DNA from: an uncultured Thiomicrospira sp.
GTDB lineage: Bacteria > Pseudomonadota > Gammaproteobacteria > CAKMZV01
Reading direction: 5' to 3'
NCBI GenBank assembly: GCA_965195345.1
Contig: OZ239628.1
Span: 1,472,001-1,536,000, forward strand
DNA length: 64,000 nt
Shown here: positions 1-64,000 of the stretch, piece after piece
Layout of the letters: each line of letters starts with the position of its first letter
How positions within the stretch are numbered: position 1 is the first letter of the stretch
The notes under the pieces: model-generated
What the model saw: the letters and a program-made list of their open reading frames with translations, nothing else
What the model was told of the DNA's origin: nothing
Database searches by the model: none
Position numbers and translations under genes: made by a program

Positions 1-12308: not shown

Positions 12309-13527
12309 CTCTCATGTTTATCCGCAGACACCTAAGCAAAAGACATACGATGTTGTAATCATCGGCGGTGCTATGTTTGGTTCATCAACCGCATGGTTTC
12401 TTAGCAACAATTCCGATTTTAACGGTTCTGTATTAGTTATAGAAAAAGACCCTTCATACGCAAAAAGTGCAACAGCACATACAAACTCATGCATGCGCCA
12501 ACAATTTAGCAACGAGTTGAATATCCACATCTCACAATTTTCAGCCGATTTTGTGAAAAATTTATCCGCATACATGGGCAATGATGAGAGGATTCCTGAA
12601 CTATTCATACAAAATTACGGTTATATGTATCTTGCGGATAATCAGAATTTTGCCAGCGTTTTACAAGAAAGTCATGCCGTACAACAAAAAGCAGGCGCAG
12701 CAACGCGTTTAATGACACCTGAGGTGATAAAACAGCATTATCCTTTCTACAACGTCGATGATATTGCCTTGGGCAGTATCAACACCGTTGATGAAGGCTA
12801 TTGGGATTGTAATACCGTGTTTGATTGCTGGCGAAGATCGGCACGTGAGCATGGCGTTGAATTCATTGATAACGAAGTTGTATCCATTAGCACCAATACT
12901 CAAAAAAACAAAGTCAACAGCATACTATTGAAAACAGGAGAAACCATTAACTGTTCTAAATTGGTTAATGCTACGGGCACTCGGGGTGCATTAACTGCGC
13001 AAATGGTTGGCATTGATATACCGATTGAACCACGCAAACGCTACACTTGGATTTTTTCAGCTGAAAAACCGCTTGATCAAGATTTACCATTGACCATCGA
13101 TCCTAGTGGTGTTCATTTCAGACAAGACGGCAAAGATACTTACCTAGCTGGCGGACATTCAGAATATGATCCAGCAGTTGATTACGATGATTTTATTATG
13201 GATTTTTCACTCTGGGAAGAACATATATGGCCTGTCATCGCTCATCGAATCCCGCAATTTGAAGCCATTAAAGTAATCAATGAGTGGGCTGGACATTACG
13301 ACTTCAATACCTTCGACCATAACGCTATAGTAGGTCCCCACACCGAGATTGATAATTTTATTTTCTTAAATGGATTCTCTGGACATGGCTTGCAACAATC
13401 ACCAGCGTTGGGGCGAGGCACTGCTGAATTTATTACCTATGGTGAATATCGCAGCCTTGACCTCAGTCCATTTCACTACGAACGCATCCTCAACAATACC
13501 CCATTAGTCGAAAAAGCCATCATATAA
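12301..13527 (+). CDS. FAD-dependent oxidoreductase (DAO/sarcosine oxidase beta/FOXRED1-like)
   Basis: VVIIGGAMFGSS Rossmann motif, WAGHYD, GFSGHGLQQSPA; TTG start with AGGAG RBS. Confidence 0.93.
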   Translation: MISSHVYPQTPKQKTYDVVIIGGAMFGSSTAWFLSNNSDFNGSVLVIEKDPSYAKSATAHTNSCMRQQFSNELNIHISQFSADFVKNLSAYMGNDERIPELFIQNYGYMYLADNQNFASVLQESHAVQQKAGAATRLMTPEVIKQHYPFYNVDDIALGSINTVDEGYWDCNTVFDCWRRSAREHGVEFIDNEVVSISTNTQKNKVNSILLKTGETINCSKLVNATGTRGALTAQMVGIDIPIEPRKRYTWIFSAEKPLDQDLPLTIDPSGVHFRQDGKDTYLAGGHSEYDPAVDYDDFIMDFSLWEEHIWPVIAHRIPQFEAIKVINEWAGHYDFNTFDHNAIVGPHTEIDNFIFLNGFSGHGLQQSPALGRGTAEFITYGEYRSLDLSPFHYERILNNTPLVEKAII

Positions 13528-13533
13528 AAGCTT

Positions 13534-14295
13534 ATGAAAACAAACCTTTTCCTCAAGGCTATACGCTCTGGGAAACAACAAATTGGCTTATGGCTTTCAC
13601 TAACCAGCAATCACTCTGCTGAAGTCATTGCGCATACGAACTTTGATTGGGTGCTTATCGATATGGAACATTCACCTAACGATCTCCAAAGCGTACTGGC
13701 ACAACTGCAAGTTTTTGAAAACTTTGAAACGACCGTTCTGGTTAGACCACCGTGGAAAGATGCAGTGAAAGTAAAACAACTACTTGATATTGGCGCACAA
13801 GGATTAGTATTTCCAATGGTGCAATCGGCAGAGGATGCAAAACACTTGATTGCATCCACTCGTTACCCACCAGCGGGTATTCGCGGTGTCGGTAGCACCA
13901 CACGCGCTACCGCTTTTGGGCGCGATAAAAGTTATTTTTCTCAAGCAGATAATGAAACTGCTGTTATTTTACAAATTGAAACGCAAAGCGCATTAGAACA
14001 AATAGGAGAAATTTCTAAAATCGAAGGAATTGATGGCGTTTTTTTCGGTCCTTCAGACATTGCCGCCGATATGGGCTTAATTGGACAATCACTGCATCCT
14101 GAAGTATGGCGAAAAATCATGCCAGCTGTTAAAAAATTACAAACCGCTAACATTCCTGTTGGCACATTAGTGCTCGATCCTGAATTTGCCAAAAAACTGC
14201 TTGATGAGGGATTCTCCTTTGTCGCTTGTGGCATTGATGCGGCACTGCTTGCAAGCAGCAGTGATCAACTACTCAAGAAAATGCGCAGTAATTAA
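13534..14295 (+). CDS. HpcH/HpaI class II pyruvate aldolase family protein
   Basis: IDMEHSP, LLDIGAQG, QIET, FFGPSD motifs. Confidence 0.94.
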   Translation: MKTNLFLKAIRSGKQQIGLWLSLTSNHSAEVIAHTNFDWVLIDMEHSPNDLQSVLAQLQVFENFETTVLVRPPWKDAVKVKQLLDIGAQGLVFPMVQSAEDAKHLIASTRYPPAGIRGVGSTTRATAFGRDKSYFSQADNETAVILQIETQSALEQIGEISKIEGIDGVFFGPSDIAADMGLIGQSLHPEVWRKIMPAVKKLQTANIPVGTLVLDPEFAKKLLDEGFSFVACGIDAALLASSSDQLLKKMRSN

Positions 14296-14297
14296 AC
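14191..14297 (+). repeat. 107-bp direct repeat, copy 1 (3' end of the aldolase gene)
   Basis: Matches 16116-16222 with 3 mismatches. Confidence 0.95.
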
Positions 14298-14466
14298 CGT
14301 TAGGGCAATATAAGGGAATGCATGCCATTTCTAAACGCAGTTACTGCTCTAAAGATACTTTTAGCAACCAGAGCTAAACAACAAGAAAAGGGTTACTCTT
14401 TAATCAATTTTTCAATTGGCATCGAAACTTTTGACCTATCAGGTAGTTTAGTGCTAAGTGAACTAC

Positions 14467-14556
14467 TTAATTTTCTAAAAATGTCTTTTCATCTATTACT
14501 GAGTTCATATACAAAGAACTTATCAAACCAACAAGCACTCGCAAAAACATATTCAT
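14467..14556 (-). pseudogene. truncated third copy of the tandem secreted-protein gene
   Basis: MNMFLRVLVGLISSLYMNSVI matches the N-termini of the two paralogues, then DEKTFLEN*. Confidence 0.85.
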
Positions 14557-14630
14557 ATATCCTATTGATTTAGCCATTTTATTAAGTCAATCGGGTTTCC
14601 TTTTTAAACGACTGAGCAAAAACAACTGAG

Positions 14631-15278
14631 TTACTTACATTTTTCCCTTACTTTAAAAACGTAATCACGATCATACGGCACATATTTTTCACCATTAAAA
14701 ACATATGCGACAGGAATTAATGCATATATCCCTATTTCAGGATATGGATCACAAGTAACAATAATTGCTTTAAAAGCATTTTCATAGAATTGAAAATAAT
14801 AGGATGGAAAATAATCGAATGTTAATAACAACGATGAATCTATTTGAAATATTTTTTTAAATTCTCCTTTTTTAACTTGCATAAATATTCTAACAAAATA
14901 TTTAGTTTCAAAAATTTCGCTTACGACTACATCGTATAAACCATCATCATTAATATCTAAATGCTTCAAGTTAACTTCATCACCTGAAAATATGGGTTGG
15001 TCAAGTTCTATAATCTTTTCATTTTCTATGATAAGCGGAATCGACTTATAGTGGCTTGTTTCATTAGGAAATACATTAGGTGCTAAATAAACATTTAGAA
15101 TATAAACGCCTTTTGAGATTTTCTTAATACCTAAAGGGAAACTGGTCGAATACCCCCTTGATTGAATATTTTCAAGTACGGTTTGGGGTATATTGTTACT
15201 TGGTATATTTCCACCTATTACTGAGTTCATATACAAAGAACTTATCAAACCAACAAAAACTCGCGAAAACATATTCAT
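14631..15278 (-). CDS. hypothetical secreted protein, tandem paralogue A
   Basis: 215 aa; signal-like N-terminus; DINDDGLYD Ca-binding-like loop; near-identical to 15354-15992. Confidence 0.85.
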   Translation of the reverse strand: MNMFSRVFVGLISSLYMNSVIGGNIPSNNIPQTVLENIQSRGYSTSFPLGIKKISKGVYILNVYLAPNVFPNETSHYKSIPLIIENEKIIELDQPIFSGDEVNLKHLDINDDGLYDVVVSEIFETKYFVRIFMQVKKGEFKKIFQIDSSLLLTFDYFPSYYFQFYENAFKAIIVTCDPYPEIGIYALIPVAYVFNGEKYVPYDRDYVFKVREKCK

Positions 15279-15353
15279 ATATCCTATTATATTGAGCCAT
15301 TTTAATGAGTCAATCGGGTTTCCTTTTTAAACGACTGAGCAAAAACAACTGAG

Positions 15354-15992
15354 TTACTTACATTTTTCCTCTACTTTAAAAGCGTACTCACGATCATACG
15401 GCACATATTCTTCACCATTGAAAACATATACGACAAGAATTACTGTGTATGCATAACCCTCCATGTCAGGATATGCATCACAAGTAACAATAATTGTTTT
15501 AAAACCATGTTCATTCAATGGAATATTATTAAATTTCAATGGCAACGATGAATCTACTTGAAATATTTTTTTAAATTCTCCTTTTTTAACTTGCATAAAT
15601 ATTCTAACAAAATATTTAGTTTCAAAACTTTCGCTTACGGCTACATCGTATAAACCATCATCATTAATATCCAAATATTTCAAATTAACCCCCTCACCTG
15701 AAAATATGGGTTGGTCGAGCTCTATAATCTTTTCATTTTCTATGATAAGCGGGATCGACTTATAGTAGCTTGTTTCATTAGGAAATACATTGGGTGCTAA
15801 ATAAGCATTTAGAATGTAAACACCTTTTGAAATTTTCTTAATACCTAAAGGGAAACTGGTCGAATACCCCCTTGATTGAATATTTTCAAGTACGGTTTGG
15901 GGTATATTGTTACTTGATATATCTCCACCTATTACTGAGTTCATATACAAAGAACTTATCAAACCAACAAACACTCGCAAAAAAATATTCAT
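15354..15992 (-). CDS. hypothetical secreted protein, tandem paralogue B
   Basis: 212 aa paralogue; repeat unit 723 bp including a conserved intergenic spacer. Confidence 0.85.
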   Translation of the reverse strand: MNIFLRVFVGLISSLYMNSVIGGDISSNNIPQTVLENIQSRGYSTSFPLGIKKISKGVYILNAYLAPNVFPNETSYYKSIPLIIENEKIIELDQPIFSGEGVNLKYLDINDDGLYDVAVSESFETKYFVRIFMQVKKGEFKKIFQVDSSLPLKFNNIPLNEHGFKTIIVTCDAYPDMEGYAYTVILVVYVFNGEEYVPYDREYAFKVEEKCK

Positions 15993-16115
15993 ATATTATT
16001 ATTCAGAATCTGTAAATGTTTAAACTGTGTCACTTTTTATAATTTCATGCATAACAAATGTTGGCAATTCTTTTTTTCCACTGCATTGTATGCTTCGTTG
16101 CCTAAAGTGGTAGGG

Positions 16116-16222
16116 AAAAAATTGCTTGATGAGGGATTCTCCTTTGTCGCTTGTGGCATTGATGCGGCACTGCTTGCAAGCAGCAGTGATCAACTGCTCA
16201 AGAAAATGCGCAGCAATTAAAC
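16116..16222 (+). repeat. 107-bp direct repeat, copy 2 (orphan aldolase 3' end)
   Basis: Encodes the same KKLLDEG...KMRSN* peptide as 14191-14295. Confidence 0.95.
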
Positions 16223-16408
16223 TTGGCTGAGAGGTAAACTTTTGTCTAAAAATAGTAAAAAGTATTGCTTATAATCTTTAGTGCATAAACAATAAATAAA
16301 ACCTTTCAAAGGTTGCCTTAGTCTCTATTCAAAACAGCTCACAACAAAACAATCAACTCCACAAATAAGTTTTATATTTAACCAAATATAAAGAGATAGC
16401 CAATAAGA

Positions 16409-17254
16409 ATGAATAATATAAAAATGTTGCACAGAATTTCTATTGATGGCGAAGCTATTCATGGCATTTATAGAGCAAGACAACTCGGCTTATCTTATGA
16501 TTACGAAGCGTTAATAAATTACCTAGATACACAGTTGAATAATAAATACCTCTTGGGGTCGTTAAAAGAAGCTATTTTAGATTCTCAAATAATCCATTTA
16601 ACTTTTGATGACGGTTATGTTGAACACCTTGAAGTTGCACGGAGATTGAAAGAGCGATACAACTTGAGACGACAAGATATTACTTTTGCAATTAATGTGC
16701 GCAATAGCACTAAAGATTTAAAAATCTGCACAGATTGGTTTTATTTGATGATGCATGATAATAAAGCAGAAACTCTAATAGAACTACTTTACCAATCAGG
16801 CTATAGCAAGAGTTTAACAACTAATGACTTAACATCTTCTTTTGAGGATATTAAATCATTCATTTTCAGGAAAAACATTACCGAGATAAAACAATTTTAT
16901 AAAGCGTTATCTAAAGTAATTAAATTATCGAATCACCCTCCATTTTTTTTGAATGAGTATCAGGTTTTAGAATTATCTAAATTATTTTCAATTGCTTCCC
17001 ACTCTATAAATCATATATATTTAAATAATCTAAAAGACAAGGATGCACTTTATGAAATAGCGCAATCTAAATTAGAATTAGAGAAAATAATTAAGCAAAG
17101 CGTGGATGTATTTTGCTACCCTGATGGAATAAATACAAAGCGTTTACAGGGGTTATGTCAACAAACTGGATATAAATATGCATTATCTATTAAACAAGAT
17201 GCACAGAAGCATAATCCGTACTGCATACCAAGGTTTGCAGGAATTGAAACATAG
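16409..17254 (+). CDS. polysaccharide deacetylase (NodB/CE4) family protein
   Basis: LTFDDGY, IASHSINH, FCYPDG, IPR motifs. Confidence 0.9.
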   Translation: MNNIKMLHRISIDGEAIHGIYRARQLGLSYDYEALINYLDTQLNNKYLLGSLKEAILDSQIIHLTFDDGYVEHLEVARRLKERYNLRRQDITFAINVRNSTKDLKICTDWFYLMMHDNKAETLIELLYQSGYSKSLTTNDLTSSFEDIKSFIFRKNITEIKQFYKALSKVIKLSNHPPFFLNEYQVLELSKLFSIASHSINHIYLNNLKDKDALYEIAQSKLELEKIIKQSVDVFCYPDGINTKRLQGLCQQTGYKYALSIKQDAQKHNPYCIPRFAGIET

Positions 17255-17353
17255 CCGTAGATAATTTAGTGATTCATGATGAGATGCTCTTTTACAGGAA
17301 TAATATTGAGAATAAAGGTGCGTTAGAAAGAGAACGTATTTCAAATACCAGAT

Positions 17354-17476
17354 TTTTGTGAAAATCATGTTTTCATAGGAGCTAATTCAACTGTTCTACC
17401 TGAATGTGTTGTAGGTGAAGGAGCCACAATAGGAGCAGAGCATGGAAAAGGTTATGCAGAAGAAAGCCATGTATAA
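17354..17476 (+). pseudogene. fragment of a hexapeptide-repeat acetyltransferase
   Basis: Frame reads CENHVFIGANSTVLPECVVGEGATIGA; no start, upstream in-frame stop. Confidence 0.7.
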
Positions 17477-17632
17477 ATGGGGTAGATTTTGATAAATGGT
17501 CTAGAGAAAGATTAAAGCATACAGGTAATATTAGGCAACACAACAAAAGTAAAACTGATAAATTAGTCCCCGTTAGTGATATTGATATGGTGTTGAGTAT
17601 TCAATTGTTCGTTAGGATAGAATTAGGGCAAT

Positions 17633-17791
17633 ATGAAAGACATCTGGATAGTTGATAAGATTGCTGACAATCTTCAAGAAGTGAACAATAATTCCTTTTC
17701 AGAAGGGCATCAGCCTTTAGGACTTACAGCTGGTGGATATTTATCACATGCGAAAGAAACTCAAGAATGGATAAGTTTGAGAACAATCTGA
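17633..17791 (+). CDS. small hypothetical protein or gene remnant (52 aa)
   Basis: MKDIWIVDK...WISLRTI*, ends 6 nt before the NAT start. Confidence 0.35.
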   Translation: MKDIWIVDKIADNLQEVNNNSFSEGHQPLGLTAGGYLSHAKETQEWISLRTI

Positions 17792-17797
17792 TTTTTC

Positions 17798-18631
17798 ATG
17801 AATTTCGAAAATACATTATTAGATAAAAAAGAAATAGAATCTTTTCTGCAATCCATTAATGTACATCAAAATACTGACCAACTAATACAGTTAGAGCACA
17901 TTATTAAAGGAGTTATCTATAACATTCCATTTAATAATTTATTTCTATTAAACTCTCAAAGTATAAGACCTACTAGTCAAGATGTGATTAACCTCATGTT
18001 AACGGGTCAAGGTGGTTTATGTGATGTCATGAACCCTTTTCTTTATCTAGTATTTAAATCATTAGGTTATGAGATCGCATTCATGTCAGCGTCAATGGAA
18101 TTTCCGCATTGCCATATTATTCTAAAAGTTTCGATTAAAGGAAGAAAATACCTAATAGATGCTGGCAATGGATATCCTTATTTAAATCCTTTACCTTTAG
18201 ATGAAGAACGGTTTTTTTCGCCGCGACAATTTTCACATCGCTTATTCAATTACAAAGTTGAATCCCAACAAGGTAAATACTATATGTTTCATAAAACGAG
18301 AGGTAGTAAGCAATGGAAAGCCGATTATAATTTTTATGATAAGAGTGTTTTGTTCTCTAGCTTTGATGACATGCTTAAAAAACAATACACTAAAATTGGT
18401 TGGGGACCATTTCTTAAAAGCATTCAAATAAAAAAATGGACTAATTCAGGAGGATTGTTTCTAAGAAACAATTTTTTCTGGGATGCAGATAAAAATATTA
18501 AAAAACGAATTAGCAACCCAGCAGAATTACATCATTGTTTGCAGAATAATTTTCATATTGAAATGGAACCATTAAACGTTAATAAAATTTGGAATATTTG
18601 GCAAAGCAATATAATGAATGTGCATGAATAA
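17798..18631 (+). CDS. arylamine N-acetyltransferase family protein
   Basis: IPFNNL, GQGGLC (Cys), HCHIIL (His), LIDAGNG (Asp) triad. Confidence 0.9.
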   Translation: MNFENTLLDKKEIESFLQSINVHQNTDQLIQLEHIIKGVIYNIPFNNLFLLNSQSIRPTSQDVINLMLTGQGGLCDVMNPFLYLVFKSLGYEIAFMSASMEFPHCHIILKVSIKGRKYLIDAGNGYPYLNPLPLDEERFFSPRQFSHRLFNYKVESQQGKYYMFHKTRGSKQWKADYNFYDKSVLFSSFDDMLKKQYTKIGWGPFLKSIQIKKWTNSGGLFLRNNFFWDADKNIKKRISNPAELHHCLQNNFHIEMEPLNVNKIWNIWQSNIMNVHE

Positions 18632-19772
18632 AATCGTAAATAATAAAATTTTTGATATAGACGACTCTAAGTTAGCTGAGTTTTATCAAGAGCATGGCTG
18701 GGTTATTGTGAAAGGTATTTTTAATTCAAACGAAATAAAAAGTCTAAACTTACAGCGGCAAAATATGGTTGAAAAGTATTCTAAAGATATTGGAGTGACT
18801 TTAGAAAAATACCTGTCAGAAATTAATCAATGGAGGGACTTATGGTTGCATGGAGGTACATTTGAAGATGCTATTTTCAACGAAAAAAAAATCCAATCAA
18901 CTGTAAAAAAAGCAATGGACTGGAATGGTTTGCAACTTCTACATGACCACATCATTTCTAAGCCAATTACAAATAATGATAAGATTCCATGGCATCAAGA
19001 CTCTATGTTTTGGCCAGTTGATAGACTCGGTTGCTCAAGTTGGACGGCTTTACAAGACACTTGTATTAATTCAGGATGTCTTGAAATATTAGACTGCAGT
19101 CATAAGAATGGATGTGCAGAACCTATTGATTTCATGCAAGAAGAAAAAAATGATTTTGACATAGGCTTGAAGCATATTCAGTTACCAGTAAAAACTGGAG
19201 AGACTATTATCCTGCACAGCCTAACTTGGCATCGTTCATCACCTAATATCAAAATTAATAATAGAGCTGCCCATATATCCTTATGGATACCTCCTTACTC
19301 TAGATGGCGTCCAGATTTAGTAGACTGGCATCCAATTAATGAATTTGTCGAAACCCAGTCTGGTGAGTATTTAAGAGGTGACAGAAATCCTATTTTTGGT
19401 GAAGTAGACGACTATTCAAAACCTAATAGGGTGATCCATGCAGGAACGAAAAACAAGACTGATGATATTACGATGTTTGATTCAAGTAAAAGAATCAGTA
19501 AACAGCTTTCAAGAATTTTAATGAGAGATGGAGATATCACAGCTTTACTTTCATCAGAAAGGAATAAGAAGGCAATTATTAGCAAAACATCTGAGGCGGG
19601 TATTTGTAAAGATGAAAATCTATTGTCAGAAGTATTGCACAAATTGTGGCTTTCACATGCTGCGTATAAAAAGAATAAGTCCAGAAATGTTTTTAATACT
19701 GCCTATGCTAAATGGTGGCAAATAGCAGGAAAAAATTGGGAAAAAATACACACAAAGAACAACTATGAATAA
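18624..19772 (+). CDS. phytanoyl-CoA dioxygenase (PhyH) family Fe/2OG oxygenase with C-terminal extension
   Basis: FYQEHGW, PWHQD (HxD), SWTALQD, TWHRSSPN (distal His). Confidence 0.9.
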   Translation: MNKIVNNKIFDIDDSKLAEFYQEHGWVIVKGIFNSNEIKSLNLQRQNMVEKYSKDIGVTLEKYLSEINQWRDLWLHGGTFEDAIFNEKKIQSTVKKAMDWNGLQLLHDHIISKPITNNDKIPWHQDSMFWPVDRLGCSSWTALQDTCINSGCLEILDCSHKNGCAEPIDFMQEEKNDFDIGLKHIQLPVKTGETIILHSLTWHRSSPNIKINNRAAHISLWIPPYSRWRPDLVDWHPINEFVETQSGEYLRGDRNPIFGEVDDYSKPNRVIHAGTKNKTDDITMFDSSKRISKQLSRILMRDGDITALLSSERNKKAIISKTSEAGICKDENLLSEVLHKLWLSHAAYKKNKSRNVFNTAYAKWWQIAGKNWEKIHTKNNYE

Positions 19773-20044
19773 AGTTTCAGTAACAGAAGGTTCCGGTTTT
19801 ATTGGCTCTCAATTTAGTGGAGGCATTAATTAGTAGCGGATATTATAGTAACCAATATTGATTTATGGGAATGCAAAAAAATCGTGGAAATGCGTTCAAG
19901 AGAAACAGCAATGTCATCTATATTATTGAGTTCAATGCAACTAAAAACATATTGAATTATGAAGTTCAAATGTCACTTGAAGAAGGTATTAGCAAAACAA
20001 TTCCTTACTACGAAAATATTTGGCAGAAAGTTCAACAGATATAA
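19765..20044 (+). pseudogene. internally deleted NAD-dependent epimerase/dehydratase
   Basis: Starts MNKVSVTEGSGFIGSQ, frameshift, LVEALISSGY; ends LNYEVQMSLEEGISKTIPYY; only about 280 bp remain. Confidence 0.75.
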
Positions 20045-20059
20045 ATTGATTTCTCCAAA

Positions 20060-21388
20060 ATGAAATATGAATTGTGGGTGGGTTTAGCTACATCAAAACC
20101 AGAAAATCTAAACAAGTTATTAACCAGTTTTATAAATAATAATATTGAGGAACTGCCAATTATAAAGAAGCTGAACTTTATAATTTATGTCAATGCTGAG
20201 GAACAATCATTATTCCATGACTTGAGTGCAGTTAAAAATCTGAATTGTTTATTAATACCGAACCAAGAAATCAAATCAAAACCGTTCCAAAAGTTTTCAA
20301 TAGCTCAAACAAGACAGATTATTCATCAAAACTTATTCAAACGAATACATAAAAAATGTAATGTTGTAGCGTGGATCATTGATGATGACACAGAAATTGA
20401 TCATAGAGTAGCTCATTACTTAAACTCTATGCCCATTTTTTTTGAGAACAATATTGATGTGGTTATCAGCCCATGTGATGGGGAATCAGCAAATTGTTTT
20501 TACGCTGGACTTAGGGTTCAACTATTTGACATTTATGAAAATTATAAATGGCTAAAATCTTTACCGCCGAATGACATCTTACCTGATAAAAGTAAAGATA
20601 ATTTTAAATTCCGTAGGCAATATCCAGAATATTATTATGACCTTACACAACTACATAGTGCGCATTTAAAAATCCCTTATTGGTTAGAGCCTGAATTTGA
20701 ATCCGAAACAGTTACTCAAGCAATCACTAGATTATTAGCAAACGCAAATCAATTATTGAACGGAAGAACCGTATCTAGAAAACTAATACATGATGTCCCT
20801 GACAATCTTTTACAACACGCAAAACCCTCAATTAATGCAGGAGGTAATGTTTTTGTGCTGAATGCCACAGCACTACTAACCCCAAACATCACTATCACTT
20901 TAGAAAATAGAAGTGTAAGAAGATCAGATATGATCTGGTTATTGATGAATATATCCATGCATCAAATGAACATTGTATCTACAAATTTGCCTATTATTCA
21001 TTTAGGAAGTAATGAAGGTCAAATCTCTCAAGAAAAAATGATTGACGAGTTGATTGGAGCATCCTTTGTGCACGCATTAAAAGAAATTGTAGGTGACAAT
21101 CACAGCTGGTGCTTTAGCAACCAAGAAAAAAAGAAGTTAGAAAAACTTTTCATAGCAAAGCTAAAACATAGAAACAATTTGTTTTCAGAGAATGTTATTT
21201 ATATAAAACAATTGATTAAAAAAATGCAATCACACCCACAACTAAGGACTTTTGGCACTAAGTGTTTAATTGCTTTTGATGAAAAAATGAACAATATTGT
21301 TCTTGAAGTAAACAAATTCATCTCTAAAGACATTGACCTAGAGTTGTTGTATAAAAACATCAGCAATCAAGTGACAAAAAATGTTTGA
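20060..21388 (+). CDS. hypothetical protein, possible GT-A-fold glycosyltransferase/nucleotidyltransferase
   Basis: 442 aa; SIAQTR..., AWIIDDD (DxD-like), AGGNVF, RRSD; fold call is inference. Confidence 0.6.
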   Translation: MKYELWVGLATSKPENLNKLLTSFINNNIEELPIIKKLNFIIYVNAEEQSLFHDLSAVKNLNCLLIPNQEIKSKPFQKFSIAQTRQIIHQNLFKRIHKKCNVVAWIIDDDTEIDHRVAHYLNSMPIFFENNIDVVISPCDGESANCFYAGLRVQLFDIYENYKWLKSLPPNDILPDKSKDNFKFRRQYPEYYYDLTQLHSAHLKIPYWLEPEFESETVTQAITRLLANANQLLNGRTVSRKLIHDVPDNLLQHAKPSINAGGNVFVLNATALLTPNITITLENRSVRRSDMIWLLMNISMHQMNIVSTNLPIIHLGSNEGQISQEKMIDELIGASFVHALKEIVGDNHSWCFSNQEKKKLEKLFIAKLKHRNNLFSENVIYIKQLIKKMQSHPQLRTFGTKCLIAFDEKMNNIVLEVNKFISKDIDLELLYKNISNQVTKNV

Positions 21389-22406
21389 TAATTACTGTAA
21401 ATTAAGTTATAAAAACCTTGCCCAAGGTGCTTTATACCAGACAGATTCAGATGATAGTTCTTTAAAAATAGTTAGCTCTATGCCATTGGAATCTTTTAGA
21501 AATAAAAAAAATCCTGTTGTTCGTATTCATTCATCTTGTTTTGCCTCAGAACAGATAGGCTCTAGGGATTGTGATTGCAACGACCAATTAAAATCATCAA
21601 TATGGTACATAGCAAATCTATCAAACGGCATTATTTTCTATCTTGATCAAGAAGGAAGAGGTCACGGCACTTCAGGGAAAATTTCTATTATGAATGAAAT
21701 GCATGGCAATAACTTTGACACATACCAAGCATGTGATGCATTGGGATTAGCAGCAGATATTCGAAATTATGATAAAGTGATAAAAATTCTTAATAAATTA
21801 AACATTTATTCAATAATTTTAATCAGCAATAACCCTTTAAAAGAGCAAACATTAACAAATAATGGAATCAAAGTATCGAAACGTGTCATACTCCCTACCC
21901 CTATTAGAGAAGAAAATTTAAACTATCTAGAGTCTAAGAAACAAAAAAAAGAACATAAAATTTCATTGCATAAATTTGACAATGAAAAGAAAATTTATTT
22001 CTATAATCCTAAAGAGGCACATGGTTACCTATCTAACCTATCATTATATGAAATGAAAGTAAATCACTCTAAATGGTACAGTGTAGAGCATTTCTATAAA
22101 GCGCACAAGCATATTAATAATGACATTAATACTGACAAACATTTACGATTTTTAAAACAATTTGAAGCACAAAACGGCATCCATCAAGATTGGGAAGCTA
22201 TTAAAATATCAGTGATGTACACAGCTCTATGCACTAAGTTTACACAGCATGCCGAACTGCATAAGAAACTTATCAAAACAGGTAACGCCCAATTAATAGA
22301 AAAATCCATTAATGACTACTTCTGGGGCATAGGTGAAGATTTCAGTGGTCACAACTGGATGGGCAAACTTCTTATGTACCTTCGAGATAATTTAATTACG
22401 AAATGA
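21381..22406 (+). CDS. GTP cyclohydrolase II-like domain fused to a NADAR (YbiA/RibX, DUF1768) domain
   Basis: VRIHSSC, DCDC.DQL, QEGRG, DIRNY, SNNPLK; then FY...LSN, SVEHFYKA, KFTQH, TG...IE...DYFWG...G.NWMGKLLM. Confidence 0.92.
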   Translation: MFDNYCKLSYKNLAQGALYQTDSDDSSLKIVSSMPLESFRNKKNPVVRIHSSCFASEQIGSRDCDCNDQLKSSIWYIANLSNGIIFYLDQEGRGHGTSGKISIMNEMHGNNFDTYQACDALGLAADIRNYDKVIKILNKLNIYSIILISNNPLKEQTLTNNGIKVSKRVILPTPIREENLNYLESKKQKKEHKISLHKFDNEKKIYFYNPKEAHGYLSNLSLYEMKVNHSKWYSVEHFYKAHKHINNDINTDKHLRFLKQFEAQNGIHQDWEAIKISVMYTALCTKFTQHAELHKKLIKTGNAQLIEKSINDYFWGIGEDFSGHNWMGKLLMYLRDNLITK

Positions 22407-22666
22407 ATATTGGTGTTGAATTATTCGAGATAATGCTAACAGTCATGCTCGTTTTGATTGGGCTATCGCAAGTTTTCATCTTGTCTAACCAAAAGCATCA
22501 AAATTAATTATCTTTGTTGCAAAACTATAGATTGGCAGTGAAATGCTTAGGCAAGGGAAACCTCTCAGAGTTAAACGCCAGCATTTTCATTATTGAATTA
22601 GTTATACCCAATGATGAATATTTATTATATAACTTAACGGAGGAAAATCAGACTAAGAATAGAAAA

Positions 22667-22843
22667 ATGAATAAACCAAATATCTTTGATTGTGGTTCCA
22701 CCGAATTAACACAAGATTCTGTTTTAGCTTATATAGCTTCTTGGGCAGGTGAAAAATATAAAGACTGTTCAGAGTATAAGTATAGTCAAGAATTTTTGAA
22801 GGAAATAATCAGCGAGTTTACCTCGGGTAAGATAGCGCGGTAA
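22667..22843 (+). pseudogene. truncated PD-(D/E)XK nuclease-like protein (N-terminus only)
   Basis: MNKPNIFDCGSTELTQDSVLAYIASWA resembles the N-terminus of PD-(D/E)XK family proteins; stops after 58 aa. Confidence 0.5.
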
Positions 22844-22863
22844 TCCAATCAAAAAGTAATCTT

Positions 22864-23199
22864 ATACACGCACACATAGTTTTAGCACATCCAGAGAAAG
22901 AATATTTCAATGCACACTTATCAGATATCTAGCAACAAGTGCTCGGTGTCGCCGGATGACAAACCACGCTGTCTAACCCCTACGACATGGACTTCGACCC
23001 ATGCGAAGGGTCGCGTCACTACAGCTCTCGCAAAGACGCAAAGGTTTTTCACGCTCAAACCAAACAGCGTTACAACGCAGACAGTGAAACCTTACCAGCA
23101 GAGGTGGAATCGGAAATACAACACTTGCTGGAATGCAATCTGCTGATCGTTTATTTCCCATTGTGGTGGTTCGGCATGCCCGTAATACTCAACAGGTAA
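22864..23199 (+). pseudogene. NAD(P)H:quinone oxidoreductase (flavodoxin-2 family) pseudogene
   Basis: HIVLAHPE...FN, two in-frame stops (TAG, TGA), FPLWWFGMPVIL; start decayed to ATA; 3'-truncated. Confidence 0.85.
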
Positions 23200-23541
23200 G
23201 CCATTCATAGTATCGACATATACTTCCTGTAAATGTTCAGACATTTTTATCGTGTGTAACATCAACTTTGGCTTTAAGAAGGAGAAATGTTTTCAAGTAG
23301 GTTAAATATTGGTTCTTCTCGTGTAAGCACTTCAAAAATATGACATGGTTAATTTAAAATGAGCGGAAGATAAATTAATTTGCGATAATTGTTTAATAAT
23401 TTTTTTGAAAAAAATTGAAAAAATCAAGGTATTCGGATTGCAAAACCTGTTGAAATTACACTTTTTATTTTTGAATGTAACCGAGTATTCCGAGGATAAC
23501 TCAAATGAAGTTAAACGTATTTTAAGATAGGAGATTGATTC

Positions 23542-24195
23542 ATGTCAAATATAGCAGGCAAAGCTTATGCAATGAATGTGATTACTCCAAGTAAAAGAAA
23601 AATAACTTGGATTAATCGTTTTATTTTTATGTTAGCACGTGGACTACCTAGTCAGCTCGCAGGTCTAATGGGTCTTTCTATAATTCATTTTGCTCGGTGG
23701 ATTTTGATAAAACCTTGTCAATGGCCAGATTTAGGTCAAGGTCAGGAAAGTCTGAAAAATGACTATATGATGTTTTGTTCAAATTTTAACGGCACATGGG
23801 ATCAATATATAGATAGCTTTTCAGATGGCATTCCAGATGGGCTTGATCTATTTTGGTATACAGCAACAAAATATCCTAATTCAATTCCTATTAAACCGTT
23901 TAAAAGCTATATCACTGCTAATCAGATCGATACTAACTATTACTATAACGCTACTCCCGGTGCTGCACAAAGAGATATTATATGTGCGATGCGTGTTTAT
24001 AGTGAGTTGCTCGCTCTGTCAAAAAAACACGAAAATGAAGATGCCGAGGCGTTTCAAGATTCTTATCAAAAAGCTTTAGCCAAAGTCCAAAATTGTTTGG
24101 GTGATATGGGTTATGCTCCATTAGCAAGTTTGGCGACAGAGAGGGCAAGCATAAATCATGAGTCTTTTCTTAAAGGACAGAAGACTTTGAATTAA
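23542..24195 (+). CDS. conserved hypothetical protein, DyP-associated
   Basis: 217 aa, AGGAG RBS, IHFARW...YMMFCSNFNGTWDQYID motif. Confidence 0.85.
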   Translation: MSNIAGKAYAMNVITPSKRKITWINRFIFMLARGLPSQLAGLMGLSIIHFARWILIKPCQWPDLGQGQESLKNDYMMFCSNFNGTWDQYIDSFSDGIPDGLDLFWYTATKYPNSIPIKPFKSYITANQIDTNYYYNATPGAAQRDIICAMRVYSELLALSKKHENEDAEAFQDSYQKALAKVQNCLGDMGYAPLASLATERASINHESFLKGQKTLN

Positions 24196-24244
24196 AGAAG
24201 ACAATGAATATTTTAAAATTTTCAAGAAAATAGTGAGATAAAAA

Positions 24245-25255
24245 ATGCCAAATTTTGATACAGGACATTATTTTTTAACAACTCTTGCGCCTATAAAAAA
24301 AGGCACAATGGTTAATAATGATAAAGAAGTGCTTTCGTTTGCACAAAATTTACAAAGAGTTTTGGACACTTTGCCAACGGCTCTGCAATCTCCAGCGACA
24401 GAAAAAGTGGGAATAAATAGCCCATTTGTACGAGAAAAAAGCACACATTTTTGTAGATTCACTATTATTAACAATGTCGTTTTTAATGGTCGAAATAAAT
24501 CAAATGTTCTGTGGCGTGTTCTTGAAAAGATTAACCCTCTTATTCCTAATCATGTTGATAGTTTAAAGAGCGAATACCTGATGTTTGTCGTTGATTTTGA
24601 TGCTGTAATGAGTATTGGTGATTCGTTACCCGACACCTTGAGTCTACATGAGCAAAATGAAGTACGCAATGCTTACGCTAAGAGATTATGGCAGCATTTA
24701 CAGACAGAAATACAAAAAATATATAGTAATTGTGTTGGGTTTGAAAAAGTTGAAACTGCAGAAAATTTTGCACAGTATATAGAAAAATGTCAGATAGAGA
24801 CTACTATGTCATTTAATGACTATTGGATTAACCCGCCAACACTTCATCGCTTGTCAATACCTATGCTAGCAGCTTTAGTGGGAACTCCTATTGTGGTGGC
24901 TCTTGTCAGTTTGCTCTGCTTTATTTTTGGTAGATCACATATTCCTATTTTAGGTTGGTCAAGTGGCTGGAGTCTTGCCTTAGGTAGTCTATCAATTGCT
25001 ATTGCCCTGTATGTTGCCTATCTTTATATATTGTGGAATGGTCGTAAACCTATGTCACCAGGCAAGTACGCAGATCTACCATCTGTTTTAAAATCACTAT
25101 ATATTCAACAGAATTTCAAACAGTTTGCCATAGACGCCCAATCTATGAGTAAAGACGATTTATATAACAATTTTGGGGAATTTTTAAAACAGCATAAATT
25201 GCATCAAAAAAATTCCCCAACGCAAAATGCTGGCGTAATCGATCTTAAAGGGTAA
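24245..25255 (+). CDS. conserved hypothetical membrane-anchored protein, DyP-associated
   Basis: 336 aa; THFCRF...YLMFVVDFD; two hydrophobic helices near the C-terminus. Confidence 0.85.
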   Translation: MPNFDTGHYFLTTLAPIKKGTMVNNDKEVLSFAQNLQRVLDTLPTALQSPATEKVGINSPFVREKSTHFCRFTIINNVVFNGRNKSNVLWRVLEKINPLIPNHVDSLKSEYLMFVVDFDAVMSIGDSLPDTLSLHEQNEVRNAYAKRLWQHLQTEIQKIYSNCVGFEKVETAENFAQYIEKCQIETTMSFNDYWINPPTLHRLSIPMLAALVGTPIVVALVSLLCFIFGRSHIPILGWSSGWSLALGSLSIAIALYVAYLYILWNGRKPMSPGKYADLPSVLKSLYIQQNFKQFAIDAQSMSKDDLYNNFGEFLKQHKLHQKNSPTQNAGVIDLKG

Positions 25256-25296
25256 AAAACTTTGATAATATTTAGCAGTATACAAGGAGCATAATC

Positions 25297-26940
25297 ATGG
25301 CACATCATATTGATTTAGATGATATTCAAGGTAATATTATTAGAGGGTACGGTCGATATAGCTTTCCGAAGGCACGCTATTTTTTCTTACATATTGAAGA
25401 TGCGTCCGCAGGTCGAAAATTTATTAATAAGGTCACACATAAAATAACAACGGCGGCTCACTGGAATTCAGACAAGCCTCTTGTAACATTAAATATTGGA
25501 TTTACCTTTACGGGATTGATGCAATTATCTTTGCCCATAAGAACATTGCAAGCTATGCCCAATGATTTTATTGAAGGCATGAAAGCTAGGGCATTCATTT
25601 TAGGAGATGATACAAACTATAGTCTTGATAATGATAAGTGGTGCGCACATTGGGATCCGATTTGGAAAGAAAATCGCACTGAAAATAATAAAAATAATAA
25701 AAATAATGTGCACATTTGGATATCCATAAATGCGCAAGTACATGAGGGTACGGACGAAGCAGTCCCTGCATTAGAAGAGCAAACAGAGTGGCTTAGGAAT
25801 GTTTGTGAAGAATTACAGCAGAAGGTCCGTATTTTGACAACTAATGGACAAAAAGGAAACGAAGAATATCAGTCAGCTTCTGCTATTTTTGATACCCTTC
25901 CCAATGGACTAAAAGTGCCAACAGCTAAAGAGCACTTTGGTTTTACTGATGGGATTGGTAATCCTGTTTTTGAAGGTCAATTTCCTGAAGAGGTCATGAA
26001 AAAACGTGTTATAGGTTCAGGAAAATGGATGACTAAGTCTCAAGGTTGGCAACCGCTTGCAACGGGTGAGTTTATACTTGGTTATCCAGACGAGAGCCAA
26101 GAGCTACCACCAACGACTGTACCATGGAATTTTACACGAAATGGTACTTTTATGATTTATCGTAAACTACATGAAAATGTGGATACTTTTGCAGAAGTTA
26201 TCGCAGAAGAGGCAAAAAACTATGCTGAAATCATGAATATTGATATTGAGCAGGCTGAAACAACCTTAAAAGCCAAGGTAGTTGGTCGGTGGCCTGATGG
26301 TGTCCCTCTTTCTCTCGTACCAACATACCAAGATTGGATAGCATTTAAAAAAGAAAAAGGATTTGACAATCCTAATCCATTAGAAGCGGCCATTTCATTT
26401 CGAAATTATTACTTTTCGGATGAACCCGCTAATTTTAAATACGGCGATGATATGCAGGGTATTAAGTGCCCTGTTACTAGTCATTTACGCCGTGCTAACC
26501 CACGAGATTACCTAGATCCCCATAATAAATCTAAGGGTAATAACGCTGATGCTACTACGCAATTGAGCAATAGACGGCGCATATTACGTCGTGGACTTCC
26601 CTATGGCCTCCCCGAACTGGGTAAGGGTAACAATCAAACTGAACAGGGTGTTATATTTATGGTTGTATGTACTAGTATCTTTAGGCAGTTCGAATTTGTA
26701 CAACAGCAGTGGATGGAGTATGCATTGGATTTTAATGCTGGTAATAATACATGCCCTTTAATAGGCAACCATATTAAACATAAAAATCATATTGTTCCAT
26801 CAGATCCTACGAGCAAAAAAATGCCTTATGTTATGAGCGATTTAAAAAATTTTGTTGAAACACGTGGTGGTGATTACTTTTTTATTCCGTCAATTAGTGC
26901 CTTGCAAATGATGGCAATGGGAATCATTGATCCAACTTAA
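25297..26940 (+). CDS. Dyp-type (dye-decolorizing) heme peroxidase, long form
   Basis: DIQGNI, EHFGFTDGIGNP (GxxDG), SHLRRANPR (proximal His), RILRRGLPYG, QFEFVQQQW, GGDYFFIPS. Confidence 0.95.
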   Translation: MAHHIDLDDIQGNIIRGYGRYSFPKARYFFLHIEDASAGRKFINKVTHKITTAAHWNSDKPLVTLNIGFTFTGLMQLSLPIRTLQAMPNDFIEGMKARAFILGDDTNYSLDNDKWCAHWDPIWKENRTENNKNNKNNVHIWISINAQVHEGTDEAVPALEEQTEWLRNVCEELQQKVRILTTNGQKGNEEYQSASAIFDTLPNGLKVPTAKEHFGFTDGIGNPVFEGQFPEEVMKKRVIGSGKWMTKSQGWQPLATGEFILGYPDESQELPPTTVPWNFTRNGTFMIYRKLHENVDTFAEVIAEEAKNYAEIMNIDIEQAETTLKAKVVGRWPDGVPLSLVPTYQDWIAFKKEKGFDNPNPLEAAISFRNYYFSDEPANFKYGDDMQGIKCPVTSHLRRANPRDYLDPHNKSKGNNADATTQLSNRRRILRRGLPYGLPELGKGNNQTEQGVIFMVVCTSIFRQFEFVQQQWMEYALDFNAGNNTCPLIGNHIKHKNHIVPSDPTSKKMPYVMSDLKNFVETRGGDYFFIPSISALQMMAMGIIDPT

Positions 26941-26967
26941 AATAAGCCAAAAAAATCAGATAATTTT

Positions 26968-28317
26968 ATGAATGTTTTAATTTTAATTTGGCGTTATATA
27001 TTAAGTTTATTAGATGCATTAAGGGCTATTTCTTGCTTGCTCTATTTAACAGTGCGTTGTTTGTTTGGCAAACATACTTTTAAGATGAACTTTTCACAGT
27101 TATTTGATCGAGTTGCAACTCAACGTCTTGTTTTTAGTGTTCTTCGTATTTTTAAGCCTAACTTGTCGCTTGCTAAAATTATTTTCAAATCATATCATAA
27201 TACAGGAACTGTTCTCGTTACAAGACGGCAGGATGTCTTAGATGTACTTTCGCGTAATGCTGACTTTGAAGTTACCTATGGTTCTAGAATGAAAAAATTG
27301 ACCGATGGTGATAACTTTTTTTTAGGTATGCAACCTTCTGCAGATTATCAAAGAAATGTTTCAATGATGCGTTTGGCTGCGCGGCAAAGTGATGTTAGTA
27401 GCATTGTTGTTCCAAGAGCTAAGATTATAGCGCAAGATGCTATTAATCAGTCTAAAGGAAAAATCGACCTTCCAACAGAACTTACAAAAAAAGCACCTTG
27501 GGATATGGTTGCGACTTATTTTGGCACTCCTGGTGAAAATCCTGAAATGATGCAGCATTGGGCCACGACTTTATTTTGGTATTTATTTAACGATGTAGAT
27601 GCGAATGACTCACTTGATAAAACCTCTTTGGGCATAGCAAGGGACCTGTGTGCTTACTTAGATAAAACAATTCAAGCGCGCAAAGACAACCCTAATTCTG
27701 ATGATGATTTAATCAATAGATGCTTATCGTTACAAACAACAAATCCAGATATTATTACCGATATAAACATTCGTAACAATCTACTCGGGTTAATTATTGG
27801 CGCTATACCAACGATATCCAAAGCATGTTGTTTTGCTATAGATGAGCTATTTCGTCGCCCAGAAGAACTGGAAAAAACAATGCAAGCGGCTAGGAATAAT
27901 GATGATGATTTAATGGCACAGTACTTGTGGGAAGCATTACGATTTAACCCTCTTAATCCCATTATATTTCGTCGTGCTGCACGCGATACCACGATTGCTA
28001 GAACGTCTCTACGTCAGCAAAAAGTTAAGCAAGGGCAAATGGTTCTAGCAGCAAATCTTTCAGCAACTTTTGATAGAAAAGAAATACCTTCTCCAAATGA
28101 TTTTTTGGTAAATAGAGAATGGGAAACATACATTACTTGGGGCTATGGTATGCATAAGTGTTTTGGAGCAACGATCAATAAAGCAATCATTCCAACGATA
28201 TTAAAACCGTTATTGTGTACAAAAAACTTAAGAAGAGCACCTGGAAAAGCAGGGAAGATAGATACAGAAAACACCCCTTTCCCTATGCATTTTCATGTTG
28301 AATTTGATGTAAGTTAA
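26968..28317 (+). CDS. cytochrome P450
   Basis: EALR (ExxR), WGYGMHKCFG heme-thiolate motif, atypical I-helix GAIPT, hydrophobic N-terminus. Confidence 0.94.
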   Translation: MNVLILIWRYILSLLDALRAISCLLYLTVRCLFGKHTFKMNFSQLFDRVATQRLVFSVLRIFKPNLSLAKIIFKSYHNTGTVLVTRRQDVLDVLSRNADFEVTYGSRMKKLTDGDNFFLGMQPSADYQRNVSMMRLAARQSDVSSIVVPRAKIIAQDAINQSKGKIDLPTELTKKAPWDMVATYFGTPGENPEMMQHWATTLFWYLFNDVDANDSLDKTSLGIARDLCAYLDKTIQARKDNPNSDDDLINRCLSLQTTNPDIITDINIRNNLLGLIIGAIPTISKACCFAIDELFRRPEELEKTMQAARNNDDDLMAQYLWEALRFNPLNPIIFRRAARDTTIARTSLRQQKVKQGQMVLAANLSATFDRKEIPSPNDFLVNREWETYITWGYGMHKCFGATINKAIIPTILKPLLCTKNLRRAPGKAGKIDTENTPFPMHFHVEFDVS

Positions 28318-28332
28318 TGCAAGTATTGAGTT

Positions 28333-28640
28333 ACTCCCCCTCGTATTAGCACTCTTTGGCATTGACAATCCATTGAATGGAACCATCTTATAGACGCGTG
28401 CTCAACTTGCTAATAAAAAACCACCATTCAATGTCAACAAGGGCTTCTCCATCTTCAAATATTGATTTGTATGTAATAGTTTTCACGATCTGCAACAAGA
28501 TTTAATGCATTTTCTTTTGTAGCAATTACTGGTCAGATAGGGTCACCAATCCGAAATGTAATGGTGAATGCATTCATAAGTCGACATTACCTCCGTATTC
28601 AATTGAATACGAAAAAAGAAGCCTTTGCGTTCTCAGAACT
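28333..28640 (-). pseudogene. possible decayed VOC/PhnB-like gene
   Basis: Broken frames reading FRIGD and FEDGEALVDIEWWFF...*DGSIQWIVNA; weak similarity only. Confidence 0.25.
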
Positions 28641-28944
28641 TGCTTGAGTGTGAACTGCAATTGTTCAAGCATATAAAATAAATCAAAAATAGCAAATGTT
28701 TATCCACCTTAGCTCCCAATTTTTGACCACACCTTTACTTTCAACTTTACATCATATCTATAAGTGATACTGGTTTTTTCTGTACATAGCATAGCGTAAA
28801 ATCGAATGCTCCTACGCCCTTTAAATAATTTGAAAGAGGCTCATCGCTATAGGGATTATCCGCACAAAATAGTGCCATGTTTCTACCACTTAAACTGAAG
28901 AAACTACAAGTCTTTTTTAAGTCTTAATTACTCGTGCTGATTAT

Positions 28945-29151
28945 TCATCTTATTTTTTCTACTTCCTTAGCTTGATCGATAAAAGCTGATAGTGATTTTA
29001 AAATATGAACTATGCTAAAAATGAAAATGCCATGTTGGACACCAATATGATTAAATTCTCTAAATATGTCATGAGCTGAAGTAATTAGCAAGACTATACC
29101 AACAAATAATTTTAACCATCTATTTTGAGAAAAACGTATCAACCAAGACAT
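28945..29151 (-). CDS. small membrane protein
   Basis: 68 aa, two hydrophobic helices, AAGGA RBS. Confidence 0.7.
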   Translation of the reverse strand: MSWLIRFSQNRWLKLFVGIVLLITSAHDIFREFNHIGVQHGIFIFSIVHILKSLSAFIDQAKEVEKIR

Positions 29152-29491
29152 GTTTTATTTCCTTCTAATTATGAGTGACATCCTTTCCTCTTTGCTGCAA
29201 GCAACCTTATTTGGGCAATAAAAATTGATTTTATGTACCTATTATAATTCTAAAACCCAATTATCCCTTTTCTCTCAGTTTCTCTCAGTTAAATTTGACA
29301 AACAAAAATCTCCTTTAAACCTTGATACTTTGAATTATTATAAATTATCTTTTAAATAGCTAATATTTTTTAGCAATAGACTTTAATTAAATCAAGTGAT
29401 TAATTGTCATCCAATGAAGCAAGGCTTAAGATTTTGTGGGAGCATGACGATAATATAAACTATTGTAAGCTACCCTGCCTCATTGAGGCAT

Positions 29492-29670
29492 TTAGAACAT
29501 ACATTCTTGAGTTTTATTGTGAATATTTGTCCTTAAATTTAAGAGCACTATTGGTCCATTATGATTCCTTATCATATACGCCAGGTATCCTAGCGTTTCA
29601 ACCATCATTGCATAAGTTGATGGTCTACCAATCCCCCACATGCGTTTAGACGCTTAACAGGAGAAACCTC
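29492..29670 (-). pseudogene. type IA DNA topoisomerase fragment
   Basis: EVSPVKRLNA, frameshift, GIGRPSTYAMMVETL; GIGRPSTYA is a hallmark TopA motif. Confidence 0.7.
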
Positions 29671-29741
29671 TATTTTTAAGTGTGACAGCTAAAGGGTAGT
29701 CTACAATATGAATTCTTTAGAAAAATCATTATGGTGTTACT

Positions 29742-30305
29742 ATGAAAATTATCGATCATATTTTATCTTTTTCTGATTTGAAAGATGTGGACGAAGGGGC
29801 AGAACCCGCTCCGCATCAACCGGAAATATTACTCATTGCATGTGTTGATGCAAGAAAAGATCCTATTGCTGATTTAGGCATTCCTAAAGGCAAAGCCATT
29901 ATCATGAGAAATATTGCCGCTCTTGTTTCTCACCATTCAGTGCCACTTAACGAGAGGTTAATCATAAGTTCCACTTTAGAATTTTCTGTTAAGATATTGA
30001 AAGTAAAACATATTGTTGTTATGGGGCACACACATTGTGGAGGCATAAAGGCTTCCTTAACAGGAGTTGATTTACCATCTTTAGACCTTTACTTAAGAAG
30101 CTTTTTACCTGTTGATGATACACTTAATGATGAAAATTTATCATTAGAAGAAAAATGTCGCCATCTTGAAGAAAAAGCCGTTGCCTTTAGTGTTGATAAT
30201 CTAAAATCGTATGACTTTATTAGCGACGCCGTTAATAATGGTTCTTTATCACTGCATGGTTGGGTGCTTGATACTGCCAGCGGTAAGATTAATGTTGTTA
30301 CTTAG
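29742..30305 (+). CDS. beta-class carbonic anhydrase
   Basis: CVDAR (CxDxR), RNIA, GHTHCGG, LHGW motifs. Confidence 0.93.
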   Translation: MKIIDHILSFSDLKDVDEGAEPAPHQPEILLIACVDARKDPIADLGIPKGKAIIMRNIAALVSHHSVPLNERLIISSTLEFSVKILKVKHIVVMGHTHCGGIKASLTGVDLPSLDLYLRSFLPVDDTLNDENLSLEEKCRHLEEKAVAFSVDNLKSYDFISDAVNNGSLSLHGWVLDTASGKINVVT

Positions 30306-30376
30306 GGCGTGTTAAAAGACGCTTATTGTCGAACCGTCGAACCAGCATTCTCACCAAGACTGCCTCAGCATCAAAA

Positions 30377-30408
30377 TAAAAAAAGACACCGGTGGCGTCC
30401 CTTTTATT
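30377..30408 (-). terminator. hairpin with A/T tracts, probable original tRNA-Ser terminator (possibly bidirectional)
   Basis: AAAAAAA-GACACC-GG-TGGCGTC-CCTTTT imperfect stem adjacent to the att relic. Confidence 0.5.
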
Positions 30409-30409
30409 C

Positions 30410-30427
30410 TGGCGGTGAAAGAGGGAT
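30410..30427 (-). repeat. copy of the tRNA-Ser 3' end (relic att site)
   Basis: TGGCGGTGAAAGAGGGAT vs TGGCGGTGAAGGAGGGAT at 31788-31805 (17/18). Confidence 0.8.
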
Positions 30428-30467
30428 ATGTACAGACCTATGTATAAAGGGTTTCAGCCACTGCAAT

Positions 30468-30746
30468 CTACGTACCGTACACTACCGCTATAATCATAAC
30501 GATAAGAAAACCATTTATTTGCATGTGAAAGAAAAATATAATGCCGAATACCAACGAAATATAGTGGTTTTTTTTGAATTTATAAGCATATACAGTGCTT
30601 GATAATATAGAAAAGAGCAGCGTTGATATAATGTATGCCGAAGGGAACGTTTCACCAAAGACGTCATCAATCGAGAAAATCAATACTCCAAAATAGAGTC
30701 CTAACATTGTTAGTGAAATAACTAAAAAAATTAATGTTTTTTTCAC
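30468..30746 (-). CDS. small hypothetical membrane protein
   Basis: 92 aa, three hydrophobic segments. Confidence 0.6.
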   Translation of the reverse strand: MKKTLIFLVISLTMLGLYFGVLIFSIDDVFGETFPSAYIISTLLFSILSSTVYAYKFKKNHYISLVFGIIFFFHMQINGFLIVMIIAVVYGT

Positions 30747-30845
30747 AATGCGTTTGTTTTTTTATGCTTATCTGTCCCAGTGTGCGTTTTGCCATTCATT
30801 CCAAATAAACAATTTGTGTGATAAATATATTTCATAAATCTTGAA

Positions 30846-31145
30846 TTAAGGTAAACTAATAATTAAAATCAAGAAACAATAGATGAGTATTATCTGTATT
30901 GGGCCTATTAAGAGACCAAATAATGTGTATTCATATACATTTTTTCCATGAATCTTTGCAAACAACAAAGCCCAAGGCACCCCCGAAAATACCAATAGAA
31001 AATAGACGATAAAGATAATCAAAAAATCACGAGGAGACCATGCGAAGTAAATATTATTTTTGGTTAATATTAATAGAAAAATCGAAATTAAATATATCAA
31101 TATAACCAGTATATTGGCAATTTGGTATTTTATTGTCCTAGTCAA
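30846..31145 (-). CDS. small hypothetical membrane protein
   Basis: 99 aa, three hydrophobic segments. Confidence 0.6.
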   Translation of the reverse strand: MTRTIKYQIANILVILIYLISIFLLILTKNNIYFAWSPRDFLIIFIVYFLLVFSGVPWALLFAKIHGKNVYEYTLFGLLIGPIQIILIYCFLILIISLP

Positions 31146-31241
31146 TGGTTGGTACCCTATTCATCATTTAATTACTATCCACTGTACACATACAACAACC
31201 AATCTGATGGCGTGTACACTAATAAGCATGTGCTTCATACT

Positions 31242-31436
31242 TTATTGTGCCCCCCAGTCTGGGTGATTGTCAACATAAATACTGCTATTGCTGAGGACTT
31301 CACCCAAGTGCATAACAGTGTCCAAAGCACCATTTAATGGGTCTCGAGCATCATAATGTACGTAAACACCAGACTTACCAAGATCCGTAGTTAAGTGATA
31401 TCCACCAGGCAACCTTTGATTCCATTGGTGGTTTCC
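31242..31436 (-). pseudogene. start-less C-terminal gene fragment (possible polymorphic toxin tip)
   Basis: Open frame GNHQWNQRLPGGYHL...YVHYDARDPL...MHLGEVL...DWGAQ* without a start. Confidence 0.4.
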
Positions 31437-31558
31437 TCTGCTATGGTATCAGCCAGAGTATCAGGATGCCCGACACCTTTTCTTTCAACATATTCACTTT
31501 CCTTAAGTGAAGGTGTCACATCTTTAGAAAATTCGAATGAAAGATTAGTGTTCAGCAT
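31391..31558 (-). pseudogene. 5' fragment of an archaeal-type S-adenosylmethionine synthetase
   Basis: MLNT...EYVERKGVGHPDTLADTIAE matches the ERKGxGHPD motif; truncated at 55 aa. Confidence 0.8.
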
Positions 31559-31566
31559 AAAATAAA

Positions 31567-31758
31567 TCAAAATTTACTGTTTAATTTCATTCCAAGGGCT
31601 GATGTTCCAGCCATATGGATATAGGCAGTTTTTCGATCTCGCAAAAATGGGACAAAACCTACTGGTCCAGCAAGGATTTCATTTCCTAAATCCATTAGAC
31701 CAGCATTTGCAATATATGAGCGTTCGAATCCCACACGATGCGGGGCTTTGTCAAACAT
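31567..31758 (-). pseudogene. probable 3' remnant of an unknown gene upstream of the MAT fragment
   Basis: 63-aa frame ending 8 nt before the MAT ATG; no good start. Confidence 0.35.
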
Positions 31759-31787
31759 TTAAGTTATTGATTTAAGTGCGTTTTATA

Positions 31788-31878
31788 TGGCGGTGAAGGA
31801 GGGATTCGAACCCTCGATGCGCTATTAACACATACTCCCTTAGCAGGGGAGCGCTTTCAGCCGCTCAGCCACTTCACC
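31788..31878 (-). tRNA. tRNA-Ser(GCT)
   Basis: GGTGAAG...CTTCACC-GCCA; anticodon arm CTCCC-CTGCTAA-GGGAG; long variable arm. Confidence 0.97.
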
Positions 31879-31912
31879 GGTTAGATTATGCAGTCCAGAT
31901 TTTGCAGGCGAG

Positions 31913-31921
31913 ATTATAGCA
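31913..31921 (-). promoter_or_regulatory. extended -10 promoter for tRNA-Ser
   Basis: Minus strand TGCTATAAT followed by GC-rich CTCGCC. Confidence 0.6.
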
Positions 31922-32132
31922 GAGCAGCCTGCTTCTTTAGTGGATTGTGTTTATTTATATTCAGCTTTCTTATTGAACGCGCTTAAATCTAAATTAAAAG
32001 CGAGAAAATAGACCATTTAACGCACTTCAGTTCATTAATGCCATGCGGAAAATTCACTAAAATTCGTATAGATGCATGTATAATGTTGGCTCGTATTTAA
32101 CCCTCCTCATAAGATAATTTTTAGGACACTGA

Positions 32133-33248
32133 GTGAAAGCAGTATTAGCCCTAGCAAGCGGTCGTGTATTCAAAGGAAAATCCGTTGGTCATTACGGAAA
32201 AGCCGTAGGTGAAGTCGTTTTTAATACCGCTATGAGCGGTTATCAAGAAATTCTCACAGACCCTTCTTATTATCAGCAAATAGTCGCCCTTACCTGCCCT
32301 CATATTGGCAATATCGGAACCAATCCCGAAGATTGTGAATCCGATAAAAGTTATGCTAAAGGATTGATTGTTCGTGATTATTCAAAACACTGCAGCAATT
32401 GGCGTTCTGATGTCAGTTTACACGACTGGATGGATGCAAGAAAGCTGGTAGGCATTACTGAAGTTGATACGCGTGCCCTAACTCTATATCTTCGTACCCA
32501 CGGCGCTCAAGCAGGATGCATTTTGAGTGGGGAAAATGTGGACGTTGACGAAGCCATCGCTATGGCTCAATCTTTCTCAGGGATTAAAGGCGTAGACCTG
32601 GCAAAAGAGGTTTCTTGTTCTAAATCTTACTCATGGAATCAAGGATGCTGGAATATTGAAGGAAAGATCAAAGAATCGACAGGGAATATACATGTGGTTG
32701 TGTATGACTTTGGTGTTAAAACAAATATTCTGCGCATGTTAGTAGATAGAGGGTGCCGAGTAAGCGTTGTTCCTGCCAAAACAACAGCAGAGCAAGTATT
32801 GAATATGAATCCTGATGGAGTAATGCTTTCAAATGGTCCTGGCGACCCAGACCCGTGCGACTATGCCATTTCTGCAATTCAATCATTAATAGAGGCTGAT
32901 GTGCCCATTTTCGGTATTTGCTTGGGACACCAATTACTAGCTTTAAGTTGTGGTGCTACCACTGAGAAAATGAAATTCGGTCATCATGGCGCAAATCACC
33001 CTGTTAAAGACATATTAACTGGGAAAACCATGATTACTAGCCAAAATCATGGCTTTTCAGTACGCTCTGATAATTTACCAACGCACCTTGAAATCACTCA
33101 TCAATCACTTTTTGATAATTCTATTCAAGGCATCCGTCATAGACACAAGAGCGCTTTTGGATTTCAAGGACACCCTGAAGCGAGCCCAGGGCCTCACGAC
33201 ATTGGCGGATTATTTGACGATTTTGTCGCTTTAATACAAGACAAGTAA
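32133..33248 (+). CDS. carA: carbamoyl-phosphate synthase small subunit
   Basis: [33 protein letters not shown]. Confidence 0.98.
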
Positions 33249-36200
33249 ATGCCTAAACGCACTGACATTAAATCCATACTCATTATCGGGGCAGGTCCTA
33301 TTGTCATAGGTCAAGCTTGTGAATTTGATTATTCTGGCGCTCAAGCGTGTAAAAGTTTACGCGAAGAAGGCTATCGCGTTATTTTGACAAATTCAAATCC
33401 AGCAACAATCATGACAGATCCTGATCTTGCGGATGCCACTTACATTGAGCCAATACACTGGAAAGCGGTTGAGAAAATCATTGAAAAAGAAAGGCCTGAT
33501 GCGCTGCTTCCTACTATGGGCGGACAGACTGCTTTGAACTGTGCACTTGATTTAGTGCGCGAAGGGGTTTTGAAAAAATACGACTGTGAATTAATAGGTG
33601 CGAATCAAGAAGCCATCGATAAAGCTGAAGATCGTCAAAAATTCCGTGATGCCATGGATAAAATTGGTCTATCTTCTGCTCGCTCACACATAGCGCATAG
33701 CATGGAAGAAGCATGGAGTGTGCAATCCAATATCGGATTTCCAGCAATTATCCGCCCTTCATTCACTTTAGGTGGAACAGGCGGTGGCATAGCTTACAAC
33801 CATGAAGAATTCGAGGAAATTTGTACGCGTGGATTCGATTTGTCACCAACACACGAACTGTTAATTGAAGAGTCTTTGCTTGGTTGGAAAGAGTTTGAAA
33901 TGGAAGTTGTGCGCGATCGCAAAGACAATTGCATTATTGTGTGTGCAATAGAGAACTTTGACCCTATGGGAGTACACACAGGCGATTCCATTACTGTTGC
34001 CCCAGCACAAACATTAACCGATAAAGAGTACCAACTATTAAGAAATGCATCCATTGCCGTACTGCGTGAAGTAGGCGTAGATACTGGCGGGTCAAATGTC
34101 CAATTTGCGATTAACCCAAAAGACGGCCGCATTATTGTTATTGAAATGAACCCACGTGTATCACGTTCGTCTGCCTTAGCCTCAAAAGCTACTGGATTTC
34201 CAATTGCGAAAATTGCCGCAAAACTATCTATAGGTTATACTTTAGACGAATTGCAGAATGATATTACGAATGGTAAAACACCTGCTTCTTTTGAACCAAG
34301 TATCGATTATGTTGTAACAAAAGTACCACGCTTTACTTTCGAGAAATTCCCTGAAGCCAATCCTCTATTGACCACTCAAATGAAGTCAGTTGGAGAAACA
34401 ATGGCGATTGGGCGAACGTTTCAAGAGTCTCTACAAAAAGCATTGTTTGGACTGGAAATTGATAAAACAGGGCTTGATGAGATTTTCTTCCCTAGCGGTA
34501 ACTTTAAACAAGACGAAACATTATGTTTAAAAGAATTACGTCAACCCGGAGCTTTTCGTATCTGGTATCTTGCAGATGCTTTTCGATTAGGTATTTCGTT
34601 AGAGAAAATATTTGCTACTTGTTCCATTGACCCTTGGTTTTTGCACCAAATCAAAGAGCTTATTGATATTGAGTCAAGTCTGAAACAGAAAACGCTCAAC
34701 TCATTGGATAAAGATGATCTATGGAAACTTAAGCGCAAAGGATTCTCCGACAAACGCCTCGCATACTTATTAAATTGTGATGCTAATAGTGTCTACGTTG
34801 CACGTAATAATTTAGGCGTGTTGCCAGCGTTTAAACGCGTTGACACTTGCGCAGGGGAATTTGCAACAGACACCGCTTATATGTATTCAACTTATGAGCA
34901 TGAATGTGAAGCACGCCCTACTTCGAAAAATAAAATCATCATTATTGGTGGCGGTCCCAATAGAATTGGACAGGGAATTGAGTTTGATTACTGCTGTGTT
35001 CATGCCGCTCTAGCGTTGCGAGAAGATGGTTGGGAAACGATCATGGTTAATTGTAATCCTGAAACCGTTTCAACAGATTATGACACTTCTGACAGGCTTT
35101 ATTTTGAGCCTTTGACGCACGAGCACATCATGAATATTGTTGCTGTTGAAAAACCGCACGGGGTTATCGTGCATTATGGCGGTCAAACGCCATTAAAACT
35201 TGCTAAAGGCTTACTCGCCAGCGGTGTTTCTATTATTGGCACTTCACCTGAAGCGATTGATCGTGCTGAAGATCGTGAGCAATTTAAAGAGTTATTAGAC
35301 AAACTTTCGTTGTTACAACCTGCTAATCGTACCGCCAAAGATGGTGATTCTGCAGCATTATTGGCTGAGGAAGTTGGCTTTCCATTGGTTGTTCGCCCTT
35401 CTTATGTTCTTGGTGGTCGAGCCATGGAAATTGTATTCAATCAACAAGAGTTGAAACATTACATAGAAAATGCCGTACAAGTCTCAAACGATTCACCTGT
35501 GCTGCTTGATTATTTCCTCGATAACGCTGTTGAGTTAGATGTTGATGCTGTTTCTGATGGTGAAGAAGTTATCGTTGCGGGCATAATGGAGCATATTGAG
35601 CAAGCAGGTATTCATTCTGGAGACTCTGCCTGTTGTTTACCTCCGCATCAAATCAGTGATGAACTAATTGATAGAATTCGTGAACAAACCATCAAAATGG
35701 CTAAGGAGCTAAATGTGGTCGGTTTGATGAATGTTCAATTCGCCATAAAAGGCGATGATATTTACGTGATTGAAGTTAATCCTCGTGCTTCGCGCACCGT
35801 GCCTTTTGTATCAAAAACAACAGCTGCCCCATGGGCAAAAATTGCTGCTCGCTGTATGGTAGGCAAGTCACTCAAAGAGCAAGGTGTTCAAATAATCCCC
35901 AATCGTCCTTATTTTGCTGTTAAAGAATCGGTATTCCCATTCAATAAATTTCCAGGGATTGACCCTGTCTTAAGTCCTGAAATGCGATCTACTGGTGAGG
36001 TTATGGGTGTTGGTATGACTTTTGGTGAAGCATTTGCCAAAGGCACAGCTGCCGCCAATACTGATATTCCATTAAGTGGCACTGTATTTTTTAGTATTGA
36101 TCGCAATGAGCGCATCAATGCTCTACCTTTGGCAAAAAAATTGAAGAACAAAGGCTTCAATATTATGGCAACACGAGGAACTTTGAAAGTCTTAGAAGAA

Positions 36201-36467
36201 AATGGCATAGAAGGTGAGTTGGTGAACAAGGTTTCTGAAGGTCGTCCAAACGTGGTTGATGCAATTAAGAATAAGCAAATTGATCTTATCATAAATACAA
36301 CAGGAGACGCTTTGTCCATCCGCGACTCTTCGGACATTCGACGCGTTGCATTAATGAAAAAAATCACTTGTGCTACTACTTTGAGAGCCGCAAGTGCCAT
36401 GATCCAAGCGATGGATTATGACCCTTATAATCAGGTTACTTCATTACAAGATTTGCAACAGAAATGA
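33249..36467 (+). CDS. carB: carbamoyl-phosphate synthase large subunit
   Basis: [30 protein letters not shown]; two ATP-grasp halves; 1072 aa. Confidence 0.99.
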
Positions 36468-37075
36468 TCCGTCTTTCTATTCATCCTGAAAATCCTCAAA
36501 AAAAACAAATTAATGCTGTTTGTGAATGCCTGAACGATGGCGGAGTGGTTGTATTACCTACCGACTCTTGCTATGCGCTTACAACAAAAATCGGTAACCT
36601 TGATGGTGCGGCGCGCATTCGTCAAATAAGAAAGTTAGATGACAAACATCGCTTCAGTTTGCTTTGTCAAGATTTATCAAATATAGCCACTTACGCCAAG
36701 GTTGATAACTCTTCGTTTCGATATATGCGCACGTATATTCCAGGCGCATTCACGTTCATCTTACAAGCATCCAAAGAAGTACCTAAAAAACTGTTGCATG
36801 AGAAGCGCAAAGAAATTGGAATTCGTGTGCCAAAAAATAATATCGTTCACAGTATCTTGAACGAATTGAACTGTGGACTGTTAAGCTCAACCATGCATTT
36901 GTCCGACAACGAGCTAATCATGACCGAAGCCGACACTATAGAAGATGAAATAGGGTCACAAATAGATATGTTGATCGATGGAGGAAGTTGTGGGCTAATA
37001 CCTACGACAATAGTTAATTTAACAGGTGAGGTGCCTGTAGTAATTCGCCAAGGAAATGGTATTTTGATTAGCTAA
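36464..37075 (+). CDS. yciO: Sua5/YciO/YrdC family protein
   Basis: IHPENPQ, PTDSCY, IGIRVP, PTTIVNL, RQGNG. Confidence 0.88.
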
Positions 37076-37252
37076 ATGTTTACTTGAGATTAGTGCCTCC
37101 AACACGCCTCTTACGAACACTTACAAGAGTGTATACAGAAATATTTCACGAAACTATTCCTCATTAAAATCGCATTGGACGGCTCGAATGTTGATAGAAT
37201 GGTGCAATACATAGAACTCTTACAGAAGCCATATTAATAACTGATTTATATC

Positions 37253-37888
37253 ATGGAATTATCCGTATTTCAGAAAATTGCCATCTTTACACTTCCTGTT
37301 CTGTTTGCTATCACAGTCCATGAATATGCACATGGGTGGGCAGCAAGTCGACTTGGAGACAATACCGCTCGCATGGCTGGTCGGCTTACCCTAAATCCCA
37401 TCAAACACATTGATCTAGTCGGAACCATCATCATACCGATTGTCTTATTATTACTGGGTGGCTTTTTGTTTGGTTGGGCAAAGCCTGTACCTGTTGATGT
37501 GCGCAATCTTCGCAGTCCAAGAGGCGATATGGCTTGGGTTGCAATTGCTGGACCTTTTTCAAATTTGATCATGGCTTTCTTATGGTCATTGTTACTTCCC
37601 TTGGGGAAAATAGTTTTCAACATCAGCAGCGATGTTGGATTGCTTATGATTTATATGGCACAAGCTGGCGTTTTGATTAATCTTGCTCTTATGTTGCTCA
37701 ATTTAATCCCCATCCCTCCCCTTGATGGAAGTCGAATCCTTTCTGCATTCCTTCCTTTGCGACTGAGCTATCAATATAATCGCCTTGAACAATATGGCTT
37801 CATATTCCTTATCATTCTCCTCGCATTTGGCTGGCTTGGAAATATAATCGGTCCTCCTCTGTATTACTTACAAAACATTTTCCTTTAA
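37253..37888 (+). CDS. site-2 protease (M50) family membrane metalloprotease
   Basis: HEYAH, AGPFSN, NLIPIPPLDG. Confidence 0.95.
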   Translation: MELSVFQKIAIFTLPVLFAITVHEYAHGWAASRLGDNTARMAGRLTLNPIKHIDLVGTIIIPIVLLLLGGFLFGWAKPVPVDVRNLRSPRGDMAWVAIAGPFSNLIMAFLWSLLLPLGKIVFNISSDVGLLMIYMAQAGVLINLALMLLNLIPIPPLDGSRILSAFLPLRLSYQYNRLEQYGFIFLIILLAFGWLGNIIGPPLYYLQNIFL

Positions 37889-37890
37889 TT

Positions 37891-38658
37891 TTGAAACGCA
37901 TTCGCTTACACAAATGGCTTGCTGACTCCGGCTTAGCCTCACGCCGCAGTTGCGAAAAAATGATTGAGGACAAGCGTATTGAAGTAAATCACAAAATTGC
38001 AGAGATTGGTCAAATCATAGATCCCGATGTTGACAACGTATTTCTTGATAAAAGACGTTTTCGCCCAAATAAAAAAACCGCAAGTCTGCAAGTCATCTTA
38101 TACAACAAGCCACCAGGGCAAATAGTAACACGCAAAGATCCTCAAGAACGTGATACTGTATTCCAGTCTCTACCACGCCCTAAAAGCGGACGCTGGATCA
38201 GTGTTGGTCGGTTGGACATCAACACAAGCGGTCTGCTTTTATTTACAAACGATGGGCAATTAGCCAATGCATTAATGCATCCCTCCTCAGATTTAGAAAA
38301 GGAATACGCTGTCCGCTTACGTGGACTACTAAGCGAAGAACAGTTGAAACTTTTAAAATCCGGCGTTGAACTGGAAGATGGTATGGCTTCCTTTAAAAGC
38401 ATTGAGGAGCGCGGTGGCGAAGGACATAATCGTTGGTATCATGTGGTGTTAGAGCAAGGGCGTAATCGTATGGTGCGCCGTTTGATTGAATCACAAGGTT
38501 CGCAAGTTGCCCGACTAATCCGAGTACGCTTTGGCACTCTGTTATTACCGATGCAACTCAAACATGGGCAGCATTGGCTATTAAGTGATAAAGAAGTAGC
38601 CAGTTTTTTAAAAGACTCAGGACTCTCAAAATTATTGGAGAGTAATACCTCTAAATAA
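37891..38658 (+). CDS. rluB: 23S rRNA pseudouridine synthase B
   Basis: S4 domain, VGRLDINTSGLLLFTNDG, LMHPS, GRNR. Confidence 0.9.
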   Translation: MKRIRLHKWLADSGLASRRSCEKMIEDKRIEVNHKIAEIGQIIDPDVDNVFLDKRRFRPNKKTASLQVILYNKPPGQIVTRKDPQERDTVFQSLPRPKSGRWISVGRLDINTSGLLLFTNDGQLANALMHPSSDLEKEYAVRLRGLLSEEQLKLLKSGVELEDGMASFKSIEERGGEGHNRWYHVVLEQGRNRMVRRLIESQGSQVARLIRVRFGTLLLPMQLKHGQHWLLSDKEVASFLKDSGLSKLLESNTSK

Positions 38659-38716
38659 TTGCCCTTTATAAGCAGTATTAAAGTAGTAGAATATAAAAAC
38701 GTCCTTGCGCGCTTTC

Positions 38717-39355
38717 ATGAAAAATTCTATGAATAAACAGAATTTAAAAATTGCAGAAAGTCTTTTTAAAGCACAGTACCCACTGGGATTTTCTGATCCT
38801 CAGTTGCTCGCCATTGCTAAACGGCACAATATGAACAAGATGATTGAAAACTGTCAAGATTCTTTTAGTGTAAGAAGTTTTGACATGCCTAACCAGATTG
38901 TAGAGAGTATGATAAAAACAGTATCTCGCTCATCCATGGTCTCCATGTTTGAAAAACCTAAATTCCGCGATTGCATGAAAACTTTAAATTCTGACGGGAT
39001 AGAACGCATGTCATTAGGACTAAAAGAACTCTTACATGGAGAGCAAGAATATGGGTTTGAAATGTTATGCGAAGAACTTCGTAATCATAAATTAGCTCGA
39101 TGGAGCTTATTAACCATAATCCCCACATACTATGACCCGACAGTAGAGGTTTTTGTCAAACCCACTACTGCAAAAAATATCCTCCAACATTTTGAAATAG
39201 AAAATTTAACCTACAACGCTAAACCTTCTTGGACTTTCTATGCTGGATACCGCAAGTTGGTCACAACAATGAAACAATTAGTTGACCCTTCGCTATCCCC
39301 TTCAAATGCAGCTTTTACAGGCTTTCTAATGATGAGCATGCGCCCTATGGATTAA
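38717..39355 (+). CDS. conserved hypothetical protein
   Basis: About 210-aa ORF in the operon direction; no recognised motif; start uncertain. Confidence 0.75.
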   Translation: MKNSMNKQNLKIAESLFKAQYPLGFSDPQLLAIAKRHNMNKMIENCQDSFSVRSFDMPNQIVESMIKTVSRSSMVSMFEKPKFRDCMKTLNSDGIERMSLGLKELLHGEQEYGFEMLCEELRNHKLARWSLLTIIPTYYDPTVEVFVKPTTAKNILQHFEIENLTYNAKPSWTFYAGYRKLVTTMKQLVDPSLSPSNAAFTGFLMMSMRPMD

Positions 39356-39410
39356 ATGACTTTTATAAAAAACCCATACCCTATACTGTCTATACTCTAA
39401 TAATTTTAAA

Positions 39411-39878
39411 ATGAATTTAAACGACTCGATTAATATCCTTGAATGTGCCTCTATAAACACAGAAAACAATCGTTGGCAATGGCAAAGCGGTGGTAAAAAA
39501 AACTTAGTCATCTATTTCTATCCAAAGGACGATACGCCAGGTTGCACTGTTGAGACCAAGGATTTTGAAAGGTTACTCTCCTCATTTGCAAAGACCAGCA
39601 CTGAAGTAGTTGGAATATCGCGTGACACGCTCAAAAGTCATTTAAAGTTTAGCGAAAAACATGCTCTTTCTTTGCCTTTATTAGCCGATGTGGAAAAGAC
39701 GATATGCGCTCAATTTGGTGTGTTAGTTGAAAAATCGATGTTTGGTCGCAAATACATGGGGATTGATCGGACAACATTTTTGATCAATAAAGATGGAGTC
39801 GTTGTCAAAATATGGCGAAAAGTTAAAGTCGATGGTCATGCACAAGAAGTCATGAACTACTGTCAATCAATCCTTTAA
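39411..39878 (+). CDS. bcp: peroxiredoxin Bcp
   Basis: YFYPKDDTPGCT, GISRD, RTTFLI. Confidence 0.94.
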   Translation: MNLNDSINILECASINTENNRWQWQSGGKKNLVIYFYPKDDTPGCTVETKDFERLLSSFAKTSTEVVGISRDTLKSHLKFSEKHALSLPLLADVEKTICAQFGVLVEKSMFGRKYMGIDRTTFLINKDGVVVKIWRKVKVDGHAQEVMNYCQSIL

Positions 39879-39969
39879 GCATCCATTTCTTAGACAGCAA
39901 TAAAGCATCATGATCTTAAGGATAGTGATTTCCCAAACCGTCACCTTTGCAAGTAATTAGCGCGTAATG

Positions 39970-39978
39970 TGTTATAAT
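39970..39978 (+). promoter_or_regulatory. putative extended -10 promoter for acnA
   Basis: TGTTATAAT about 140 nt upstream of acnA. Confidence 0.4.
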
Positions 39979-40117
39979 ACCTCACAATTCTTCAGAAGAA
40001 GCTGTGCTAATTGTGTTTTTTATTTTCCATTGTTATTTTTCTTATTGCAGTGAAAAGTAAAAATATCATCTCAACATAGTTGGGGTGTGTCTATTTTAAA
40101 TTTAACTTGGAGACATC

Positions 40118-42754
40118 GTGAAAAACTCATTCAATTCAAAAAAGTCACTTGAAATCAACAACAAGTCTTGGGAATACTTTAGCGTTAGCGATTTAGATGG
40201 TGGGAGTAACTTGCCCTTCTCATTAAAAATTCTATTAGAAAACCTATTGCGTCATGAAGACAATAAAACCGTAAAAAAAGAAGATATTCAATGGTTCTTA
40301 GACTGGAATGCCAATACAGATGATGAAAAAGAAATAGCCTATCGTCCAGCTCGTGTATTGATGCAAGATTTTACCGGTGTGCCTGCAGTCGTTGATTTGG
40401 CTGCAATGCGCGATGCAATGCTTAAATTAAATGCAGATCCAAGTCGTATTAACCCTTTACAGCCTGCTGAATTAGTTATCGATCACTCGGTTCAAGTTGA
40501 TAACTTCGGCACAGATAATGCGCTTGATCTCAATATCAAATTGGAGTACCACCGCAATAAAGAACGCTATCAGTTCTTAAAGTGGGGACAACAAGCTTTT
40601 TCTAATTTTAAAGTGGTTCCCCCAGGGGCAGGGATTGTCCACCAAGTTAATCTTGAATATCTTTCACGCGTTGCTTTTACTAATTCTAAAAATCAAGTTT
40701 ATCCAGATACATTGGTAGGAACCGATTCACACACAACTATGGTCAATGGGTTAGGCGTTCTTGGCTGGGGGGTCGGTGGTATTGAAGCTGAAGCTGCTAT
40801 GCTTGGACAGCCTATATCGATGTTGGTTCCCAAAGTAGTTGGCTTTAAAATAACCGGTAAATTGTCTGAGGGTATCACGGCTACTGATCTTGTTTTGGTA
40901 ATTGTCGAGATGTTGCGCAAGCATGGTGTGGTGGGAAAATTTGTTGAGTTTTATGGCAACGGTATTGCTGCTTTACCATTAGCGGATAGAGCAACTATCG
41001 GCAATATGGCTCCCGAATACGGCGCTACTTGTGGCATTTTCCCTGTTGATGAAGAAACGCTCAGTTACATGCGTTTATCAAATCGTGATGAGCAAACGAT
41101 TGAACTTACTAAAAATTATTTTAAAGCACAAAACATGTTCTTAGATGAGGACTACCAAACGCCCGAATTCAATGAACATATTGAGCTTGATTTATCCACG
41201 GTCGTTCCAAGTATTGCAGGTCCTAAACGCCCTCAAGATCGTATTAATTTGACAGACACTAAATCCGCGTTTCTTTCAGCATGTAAAGAAATAAAATCAA
41301 GCAAAGAAACAGTGCAAGTCAACGATAACTCGCAGCAATATGAGCTTAAAAATGGAGCGGTCGTTATTGCCGCTATCACTTCGTGCACGAATACGTCGAA
41401 CCCTTATGTTATGTTAGGCGCTGGATTGCTTGCTAAGAAGGCGGTTGATTTAGGATTGAATGTGAAACCTTGGGTTAAAACCTCTTTGGCTCCTGGTTCA
41501 AAAGTGGTTACTGAATATCTCGAAAAAGCGGGATTGATGAACGCGTTAGGCGCACTAAATTTTGACGTTGTCGGTTTTGGATGCACCACTTGCATAGGTA
41601 ATTCGGGCCCTCTTCCAACCCCTATCTCTCAAGGAATTAACGAAGGAGATTTGAGCGTTTGCTCTGTACTTTCTGGAAATCGAAACTTTGAAGGACGTGT
41701 TCATCCTGAAGTGAAAATGAACTACCTTGCTTCGCCTCCTTTAGTCGTCGCTTACGCCATAGCTGGACGTATGGATATTGACTTGTATAACGAACCATTG
41801 ACTCAAAATAAAAATGGTGATGACATATATCTAAAAGACATATGGCCAAGCACTGAAGAAGTCAACAATGTTGTAGCACAATGCGTTACACAGCAACAAT
41901 TTTCACGAACCTATCAACATGTTTTTGATGGCGATCAAAACTGGAAAAATCTGCATGCCAATCAAGTTGAAAAATACGATTGGCCGACTTCAACGTACGT
42001 GCAAAAACCACCATTTTTTGATAACATTACTGAACCAAATCAAGTGGTCAATAGCATTGAAGGTGCCTATCTACTCGCACTCCTCGGAGATTCGGTCACA
42101 ACCGATCATATTTCACCGGCTGGACCCATTAAAGTGGATAGTCCAGCAGGTGAGTACCTTATGGATAACAATGTGCCCGTTTCCGAATTTAATTCTTATG
42201 GGTCAAGACGTGGAAACCATGAAGTAATGATGCGCGGTACTTTTGCAAACATACGCTTGCAGAATTTAATGCTCCCTGGCTCAGAAGGCGGTGTCACTAA
42301 GCACATTCCAAGTGAAGAGAACATGTCGATTTACGATGCTGCAATGTTATACAAAAAAGCAGGAGAACGTACCATTATCATATCAGGGAAAGAATACGGT
42401 ACAGGTTCATCTCGTGACTGGGCAGCAAAAGGACCACATTTGTTAGGAGTTAAAGCAGTTATAGCAGAATCTTTTGAGCGCATTCATCGTACTAATTTAG
42501 TAGGAATGGGTATCCTGCCGATTCAGTTTCTCGCAGGAGAATCAGCGAAAAGCTTTGCTTTAACGGGTAATGAACGCTTCACTATTAGCGGCATTGACAA
42601 CGGTAGAAGCAAGTCGGTTGAAGTAACAGCAGTTCGATCGGACGGAACAAAAACGCACTTCAAAGCTAAAGTACGCATTGACACACCACAAGAAGTAGAA
42701 TACTATCAAAACGGTGGCATTTTACAATATGTATTGCGTCAGCTAGCTTCTTAG
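40118..42754 (+). CDS. acnA: aconitate hydratase A
   Basis: QDFTGVP, GTDSHT, AITSCTN, GCTTCIGNSG, GSSRDWAAKG. Confidence 0.98.
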   Translation: MKNSFNSKKSLEINNKSWEYFSVSDLDGGSNLPFSLKILLENLLRHEDNKTVKKEDIQWFLDWNANTDDEKEIAYRPARVLMQDFTGVPAVVDLAAMRDAMLKLNADPSRINPLQPAELVIDHSVQVDNFGTDNALDLNIKLEYHRNKERYQFLKWGQQAFSNFKVVPPGAGIVHQVNLEYLSRVAFTNSKNQVYPDTLVGTDSHTTMVNGLGVLGWGVGGIEAEAAMLGQPISMLVPKVVGFKITGKLSEGITATDLVLVIVEMLRKHGVVGKFVEFYGNGIAALPLADRATIGNMAPEYGATCGIFPVDEETLSYMRLSNRDEQTIELTKNYFKAQNMFLDEDYQTPEFNEHIELDLSTVVPSIAGPKRPQDRINLTDTKSAFLSACKEIKSSKETVQVNDNSQQYELKNGAVVIAAITSCTNTSNPYVMLGAGLLAKKAVDLGLNVKPWVKTSLAPGSKVVTEYLEKAGLMNALGALNFDVVGFGCTTCIGNSGPLPTPISQGINEGDLSVCSVLSGNRNFEGRVHPEVKMNYLASPPLVVAYAIAGRMDIDLYNEPLTQNKNGDDIYLKDIWPSTEEVNNVVAQCVTQQQFSRTYQHVFDGDQNWKNLHANQVEKYDWPTSTYVQKPPFFDNITEPNQVVNSIEGAYLLALLGDSVTTDHISPAGPIKVDSPAGEYLMDNNVPVSEFNSYGSRRGNHEVMMRGTFANIRLQNLMLPGSEGGVTKHIPSEENMSIYDAAMLYKKAGERTIIISGKEYGTGSSRDWAAKGPHLLGVKAVIAESFERIHRTNLVGMGILPIQFLAGESAKSFALTGNERFTISGIDNGRSKSVEVTAVRSDGTKTHFKAKVRIDTPQEVEYYQNGGILQYVLRQLAS

Positions 42755-42811
42755 CACTGTACAAATAAGTGGTGCTGTTATAAAATCACTGCATATTTTC
42801 AAGTAATTAAT

Positions 42812-43564
42812 ATGAATAAAACAGAAAACACCCAAAGGCGACAAGGCATTTATTTATTGCCCAATATATTTACAACGGCAGCTTTGCTTTGTGGTTTTTA
42901 TAGCATTGTGTTAGCTTTTTCAGGGCGATATATTGAATCGGCAATTGCGGTAGTAATTGCCGCAGTTTTAGACGGCTTGGATGGTCGCGTTGCTCGAATG
43001 ACCAAAACATCAACGCCATTTGGCGCAGAGTACGACTCTATGGCTGATATGGTGTCTTTTGGTATTGCACCTGCTGTTCTGGCGTATTCGTGGGGTTTAA
43101 CAAATTGGAACGAAAATACTTGGTTAATAGCCTTCTTTTTCGTTGCTGGCACAGCTCTTCGTCTTGCTCGTTTTAGTTCACAAGTAAGTGATTCTAATCT
43201 TCGTGGCTTCTTTCAAGGTATGCCCTCACCTGCTGCTGCTGGGACTTTGGTGAGCTTTGTTTGGGCATGTGAAAATTTACAATGGCACGACCCAATAATG
43301 CGCTGGCCCTTATTCTTACTATGTTTGGTTCTAGCAGTGTTGATGGTTAGTAATGTGCGTTTTTATAGCTTCAAAGACTTTAGCGGCAGCAAAATTCCAT
43401 TTATTGCTCTTTTTGGCGTTGTAGTAGCAACAATGATTCTTGCTTCACACACTTCGCTAATGCTTTTCATCGTTGGAATGATTTATCTATCCTCAGGACC
43501 AGTACTGACACTTATTCAACTTAGAAACAAGCGACTTGAACGGCGCTTGAGACTCAACGCCTAA
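42812..43564 (+). CDS. pssA: CDP-diacylglycerol--serine O-phosphatidyltransferase
   Basis: DGLDGRVAR...FGAEYDSMADMVSFG CDP-alcohol phosphotransferase motif. Confidence 0.93.
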   Translation: MNKTENTQRRQGIYLLPNIFTTAALLCGFYSIVLAFSGRYIESAIAVVIAAVLDGLDGRVARMTKTSTPFGAEYDSMADMVSFGIAPAVLAYSWGLTNWNENTWLIAFFFVAGTALRLARFSSQVSDSNLRGFFQGMPSPAAAGTLVSFVWACENLQWHDPIMRWPLFLLCLVLAVLMVSNVRFYSFKDFSGSKIPFIALFGVVVATMILASHTSLMLFIVGMIYLSSGPVLTLIQLRNKRLERRLRLNA

Positions 43565-43603
43565 AAAACCAATTAGTCTTAATTTCTAAAACTTAAAATT
43601 ATT

Positions 43604-45145
43604 ATGTCAGACCGAATTATTATTTTTGATACCACGTTGCGCGACGGCGAACAAAGCCCTGGTGCTTCAATGACTTTGGATGAAAAAGTCCGTATAGCCA
43701 AAGCGTTAGAGAAGATGAAAGTGGACGTGATTGAGGCGGGATTTGCAATAGCAAGTGATGGCGATTTTAAAGCCATTCATGCGGTTGCTTCTCAAATAAA
43801 GGATTCAGTTATCTGCTCCTTAGCGCGTGCTAATAAAAAAGATATTGATCGTGCCGCCGAAGCAATTGCACCAGCCCCTCAAAAGCGTATCCATACCTTT
43901 ATAGCAACCTCTCCCATCCATATGCAAATGAAGCTGAACATGTCGCCAGATGCCGTTAAGGATGCAGCGATTTCAGCAGTTAAGCATGCGCGTAATTTCA
44001 CCGATAATGTTGAGTTTTCTCCTGAAGATGCAGGGCGCTCGGAGGTCGATTTTTTATGCCGCATTATTGAGGCTGCAATAACAGCAGGTGCTACCACAAT
44101 TAACATACCCGATACCGTTGGCTATAATGTGCCTGAACAGTTCGGACAACTTATCAATGAATTAATTACGCGCATTCCTAATTCAGACAAAGCTGTTTTT
44201 TCTGCACATTGTCATAATGACTTAGGATTGGCTGTTGCTAACTCATTAGCAGCGGTAGCAAACGGTGCTCGTCAAATCGAATGCACGATCAATGGACTCG
44301 GTGAGCGTGCTGGTAACACTGCATTAGAAGAAGTGGTAATGGCTTTAAAGACACGTGAAGACTTTTACAACTTAGAAGTCAACATTGAAGCGACCCAGAT
44401 GGTCCCTACCAGCAAACTGGTCTCTGGCATTACTGGATTTCCAGTCCAACCTAACAAAGCAATTGTAGGAGCAAATGCTTTTGCTCATGAAGCTGGCATT
44501 CATCAGGCTGGCGTTCTTAAACATAGAGAGACTTACGAAATAATGATGGCTGAGGATGTTGGTTGGAAAACGAATCGTATGGTTTTAGGAAAGCACTCAG
44601 GTCGCAATGCATTAGCAGATAGGCTAAAGAAGTTAAGCATTGAATTAAGCCCTGAAGATTTAAATATTGCCTTTGTTCGATTCAAAGAGTTAGCCGATCG
44701 AAAACATGAAATTTTTGATGATGATTTGCAATCCTTAATCACGGATACCAGCGCTACCAAAACAAATGATCGCGTACAGTTGGTATCATTAAGTGCGAGC
44801 GTTTCGTCTGAACGCTTACCAAAAGCTGAAGCTACTATTATATTTGATAACAAATCAATGACTGCTCAATCCGAAGGAGGTGGTGCTGTTGATGCAACGT
44901 TCAAATGCATTGAGTCAATGATTGATAGTGGTGCACAGTTGCTGTTGTACTCGGTCAACAACGTTACCGATGGCACTGATTCTCAAGGTGAAGTAACTGT
45001 TCGGTTGGAGTTGGGTGGGCGAATCATTAATGGACATGGTTCAGATACCGATATATTAATTGCTTCGGCCAAAGCCTACATAAATGCAGTCAATCATCTA
45101 CTATCGGTAAATGTTAAAGCACATCCTCAAAAGCATACTCTTTAG
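43604..45145 (+). CDS. leuA: 2-isopropylmalate synthase
   Basis: [32 protein letters not shown]. Confidence 0.98.
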
Positions 45146-45163
45146 CATCAAACACAAAAGTTA

Positions 45164-45628
45164 ATGAACCTTAGTTCAAGTCAAAAACATTGCCTAAAGA
45201 TACTCGACATTCCACTTTGGAAGGAAAGTGTGGGTGCCAATACCAACACTGATACTAAAACAATCCTGTCAGGAAAAAAGATTAATCCGCACCTTTATTT
45301 AGTTCTCAACAGCGAAGGTCCAGAAAAAATTCTCGCAGGAAAACAGCTTCTTGAAGATGTATTACAATACCTTAATTGTTCTATAGAAGATGTTGGCTGG
45401 TGTCGCGCATCGGAAGATATCAATTTTCCAGAGAATATCTGTTGTCCTATATGGCCTCAGAATGAAAGCACTGCAAAATACTTGAAAGAAACAGGCATCG
45501 CTCACCTTCCTTCGATGGCAAAAATACTAAACCAATGTGCAACAAAAGCAGAATTATTGACCGCCTTATCTAGTGCAAAAAAACAGTCTGAATCCAAACA
45601 AAATAACAATCAAAGAACTCGAGATTGA
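45164..45628 (+). CDS. hypothetical protein, possibly divergent DNA polymerase III psi-like
   Basis: holD position before rimI; N-terminal L..LDI.LW and C-terminal S...IL....K..L...L patterns. Confidence 0.5.
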   Translation: MNLSSSQKHCLKILDIPLWKESVGANTNTDTKTILSGKKINPHLYLVLNSEGPEKILAGKQLLEDVLQYLNCSIEDVGWCRASEDINFPENICCPIWPQNESTAKYLKETGIAHLPSMAKILNQCATKAELLTALSSAKKQSESKQNNNQRTRD

Positions 45629-46055
45629 AGACATTCCTGCAATTTTAGATATTGAAGGAAAGTGCCAAGAAACTCCGTGGAACATGAAGCATTTTTCAGA
45701 TTGCATAGATGCTGGTTACATCAATAGTGGACTGTTCATAGAGAGTACATTAGTTGGCTATATGATTCTATCTGTGATATTTGAACAAGCCCAAATCCTT
45801 AATTTTTGTATTGATCCAAGTCATCAAAAAAGCGGTTGGGGAAGTTATCTAATGCAAAAAAACATAGAGATTCTAAAAGAGAAAAGTGTGCTTAAAGTTT
45901 TCCTCGAAGTGAGAGAAGGAAATCATAATGCTCGAAAATTCTATAAGCGTTTTTCATTCGTTAACATCGGCACGAGAAAAAAGTATTATTCCAAAGCAAT
46001 CTCCAAAGACAAAAACGATAGAGAAGATGCCGTGGTCGTGATGCGACTGTTGTGA
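45573..46055 (+). CDS. rimI: ribosomal protein S18 alanine N-acetyltransferase
   Basis: PW, QKSGWG, FLEVREGN, RKKYY, EDAVVM. Confidence 0.92.
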   Translation: MQKNSLNPNKITIKELEIEDIPAILDIEGKCQETPWNMKHFSDCIDAGYINSGLFIESTLVGYMILSVIFEQAQILNFCIDPSHQKSGWGSYLMQKNIEILKEKSVLKVFLEVREGNHNARKFYKRFSFVNIGTRKKYYSKAISKDKNDREDAVVVMRLL

Positions 46056-46117
46056 TAGTACCTGCGACGACTGCTGTTATGGCATGGTCGCCATTCCTCA
46101 ACTGTTTTCAATAATAA

Positions 46118-47596
46118 TTAATTAATGATAACAAGAGTTGTGTAAAGCATTTGCCCTTGCCTCCACAATAACAAAGGAACACGTACATTTTTCGGCAACT
46201 CATTGGCTATTTTTCGAAGTTGAGCAATATTTGTCAATTTGTTTCTTCCGATGCGAAGCAAAATATCACCTCGCTTTACATCAGCAAAATCTGCGACGCT
46301 ATTGGATGCGATTCTTTCAACAAATAGACCATTATTCAATTCCTTTTTAATCTCATCTGGTAATTCACTGACCTCAATACCAAGTATTTGAATCATTCCA
46401 ATATTTGGTTTTTTGATATTTTCTTTGGCTGTTTGACCATCCCTCATTTTCTCCTCTGGCAAGACGGCAATTTCCACATATAATGTCAGCTCTTTCTCAT
46501 TTCGAAGAACTTTTATTGGCACTTGAGAACCTACTTTTGTCAGGCCAACCATCGGAGGTAAATCATAAGACTTATCAATCTTCATACCATTAAATTCTAT
46601 AATTACATCGCCTATTTCAATATCACTTCTAGAGGCTGGGCTACCTGGAACAATGTCTGAAACAAGCGCACCTTGTGGTTTTTTTAAATTAAAGCTTTGA
46701 GCAAGTTCAGAAGTCACCGCCTGTATTTGGACTCCAAGGAATCCTCGTGTTACTTTGCCATTTTTACGCAACTGGTCTACAACATTGGTAACCAAATCAG
46801 CAGGAATGGCAAAAGACAATCCCATAAAGCCACCGTTGCGGCTATATATTTGTGAATTTACTCCTATCACCTCGCCTGCTAAGTTGAACAAAGGTCCGCC
46901 AGAGTTGCCTGGATTAATTGCCGCATCAGTTTGTATAAAAGGCACATACAAATCATTTGTCAAACTTCTCCTCTTGGCACTCACAATGCCTTTTGTCACA
47001 GAATAATCAAATCCAAAAGGCGAGCCAATGGCAATCACCCATTCCCCTACTTTAACTTCCGGAGATTTTCCAAACTTCACTTTAGGCAAATCTTCAGCAT
47101 TCACTTTAATAAGAGCAATATCTGTGCGTTTATCGCTGCCCATCACCTCCGCTTTTAGCTCTCGCAGATCGCTTAGTCGCACAAAAATTTCATCTGCCCC
47201 TTCAATTACATGATGGTTAGTGACAATATACCCATCTTTTGATATGACGAACCCTGAACCCAAAGAATGCAACAATGACCCATTGGGTTTACTTTCCTGC
47301 TCATCCTCGTCTTTCTTGGGCGAGTTCTCCCATGGTGAATCGGGCAGGCTATAGAAAAAATCCAACCAATCTTCTGGCATACCTCGAAGATTTGGAGGAA
47401 TACGTCGGCTCTTAGTGTTTTGGAATTTACGTGTGCTGATATTCACTACAGTAGCACTGTTTTTTTCAACTAACTCAGTAAAGTCAGGTAGTTGAGCGTT
47501 TACCGACGTTATTGCAAAAAAACTCAAAACTAACACACTAAATTTCACGTTGATTCGCGCAATGAATGATGCATTCATTTTAAAAATTGTGTACAT
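46118..47596 (-). CDS. Do/DegP-family periplasmic serine endoprotease (MucD-like)
   Basis: LPDFTELVE, TNHHV, DIAL, GNSGGPL, two PDZ domains. Confidence 0.95.
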   Translation of the reverse strand: MYTIFKMNASFIARINVKFSVLVLSFFAITSVNAQLPDFTELVEKNSATVVNISTRKFQNTKSRRIPPNLRGMPEDWLDFFYSLPDSPWENSPKKDEDEQESKPNGSLLHSLGSGFVISKDGYIVTNHHVIEGADEIFVRLSDLRELKAEVMGSDKRTDIALIKVNAEDLPKVKFGKSPEVKVGEWVIAIGSPFGFDYSVTKGIVSAKRRSLTNDLYVPFIQTDAAINPGNSGGPLFNLAGEVIGVNSQIYSRNGGFMGLSFAIPADLVTNVVDQLRKNGKVTRGFLGVQIQAVTSELAQSFNLKKPQGALVSDIVPGSPASRSDIEIGDVIIEFNGMKIDKSYDLPPMVGLTKVGSQVPIKVLRNEKELTLYVEIAVLPEEKMRDGQTAKENIKKPNIGMIQILGIEVSELPDEIKKELNNGLFVERIASNSVADFADVKRGDILLRIGRNKLTNIAQLRKIANELPKNVRVPLLLWRQGQMLYTTLVIIN

Positions 47597-47605
47597 GAAC
47601 TATCC

Positions 47606-48034
47606 TCATTTTCTATATGAAATTAAAATGTTTTCTTCGTTAAGGCTGTCTTTATTTGAACGCATGGAATATAAAATACCCGCCATCAACCCAACAATGC
47701 CTAAAATAAAAGCAAAGAGCTCATTGCTTAATAGCCAATCCCCAAGAAATATTCCTGCGATAAAAGTAAATAACGGCAACAGGTACATTTCAATTGTATT
47801 TTTGACAAATAAATGAGCAGGGTAATGAATTTCTACCTGTTCCCCTTCTTTGAAAACTTTATCCGTTTTTATCCAAATAGGCTGTCTAAGCTTTTCAAGT
47901 TTCTTCCATGTCAATAAACCACAGCGTCCATTACAACCAGGGCACGGTTTTTCCTGCTCAAGCGTAAATAGAACTTTATTCTCCCCTTTTTCTTTAATTC
48001 TCCCACAAGCTGTAAGTCTTTCAATCATTGTCAA
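47606..48034 (-). CDS. rseC: RseC/MucC family protein
   Basis: CPGCNGRCG, YLLPL, two TM helices; directly upstream of the MucD-like gene. Confidence 0.8.
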   Translation of the reverse strand: MTMIERLTACGRIKEKGENKVLFTLEQEKPCPGCNGRCGLLTWKKLEKLRQPIWIKTDKVFKEGEQVEIHYPAHLFVKNTIEMYLLPLFTFIAGIFLGDWLLSNELFAFILGIVGLMAGILYSMRSNKDSLNEENILISYRK

Positions 48035-48885
48035 TTAATACTGATATTGTCAATTAAACGTGTTTTACCCAAATATGCAGCGGCAAAAAGACGAACCGGA
48101 CTACTTAAATTCGTTACTTTTTCTAATTGATCAGCCGTTCGAATCTCAAAGTAGTCAATAACAAAACCTTCGCTTTTTAAAACTTCGCAGGCATTGTTTA
48201 GCAGACTTTCTATACTCCCACCTGCTGATACTTCTCCTGCTGTTCGTTGCATTTGGGCGTGCAATAACGGTGCTTTTGCACGCTCTTGTTCACTTAGATA
48301 CATGTTTCTGGAGCTCATTGCCAATCCATCAGCCTCTCGAACAGTTGGCGCTCCAATAACTTTGATGGGCAAGTTAAAATCTTTTACCATATGCTTTATA
48401 ACCAACAATTGCTGATAATCTTTTTCTCCAAAAAAAGCAATTTTTGCTGGAACTGCACTAAACAACTTCATAATCACCGTGGCTACACCGCCAAAAAAAT
48501 GCGGTCTTAATGTCGCACACAATCCTTGAACTAATTTATTTCTTGGAACAATTGAAGTAACGCCTTCTATGCCATTTGGATGCATCATTTGGTTGGTTGG
48601 TAAAAATACCGCATCGCAATCTATTGAGCTTAATTTCTCAAGATCTGAAGCCAACGTTCTGGGGTATAGACCAAAATCTTCATTAGGCGAAAACTGTAGC
48701 GGATTAATGTAAATGCTAACAATGGTGCGATCAGCTTGAGACTTGGCCGCTTGAACAAGGCTTAAATGTCCATCATGCAGGTTTCCCATAGTAGGGATAA
48801 AAGCAACCAAGTCCGAACGATTCTGGCAATCGTTTAGATACTTTTGTGTTTGATCAATAGATGTTAGTTGAATCAAGGAAGTCAT
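48031..48885 (-). CDS. panC: pantoate--beta-alanine ligase
   Basis: PTMGNLHDGH, FGEKDYQQL, GLAMSSRN, RLIDN. Confidence 0.98.
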   Translation of the reverse strand: MTSLIQLTSIDQTQKYLNDCQNRSDLVAFIPTMGNLHDGHLSLVQAAKSQADRTIVSIYINPLQFSPNEDFGLYPRTLASDLEKLSSIDCDAVFLPTNQMMHPNGIEGVTSIVPRNKLVQGLCATLRPHFFGGVATVIMKLFSAVPAKIAFFGEKDYQQLLVIKHMVKDFNLPIKVIGAPTVREADGLAMSSRNMYLSEQERAKAPLLHAQMQRTAGEVSAGGSIESLLNNACEVLKSEGFVIDYFEIRTADQLEKVTNLSSPVRLFAAAYLGKTRLIDNISIN

Positions 48886-48896
48886 TTTAAGCCCTT

Positions 48897-49682
48897 TTAA
48901 ATCTTTGGGAATTTTCTCGTGCTAACCGACTCAACATAATTACAAAACGCCTGTTGTATGCTCCCACTGTCTTGAAGAAAATCATAGGCAAAAGTGGGAA
49001 TATAATTTGAAATTCCTAACACATCATAGCAGACTAACACTTGCCCATGGCAATCAGCACCCGCTCCTATTCCTATCACTATTCCGTTTTGCTCCCCCCA
49101 ACTCTTGCTTATCTTAGCCGCTAATGCATCAGGCACACACTCAAGCACCAACATTTGTGCACCTGCTTTGCGTAAAGAAAGCGCTTGTTCAAAGATTTCT
49201 TGTGCCTCTTCTTCTGCTTTACCTGCCACAGCATAGCCACCTTTTAAGCGAACTTTCTGAGGCAATAGACCTAAATGCGCACATACAGGCACTGAAGATT
49301 GTACTAATTTCTCAATGAGGTCAACAGTATGTTCATCACCCCCTTCAATCTTCACCATATCTGCTTTTCCCAACTGTATAAGTTTTTGAGCAGCATCCAA
49401 AGCACGTTCCATGGTCGCTGTTGACATAAATGGCATATCAGCAATTAAAAAACTGTTACGCGCCCCTCTACGTACGTTGGCGCTATGGTAAATAATATCT
49501 TCTATCCGTACTGTTAGAGTATCTTGTCTGCCTTGTACAACCATGCCCAATGAATCGCCTACCAAAATAGCATCTACTCCTGCTTTTTCTTCCATTGCAG
49601 CTATAGAGGAGTCGTAAGCTGTTAGTACAGCTATCGGCTTCTTTTCGCGCACTTTATTGAGTAAATTACTTATAGTGTTCAT
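48897..49682 (-). CDS. panB: 3-methyl-2-oxobutanoate hydroxymethyltransferase
   Basis: LTAYD, LVGDSLGM, ADMPF, VKIEGG, GIGAG. Confidence 0.97.
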   Translation of the reverse strand: MNTISNLLNKVREKKPIAVLTAYDSSIAAMEEKAGVDAILVGDSLGMVVQGRQDTLTVRIEDIIYHSANVRRGARNSFLIADMPFMSTATMERALDAAQKLIQLGKADMVKIEGGDEHTVDLIEKLVQSSVPVCAHLGLLPQKVRLKGGYAVAGKAEEEAQEIFEQALSLRKAGAQMLVLECVPDALAAKISKSWGEQNGIVIGIGAGADCHGQVLVCYDVLGISNYIPTFAYDFLQDSGSIQQAFCNYVESVSTRKFPKI

Positions 49683-49685
49683 TGA

Positions 49686-50159
49686 TTAAATTATATGAGG
49701 GGTGCACTGAGTCAACCAGTGCTTCAAGTTGTAATTATCAACTTCATAGCTCTCGCCTACTAATTCTATCATTGGTCGAACCACAAAATCACGTTCTAAA
49801 GCATGTGGATGAGGCAGGGTTAATCGTTTTGAATGCAAGCATAGATTGGAATAAAACAGCAAATCTGCATCCAATATACGCTCCCCCCATCGACGCCTTC
49901 TTACACGTTTATGCTTGCGCTCAAGCCATTGTAGCAAATCAAGAATCAAATGAGGACTTAACACAGACTGAAAGGCAACGACTGCGTTACAAAAATCTGG
50001 CTGGTCTTGTGGTCCAAGGGGTTTTGAAAAATAAAGTTTTGAGGCCTTGAAATTATGGATTGAAGCATGCGCATCTAATAAACGCATTGCTGATCCAATC
50101 TGTTCAGGCGGATTGCTCAAGTTACTGCCCAAGCCAACAAAGATAGTATTCAACCGCAT
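49686..50159 (-). CDS. folK: 2-amino-4-hydroxy-6-hydroxymethyldihydropteridine diphosphokinase
   Basis: GLGSNL, QPDFCNAV, RWGERILDADLL, LTLPHP. Confidence 0.95.
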   Translation of the reverse strand: MRLNTIFVGLGSNLSNPPEQIGSAMRLLDAHASIHNFKASKLYFSKPLGPQDQPDFCNAVVAFQSVLSPHLILDLLQWLERKHKRVRRRRWGERILDADLLFYSNLCLHSKRLTLPHPHALERDFVVRPMIELVGESYEVDNYNLKHWLTQCTPHII

Positions 50160-50162
50160 ACG

Positions 50163-51449
50163 CTATACTAACAATGAAACAATAACAGGAGTGCCCAAAT
50201 TTTCTGGAAGCTCTAATTCGCACTCTTTCCTATTCTCTTGAAACTTCTCCCACCATTGCACAACACCTGTTAAATCAGAATCAACCTGTGATCGCATGTA
50301 TAAAAAATCATATGCTGCACGGAAATTTTTTGTGCGACTTAGGCTTCTTATGCTCTTGTGCTTAAAACGTGTGAAGCGTAATTGCGCAAACCACATATCT
50401 TGTATAACTATAATATAGCGTCTTGGAATTCGCATTCTTTGATTTTGTGCCATCAACACTTCGGAAGATGCTTTTTGCATTTTTAACGTCGCATTTCTTC
50501 CAGCCAGTTTGTTGAATTCACGCACGACCAAAGGCCACAAAAACACGGCTAAAATAAATGCTGGATTTAAAAATTTCCCTTCTGATACACGGTTATCGGA
50601 ATTAGTCAGTGCAATATTTACCAAGTCACTCATCGCTTGATTTCTCTCTGTCGCCTCTTGCACTTGAGGCAAAAAATAATCTAACAAGCGATACTTTGTG
50701 AGTTTTTCATAGCTCTTAACTGCGTGTCCTTTTTGAAAAAGCTTTAGTGATTCGTCAAATAACCTTGCGGGCGGTAAGTCGTTTATTAACTGCTTATGCA
50801 GGCTCATTTCATGCAGCAAAGCTTTATCCATTTCTACTGCAAGTTTTGCTTCAAATCTTACTGCCCTTAATAGGCGCATAGGATCCTCAATGACGCGTTC
50901 TGCAACCTCACCAATCAAACGCAGTTGATTGTTTGCTAAGTCTTCCAACCCCCCAGAATAATCAATGATAGTATTGTTATTGTTGTCATAATACAACGCA
51001 TTCACTGAAAAATCCCTACGCCAAACATCGTGAACCAATTCAGTGCCAAAGATATTGTCACTTTGAATTTTTCCTTTATGATCAATGATTCGCTCGCTCT
51101 CAATATCTGTGATGCCTTCTTGGTGACTGTCAGCGCGCAAAGTGGAAACCTCTATTACCCCATCAGACGTATAAATATGAACCAATCTAAAACGCTTTCC
51201 AATGATGATGGCTTTTCGACGGAAAATTTGTTTAATTTGATTAGGTGTCCCTGAGGTGACAATATCATAGTCCTTGGGATCTGCTCCAAGCACCAAATCA
51301 CGCAAACAACCTCCCACCAGCCATGCTGAAAAGCCAGCAGACTCTATTCTATCCAATGTTTTAATGACTGATTTTGGGAAAACAGATGGTTTTATACCAA
51401 ATTTTGAAGCATCAATGATTTGAGACGATTTTGTTTTTTTTGAACTCAT
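50163..51449 (-). CDS. pcnB: poly(A) polymerase I
   Basis: LVGGCLRDL, PKDYD, IGKRFRLVH, RRDFSVNAL, FRAAYDFL. Confidence 0.95.
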   Translation of the reverse strand: MSSKKTKSSQIIDASKFGIKPSVFPKSVIKTLDRIESAGFSAWLVGGCLRDLVLGADPKDYDIVTSGTPNQIKQIFRRKAIIIGKRFRLVHIYTSDGVIEVSTLRADSHQEGITDIESERIIDHKGKIQSDNIFGTELVHDVWRRDFSVNALYYDNNNNTIIDYSGGLEDLANNQLRLIGEVAERVIEDPMRLLRAVRFEAKLAVEMDKALLHEMSLHKQLINDLPPARLFDESLKLFQKGHAVKSYEKLTKYRLLDYFLPQVQEATERNQAMSDLVNIALTNSDNRVSEGKFLNPAFILAVFLWPLVVREFNKLAGRNATLKMQKASSEVLMAQNQRMRIPRRYIIVIQDMWFAQLRFTRFKHKSIRSLSRTKNFRAAYDFLYMRSQVDSDLTGVVQWWEKFQENRKECELELPENLGTPVIVSLLV

Positions 51450-51651
51450 TGCTTTATAGATTTAATAATAAATGAGGTTATAATCTCACTCATGCTTATT
51501 ACATTCCTCAAGCCTCTATTTTAAGAATAGAGACTGACCAATCAGATAAGAGGTACTACCTCTAAACTGATCTAAACTGAAATGAGATAATCAATCCAAC
51601 TGAATGGGGCTGTATTTTACCCTCTTTTTACTGACTAATCACAGCAATAAG

Positions 51652-51933
51652 ATGCCGCAAAAAAAAAGTTATCCACCAACTAATTTAAATGACATAGCGA
51701 CGTTGACGGAACAATGCGTTTCAACCTTCCTCAATAGCTCTGAACTAGAAAATACTTGCCCAAACAAACTATACAATATGGTTTTGCATCCTTTGGAATT
51801 AGCCGTTATTCGTTCTGTACTTACCCACACTAAAGGTAACCAGATAGCTTCTGCTAATATTCTTGGTATAAATAGAGATACCCTTCGAGCAAAAATGAAA
51901 AAACATATGCTAAATAAAGAGAGTTTTCATTGA
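51652..51933 (+). CDS. fis: Fis DNA-binding protein
   Basis: LYNMVL...E...GNQIASANILGINRDTLRAKMK HTH; start 51652 preferred over 51604. Confidence 0.85.
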   Translation: MPQKKSYPPTNLNDIATLTEQCVSTFLNSSELENTCPNKLYNMVLHPLELAVIRSVLTHTKGNQIASANILGINRDTLRAKMKKHMLNKESFH

Positions 51934-53468
51934 CCCCTATTATTAAACGCGCACTAATTAGCGTTGCCGACAAAACCAATCTTGAAAGCCTTGCAACTGC
52001 TCTGGTTAAAAATAATGTGGAGATTGTTTCAACGGGCGGCAGTGCTGCATTTATCAAAAATTTAGGCCTCCCTGTCACTAATGTGAGTGACTATACTGGG
52101 TTTCCTGAAATAATGGATGGACGAGTAAAAACTTTACATCCGAAAATCCATGCCGCCATACTATCTCGTAACGGGATAGACGAGAGCGTATTAGATGAAC
52201 ATGACATCAAACTTATCGATTTAGTCATCGTTAATCTCTACCCGTTTCAAGAGACCATTGCTAAAGAAAACTGCACGTACCAAGATGCTGTAGAGAATAT
52301 TGATGTTGGGGGTCCTTGCATGATTCGAAGTGCCGCTAAAAATCATAGTCGAGTAAGCGTCGTAGTTTCTCCTGATGATTACTCTGAAGTTATAAATGCC
52401 CTTCCAAACGGTTTTGACTACTCTACAAGAAAACAGCTGGCAGCGAAAGCATTCCATCATACCGCTCATTATGATACACATATTGCCACTTATTTTGATG
52501 ATGAGCATGATACTTTCCCTAGTGCACTTTCTATAACGGCACCGCTTGAGCAAAAATTACGTTACGGCGAAAACCCTCACCAAATGGCCGCGCTCTATAA
52601 ACAGAAAAAATTAGACGAAGCAACCGTGGTACATGCTAAACAGCACCAAGGTAAAAAACTTTCATTCAATAACTTAGTAGATGCTGATGCAGCGCTTACT
52701 TGCGCTAAATCTTTTTCTGAACCTGTTTGCGTCATCGTGAAGCACGCCAATCCATGTGGAGTTGCTCAGTCTAACGACATAGAAAGCGCGTATGAAAAAG
52801 CATATTCGACTGATCCTACTTCCGCCTTTGGAGGCGTTATTGCTTTTAATCGCAATGTTGACGCTTCTTTGGCACAAACCATAATAGATCGCCAATTTGC
52901 TGAAGTCGTTATTGCCCCACATTTCGATAGCGAAGCACTTTCTGTCTTTAGCAACAAGGATAACATTCGAATTCTTGAATGCACAGGGACTTTCAACAAT
53001 CTGTCAACGACCATGCAAGTTACCCAAATAAGCGGTGGATTACTTCTTCAAGAATCGGATTCACTCGACTTTAATACTTGGCAAGTCGTCACAAAAACCA
53101 CTCCCTGTGAACAAACTCAAAAGGATTTACATTTTGCTTGGAAAGTTGCAAAATCAGTGAAATCAAACGCTATAGTTTATGCTCAAGGCGAACAAACCAT
53201 AGGCATTGGAGCAGGTCAAATGAGTCGTGTTTATTCAGCTCGTATTGCTCTCATAAAGGCACAAGAAGAAGGACTAAGCGTATCAGGGTCTGTGATGGCT
53301 TCAGATGCTTTTTTCCCTTTCAGTGATGCTATTGAAGCCGCGCATAATGCTGGGATTCGTAGTGTTATTCAACCTGGGGGTTCTATTCGTGATAATGAAA
53401 TTATTGCAACAGCAAATAAATACGACATTTCCATGGTGTTTACTAGCATGCGTCATTTCAAGCACTAA
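51930..53468 (+). CDS. purH: bifunctional AICAR transformylase/IMP cyclohydrolase
   Basis: RALISV, GRVKTLHP, IDVGGP, LRYGENPHQ, SDAFFPF, RHFKH. Confidence 0.98.
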   Translation: MTPIIKRALISVADKTNLESLATALVKNNVEIVSTGGSAAFIKNLGLPVTNVSDYTGFPEIMDGRVKTLHPKIHAAILSRNGIDESVLDEHDIKLIDLVIVNLYPFQETIAKENCTYQDAVENIDVGGPCMIRSAAKNHSRVSVVVSPDDYSEVINALPNGFDYSTRKQLAAKAFHHTAHYDTHIATYFDDEHDTFPSALSITAPLEQKLRYGENPHQMAALYKQKKLDEATVVHAKQHQGKKLSFNNLVDADAALTCAKSFSEPVCVIVKHANPCGVAQSNDIESAYEKAYSTDPTSAFGGVIAFNRNVDASLAQTIIDRQFAEVVIAPHFDSEALSVFSNKDNIRILECTGTFNNLSTTMQVTQISGGLLLQESDSLDFNTWQVVTKTTPCEQTQKDLHFAWKVAKSVKSNAIVYAQGEQTIGIGAGQMSRVYSARIALIKAQEEGLSVSGSVMASDAFFPFSDAIEAAHNAGIRSVIQPGGSIRDNEIIATANKYDISMVFTSMRHFKH

Positions 53469-53542
53469 CATCCACTGCATCAACCCCATCAATCAACTTC
53501 ACGGTTCAATGTGCATCTAAGTAACATTTTTAAATCAAGTAT

Positions 53543-53845
53543 TTATGATCCAGCAGAACACCTTGAAGATAAAGGATATTTTCCAACATCTTCCCATTCT
53601 TCTTTTGTATACGTGTGCAACTGTAAAGCATGAATAGTTGCAACTTCTTGGTTGAGTATTCTATAAATTCTTTGATGCCGTTTCACTAATGAAACATCCT
53701 TAAAATGATCACTCACTATTATTACTTTATAGTGCGTTTGATCCCCTTCTCTCCTATGCAAATAACTATCGTTTTGAACCTCCAATAGCGAGGGGTTTAT
53801 TGCATCCTTTAACTTCACTTTAATCGTTGCAAGAATACTGTCCAT
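53543..53845 (-). CDS. bolA: BolA family protein
   Basis: THYKVIIVS..F...LVKRHQ.IY...IHALQLHTYT. Confidence 0.9.
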   Translation of the reverse strand: MDSILATIKVKLKDAINPSLLEVQNDSYLHRREGDQTHYKVIIVSDHFKDVSLVKRHQRIYRILNQEVATIHALQLHTYTKEEWEDVGKYPLSSRCSAGS

Positions 53846-53864
53846 AGGTACTACTAACTCTTAC

Positions 53865-54326
53865 TTAATATTCAACAACTTCTCGAATAATATCATCGAG
53901 TAGCTCATTAACTTCTGGAGGATTGCCTCTTTGATATCCAAAATATATTGTCCCCTGCTTTTCTTTTAATTCATAGACTGAAATACCATAAGGACAACTG
54001 GAAATAGCGTGTGGGTTTTTGCTTGTTAATTCATGAGACAATCCGACTTTGCAAAAAAGATGAATACGAGCGTGCTTATACACCGTTTTTTCAACCCCAG
54101 AAACCTCAAGAGTCCGGTTAAGAAACTCACTAGCGTATGATGTATATGTTACAACCAGTCCTCTATCCTCCAGTACTTCTTGCAGCAAATCATTGCTTTC
54201 CGCCCAATCGCCTTCTAATGAGTAATAAACACTCCAAATATCCTTTTCTATCTGAACAGCAGCGGCAGACGTAAAAAACATCCACGATAAAATCGCAAGT
54301 ATCGTCATCTGATTTGCATATCTCAT
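53865..54326 (-). CDS. DUF302-like periplasmic protein
   Basis: Signal peptide; LFC and CPYGISVYE motifs. Confidence 0.7.
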   Translation of the reverse strand: MRYANQMTILAILSWMFFTSAAAVQIEKDIWSVYYSLEGDWAESNDLLQEVLEDRGLVVTYTSYASEFLNRTLEVSGVEKTVYKHARIHLFCKVGLSHELTSKNPHAISSCPYGISVYELKEKQGTIYFGYQRGNPPEVNELLDDIIREVVEY

Positions 54327-54449
54327 GCAGAGTATTCTATCAAGTGCCGTATAATAAAAAGATAGTTTGTGACATTAAAAAAAACTTAATAATATTACGA
54401 GAAGACAAACGATAAATCAAACAAATCTTTTAGCCAAAAAAAACCTGAA

Positions 54450-55826
54450 ATGAAATTTAGAATTGAAAAAGACAGTATGGGTGAACTACAAGTTCCAGAA
54501 AACGCACTTTGGGGAGCGCAAACTCAAAGAGCAGTAGAAAATTTCCCAATAAGTCAACAACCAATGCCTCAATCCTTTATAGAGGCTCTTGCACTCGTCA
54601 AACTAGCCTGTGTTCGAACCAATCACAGTCTTAATCTCATTGATGAAGATATGCTAAATGCAATCGAAGCTTCAGCCCGAAGCGTTATCGATGGAGAGCA
54701 CACTGATCAATTCCCTGTTGACATCTATCAAACAGGATCAGGCACCAGCACCAACATGAATATGAACGAAGTGCTTGCCTCACTATCTACTAAAAGGTTA
54801 GGGAAAGAAGTACATCCTAATGATCACATCAATATGGGGCAAAGTTCCAACGACACCATTCCAACTACTCTCCAGGTTTCTGCTTGCTTACAAATACATG
54901 AGAAATTATTGCCTGCATTAGCATATCTTAAGGAGACCATCGAAAAACGTGCTGTAGAGCTTAAACATATCGTGAAGACGGGTCGCACGCATTTGATGGA
55001 TGCTATGCCCTTAACTATGGAACAAGAGTTGAATGCATGGGCGCATCAATTGGCCCAAGCTCAGAGTCGAATTAACCATTCACTCACCAGACTTTCTTCA
55101 TTACCTCAAGGCGGAACTGCCATAGGAACAGGCATTAATTCACATCCTGAATTCCCTTCACGTTTTTGCGCAGCCCTAAGCCAAATTACGCAATATTCTT
55201 TCAAACCGAATGATATTTTATTCACTGGAATAGGCTCTCAAGACAATGCTGCAGAAATGAGTGGGCAATTGAAAACTCTTGCAATTGCTTTGACTAAAAT
55301 TTCCAACGATCTTCGTTGGATGAATAGCGGCCCTCTGGCTGGACTTGGAGAGATTTCTCTGCCATCTCTTCAACCAGGAAGCTCAATTATGCCTGGCAAA
55401 GTAAACCCAGTCATCCCAGAAGCAACAGCAATGGTCTGTGCTCAAGTTATAGGTAACGATACCGCCATTACTATAGGTACTCAAAGTGGCAATTTTCAAC
55501 TCAATGTTATGTTGCCTATGATTGCCCAAAACTTGCTTTCTAGCATCAAGCTTCTTAGTAATGCAATGGAAAAACTTGCTGATAAAGCAATTGCTGGTTT
55601 TACGGTAAATCAAGAAAAAATTGATGTAGCATTGTCTGCCAACCCTATCTTAGTAACAGCGCTTAATGGCGTTATTGGTTATGAGAAAGGAGCAGCCATT
55701 GCAAAATTAGCATACTCAACGGGTAAGCCAATTCTTGAAGTTGCAAAAATGGAAACGGACCTTGACGAAGAACAGTTGAAATCTTTATTAAACCCTGCGA
55801 AGCTCACAGAACCTCAACAAGATTAG
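54450..55826 (+). CDS. fumC: class II fumarate hydratase
   Basis: QTGSGT, GRTHLMDA, GSSIMPGKVNP. Confidence 0.97.
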   Translation: MKFRIEKDSMGELQVPENALWGAQTQRAVENFPISQQPMPQSFIEALALVKLACVRTNHSLNLIDEDMLNAIEASARSVIDGEHTDQFPVDIYQTGSGTSTNMNMNEVLASLSTKRLGKEVHPNDHINMGQSSNDTIPTTLQVSACLQIHEKLLPALAYLKETIEKRAVELKHIVKTGRTHLMDAMPLTMEQELNAWAHQLAQAQSRINHSLTRLSSLPQGGTAIGTGINSHPEFPSRFCAALSQITQYSFKPNDILFTGIGSQDNAAEMSGQLKTLAIALTKISNDLRWMNSGPLAGLGEISLPSLQPGSSIMPGKVNPVIPEATAMVCAQVIGNDTAITIGTQSGNFQLNVMLPMIAQNLLSSIKLLSNAMEKLADKAIAGFTVNQEKIDVALSANPILVTALNGVIGYEKGAAIAKLAYSTGKPILEVAKMETDLDEEQLKSLLNPAKLTEPQQD

Positions 55827-55830
55827 CACT

Positions 55831-56832
55831 ATGGGCAGTTCCAAAACGACAACACTCTTTTCTCTGAACAATAAATTAGCGCTGCTTGTAAGTGCGCTGG
55901 TGTTGATTGTATTGGCTAATCAAATATCTAAAACAATTTGGATGCTGCTGTATCCTCCAACGACCACACCCATTAAATCAGATAATTTCTTAACCTCTAA
56001 AAATGAAGAAAATCAAATTGATTATTCTCTTCTCCTCGACTATCCATTATTTGGCATACCTCCAGTAAAACCTGTTGCGCCCCCTCCTCCACCACCCAAA
56101 GAAATACCAAAAGTAATTAAAAATAGACCAGTGATTGTTCTTTCAGTTATAGGAATTGTGAGTTTAGGCGATCTTTTCCTGGCAATCATTCGTTCCGGTG
56201 GCGTTGAAGAAACTTATTCAGTTGGTCAATATATAGGGCATTTAAAAATCGTCAATATAACAAGAGACAGCGTGATATTTGATGATGAAGGCCAAGAAGC
56301 CATAGCTTATTTGAATCAAGAAAACGTAGAGTTTGGCGGAGGTACTGAAGAAATAGTAGAGGTAATCGACCCAGCTAACTCAAATCGCACAACGAAAAAA
56401 ACCATTATAAAAAAAGCGAATGCGAAATCTGCAGCCCCTGTTACTGAAAAAGTTTTTCGAGGTAAACCTGTTCCTGTAGCAAAAGAAATAAAAGTTACCA
56501 ATTCGCAAAAAGAACAACTCAAATCCTTTAAAAAAACATTGGCAACCAATCCTCTGCAAATGCTTGGAAAAGTTAATACGGTGCCTTATAGGCAGAGCGG
56601 GCGGATTGTTGGATTTCAAGTCTCTCCTGGAAGTGAAAAAGAACTCTTCTTTGCACTACAACTACAGCCAGGTGACGTGATTACCCAGATTAATGGCATT
56701 GACCTTTCAACGGTTAATAACTTTACTACGGGCATGGCTCTCATGAATCAATTAAGCAAACAAAATACTTTAAGCATGATTGTGGAAAGACGAGGTGCTA
56801 ATGAAAATATTTTTGTTGACTTTAGAAATTGA
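55831..56832 (+). CDS. gspC: type II secretion system protein C
   Basis: N-terminal TM, Pro-rich linker, HR domain, C-terminal PDZ (LQPGDVITQING); precedes gspD. Confidence 0.85.
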   Translation: MGSSKTTTLFSLNNKLALLVSALVLIVLANQISKTIWMLLYPPTTTPIKSDNFLTSKNEENQIDYSLLLDYPLFGIPPVKPVAPPPPPPKEIPKVIKNRPVIVLSVIGIVSLGDLFLAIIRSGGVEETYSVGQYIGHLKIVNITRDSVIFDDEGQEAIAYLNQENVEFGGGTEEIVEVIDPANSNRTTKKTIIKKANAKSAAPVTEKVFRGKPVPVAKEIKVTNSQKEQLKSFKKTLATNPLQMLGKVNTVPYRQSGRIVGFQVSPGSEKELFFALQLQPGDVITQINGIDLSTVNNFTTGMALMNQLSKQNTLSMIVERRGANENIFVDFRN

Positions 56833-56888
56833 TGGATTCAAAGTAACTTAGCGTATCACCAACAACACTTCAAAGTAAAATAATTAGA

Positions 56889-58910
56889 ATGAAAACAATG
56901 ATTTATTCAAGGCTGCAAAAACATCTGATCGCATCAATGCTTTCTATGACTATGGCTTTTCCTTATTTCTCAGTACTCAGTTTCATCCCTACTCAGGCTT
57001 CAGCTGCAACACTTAACTTAAAGAATGCCAACATTAGATCTTTAATAAGTACCGTTGCTCAAGCTACTAAGAAAAATTTCATTATTGATCCGCGCGTCAA
57101 TGGAAATGTTACAGTTTTAATTTCTGAAGATTTATCGCCAGATGCACTCTATCAAGTGTTTTTGTCCATTTTATCAGTCCATGGCTTTGTAGCAGTTGAT
57201 GGTGAACATGTCACAAAAATATTACCAGCCAGCCAAAGCAAAAGCGCTAGCAATTACCCTTCAAGTAAATATCCAGAAGAGCTAACGACAACTGTAATCC
57301 CTATCCAATATATAAATGCTCAACAAATAATTCCAGTTCTGAGACCCTTCGTCCCCCCTACCTCATTTTTAAGTGTGTATGCGCCGACGAATGTATTAAT
57401 TGTTCACGATACACTGGCAAATTTGCATCGACTACGCAAACTTATTAAAAAAATTGATAAGCCTTTAAGCGTTAACTTTGAAATCATTCAACTGAACCAT
57501 GCCAGTGCTTCTGAAATGGCAAAAATTATTCAAAATTTCGTTGCAAAGGCAAAAACCGACCCAAATTCTAAAGAAGTAAAAGTTGCTGCTGATAGTCGAA
57601 CAAATCGCCTGATAATAAATGCGGATGATGAGCAGCGTTTAAAAATTCGTGCTTTAGTCGCTGATTTGGATATTGCTGAAGCGCAAGGTAATACACATGT
57701 CGTCTATTTGCGCTATGCAGATGCAAAATTAATACTTCCGATACTCCAAGGTGTTTCAGGCACTCAATCTCAATCGGCTGGTGCAAAGGGCGCTCCAGCA
57801 GGATCCACAGCCATTAATCTGCAAGCAGATGACGCAACAAACTCTATCATAATTACCGCCTCTCAAGACAATGTCAATCAAGTCAATGCTTTGAAAAGTG
57901 TTATTCGGCGCCTTGACATTCGTAGAGCACAAGTACTTATTGAAGCCATCATTGCTGAGGTAAGCACAGACGTTTCTGAGGAACTGGGTGTTCAACTTGT
58001 ATCCAACACCGATTCTGCTGTAGGAATAATTAACTTTAACAATCAAATACCAAGCCTTGCTGCCGCTGTTTCCGCTGGAACAGCCCCTTCTATTCCTTTA
58101 GGTTCGTCAGTATTGGTTGGTCAAGTGACTGACCGTAATTCCTTACAAGGATTTGGTGGCATACTCAACTATCTCAGTAGTAACGGGAATGCCAATATTC
58201 TGTCAACGCCTGTATTAGTAACTTTAGATAACCAAGAAGCAAGCATTCTTGTTGGTCAAGAAGTTCCTTTTATTAGCAACACGCAACTTTCTGCAAGTAA
58301 CACTAATCCATTTCAAAATTTTGAACGTAGAGACGTAGGTATCACGCTTAAGGTTAAACCACAAATCAATGAAGGCGATACTATTCAATTGGAAATAGAA
58401 CAAGAAATTTCAAGTGTTGTCCCATCAGCAAGGACTGTTGACACAGTCACTTCAAAACGTACTATTAAAACAACCGTTTTAGTCGAAGACGGGAGAACTC
58501 TTGTTCTTGGTGGATTAATTGATGAACAAGAAAATGAAACTAGACAGAAAGTACCCTTCTTAGGCGATATTCCTCTTATTGGTTTTCTCTTTCGTTTTGA
58601 TTCAGAATCAACGGCCAAAAGGAATTTGATGATTTTCATAAAACCTTCAATCTTACGTAATGCGTTAGACGTTGATCAAGCAACTTTTGGAAAATACAAT
58701 CTCATACGTTCTCAACAATTGAGAATGCGTGACGAAGGATCTCTTAAGAGTTCAGGACGCCCATTACTAAATCCTTTAAATGAAGAAGAAACAACAGAAA
58801 AAGGACCTATTGCACCAAATAAACCAACGCTTACGTCAGCTAAAGATAAATTTTTTGACAAACACAAAGATACATTCCCTTCCCTTCCCAGCAATCATAA
58901 TAGACGCTAA
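56889..58910 (+). CDS. gspD: type II secretion secretin D
   Basis: NFIIDPRV, LDIRRAQVLIEA, STP...LDNQEA, KVPFLGDIP. Confidence 0.96.
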   Translation: MKTMIYSRLQKHLIASMLSMTMAFPYFSVLSFIPTQASAATLNLKNANIRSLISTVAQATKKNFIIDPRVNGNVTVLISEDLSPDALYQVFLSILSVHGFVAVDGEHVTKILPASQSKSASNYPSSKYPEELTTTVIPIQYINAQQIIPVLRPFVPPTSFLSVYAPTNVLIVHDTLANLHRLRKLIKKIDKPLSVNFEIIQLNHASASEMAKIIQNFVAKAKTDPNSKEVKVAADSRTNRLIINADDEQRLKIRALVADLDIAEAQGNTHVVYLRYADAKLILPILQGVSGTQSQSAGAKGAPAGSTAINLQADDATNSIIITASQDNVNQVNALKSVIRRLDIRRAQVLIEAIIAEVSTDVSEELGVQLVSNTDSAVGIINFNNQIPSLAAAVSAGTAPSIPLGSSVLVGQVTDRNSLQGFGGILNYLSSNGNANILSTPVLVTLDNQEASILVGQEVPFISNTQLSASNTNPFQNFERRDVGITLKVKPQINEGDTIQLEIEQEISSVVPSARTVDTVTSKRTIKTTVLVEDGRTLVLGGLIDEQENETRQKVPFLGDIPLIGFLFRFDSESTAKRNLMIFIKPSILRNALDVDQATFGKYNLIRSQQLRMRDEGSLKSSGRPLLNPLNEEETTEKGPIAPNKPTLTSAKDKFFDKHKDTFPSLPSNHNRR

Positions 58911-60377
58911 ATGTTGCTTACCTTTTCATTTTGTAAACGCCATCAAATAATCCCTTTGCGTAATGAATCTGGGTATGAATTGCTGCACACAAAAACTATT
59001 AGCTTAGCTGTTTTATTAGAAGCGCAACGCACCCTTTACGGTACACCGATTACATTAAAAGAAACCGATGAAGACACATTTAACAAAGCCTTACAAGAAC
59101 ATTTCTCAAATCAATCGGAACATCTTGGGGATTTAAATAAGAGTATCAATAGATCGGATGATTTCACTTCCTTAGTCGAAAGATTTGATGAACCTGAGGA
59201 CTTACTTGAAAGCGATGATGATGCTCCTATTATTCGACTGCTCAATGCCTTATTTTCTGAAGCAATTAAGTTAAATGCTTCTGACATCCACGTGGAATCC
59301 TATGAGCAACGTACACGTATTCGATTTCGAATCGATGGCGTTATGCGCGAAGTAATGGAGCCGAATCGAAAAATAGCCCCTCTAATAATATCCAGAATCA
59401 AAGTAATGGCAAAATTGGACATTGCAGAAAAAAGATTGCCACAAGATGGTCGAATCTCTCTGAAATTAGGAGGTCGCTCTGTTGACTTAAGGGTTTCAAC
59501 GTTGCCTTCGGCAAGTGGGGAGCGTGTAGTTATGCGCTTACTTGACAAACAAGCTGGGCGACTTGAATTAGAACAATTAGGTATGCCTGCCTCTGCATTG
59601 TCACAAGTCGATGATTTGATTCGAAATCCTTATGGCATCATTTTGGTTACTGGACCAACAGGCTCTGGAAAAACCACGTCTCTCTACGCATCATTGGGTC
59701 GCCTTAACGGACACGATCGAAACATAATGACTGTAGAGGATCCTATTGAATACCACATTGATGGCATCAATCAAACACAAGTAAATCCTAAAATTGACAT
59801 GACCTTTGCTCGTGGTTTACGTGCTATCTTGCGCCAAGACCCGGATGTAGTAATGATCGGGGAAATTCGAGACAGTGAAACAGCACAAATTGCTGTACAA
59901 GCATCATTAACAGGCCATTTAGTACTATCAACTTTACATACTAACTCTGCAGTTGGTGCTGTTACTCGCTTGCGCGACATGGGTACTGAGTCTTTTTTGT
60001 TATCTTCATCACTACTAGCAATCATCGCTCAAAGACTCACACGGAAATTATGTCAAAATTGCAAGGAGGAGTATACTCCAAGTGAAAGAGAACGCATGCT
60101 ACTGAACGATCCAGATTTAGAAAAATTATATCGTCCTAATGGCTGCGCACAATGCTCTAACACTGGATACAATGGTCGTATCGGTGTATATGAAATGCTG
60201 CCTGTTGATGAGACTGTTCGTAAAATGATTCATGAAGAATCACCTGAAGAGTTAATTGTTGAGTATACAAGGAAGAAAAACCCTGGATTGCGCGAAGAAG
60301 GCATACGCATAGTAAAAGAAGGGCAAACGTCTATGGAAGAGATTTTGCGCATTATACAAAATCTTGGTGATGATTGA
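58911..60377 (+). CDS. gspE: type II secretion ATPase E
   Basis: ASDIH, PQDGR, GPTGSGKTT, LRQDPD, CxxC motifs. Confidence 0.97.
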   Translation: MLLTFSFCKRHQIIPLRNESGYELLHTKTISLAVLLEAQRTLYGTPITLKETDEDTFNKALQEHFSNQSEHLGDLNKSINRSDDFTSLVERFDEPEDLLESDDDAPIIRLLNALFSEAIKLNASDIHVESYEQRTRIRFRIDGVMREVMEPNRKIAPLIISRIKVMAKLDIAEKRLPQDGRISLKLGGRSVDLRVSTLPSASGERVVMRLLDKQAGRLELEQLGMPASALSQVDDLIRNPYGIILVTGPTGSGKTTSLYASLGRLNGHDRNIMTVEDPIEYHIDGINQTQVNPKIDMTFARGLRAILRQDPDVVMIGEIRDSETAQIAVQASLTGHLVLSTLHTNSAVGAVTRLRDMGTESFLLSSSLLAIIAQRLTRKLCQNCKEEYTPSERERMLLNDPDLEKLYRPNGCAQCSNTGYNGRIGVYEMLPVDETVRKMIHEESPEELIVEYTRKKNPGLREEGIRIVKEGQTSMEEILRIIQNLGDD

Positions 60378-60404
60378 TGTCCTCTACTCTGAATAAACGC
60401 ACAC

Positions 60405-61610
60405 ATGCCAGTATTTGAATATCGAGCTTTAAACACTAAAGGAGCCATACTAAAAGGCGTAATGGAGGCCGACTCAGAACGCCACGTACGCGCTCAGTTA
60501 CGCGAAAAAAAACTCATACTCGATTCTTTAAAACAGGTAAAGAAAAACAATTCAAGTCAAAATTCTCTCAGACTATTTCAGCCCAAATTAAAAACCAAGG
60601 ACAAAATAATAGTGACAAGGCAACTTGCCAACTTGATTCGAGCCTCTTTGCCGGTAGAGGAAGCATTACGCACAATTGCAGAACACAACAATTCATCAAT
60701 AAAACGTATCCTATCCTCCACGCGATCCCGAGTCATTGAAGGTTCTTCTTTACATGAAGCTTTGCTTGAGCAAAACATTTTCGATCAAGAATATACCTCC
60801 ACTATCGCAGCAGGTGAAAAAACAGGCGAATTAGCGACTGTCCTCGAAAAATTAGCTGACGATGTCGAGCGCAAAGAAAAGTTTAATCGCAACATCTCTT
60901 CGGCAATGATTTATCCTGCTTTGATACTGATTGTTTCTGTAGCAGTAGTCATTGCATTGCTTGCTTTTGTAGTGCCTGAAGTCGTCTCGGCATTTGCTAA
61001 TACAAAGCGCGAACTTCCCGCATTAACTCAAGCGATGATAGCTATTAGTGATTTTCTGCGTAATAATGGTATGCTTCTTTTTTCCTCAATTGTTGTATTT
61101 TTTACCGTTTTCAATCTATCACTACGGAATGTAAACGTCAAACGCCATTGGCACCGCTTTCTAATGAAACTACCTTTAATTGGAAAGATTTTCGTCGGCT
61201 CTAATTCTTCACAATTTTCTCGCAACCTTAGTCTTATGCAATCATCGGGAGTACCCGTAATCGAGTCCCTACGTTCTACTGCAAGCACGTTATCTTGCAT
61301 ACCTATGAGTGAAGCAATACAAAATGCAGCCAATGATATCAGAGAGGGGTCTAGTATCTATCGCTCTCTCGAAAAACACAAAGCACTTCCTCCAATGATT
61401 TTATATATGCTTGCCAGTGGCGAAGCCAGTGGAAATATGCCTGACATGTTACAAAGAGCAGCAATTAATCAAGAGCATGAACTTGAATCTTTTACCACAA
61501 GTTTGCTTAGCATTATCGGACCTGTTATTATTCTGTTAATGGGTGGTTTTGTTTTAATTATTATTTTGTCAATTTTGCTTCCGATATTCGAACTCAACAA
61601 CGTTACTTAG
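60405..61610 (+). CDS. gspF: type II secretion inner membrane protein F
   Basis: MPVFEY, TRQLA, GEKTG, AMIYP, GEASG. Confidence 0.95.
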   Translation: MPVFEYRALNTKGAILKGVMEADSERHVRAQLREKKLILDSLKQVKKNNSSQNSLRLFQPKLKTKDKIIVTRQLANLIRASLPVEEALRTIAEHNNSSIKRILSSTRSRVIEGSSLHEALLEQNIFDQEYTSTIAAGEKTGELATVLEKLADDVERKEKFNRNISSAMIYPALILIVSVAVVIALLAFVVPEVVSAFANTKRELPALTQAMIAISDFLRNNGMLLFSSIVVFFTVFNLSLRNVNVKRHWHRFLMKLPLIGKIFVGSNSSQFSRNLSLMQSSGVPVIESLRSTASTLSCIPMSEAIQNAANDIREGSSIYRSLEKHKALPPMILYMLASGEASGNMPDMLQRAAINQEHELESFTTSLLSIIGPVIILLMGGFVLIIILSILLPIFELNNVT

Positions 61611-61708
61611 ATTCCACGTCAGATTTTCAAATCTGTTTCCAAAAATAATATTCATTTCTAAAACAATGAATTCTCAAGATTTATAACGCAGACTGTTAAA
61701 ATAAAAAC

Positions 61709-62581
61709 ATGGAATTTAGCACCGTTGGAATAATCATTAAAAAGAAAAGTTCTAGCACACTCAATGCAATTATACGCACGTGTGATGTACTAAACACCCG
61801 TGGTTGCAAAGTTATAGCTATGCGTGACTCTTCTTCTTTTTTCCCCGAGTGCTCAATTTCTTTCATTGACAAAAAAGATTTTTATAAGCAAGCTGATCTA
61901 TTGATTTGTATTGGCGGTGACGGTACATTGCTCACTGCAGCAAGGGAAGTTGCAAGTGACCCGAAACCATTAATCGGTGTGAATCTTGGTCGTTTGGGTT
62001 TTCTAGTGGACATTCCAGCAGAAAAAATAGAGGCGCACTTAACCAACATAATTAATGGACAGTACAAAAGAGACTTCCGTACCATGCTCAATGTTCAGGT
62101 TATTCGTGAAAATGAGTGCGTTGTCAACGAAGTTGCACTCAATGATTGCGTTTTACATAAAACGAACTTTTCACGCCTTATTGAATTTGAGTGCTACGTT
62201 AATGGGCAATTTTTCACCTCCCAACGTTCTGACGGCTTAATCATCTCTTCTCCTACTGGTTCAACAGCGTACGGGCTCTCAGCAGGAGGGCCTATCATTT
62301 TGCCAGGATTAGAAGTTTTTTCAATTGTTTCTATTTGCCCACACACTATAAGCCAACGACCTGTTATTGTAGATGATTCAAGCATCATTGAAATTAACAG
62401 CAATAATTCATTACACGAAAATATGCAAATTTCATGGGATGGTATCGAGATTTTTTCTTTACAACCTAAAGACAAAATAATCATCAAAAAGCATCAATAC
62501 AAAACCATAATCATCCAATCCCTCAATCATAATCATTACCAAATATTGCGACACAAACTACGATGGGGTGAGAAGTTGTGA
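61709..62581 (+). CDS. nadK: NAD kinase
   Basis: GGDGTLL, NLGRLGFL, ALND, PTGSTAYGLSAGGP. Confidence 0.96.
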   Translation: MEFSTVGIIIKKKSSSTLNAIIRTCDVLNTRGCKVIAMRDSSSFFPECSISFIDKKDFYKQADLLICIGGDGTLLTAAREVASDPKPLIGVNLGRLGFLVDIPAEKIEAHLTNIINGQYKRDFRTMLNVQVIRENECVVNEVALNDCVLHKTNFSRLIEFECYVNGQFFTSQRSDGLIISSPTGSTAYGLSAGGPIILPGLEVFSIVSICPHTISQRPVIVDDSSIIEINSNNSLHENMQISWDGIEIFSLQPKDKIIIKKHQYKTIIIQSLNHNHYQILRHKLRWGEKL

Positions 62582-64000
62582 TTGTTTCTTTAACAATCAA
62601 AAACCTTGCGATAATCGAATTTTTAGAGCTAGAGTTTGATGATGCTATGACCGTGCTTACTGGCGAGACAGGCGCGGGAAAATCAATCCTTATTGATGCT
62701 TTGAACATTGCTTTAGGTCAGCGTGCTGATCAGAGTTTGATAAACCATCATTCCAATCAAGCTGAAGTCACTGCTATTTTTAATATTCAAAATTTGGAGT
62801 TTGCTCAACGTTGGTTTGAAAAACACGATATAGAACACAACAATGAATGCATATTACGTAGAATCATTAAAAGCAATGGCACCTCACGCGCTTTAGTAAA
62901 TGGAGTCCCAGTTACTCTTAACAATTTACACACGCTGTCTGCCAATTTGGTTGCCATTCATAGTCAACATGCCCATCAGCAATTACTAAATTTAGACATG
63001 CAGCGGCAAATTCTTGATGACTATGGCAAGCATGACCTAAGACCATTGCAAAATTGTTTGCAAGAAATGTACGATGTTAGAAAAAAAATCCGTGAAATCA
63101 ACGCAACAGATGACCCACTTTCTCGATTAGATTATTTGCAATATCAACTGAAGGAATTGGAAGAGTTGAACGCTGAAGAAGAGGATTGGCAAGCACTGTG
63201 TACAAAACAAAAACAATTAGGGCAATCTGAAAAACTAATAGAAGCAATTCAAATTACTAATGATTTAATTGATGGCGACAACGGTGCTGTTCAACAAATT
63301 CATCGTACGATCCACGCTCTAAAATCGATTAATAATGCTTTCCCTAAAACTGAAGAGTTTAGTGAAATGTTTGAAAATGCTATTACTCTCTGCCAAGAAG
63401 CCAGTGGGGATATGTCACATTTGGCGAGTAAAATGCAATTAAATGAAGATGAACTTCATGCCGTTGAAAGTCGGATTAGCCGTTGGCATGAGTTAGCCCG
63501 CAAGCACAACGTTACTCCTGAAGCATTGCCCAAATATAAAATCGCAATTGAATCCGAATCCAATCAATTAACTAATGCACAACAGGACTTAATAGCGTTT
63601 GAAAAAACCTTATCGCAGTTACAAGAAAAATATAAGAATCTGGCAGAAGAGTTACATCAGCAAAGAAAAAATACTTCAGATAAATTATCACATGCAATCA
63701 ATAATTTACTCAAAAAGTTACATTTACCTCCAACCTTAAATGTTCAAATAAACGACGAGAAAAAAGAACTTAGTAACTTTGGGTACGATCGTATCCTTTT
63801 TACTTTCCAACCAAATCCTGGCCATCCCGCTCAACAACTGCATAAAACCGCCTCTGGCGGAGAACTCTCGCGATTAAGCCTTGCAATTGCTGTATGTGTT
63901 GCCGCTTCAACCGGACATTCGTGTTTAATTTTTGATGAAGTTGATACCGGCATCGGAGGAGAGACTGCAGAAACTGTAGGGAAACTATTAAAAACCTTAA
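62578..64000 (+). CDS. recN: DNA repair protein RecN (runs off the window end)
   Basis: GTG start overlapping the nadK stop; LTGETGAGKS Walker A, ASGGELSR, IFDEVDTGIGG. Confidence 0.95.
   Translation, partial: MIVSLTIKNLAIIEFLELEFDDAMTVLTGETGAGKSILIDALNIALGQRADQSLINHHSNQAEVTAIFNIQNLEFAQRWFEKHDIEHNNECILRRIIKSNGTSRALVNGVPVTLNNLHTLSANLVAIHSQHAHQQLLNLDMQRQILDDYGKHDLRPLQNCLQEMYDVRKKIREINATDDPLSRLDYLQYQLKELEELNAEEEDWQALCTKQKQLGQSEKLIEAIQITNDLIDGDNGAVQQIHRTIHALKSINNAFPKTEEFSEMFENAITLCQEASGDMSHLASKMQLNEDELHAVESRISRWHELARKHNVTPEALPKYKIAIESESNQLTNAQQDLIAFEKTLSQLQEKYKNLAEELHQQRKNTSDKLSHAINNLLKKLHLPPTLNVQINDEKKELSNFGYDRILFTFQPNPGHPAQQLHKTASGGELSRLSLAIAVCVAASTGHSCLIFDEVDTGIGGETAETVGKLLKTL

Follow-up and report, generated by a model that had tools for sequence, protein, structure and literature searches.

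A RibA-NADAR fusion on a genomic island may commit GTP to a tailored aminopyrimidine

Analysis of a 64,000-nucleotide stretch of DNA (the window) from an uncultured Thiomicrospira sp. confirmed that the gene at 21381..22406 (plus strand, ATG to TGA) encodes a 341-aa protein in which a GTP cyclohydrolase II domain is joined to a YbiA-type NADAR domain. In the best reading, which on balance we consider probable, this fusion is not a riboflavin enzyme but the committing enzyme of a tailoring cassette that makes from GTP a free aminopyrimidine, probably formylated at position 5, and then glycosylates and acylates it. The cassette is horizontally mobile and lies on a genomic island. The gene set is apparently undescribed; no literature describing it was found in a search confined to main texts outside subscription journals.

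Several lines of evidence define the two domains. First, Pfam matched PF00925 (GTP_cyclohydro2) at aa 40 to 169 (E value, 2.1e-30) and PF08719 (NADAR) at aa 206 to 338 (E value, 9.4e-28). Pfam, alignment, and structure superposition place the GTP cyclohydrolase II domain at about aa 40 to 197 (21498..21971, plus strand), and profiles, alignment, and superposition place the NADAR domain, a YbiA-family/COG3236 N-glycosidase, at aa 199 to 341 (21975..22403, plus strand). Second, the AF2 model of the fusion (mean pLDDT, 87.1) superposed on RibA (2bz0_B) over 166 residues with a Z score of 18.8 and an rmsd of 2.2 Å, and on E. coli YbiA (2b3w) over 143 residues with a Z score of 17.9 and an rmsd of 2.3 Å. 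Third, the reading frame is intact and catalytic motifs are present in both domains. The zinc ligands Cys53, Cys64, and Cys66 (21537-21539, 21570-21572, and 21576-21578, plus strand) correspond to Cys54, Cys65, and Cys67 of E. coli RibA (2bz0), and Arg128 (21762-21764, plus strand) aligns with Arg128 of that enzyme, by both HMMER and MAFFT. The roles of the zinc-binding cysteines and Arg128 in RibA are assumed here to be those attributed to Ren et al. (2005). An earlier note on this DNA, made from the sequence alone, had proposed such a fusion with intact zinc ligands and arginine, and both proposals were borne out.

The NADAR domain is of the YbiA type by two measures. TIGR02464 (YbiA) scored the fusion at 84.1 bits, above its curated cutoff of 73.7, and Glu307 (22299-22301, plus strand), in the LIEKS motif of the last strand, aligns with the Glu of LVEHT in E. 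coli YbiA. This last-strand Glu was kept in all 33 class A sequences (the clade of the fusion, described below) that have a NADAR domain. According to PMC11125620, the residue at this position is Glu in the YbiA type, Asp in the BC4488/DarT-linked type, and His in phage NADARs. On the cyclohydrolase side, the fusion fell short of both NCBIfam RibA cutoffs (141 versus 148 bits for NF001591 and 112.5 versus 205.85 bits for TIGR00505). It has the fold, the profile match, the zinc cysteines, and the arginine of a GTP cyclohydrolase II but not the equivalent of Tyr105. Opposite E. coli RibA Tyr105 stands Met104, encoded by ATG at 21690..21692 (plus strand), as the earlier note had claimed; HMMER and MAFFT gave the same register and placed a one-residue insertion relative to E. 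coli RibA immediately after Met104.

The Tyr-to-Met change itself was confirmed, but Met104 is not singular, being one of several aliphatic residues used across the clade, and the nearest relative of the fusion has Tyr. The fusion belongs to a separate RibA-NADAR clade, class A, with the motifs HSSC..SE and DCDCxDQL (HSSC..SE, DCDCNDQL, and EGRGHG in the fusion). A profile search for class A representatives gave 43,206 matches, of which the best 150 were covered. The switch site opposite Tyr105 was V in 29 of the 36 class A sequences, I in 3, and L, C, M, and Y in 1 each; the Y belongs to the closest relative, from the same taxonomic family. An overlapping set of 22 class-A-like sequences from protein clusters gave V 13, L 4, I 2, C 2, and Y 1. 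In the tree, the fusion groups with the Tyr-bearing L019 (support, 100/90), and the class A sequences lie outside the canonical RibA clade (support, 100/94), which includes 13 Vibrio/Photobacterium fusions.

A Met at the switch site has a counterpart in SCO6655 of Streptomyces coelicolor, which reportedly carries Met120 and forms FAPy, the loss of Tyr leading to retention of the formyl group. Like the fusion, SCO6655 is said to have a zinc-dependent GTP cyclohydrolase II fold, but it stands alone, with no NADAR fusion, in a different gene cluster. In a tree lacking SCO6655, the long branch of the only Met-bearing Streptomyces homologue in our set (L056) is separate from class A. A 2026 review assigns a new function to the third GTP cyclohydrolase II copy of S. 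coelicolor.

RibA-NADAR fusions as such are not new: in Vibrio, as summarized in PMC5312566 from Frelin et al. (2015), a RibA-COG3236 fusion lies in the riboflavin operon of V. vulnificus/V. cholerae. That fusion and ours agree in their two domains and the order of these, in length (~350 aa), and in having a YbiA-family glycosidase domain. However, the Vibrio fusion retains Tyr and the canonical motifs HSECLTGD and RCDCGFQL, lies inside ribD-ribE-ribA-ribH, and falls in the canonical RibA clade, whereas ours has HSSC..SE, DCDCNDQL, Met, and the one-residue insertion, lies outside the canonical clade, and has no rib neighbors.

Upstream of the fusion, all on the plus strand, are genes for putative tailoring enzymes. 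The first encodes a 281-aa CE4-like polysaccharide deacetylase (16409..17254) with TFDD and HSxxH motifs, a candidate deformylase or deacetylase. Next is a 277-aa arylamine-N-acetyltransferase-fold (NAT) enzyme (17798..18631), in which Cys, His, and Asp align with what we take to be the catalytic triad positions of human NAT1. The end of this gene is overlapped by 14 nt by the start of a gene for a 384-aa PhyH-type Fe(II)/2-oxoglutarate dioxygenase (18618..19772), whose HxD...H triad aligns with those of phytanoyl-CoA dioxygenase and MysH. The catalytic motifs of the CE4, NAT, and PhyH proteins are all present. Finally, a gene for a 442-aa protein (20060..21388) ends 8 nt inside the fusion gene. 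No Pfam family was found for this protein, which contains WIIDDD (DxD-type) and the conserved motifs YYYDL, NxGG, and RRSDM and has a homologue in the C-terminal module of a ~1,100-aa GT2 protein in other cassettes. Its model (pLDDT, 87.2) had 231 Foldseek matches at E ≤ 0.001; every top match was a glycosyltransferase, the first being AvpGT, which glucosylates nucleoside analogues. On the strength of this model, we predict that the 442-aa protein is a glycosyltransferase of the GT-A type.

The link between the fusion and these neighbors, suggested in the earlier note, is supported by conserved adjacency and by single-chain fusions of the same modules elsewhere. With blastp, a homologue of the 442-aa protein was found at 34 of the 36 class A loci and at none of 20 other loci. 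Among the class A loci, NAT, PhyH, and CE4 homologues were found in 28, 3, and 5, respectively. Of 30 proteins inspected, 10 have the GT-A module fused to RibA-NADAR, and one protein (P0019) joins GT-A, GTP cyclohydrolase II, NADAR, and Acetyltransf_2 modules in one polypeptide. The genes at 14631-15992 (minus strand), 22514-22843, and 23542-28317 were excluded from the cassette because they have no homologues among 80 related loci.

The composition of the cassette varies. A four-gene class A cassette in Psychrobacter consists of a giant GT2/GT-A protein, RibA-NADAR, an AsnB-like protein, and a NAT-fold enzyme. It shares with the window the RibA-NADAR clade, a NAT-fold partner, and a GT-A module immediately preceding the fusion. 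In the window, however, the GT-A module has a gene of its own (442 aa) that lacks the N-terminal GT2 domain, PhyH takes the place of a downstream AsnB-type amidotransferase, there is an extra CE4 gene, and the NAT is longer (277 aa). The PhyH-type set of the window was also found in only 3 of the 80 loci (L019, L050, and L051). Since the CE4 gene is missing from most four-gene cassettes, deformylation is not a universal step.

These genes suggest the following route. In step 1, the cyclohydrolase domain would bind GTP, split off pyrophosphate, and open the imidazole ring. With an aliphatic residue (here Met) in place of Tyr105, the domain has probably lost formate release or carries it out slowly, and step 1 would therefore end not in DARPP but in the 5-formamido nucleotide (FAPy/AFRPP); FAPy formation by the fusion is plausible. 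In step 2, the YbiA-type domain would cleave the N-glycosidic bond to give ribose 5-phosphate and free 2,6-diamino-5-formamido-pyrimidinone, in which the formyl group would shield a 5-amine that is highly reactive when exposed. In step 3, and in no implied order, the GT-A protein would add a sugar, the CE4 protein would take off the formyl group, the NAT-fold enzyme would acylate the freed arylamine, and the PhyH protein would hydroxylate.

A similar logic, from GTP through a ribosylaminopyrimidine and a free aminopyrimidine to a glycoside, is found in the pathway proposed for vicine and convicine in faba bean, with the GTP cyclohydrolase II VC1, COG3236 hydrolysis, deamination, and glucosylation (outlined in bioRxiv 10.1101/2020.02.26.966523). 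The genes of the plant pathway are unlinked and its RIBA-type enzyme is canonical, with the Tyr, whereas the cassette fuses or clusters the steps and adds tailoring by NAT, PhyH or AsnB-like, and CE4 enzymes. For the putative removal of the formyl group, an analogy is offered by ArnC and ArnD. In this modification of lipid A with aminoarabinose, a GT2 enzyme transfers a formylated amine and a CE4-family deformylase then acts. The cassette likewise pairs a GT-A/GT2 transferase with a polysaccharide-deacetylase-family enzyme possibly removing a transient N-formyl group, but the substrates are unrelated and the likeness is at the family level.

Some findings count against the best reading: no other GTP cyclohydrolase II in the genome looks functional, the switch site varies within the sub-clade, CE4 is absent from most four-gene cassettes, and the GT2, AsnB-like, epimerase, carbamoyltransferase, and CE4 partners also resemble glycan-modification genes. 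The HSSC..SE and DCDCxxQL motifs, moreover, also occur in UTP cyclohydrolase-like proteins, and the class-specific His/Gln of EGRG[HQ]G might stand in for catalysis. Of the alternatives, a doubtful one that nonetheless deserves attention keeps the same cassette but treats Met104 as neutral, so that formate is released and DARPP made, NADAR frees 2,5,6-triaminopyrimidinone, and NAT acylates it directly. The six switch residues in the sub-clade of the fusion (M, Y, L, L, V, and V, the Y in the closest relative) fit this alternative; such variation looks more like a loosening of constraint than the tuning of a switch, and one sub-clade member could well release formate. Likewise, NAT enzymes would require a free arylamine, as on a deformylated base, and most cassettes have no CE4 gene. 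On the other hand, Tyr is absent in 35 of 36 class A sequences compared to its retention in 13 of 13 Vibrio/Photobacterium canonical fusions and in E. coli RibA, and the reported behavior of SCO6655 ties Tyr loss to formyl retention. By conservation, class A has no class-specific Tyr elsewhere that could substitute, Tyr130 and Tyr182 being common to the canonical enzymes.

It is improbable that the fusion is instead the working RibA of the organism, making the first riboflavin intermediate, perhaps with CE4 as a formamidase. The case for it is that the genome encodes no second active GTP cyclohydrolase II: in an assembly that is 99.7% complete, PF00925 matched two proteins, the fusion and a RibBX-type protein without the three Cys, the EGRG motif, or the Arg, leaving the fusion as the only such domain with catalytic residues. 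The genome has ribD, ribH, and ribE, neither GTP cyclohydrolase III nor a creatininase/BrbF homologue was found in it, and the Vibrio fusion sets a precedent within a riboflavin operon. No rib gene lies within the window. On the 1.92-Mb contig, ribD is at 24 kb, ribE/ribBX at 274 to 276 kb, and ribH at 1701 kb, all outside the window at 1472 to 1536 kb, in agreement with the earlier view that this is not a riboflavin-operon enzyme. However, of four relatives in the family, three (G001, G002, and G003) keep ribD, ribH, and a dead RibBX with no such fusion and no other RibA, and thus the lineage manages without the fusion. All five cultured class A carriers also have a canonical RibA (>180 bits), and the intermediate would be destroyed by the fused glycosidase. 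Separately, the whole family was seen to have ribD, ribH, ribE, and a dead RibBX and to lack a recognizable GTP cyclohydrolase II, which makes one ask what enzyme opens GTP there.

The location of the gene also argues against a role as the working RibA. The cassette lies within a low-GC stretch at about 14 to 31 kb of the window, adjoining a tRNA-Ser(GCT) gene (31788..31878, minus strand) at its right edge. When the 12- to 32-kb region was compared with two same-genus genomes, the sole DNA match was this tRNA (96% identity), and across four relatives the search found nothing beyond the tRNA except, in one of them (G004), PhyH and a portion of the GT-A gene. The absence of the cassette from G001 and G002 is based on the PF00925 search and this DNA search. 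Promoter and terminator sites predicted between 15.9 and 23.6 kb were fewer than in shuffled sequences, and the sequencing runs listed as containing the stretch were four DNA-type entries from one study, with no RNA runs.

A substrate other than GTP, either UTP, as in Urc1-type UTP cyclohydrolases, or a sugar-modified guanine nucleotide, giving a different ring-opened base, seems quite improbable. Class A shares HSSC..SE and DCDCxxQL with long R-group proteins (six sequences), and the model superposes almost equally on UTP cyclohydrolase 7eev (Z score, 18.6) and RibA 2bz0 (Z score, 18.8). Yet the fusion scored 141 bits with NF001591 (RibA) compared to 28.9 bits with PRK07198, a model for ~420-aa GTP cyclohydrolase II-like proteins, and phmmer gave 4.5e-21 to 2bz0 compared to 2.3e-5 to 7ej3. 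In the tree, the R-group falls with canonical RibA, apart from class A, and the stand-alone, Met-bearing Streptomyces homologue mentioned above has the closely similar motifs HSAC..SE and DCDCADQL. Least probable is a conflict system, in which the fusion would deplete GTP as an antiphage effector or reverse guanine ADP-ribosylation as a NADAR antitoxin. NADARs including the YbiA type hydrolyze ADP-ribosyl-guanine and can be antitoxins (PMC11125620), the gene is on an island, and PADLOC gave a weak, generic NADAR-domain match (PDC-M42C, 54 bits), but PADLOC matched no defense model in 11 neighboring window proteins or 3 Psychrobacter cassette proteins, the antiphage NADAR model NF053876 scored 63.4 bits against a cutoff of 240, Pfam found no neighboring ADP-ribosyltransferase-like protein, and the conserved partners are biosynthetic enzymes. 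The fusion thus has neither the antiphage NADAR model match nor the adjacent ADP-ribosyltransferase toxin of DarT1-NADAR, YarT-YbiA, and DS-32, and the earlier suggestion of phage defense or GTP draining was not supported.

Returning to the tailoring cassette, we advance more tentatively the wider proposal that class A cassettes make undescribed GTP-derived aminopyrimidine glycosides, a microbial counterpart of the plant redox toxin vicine, and have spread horizontally among marine bacteria and archaea. The loss of the RibA Tyr would be the key adaptation, keeping the 5-amine formyl masked until glycosylation is complete and a CE4 or NAT-fold enzyme exposes it and acylates it anew. The natural series of V, I, L, M, C, and Y at the switch residue would make the claim about formate release directly testable, and the natural GT-A-RibA-NADAR-NAT fusions provide single-protein entry points for biochemistry. 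If the proposal is true, the first reaction of riboflavin synthesis would have a second, nonvitamin fate encoded by a compact mobile gene set that occurs in many marine bacteria and in Poseidoniales-type archaea and whose product has so far gone unseen.

The open reading frame at 21381..22406 of the forward strand (ATG start, TGA stop) encodes 341 residues. Its N-terminal half matched the Pfam family GTP_cyclohydro2 (residues 40 to 169, E 2.1e-30), and its C-terminal half matched NADAR (residues 206 to 338, E 9.4e-28). Among the NCBIfam models, the C-terminal half scored 84.1 bits with TIGR02464 ("riboflavin biosynthesis intermediates N-glycosidase"), above its curated cut-off of 73.7, and the N-terminal half scored under the curated RibA cut-offs (141 vs 148 for NF001591 and 112.5 vs 205.85 for TIGR00505). 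HMMER aligned the fusion with the solved structures of Escherichia coli RibA (2bz0, E 4.5e-21) and YbiA (2b3w, E 1.8e-19). According to both the HMMER alignment and a separately made MAFFT alignment with E. coli ribA from NC_000913, the RibA zinc ligands Cys54, Cys65, and Cys67 correspond to Cys53, Cys64, and Cys66, Arg128 corresponds to Arg128, and Tyr105 corresponds to Met104 (ATG codon at 21690..21692), which is followed by a 1-residue insertion. An AF2 model built from 29 homologues (mean pLDDT 87.1) superposed on 2bz0_B with a Z score of 18.8 (rmsd 2.2 Å, 166 residues) and on YbiA with a Z score of 17.9 (2.3 Å, 143 residues). The NADAR domain contains Glu307 in its last strand, the position of the glutamate described as defining the YbiA family among NADAR proteins (PMC11125620). 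Therefore, from the domain matches, the two concordant alignments, the codon, and the superposed model, the earlier note's description of a RibA-NADAR fusion with intact zinc cysteines and arginine and a Tyr-to-Met replacement was borne out in every detail.

A genome scan, using one genome per species and a profile built from six fusions, matched at least 600 stretches; among the matches listed, 549 encode relatives, and the best 80 loci were kept. The match spanned the cyclohydrolase part in 56 of these, from which the gene was extracted, and the other 24, matching the NADAR half only, were left out. An alignment of the 56 genes, the query, and E. coli RibA showed four groups, besides one locus (L047) with a truncated gene. 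First, class A, made up of 35 loci and the query itself, shares the motifs HSSC..SE, DCDCxDQL, and EGRG[HQ]G and the 1-residue insertion, and its 36 rows show V (29), I (3), L (1), C (1), M (1, the query), and Y (1) at the Tyr105 column. Second, 13 canonical fusions of ∼350 aa from Vibrio, Photobacterium, and Thalassomonas, the type described for the Vibrio riboflavin operon (PMC5312566), retain HSECLTGD and RCDCGFQL, with Tyr at the switch site in 13 of 13. Third, six loci (L055, L067, L070, L076, L089, and L093) encode long GTP cyclohydrolase II (GCH II)-like proteins with Arg at this column; their motifs HSSC..TSE and CDCDCAEQL include the "non-canonical" ones common to class A, and these proteins probably belong with the UTP cyclohydrolase of known structure (PDB 7eev/7ej3). 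Finally, L056 is a lone stand-alone Streptomyces protein with Met at the switch site. In a maximum-likelihood tree of the cyclohydrolase domains, all canonical enzymes including the 13 fusions form one clade (support 100/94) that excludes class A. The query and L019 pair up (100/90); L019 is the sole Tyr-bearing class A row, and its genome (G004) belongs to the window's taxonomic family. L049 and L050 join this pair (100/96), and the switch site in the query's sub-clade reads M, Y, L, L, V, V. Judging from these alignments, the missing Tyr, here Met104, is a clade trait and no one-off. When 1.84 billion cluster representatives were searched with a profile, 43,206 matches to either domain were obtained at E ≤ 0.001, and 26 proteins were fetched from the best 150. 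The 22 class-A-like rows (18 of the 26 plus P0002 to P0006), which coincide in part with the loci above and do not count as an independent sample, have V (13), L (4), I (2), C (2), and Y (1) at the switch site. There are other RibA-NADAR architectures as well (P0055, P0046, and P0048), with a third motif type, HD[AR]C..TSE, that has Tyr at the switch site; P0055 (489 aa) ends in a cytidine/dCMP-deaminase-type domain, giving a RibA-NADAR-deaminase chain.

The conserved surroundings of the fusion point to a biosynthetic cassette. A Pfam run on 53 neighbors from 11 class A loci showed a recurrent operon in which a 770- to 1,230-aa protein with an N-terminal GT2 domain adjoins the fusion upstream (8 of 11 loci), an AsnB-type amidotransferase adjoins it downstream (8 of 11), and a small arylamine-N-acetyltransferase-fold protein (NAT) lies nearby (8 of 11); a polysaccharide deacetylase, carbamoyltransferase, or epimerase occurs sporadically. 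The window's gene set is related to, yet different from, this operon. All on the forward strand, it comprises a CE4 deacetylase-like gene (16409..17254), the NAT gene (17798..18631), a PhyH dioxygenase gene (18618..19772, overlapping NAT by 14 nt), and a gene for a 442-aa protein with no Pfam family (20060..21388), which the fusion gene overlaps by 8 nt. When 11 window proteins were compared by blastp with every open reading frame of at least 90 aa in the 80 loci, the 442-aa protein had a homologue in 34 of 36 class A loci vs 0 of 20 other cyclohydrolase-bearing loci, matching the C-terminal ∼400 residues of the long GT2 proteins. NAT homologues were found in 28 loci, CE4 homologues in 5, and PhyH homologues in 3 (L019, L050, and L051); the other island genes had none in the 80 loci. 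The partner proteins look catalytically competent from their residues: the NAT Cys, His, and Asp align with the triad of human NAT1, PhyH retains HxD...H, and CE4 retains TFDD and HSxxH. At L019, IS-type transposase/integrase genes (rve, HTH_Tnp_1; 5592..6413 and 11161..12163) flank and interrupt the cassette, and NAT is joined to a hexapeptide-repeat acyltransferase domain.

The fusion gene lies in a stretch of 31 to 36% GC (14000..31900) in a genome of ∼40% GC. Its right end is tRNA-Ser(GCT) (31788..31878, reverse strand), the only part of 12 to 32 kb with a DNA match in two same-genus genomes. No integrase was seen in 14000..31900; short open reading frame fragments at 31391..31760 may be gene remnants. 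Four co-directional genes of the same island (23542..28317, forward strand) encode proteins of 217 aa, 336 aa with predicted membrane helices, 547 aa (DyP-peroxidase-like), and 449 aa (P450-like). These genes lack homologues around all 80 fusion loci and look like a separate module.

The 442-aa protein appears to be a GT-A glycosyltransferase. Its AF2 model (pLDDT 87.2, pTM 0.86) gave 231 Foldseek matches at E ≤ 0.001, of which the top ones were all GT-A enzymes (AvpGT, hyaluronan and cellulose synthases, GlfT2, TarP, and RmlT). The TM-scores were modest (0.3 to 0.5), and therefore the assignment is one of fold, not specificity. Across 20 aligned modules, W..DDD, YYYDL, N.GG, and RRSDM.W are invariant or near-invariant. 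AvpGT is described as glucosylating nucleoside analogues (PMC11959488). This module precedes RibA-NADAR in a single chain in 10 of 30 proteins examined. For example, P0016 (789 aa; GT-A, GCH II, NADAR) corresponds exactly to the window's two overlapping genes merged into one, and P0012 (1,147 aa) is GT2, GT-A, GCH II, and NADAR. P0019 (1,054 aa) comprises GT-A, GTP_cyclohydro2, NADAR, and Acetyltransf_2, an order of parts confirmed with Pfam, and its NAT part shares 41.7% identity with that of the window. Of all the evidence gathered here, these natural fusions argue most strongly that the GT-A, RibA, NADAR, and NAT activities would serve one pathway.

From these domains, residues, linkage, and fusions, we infer the following chemistry. 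GTP is most likely the substrate of the cyclohydrolase domain, because this domain resembles the RibA models far more than it does PRK07198, which represents ∼420-aa GCH II-like proteins (141 vs 28.9 bits). The reaction of SCO6655, which has Met120, reportedly stops at the 5-formamido (FAPy) nucleotide, and the Tyr-less domain here would probably stop there too. The YbiA-type domain would then free ribose 5-phosphate and a formamido-aminopyrimidine base, which GT-A would glycosylate and CE4 would deformylate; acylation of the freed arylamine would fall to NAT and hydroxylation to PhyH. A precedent for the CE4 step is ArnD, a CE4-family deformylase acting after GT2 transfer. COG3236 enzymes are described as splitting the N-glycosidic bond of early riboflavin intermediates (PMC5312566; bioRxiv 10.1101/2020.02.26.966523), and the overall logic matches the vicine route proposed in the latter source (GCH II, COG3236, deamination, glucosylation). 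However, four points weigh against the FAPy detail. First, the query's sub-clade is unusually permissive at the switch site. Second, the CE4 gene is missing from most cassettes. Third, the class-specific His/Gln in EGRG[HQ]G could be catalytic. Finally, motifs common to the UTP cyclohydrolase leave the substrate formally open; the fusion model superposed on 7eev with a Z score of 18.6. As to phage defense, PADLOC gave the fusion a generic NADAR-domain match only (PDC-M42C, 54 bits) and 14 other proteins none, the anti-phage NADAR model scored far under its cut-off, and no ADP-ribosyltransferase was seen among the window neighbors by Pfam.

The RibA-NADAR architecture is already known, as, reportedly, is a Tyr-less, FAPy-forming GCH II. 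What is new is the form of the cassette that has PhyH, CE4, and a split GT-A gene; the survey of the switch residue across the clade, in which the nearest relative bears Tyr; the joining of GT-A, RibA, NADAR, and NAT in single chains; and the RibA-less host background. No description of the cassette was found in the literature searched, a scope outside which subscription journals and supplementary files fall.

The window lies within a single 1.92-Mb contig (99.7% complete). This genome has two PF00925 matches, the fusion and a 364-aa RibB-like protein adjoining ribE (contig C1, 274 to 276 kb; L001). The C-terminal domain of the latter is without the three Cys, the EGRG motif, and the Arg, and it is therefore of the dead "RibBX" type; thus, the fusion is the sole catalytically plausible GCH II of the genome. 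ribD (L003) and ribH (L004) are sited elsewhere, and the genome lacks both a GTP cyclohydrolase III and a creatininase-type formamidase of the BrbF kind (described in PMC9478397). A housekeeping riboflavin role for the fusion is nevertheless unlikely, because relatives manage without it, it lies on an island, class A genes coexist with RibA, and the fused glycosidase would destroy the riboflavin intermediate. For instance, ribD, ribH, and this dead RibBX are present, with neither the fusion nor another RibA, in the two same-genus genomes and one more member of the family, and a canonical RibA (>180 bits) accompanies the class A gene in five of five cultured carriers; one Photobacterium carries both fusion types. 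Throughout the family (this genome and four relatives), ribD, ribH, ribE, and RibBX are kept, the cyclohydrolase domain of RibBX being without all zinc cysteines, EGRG, and Arg; three of the four relatives have no PF00925 match beyond RibBX, and a Cys-less RibBX stands alone in six more class-level genomes.
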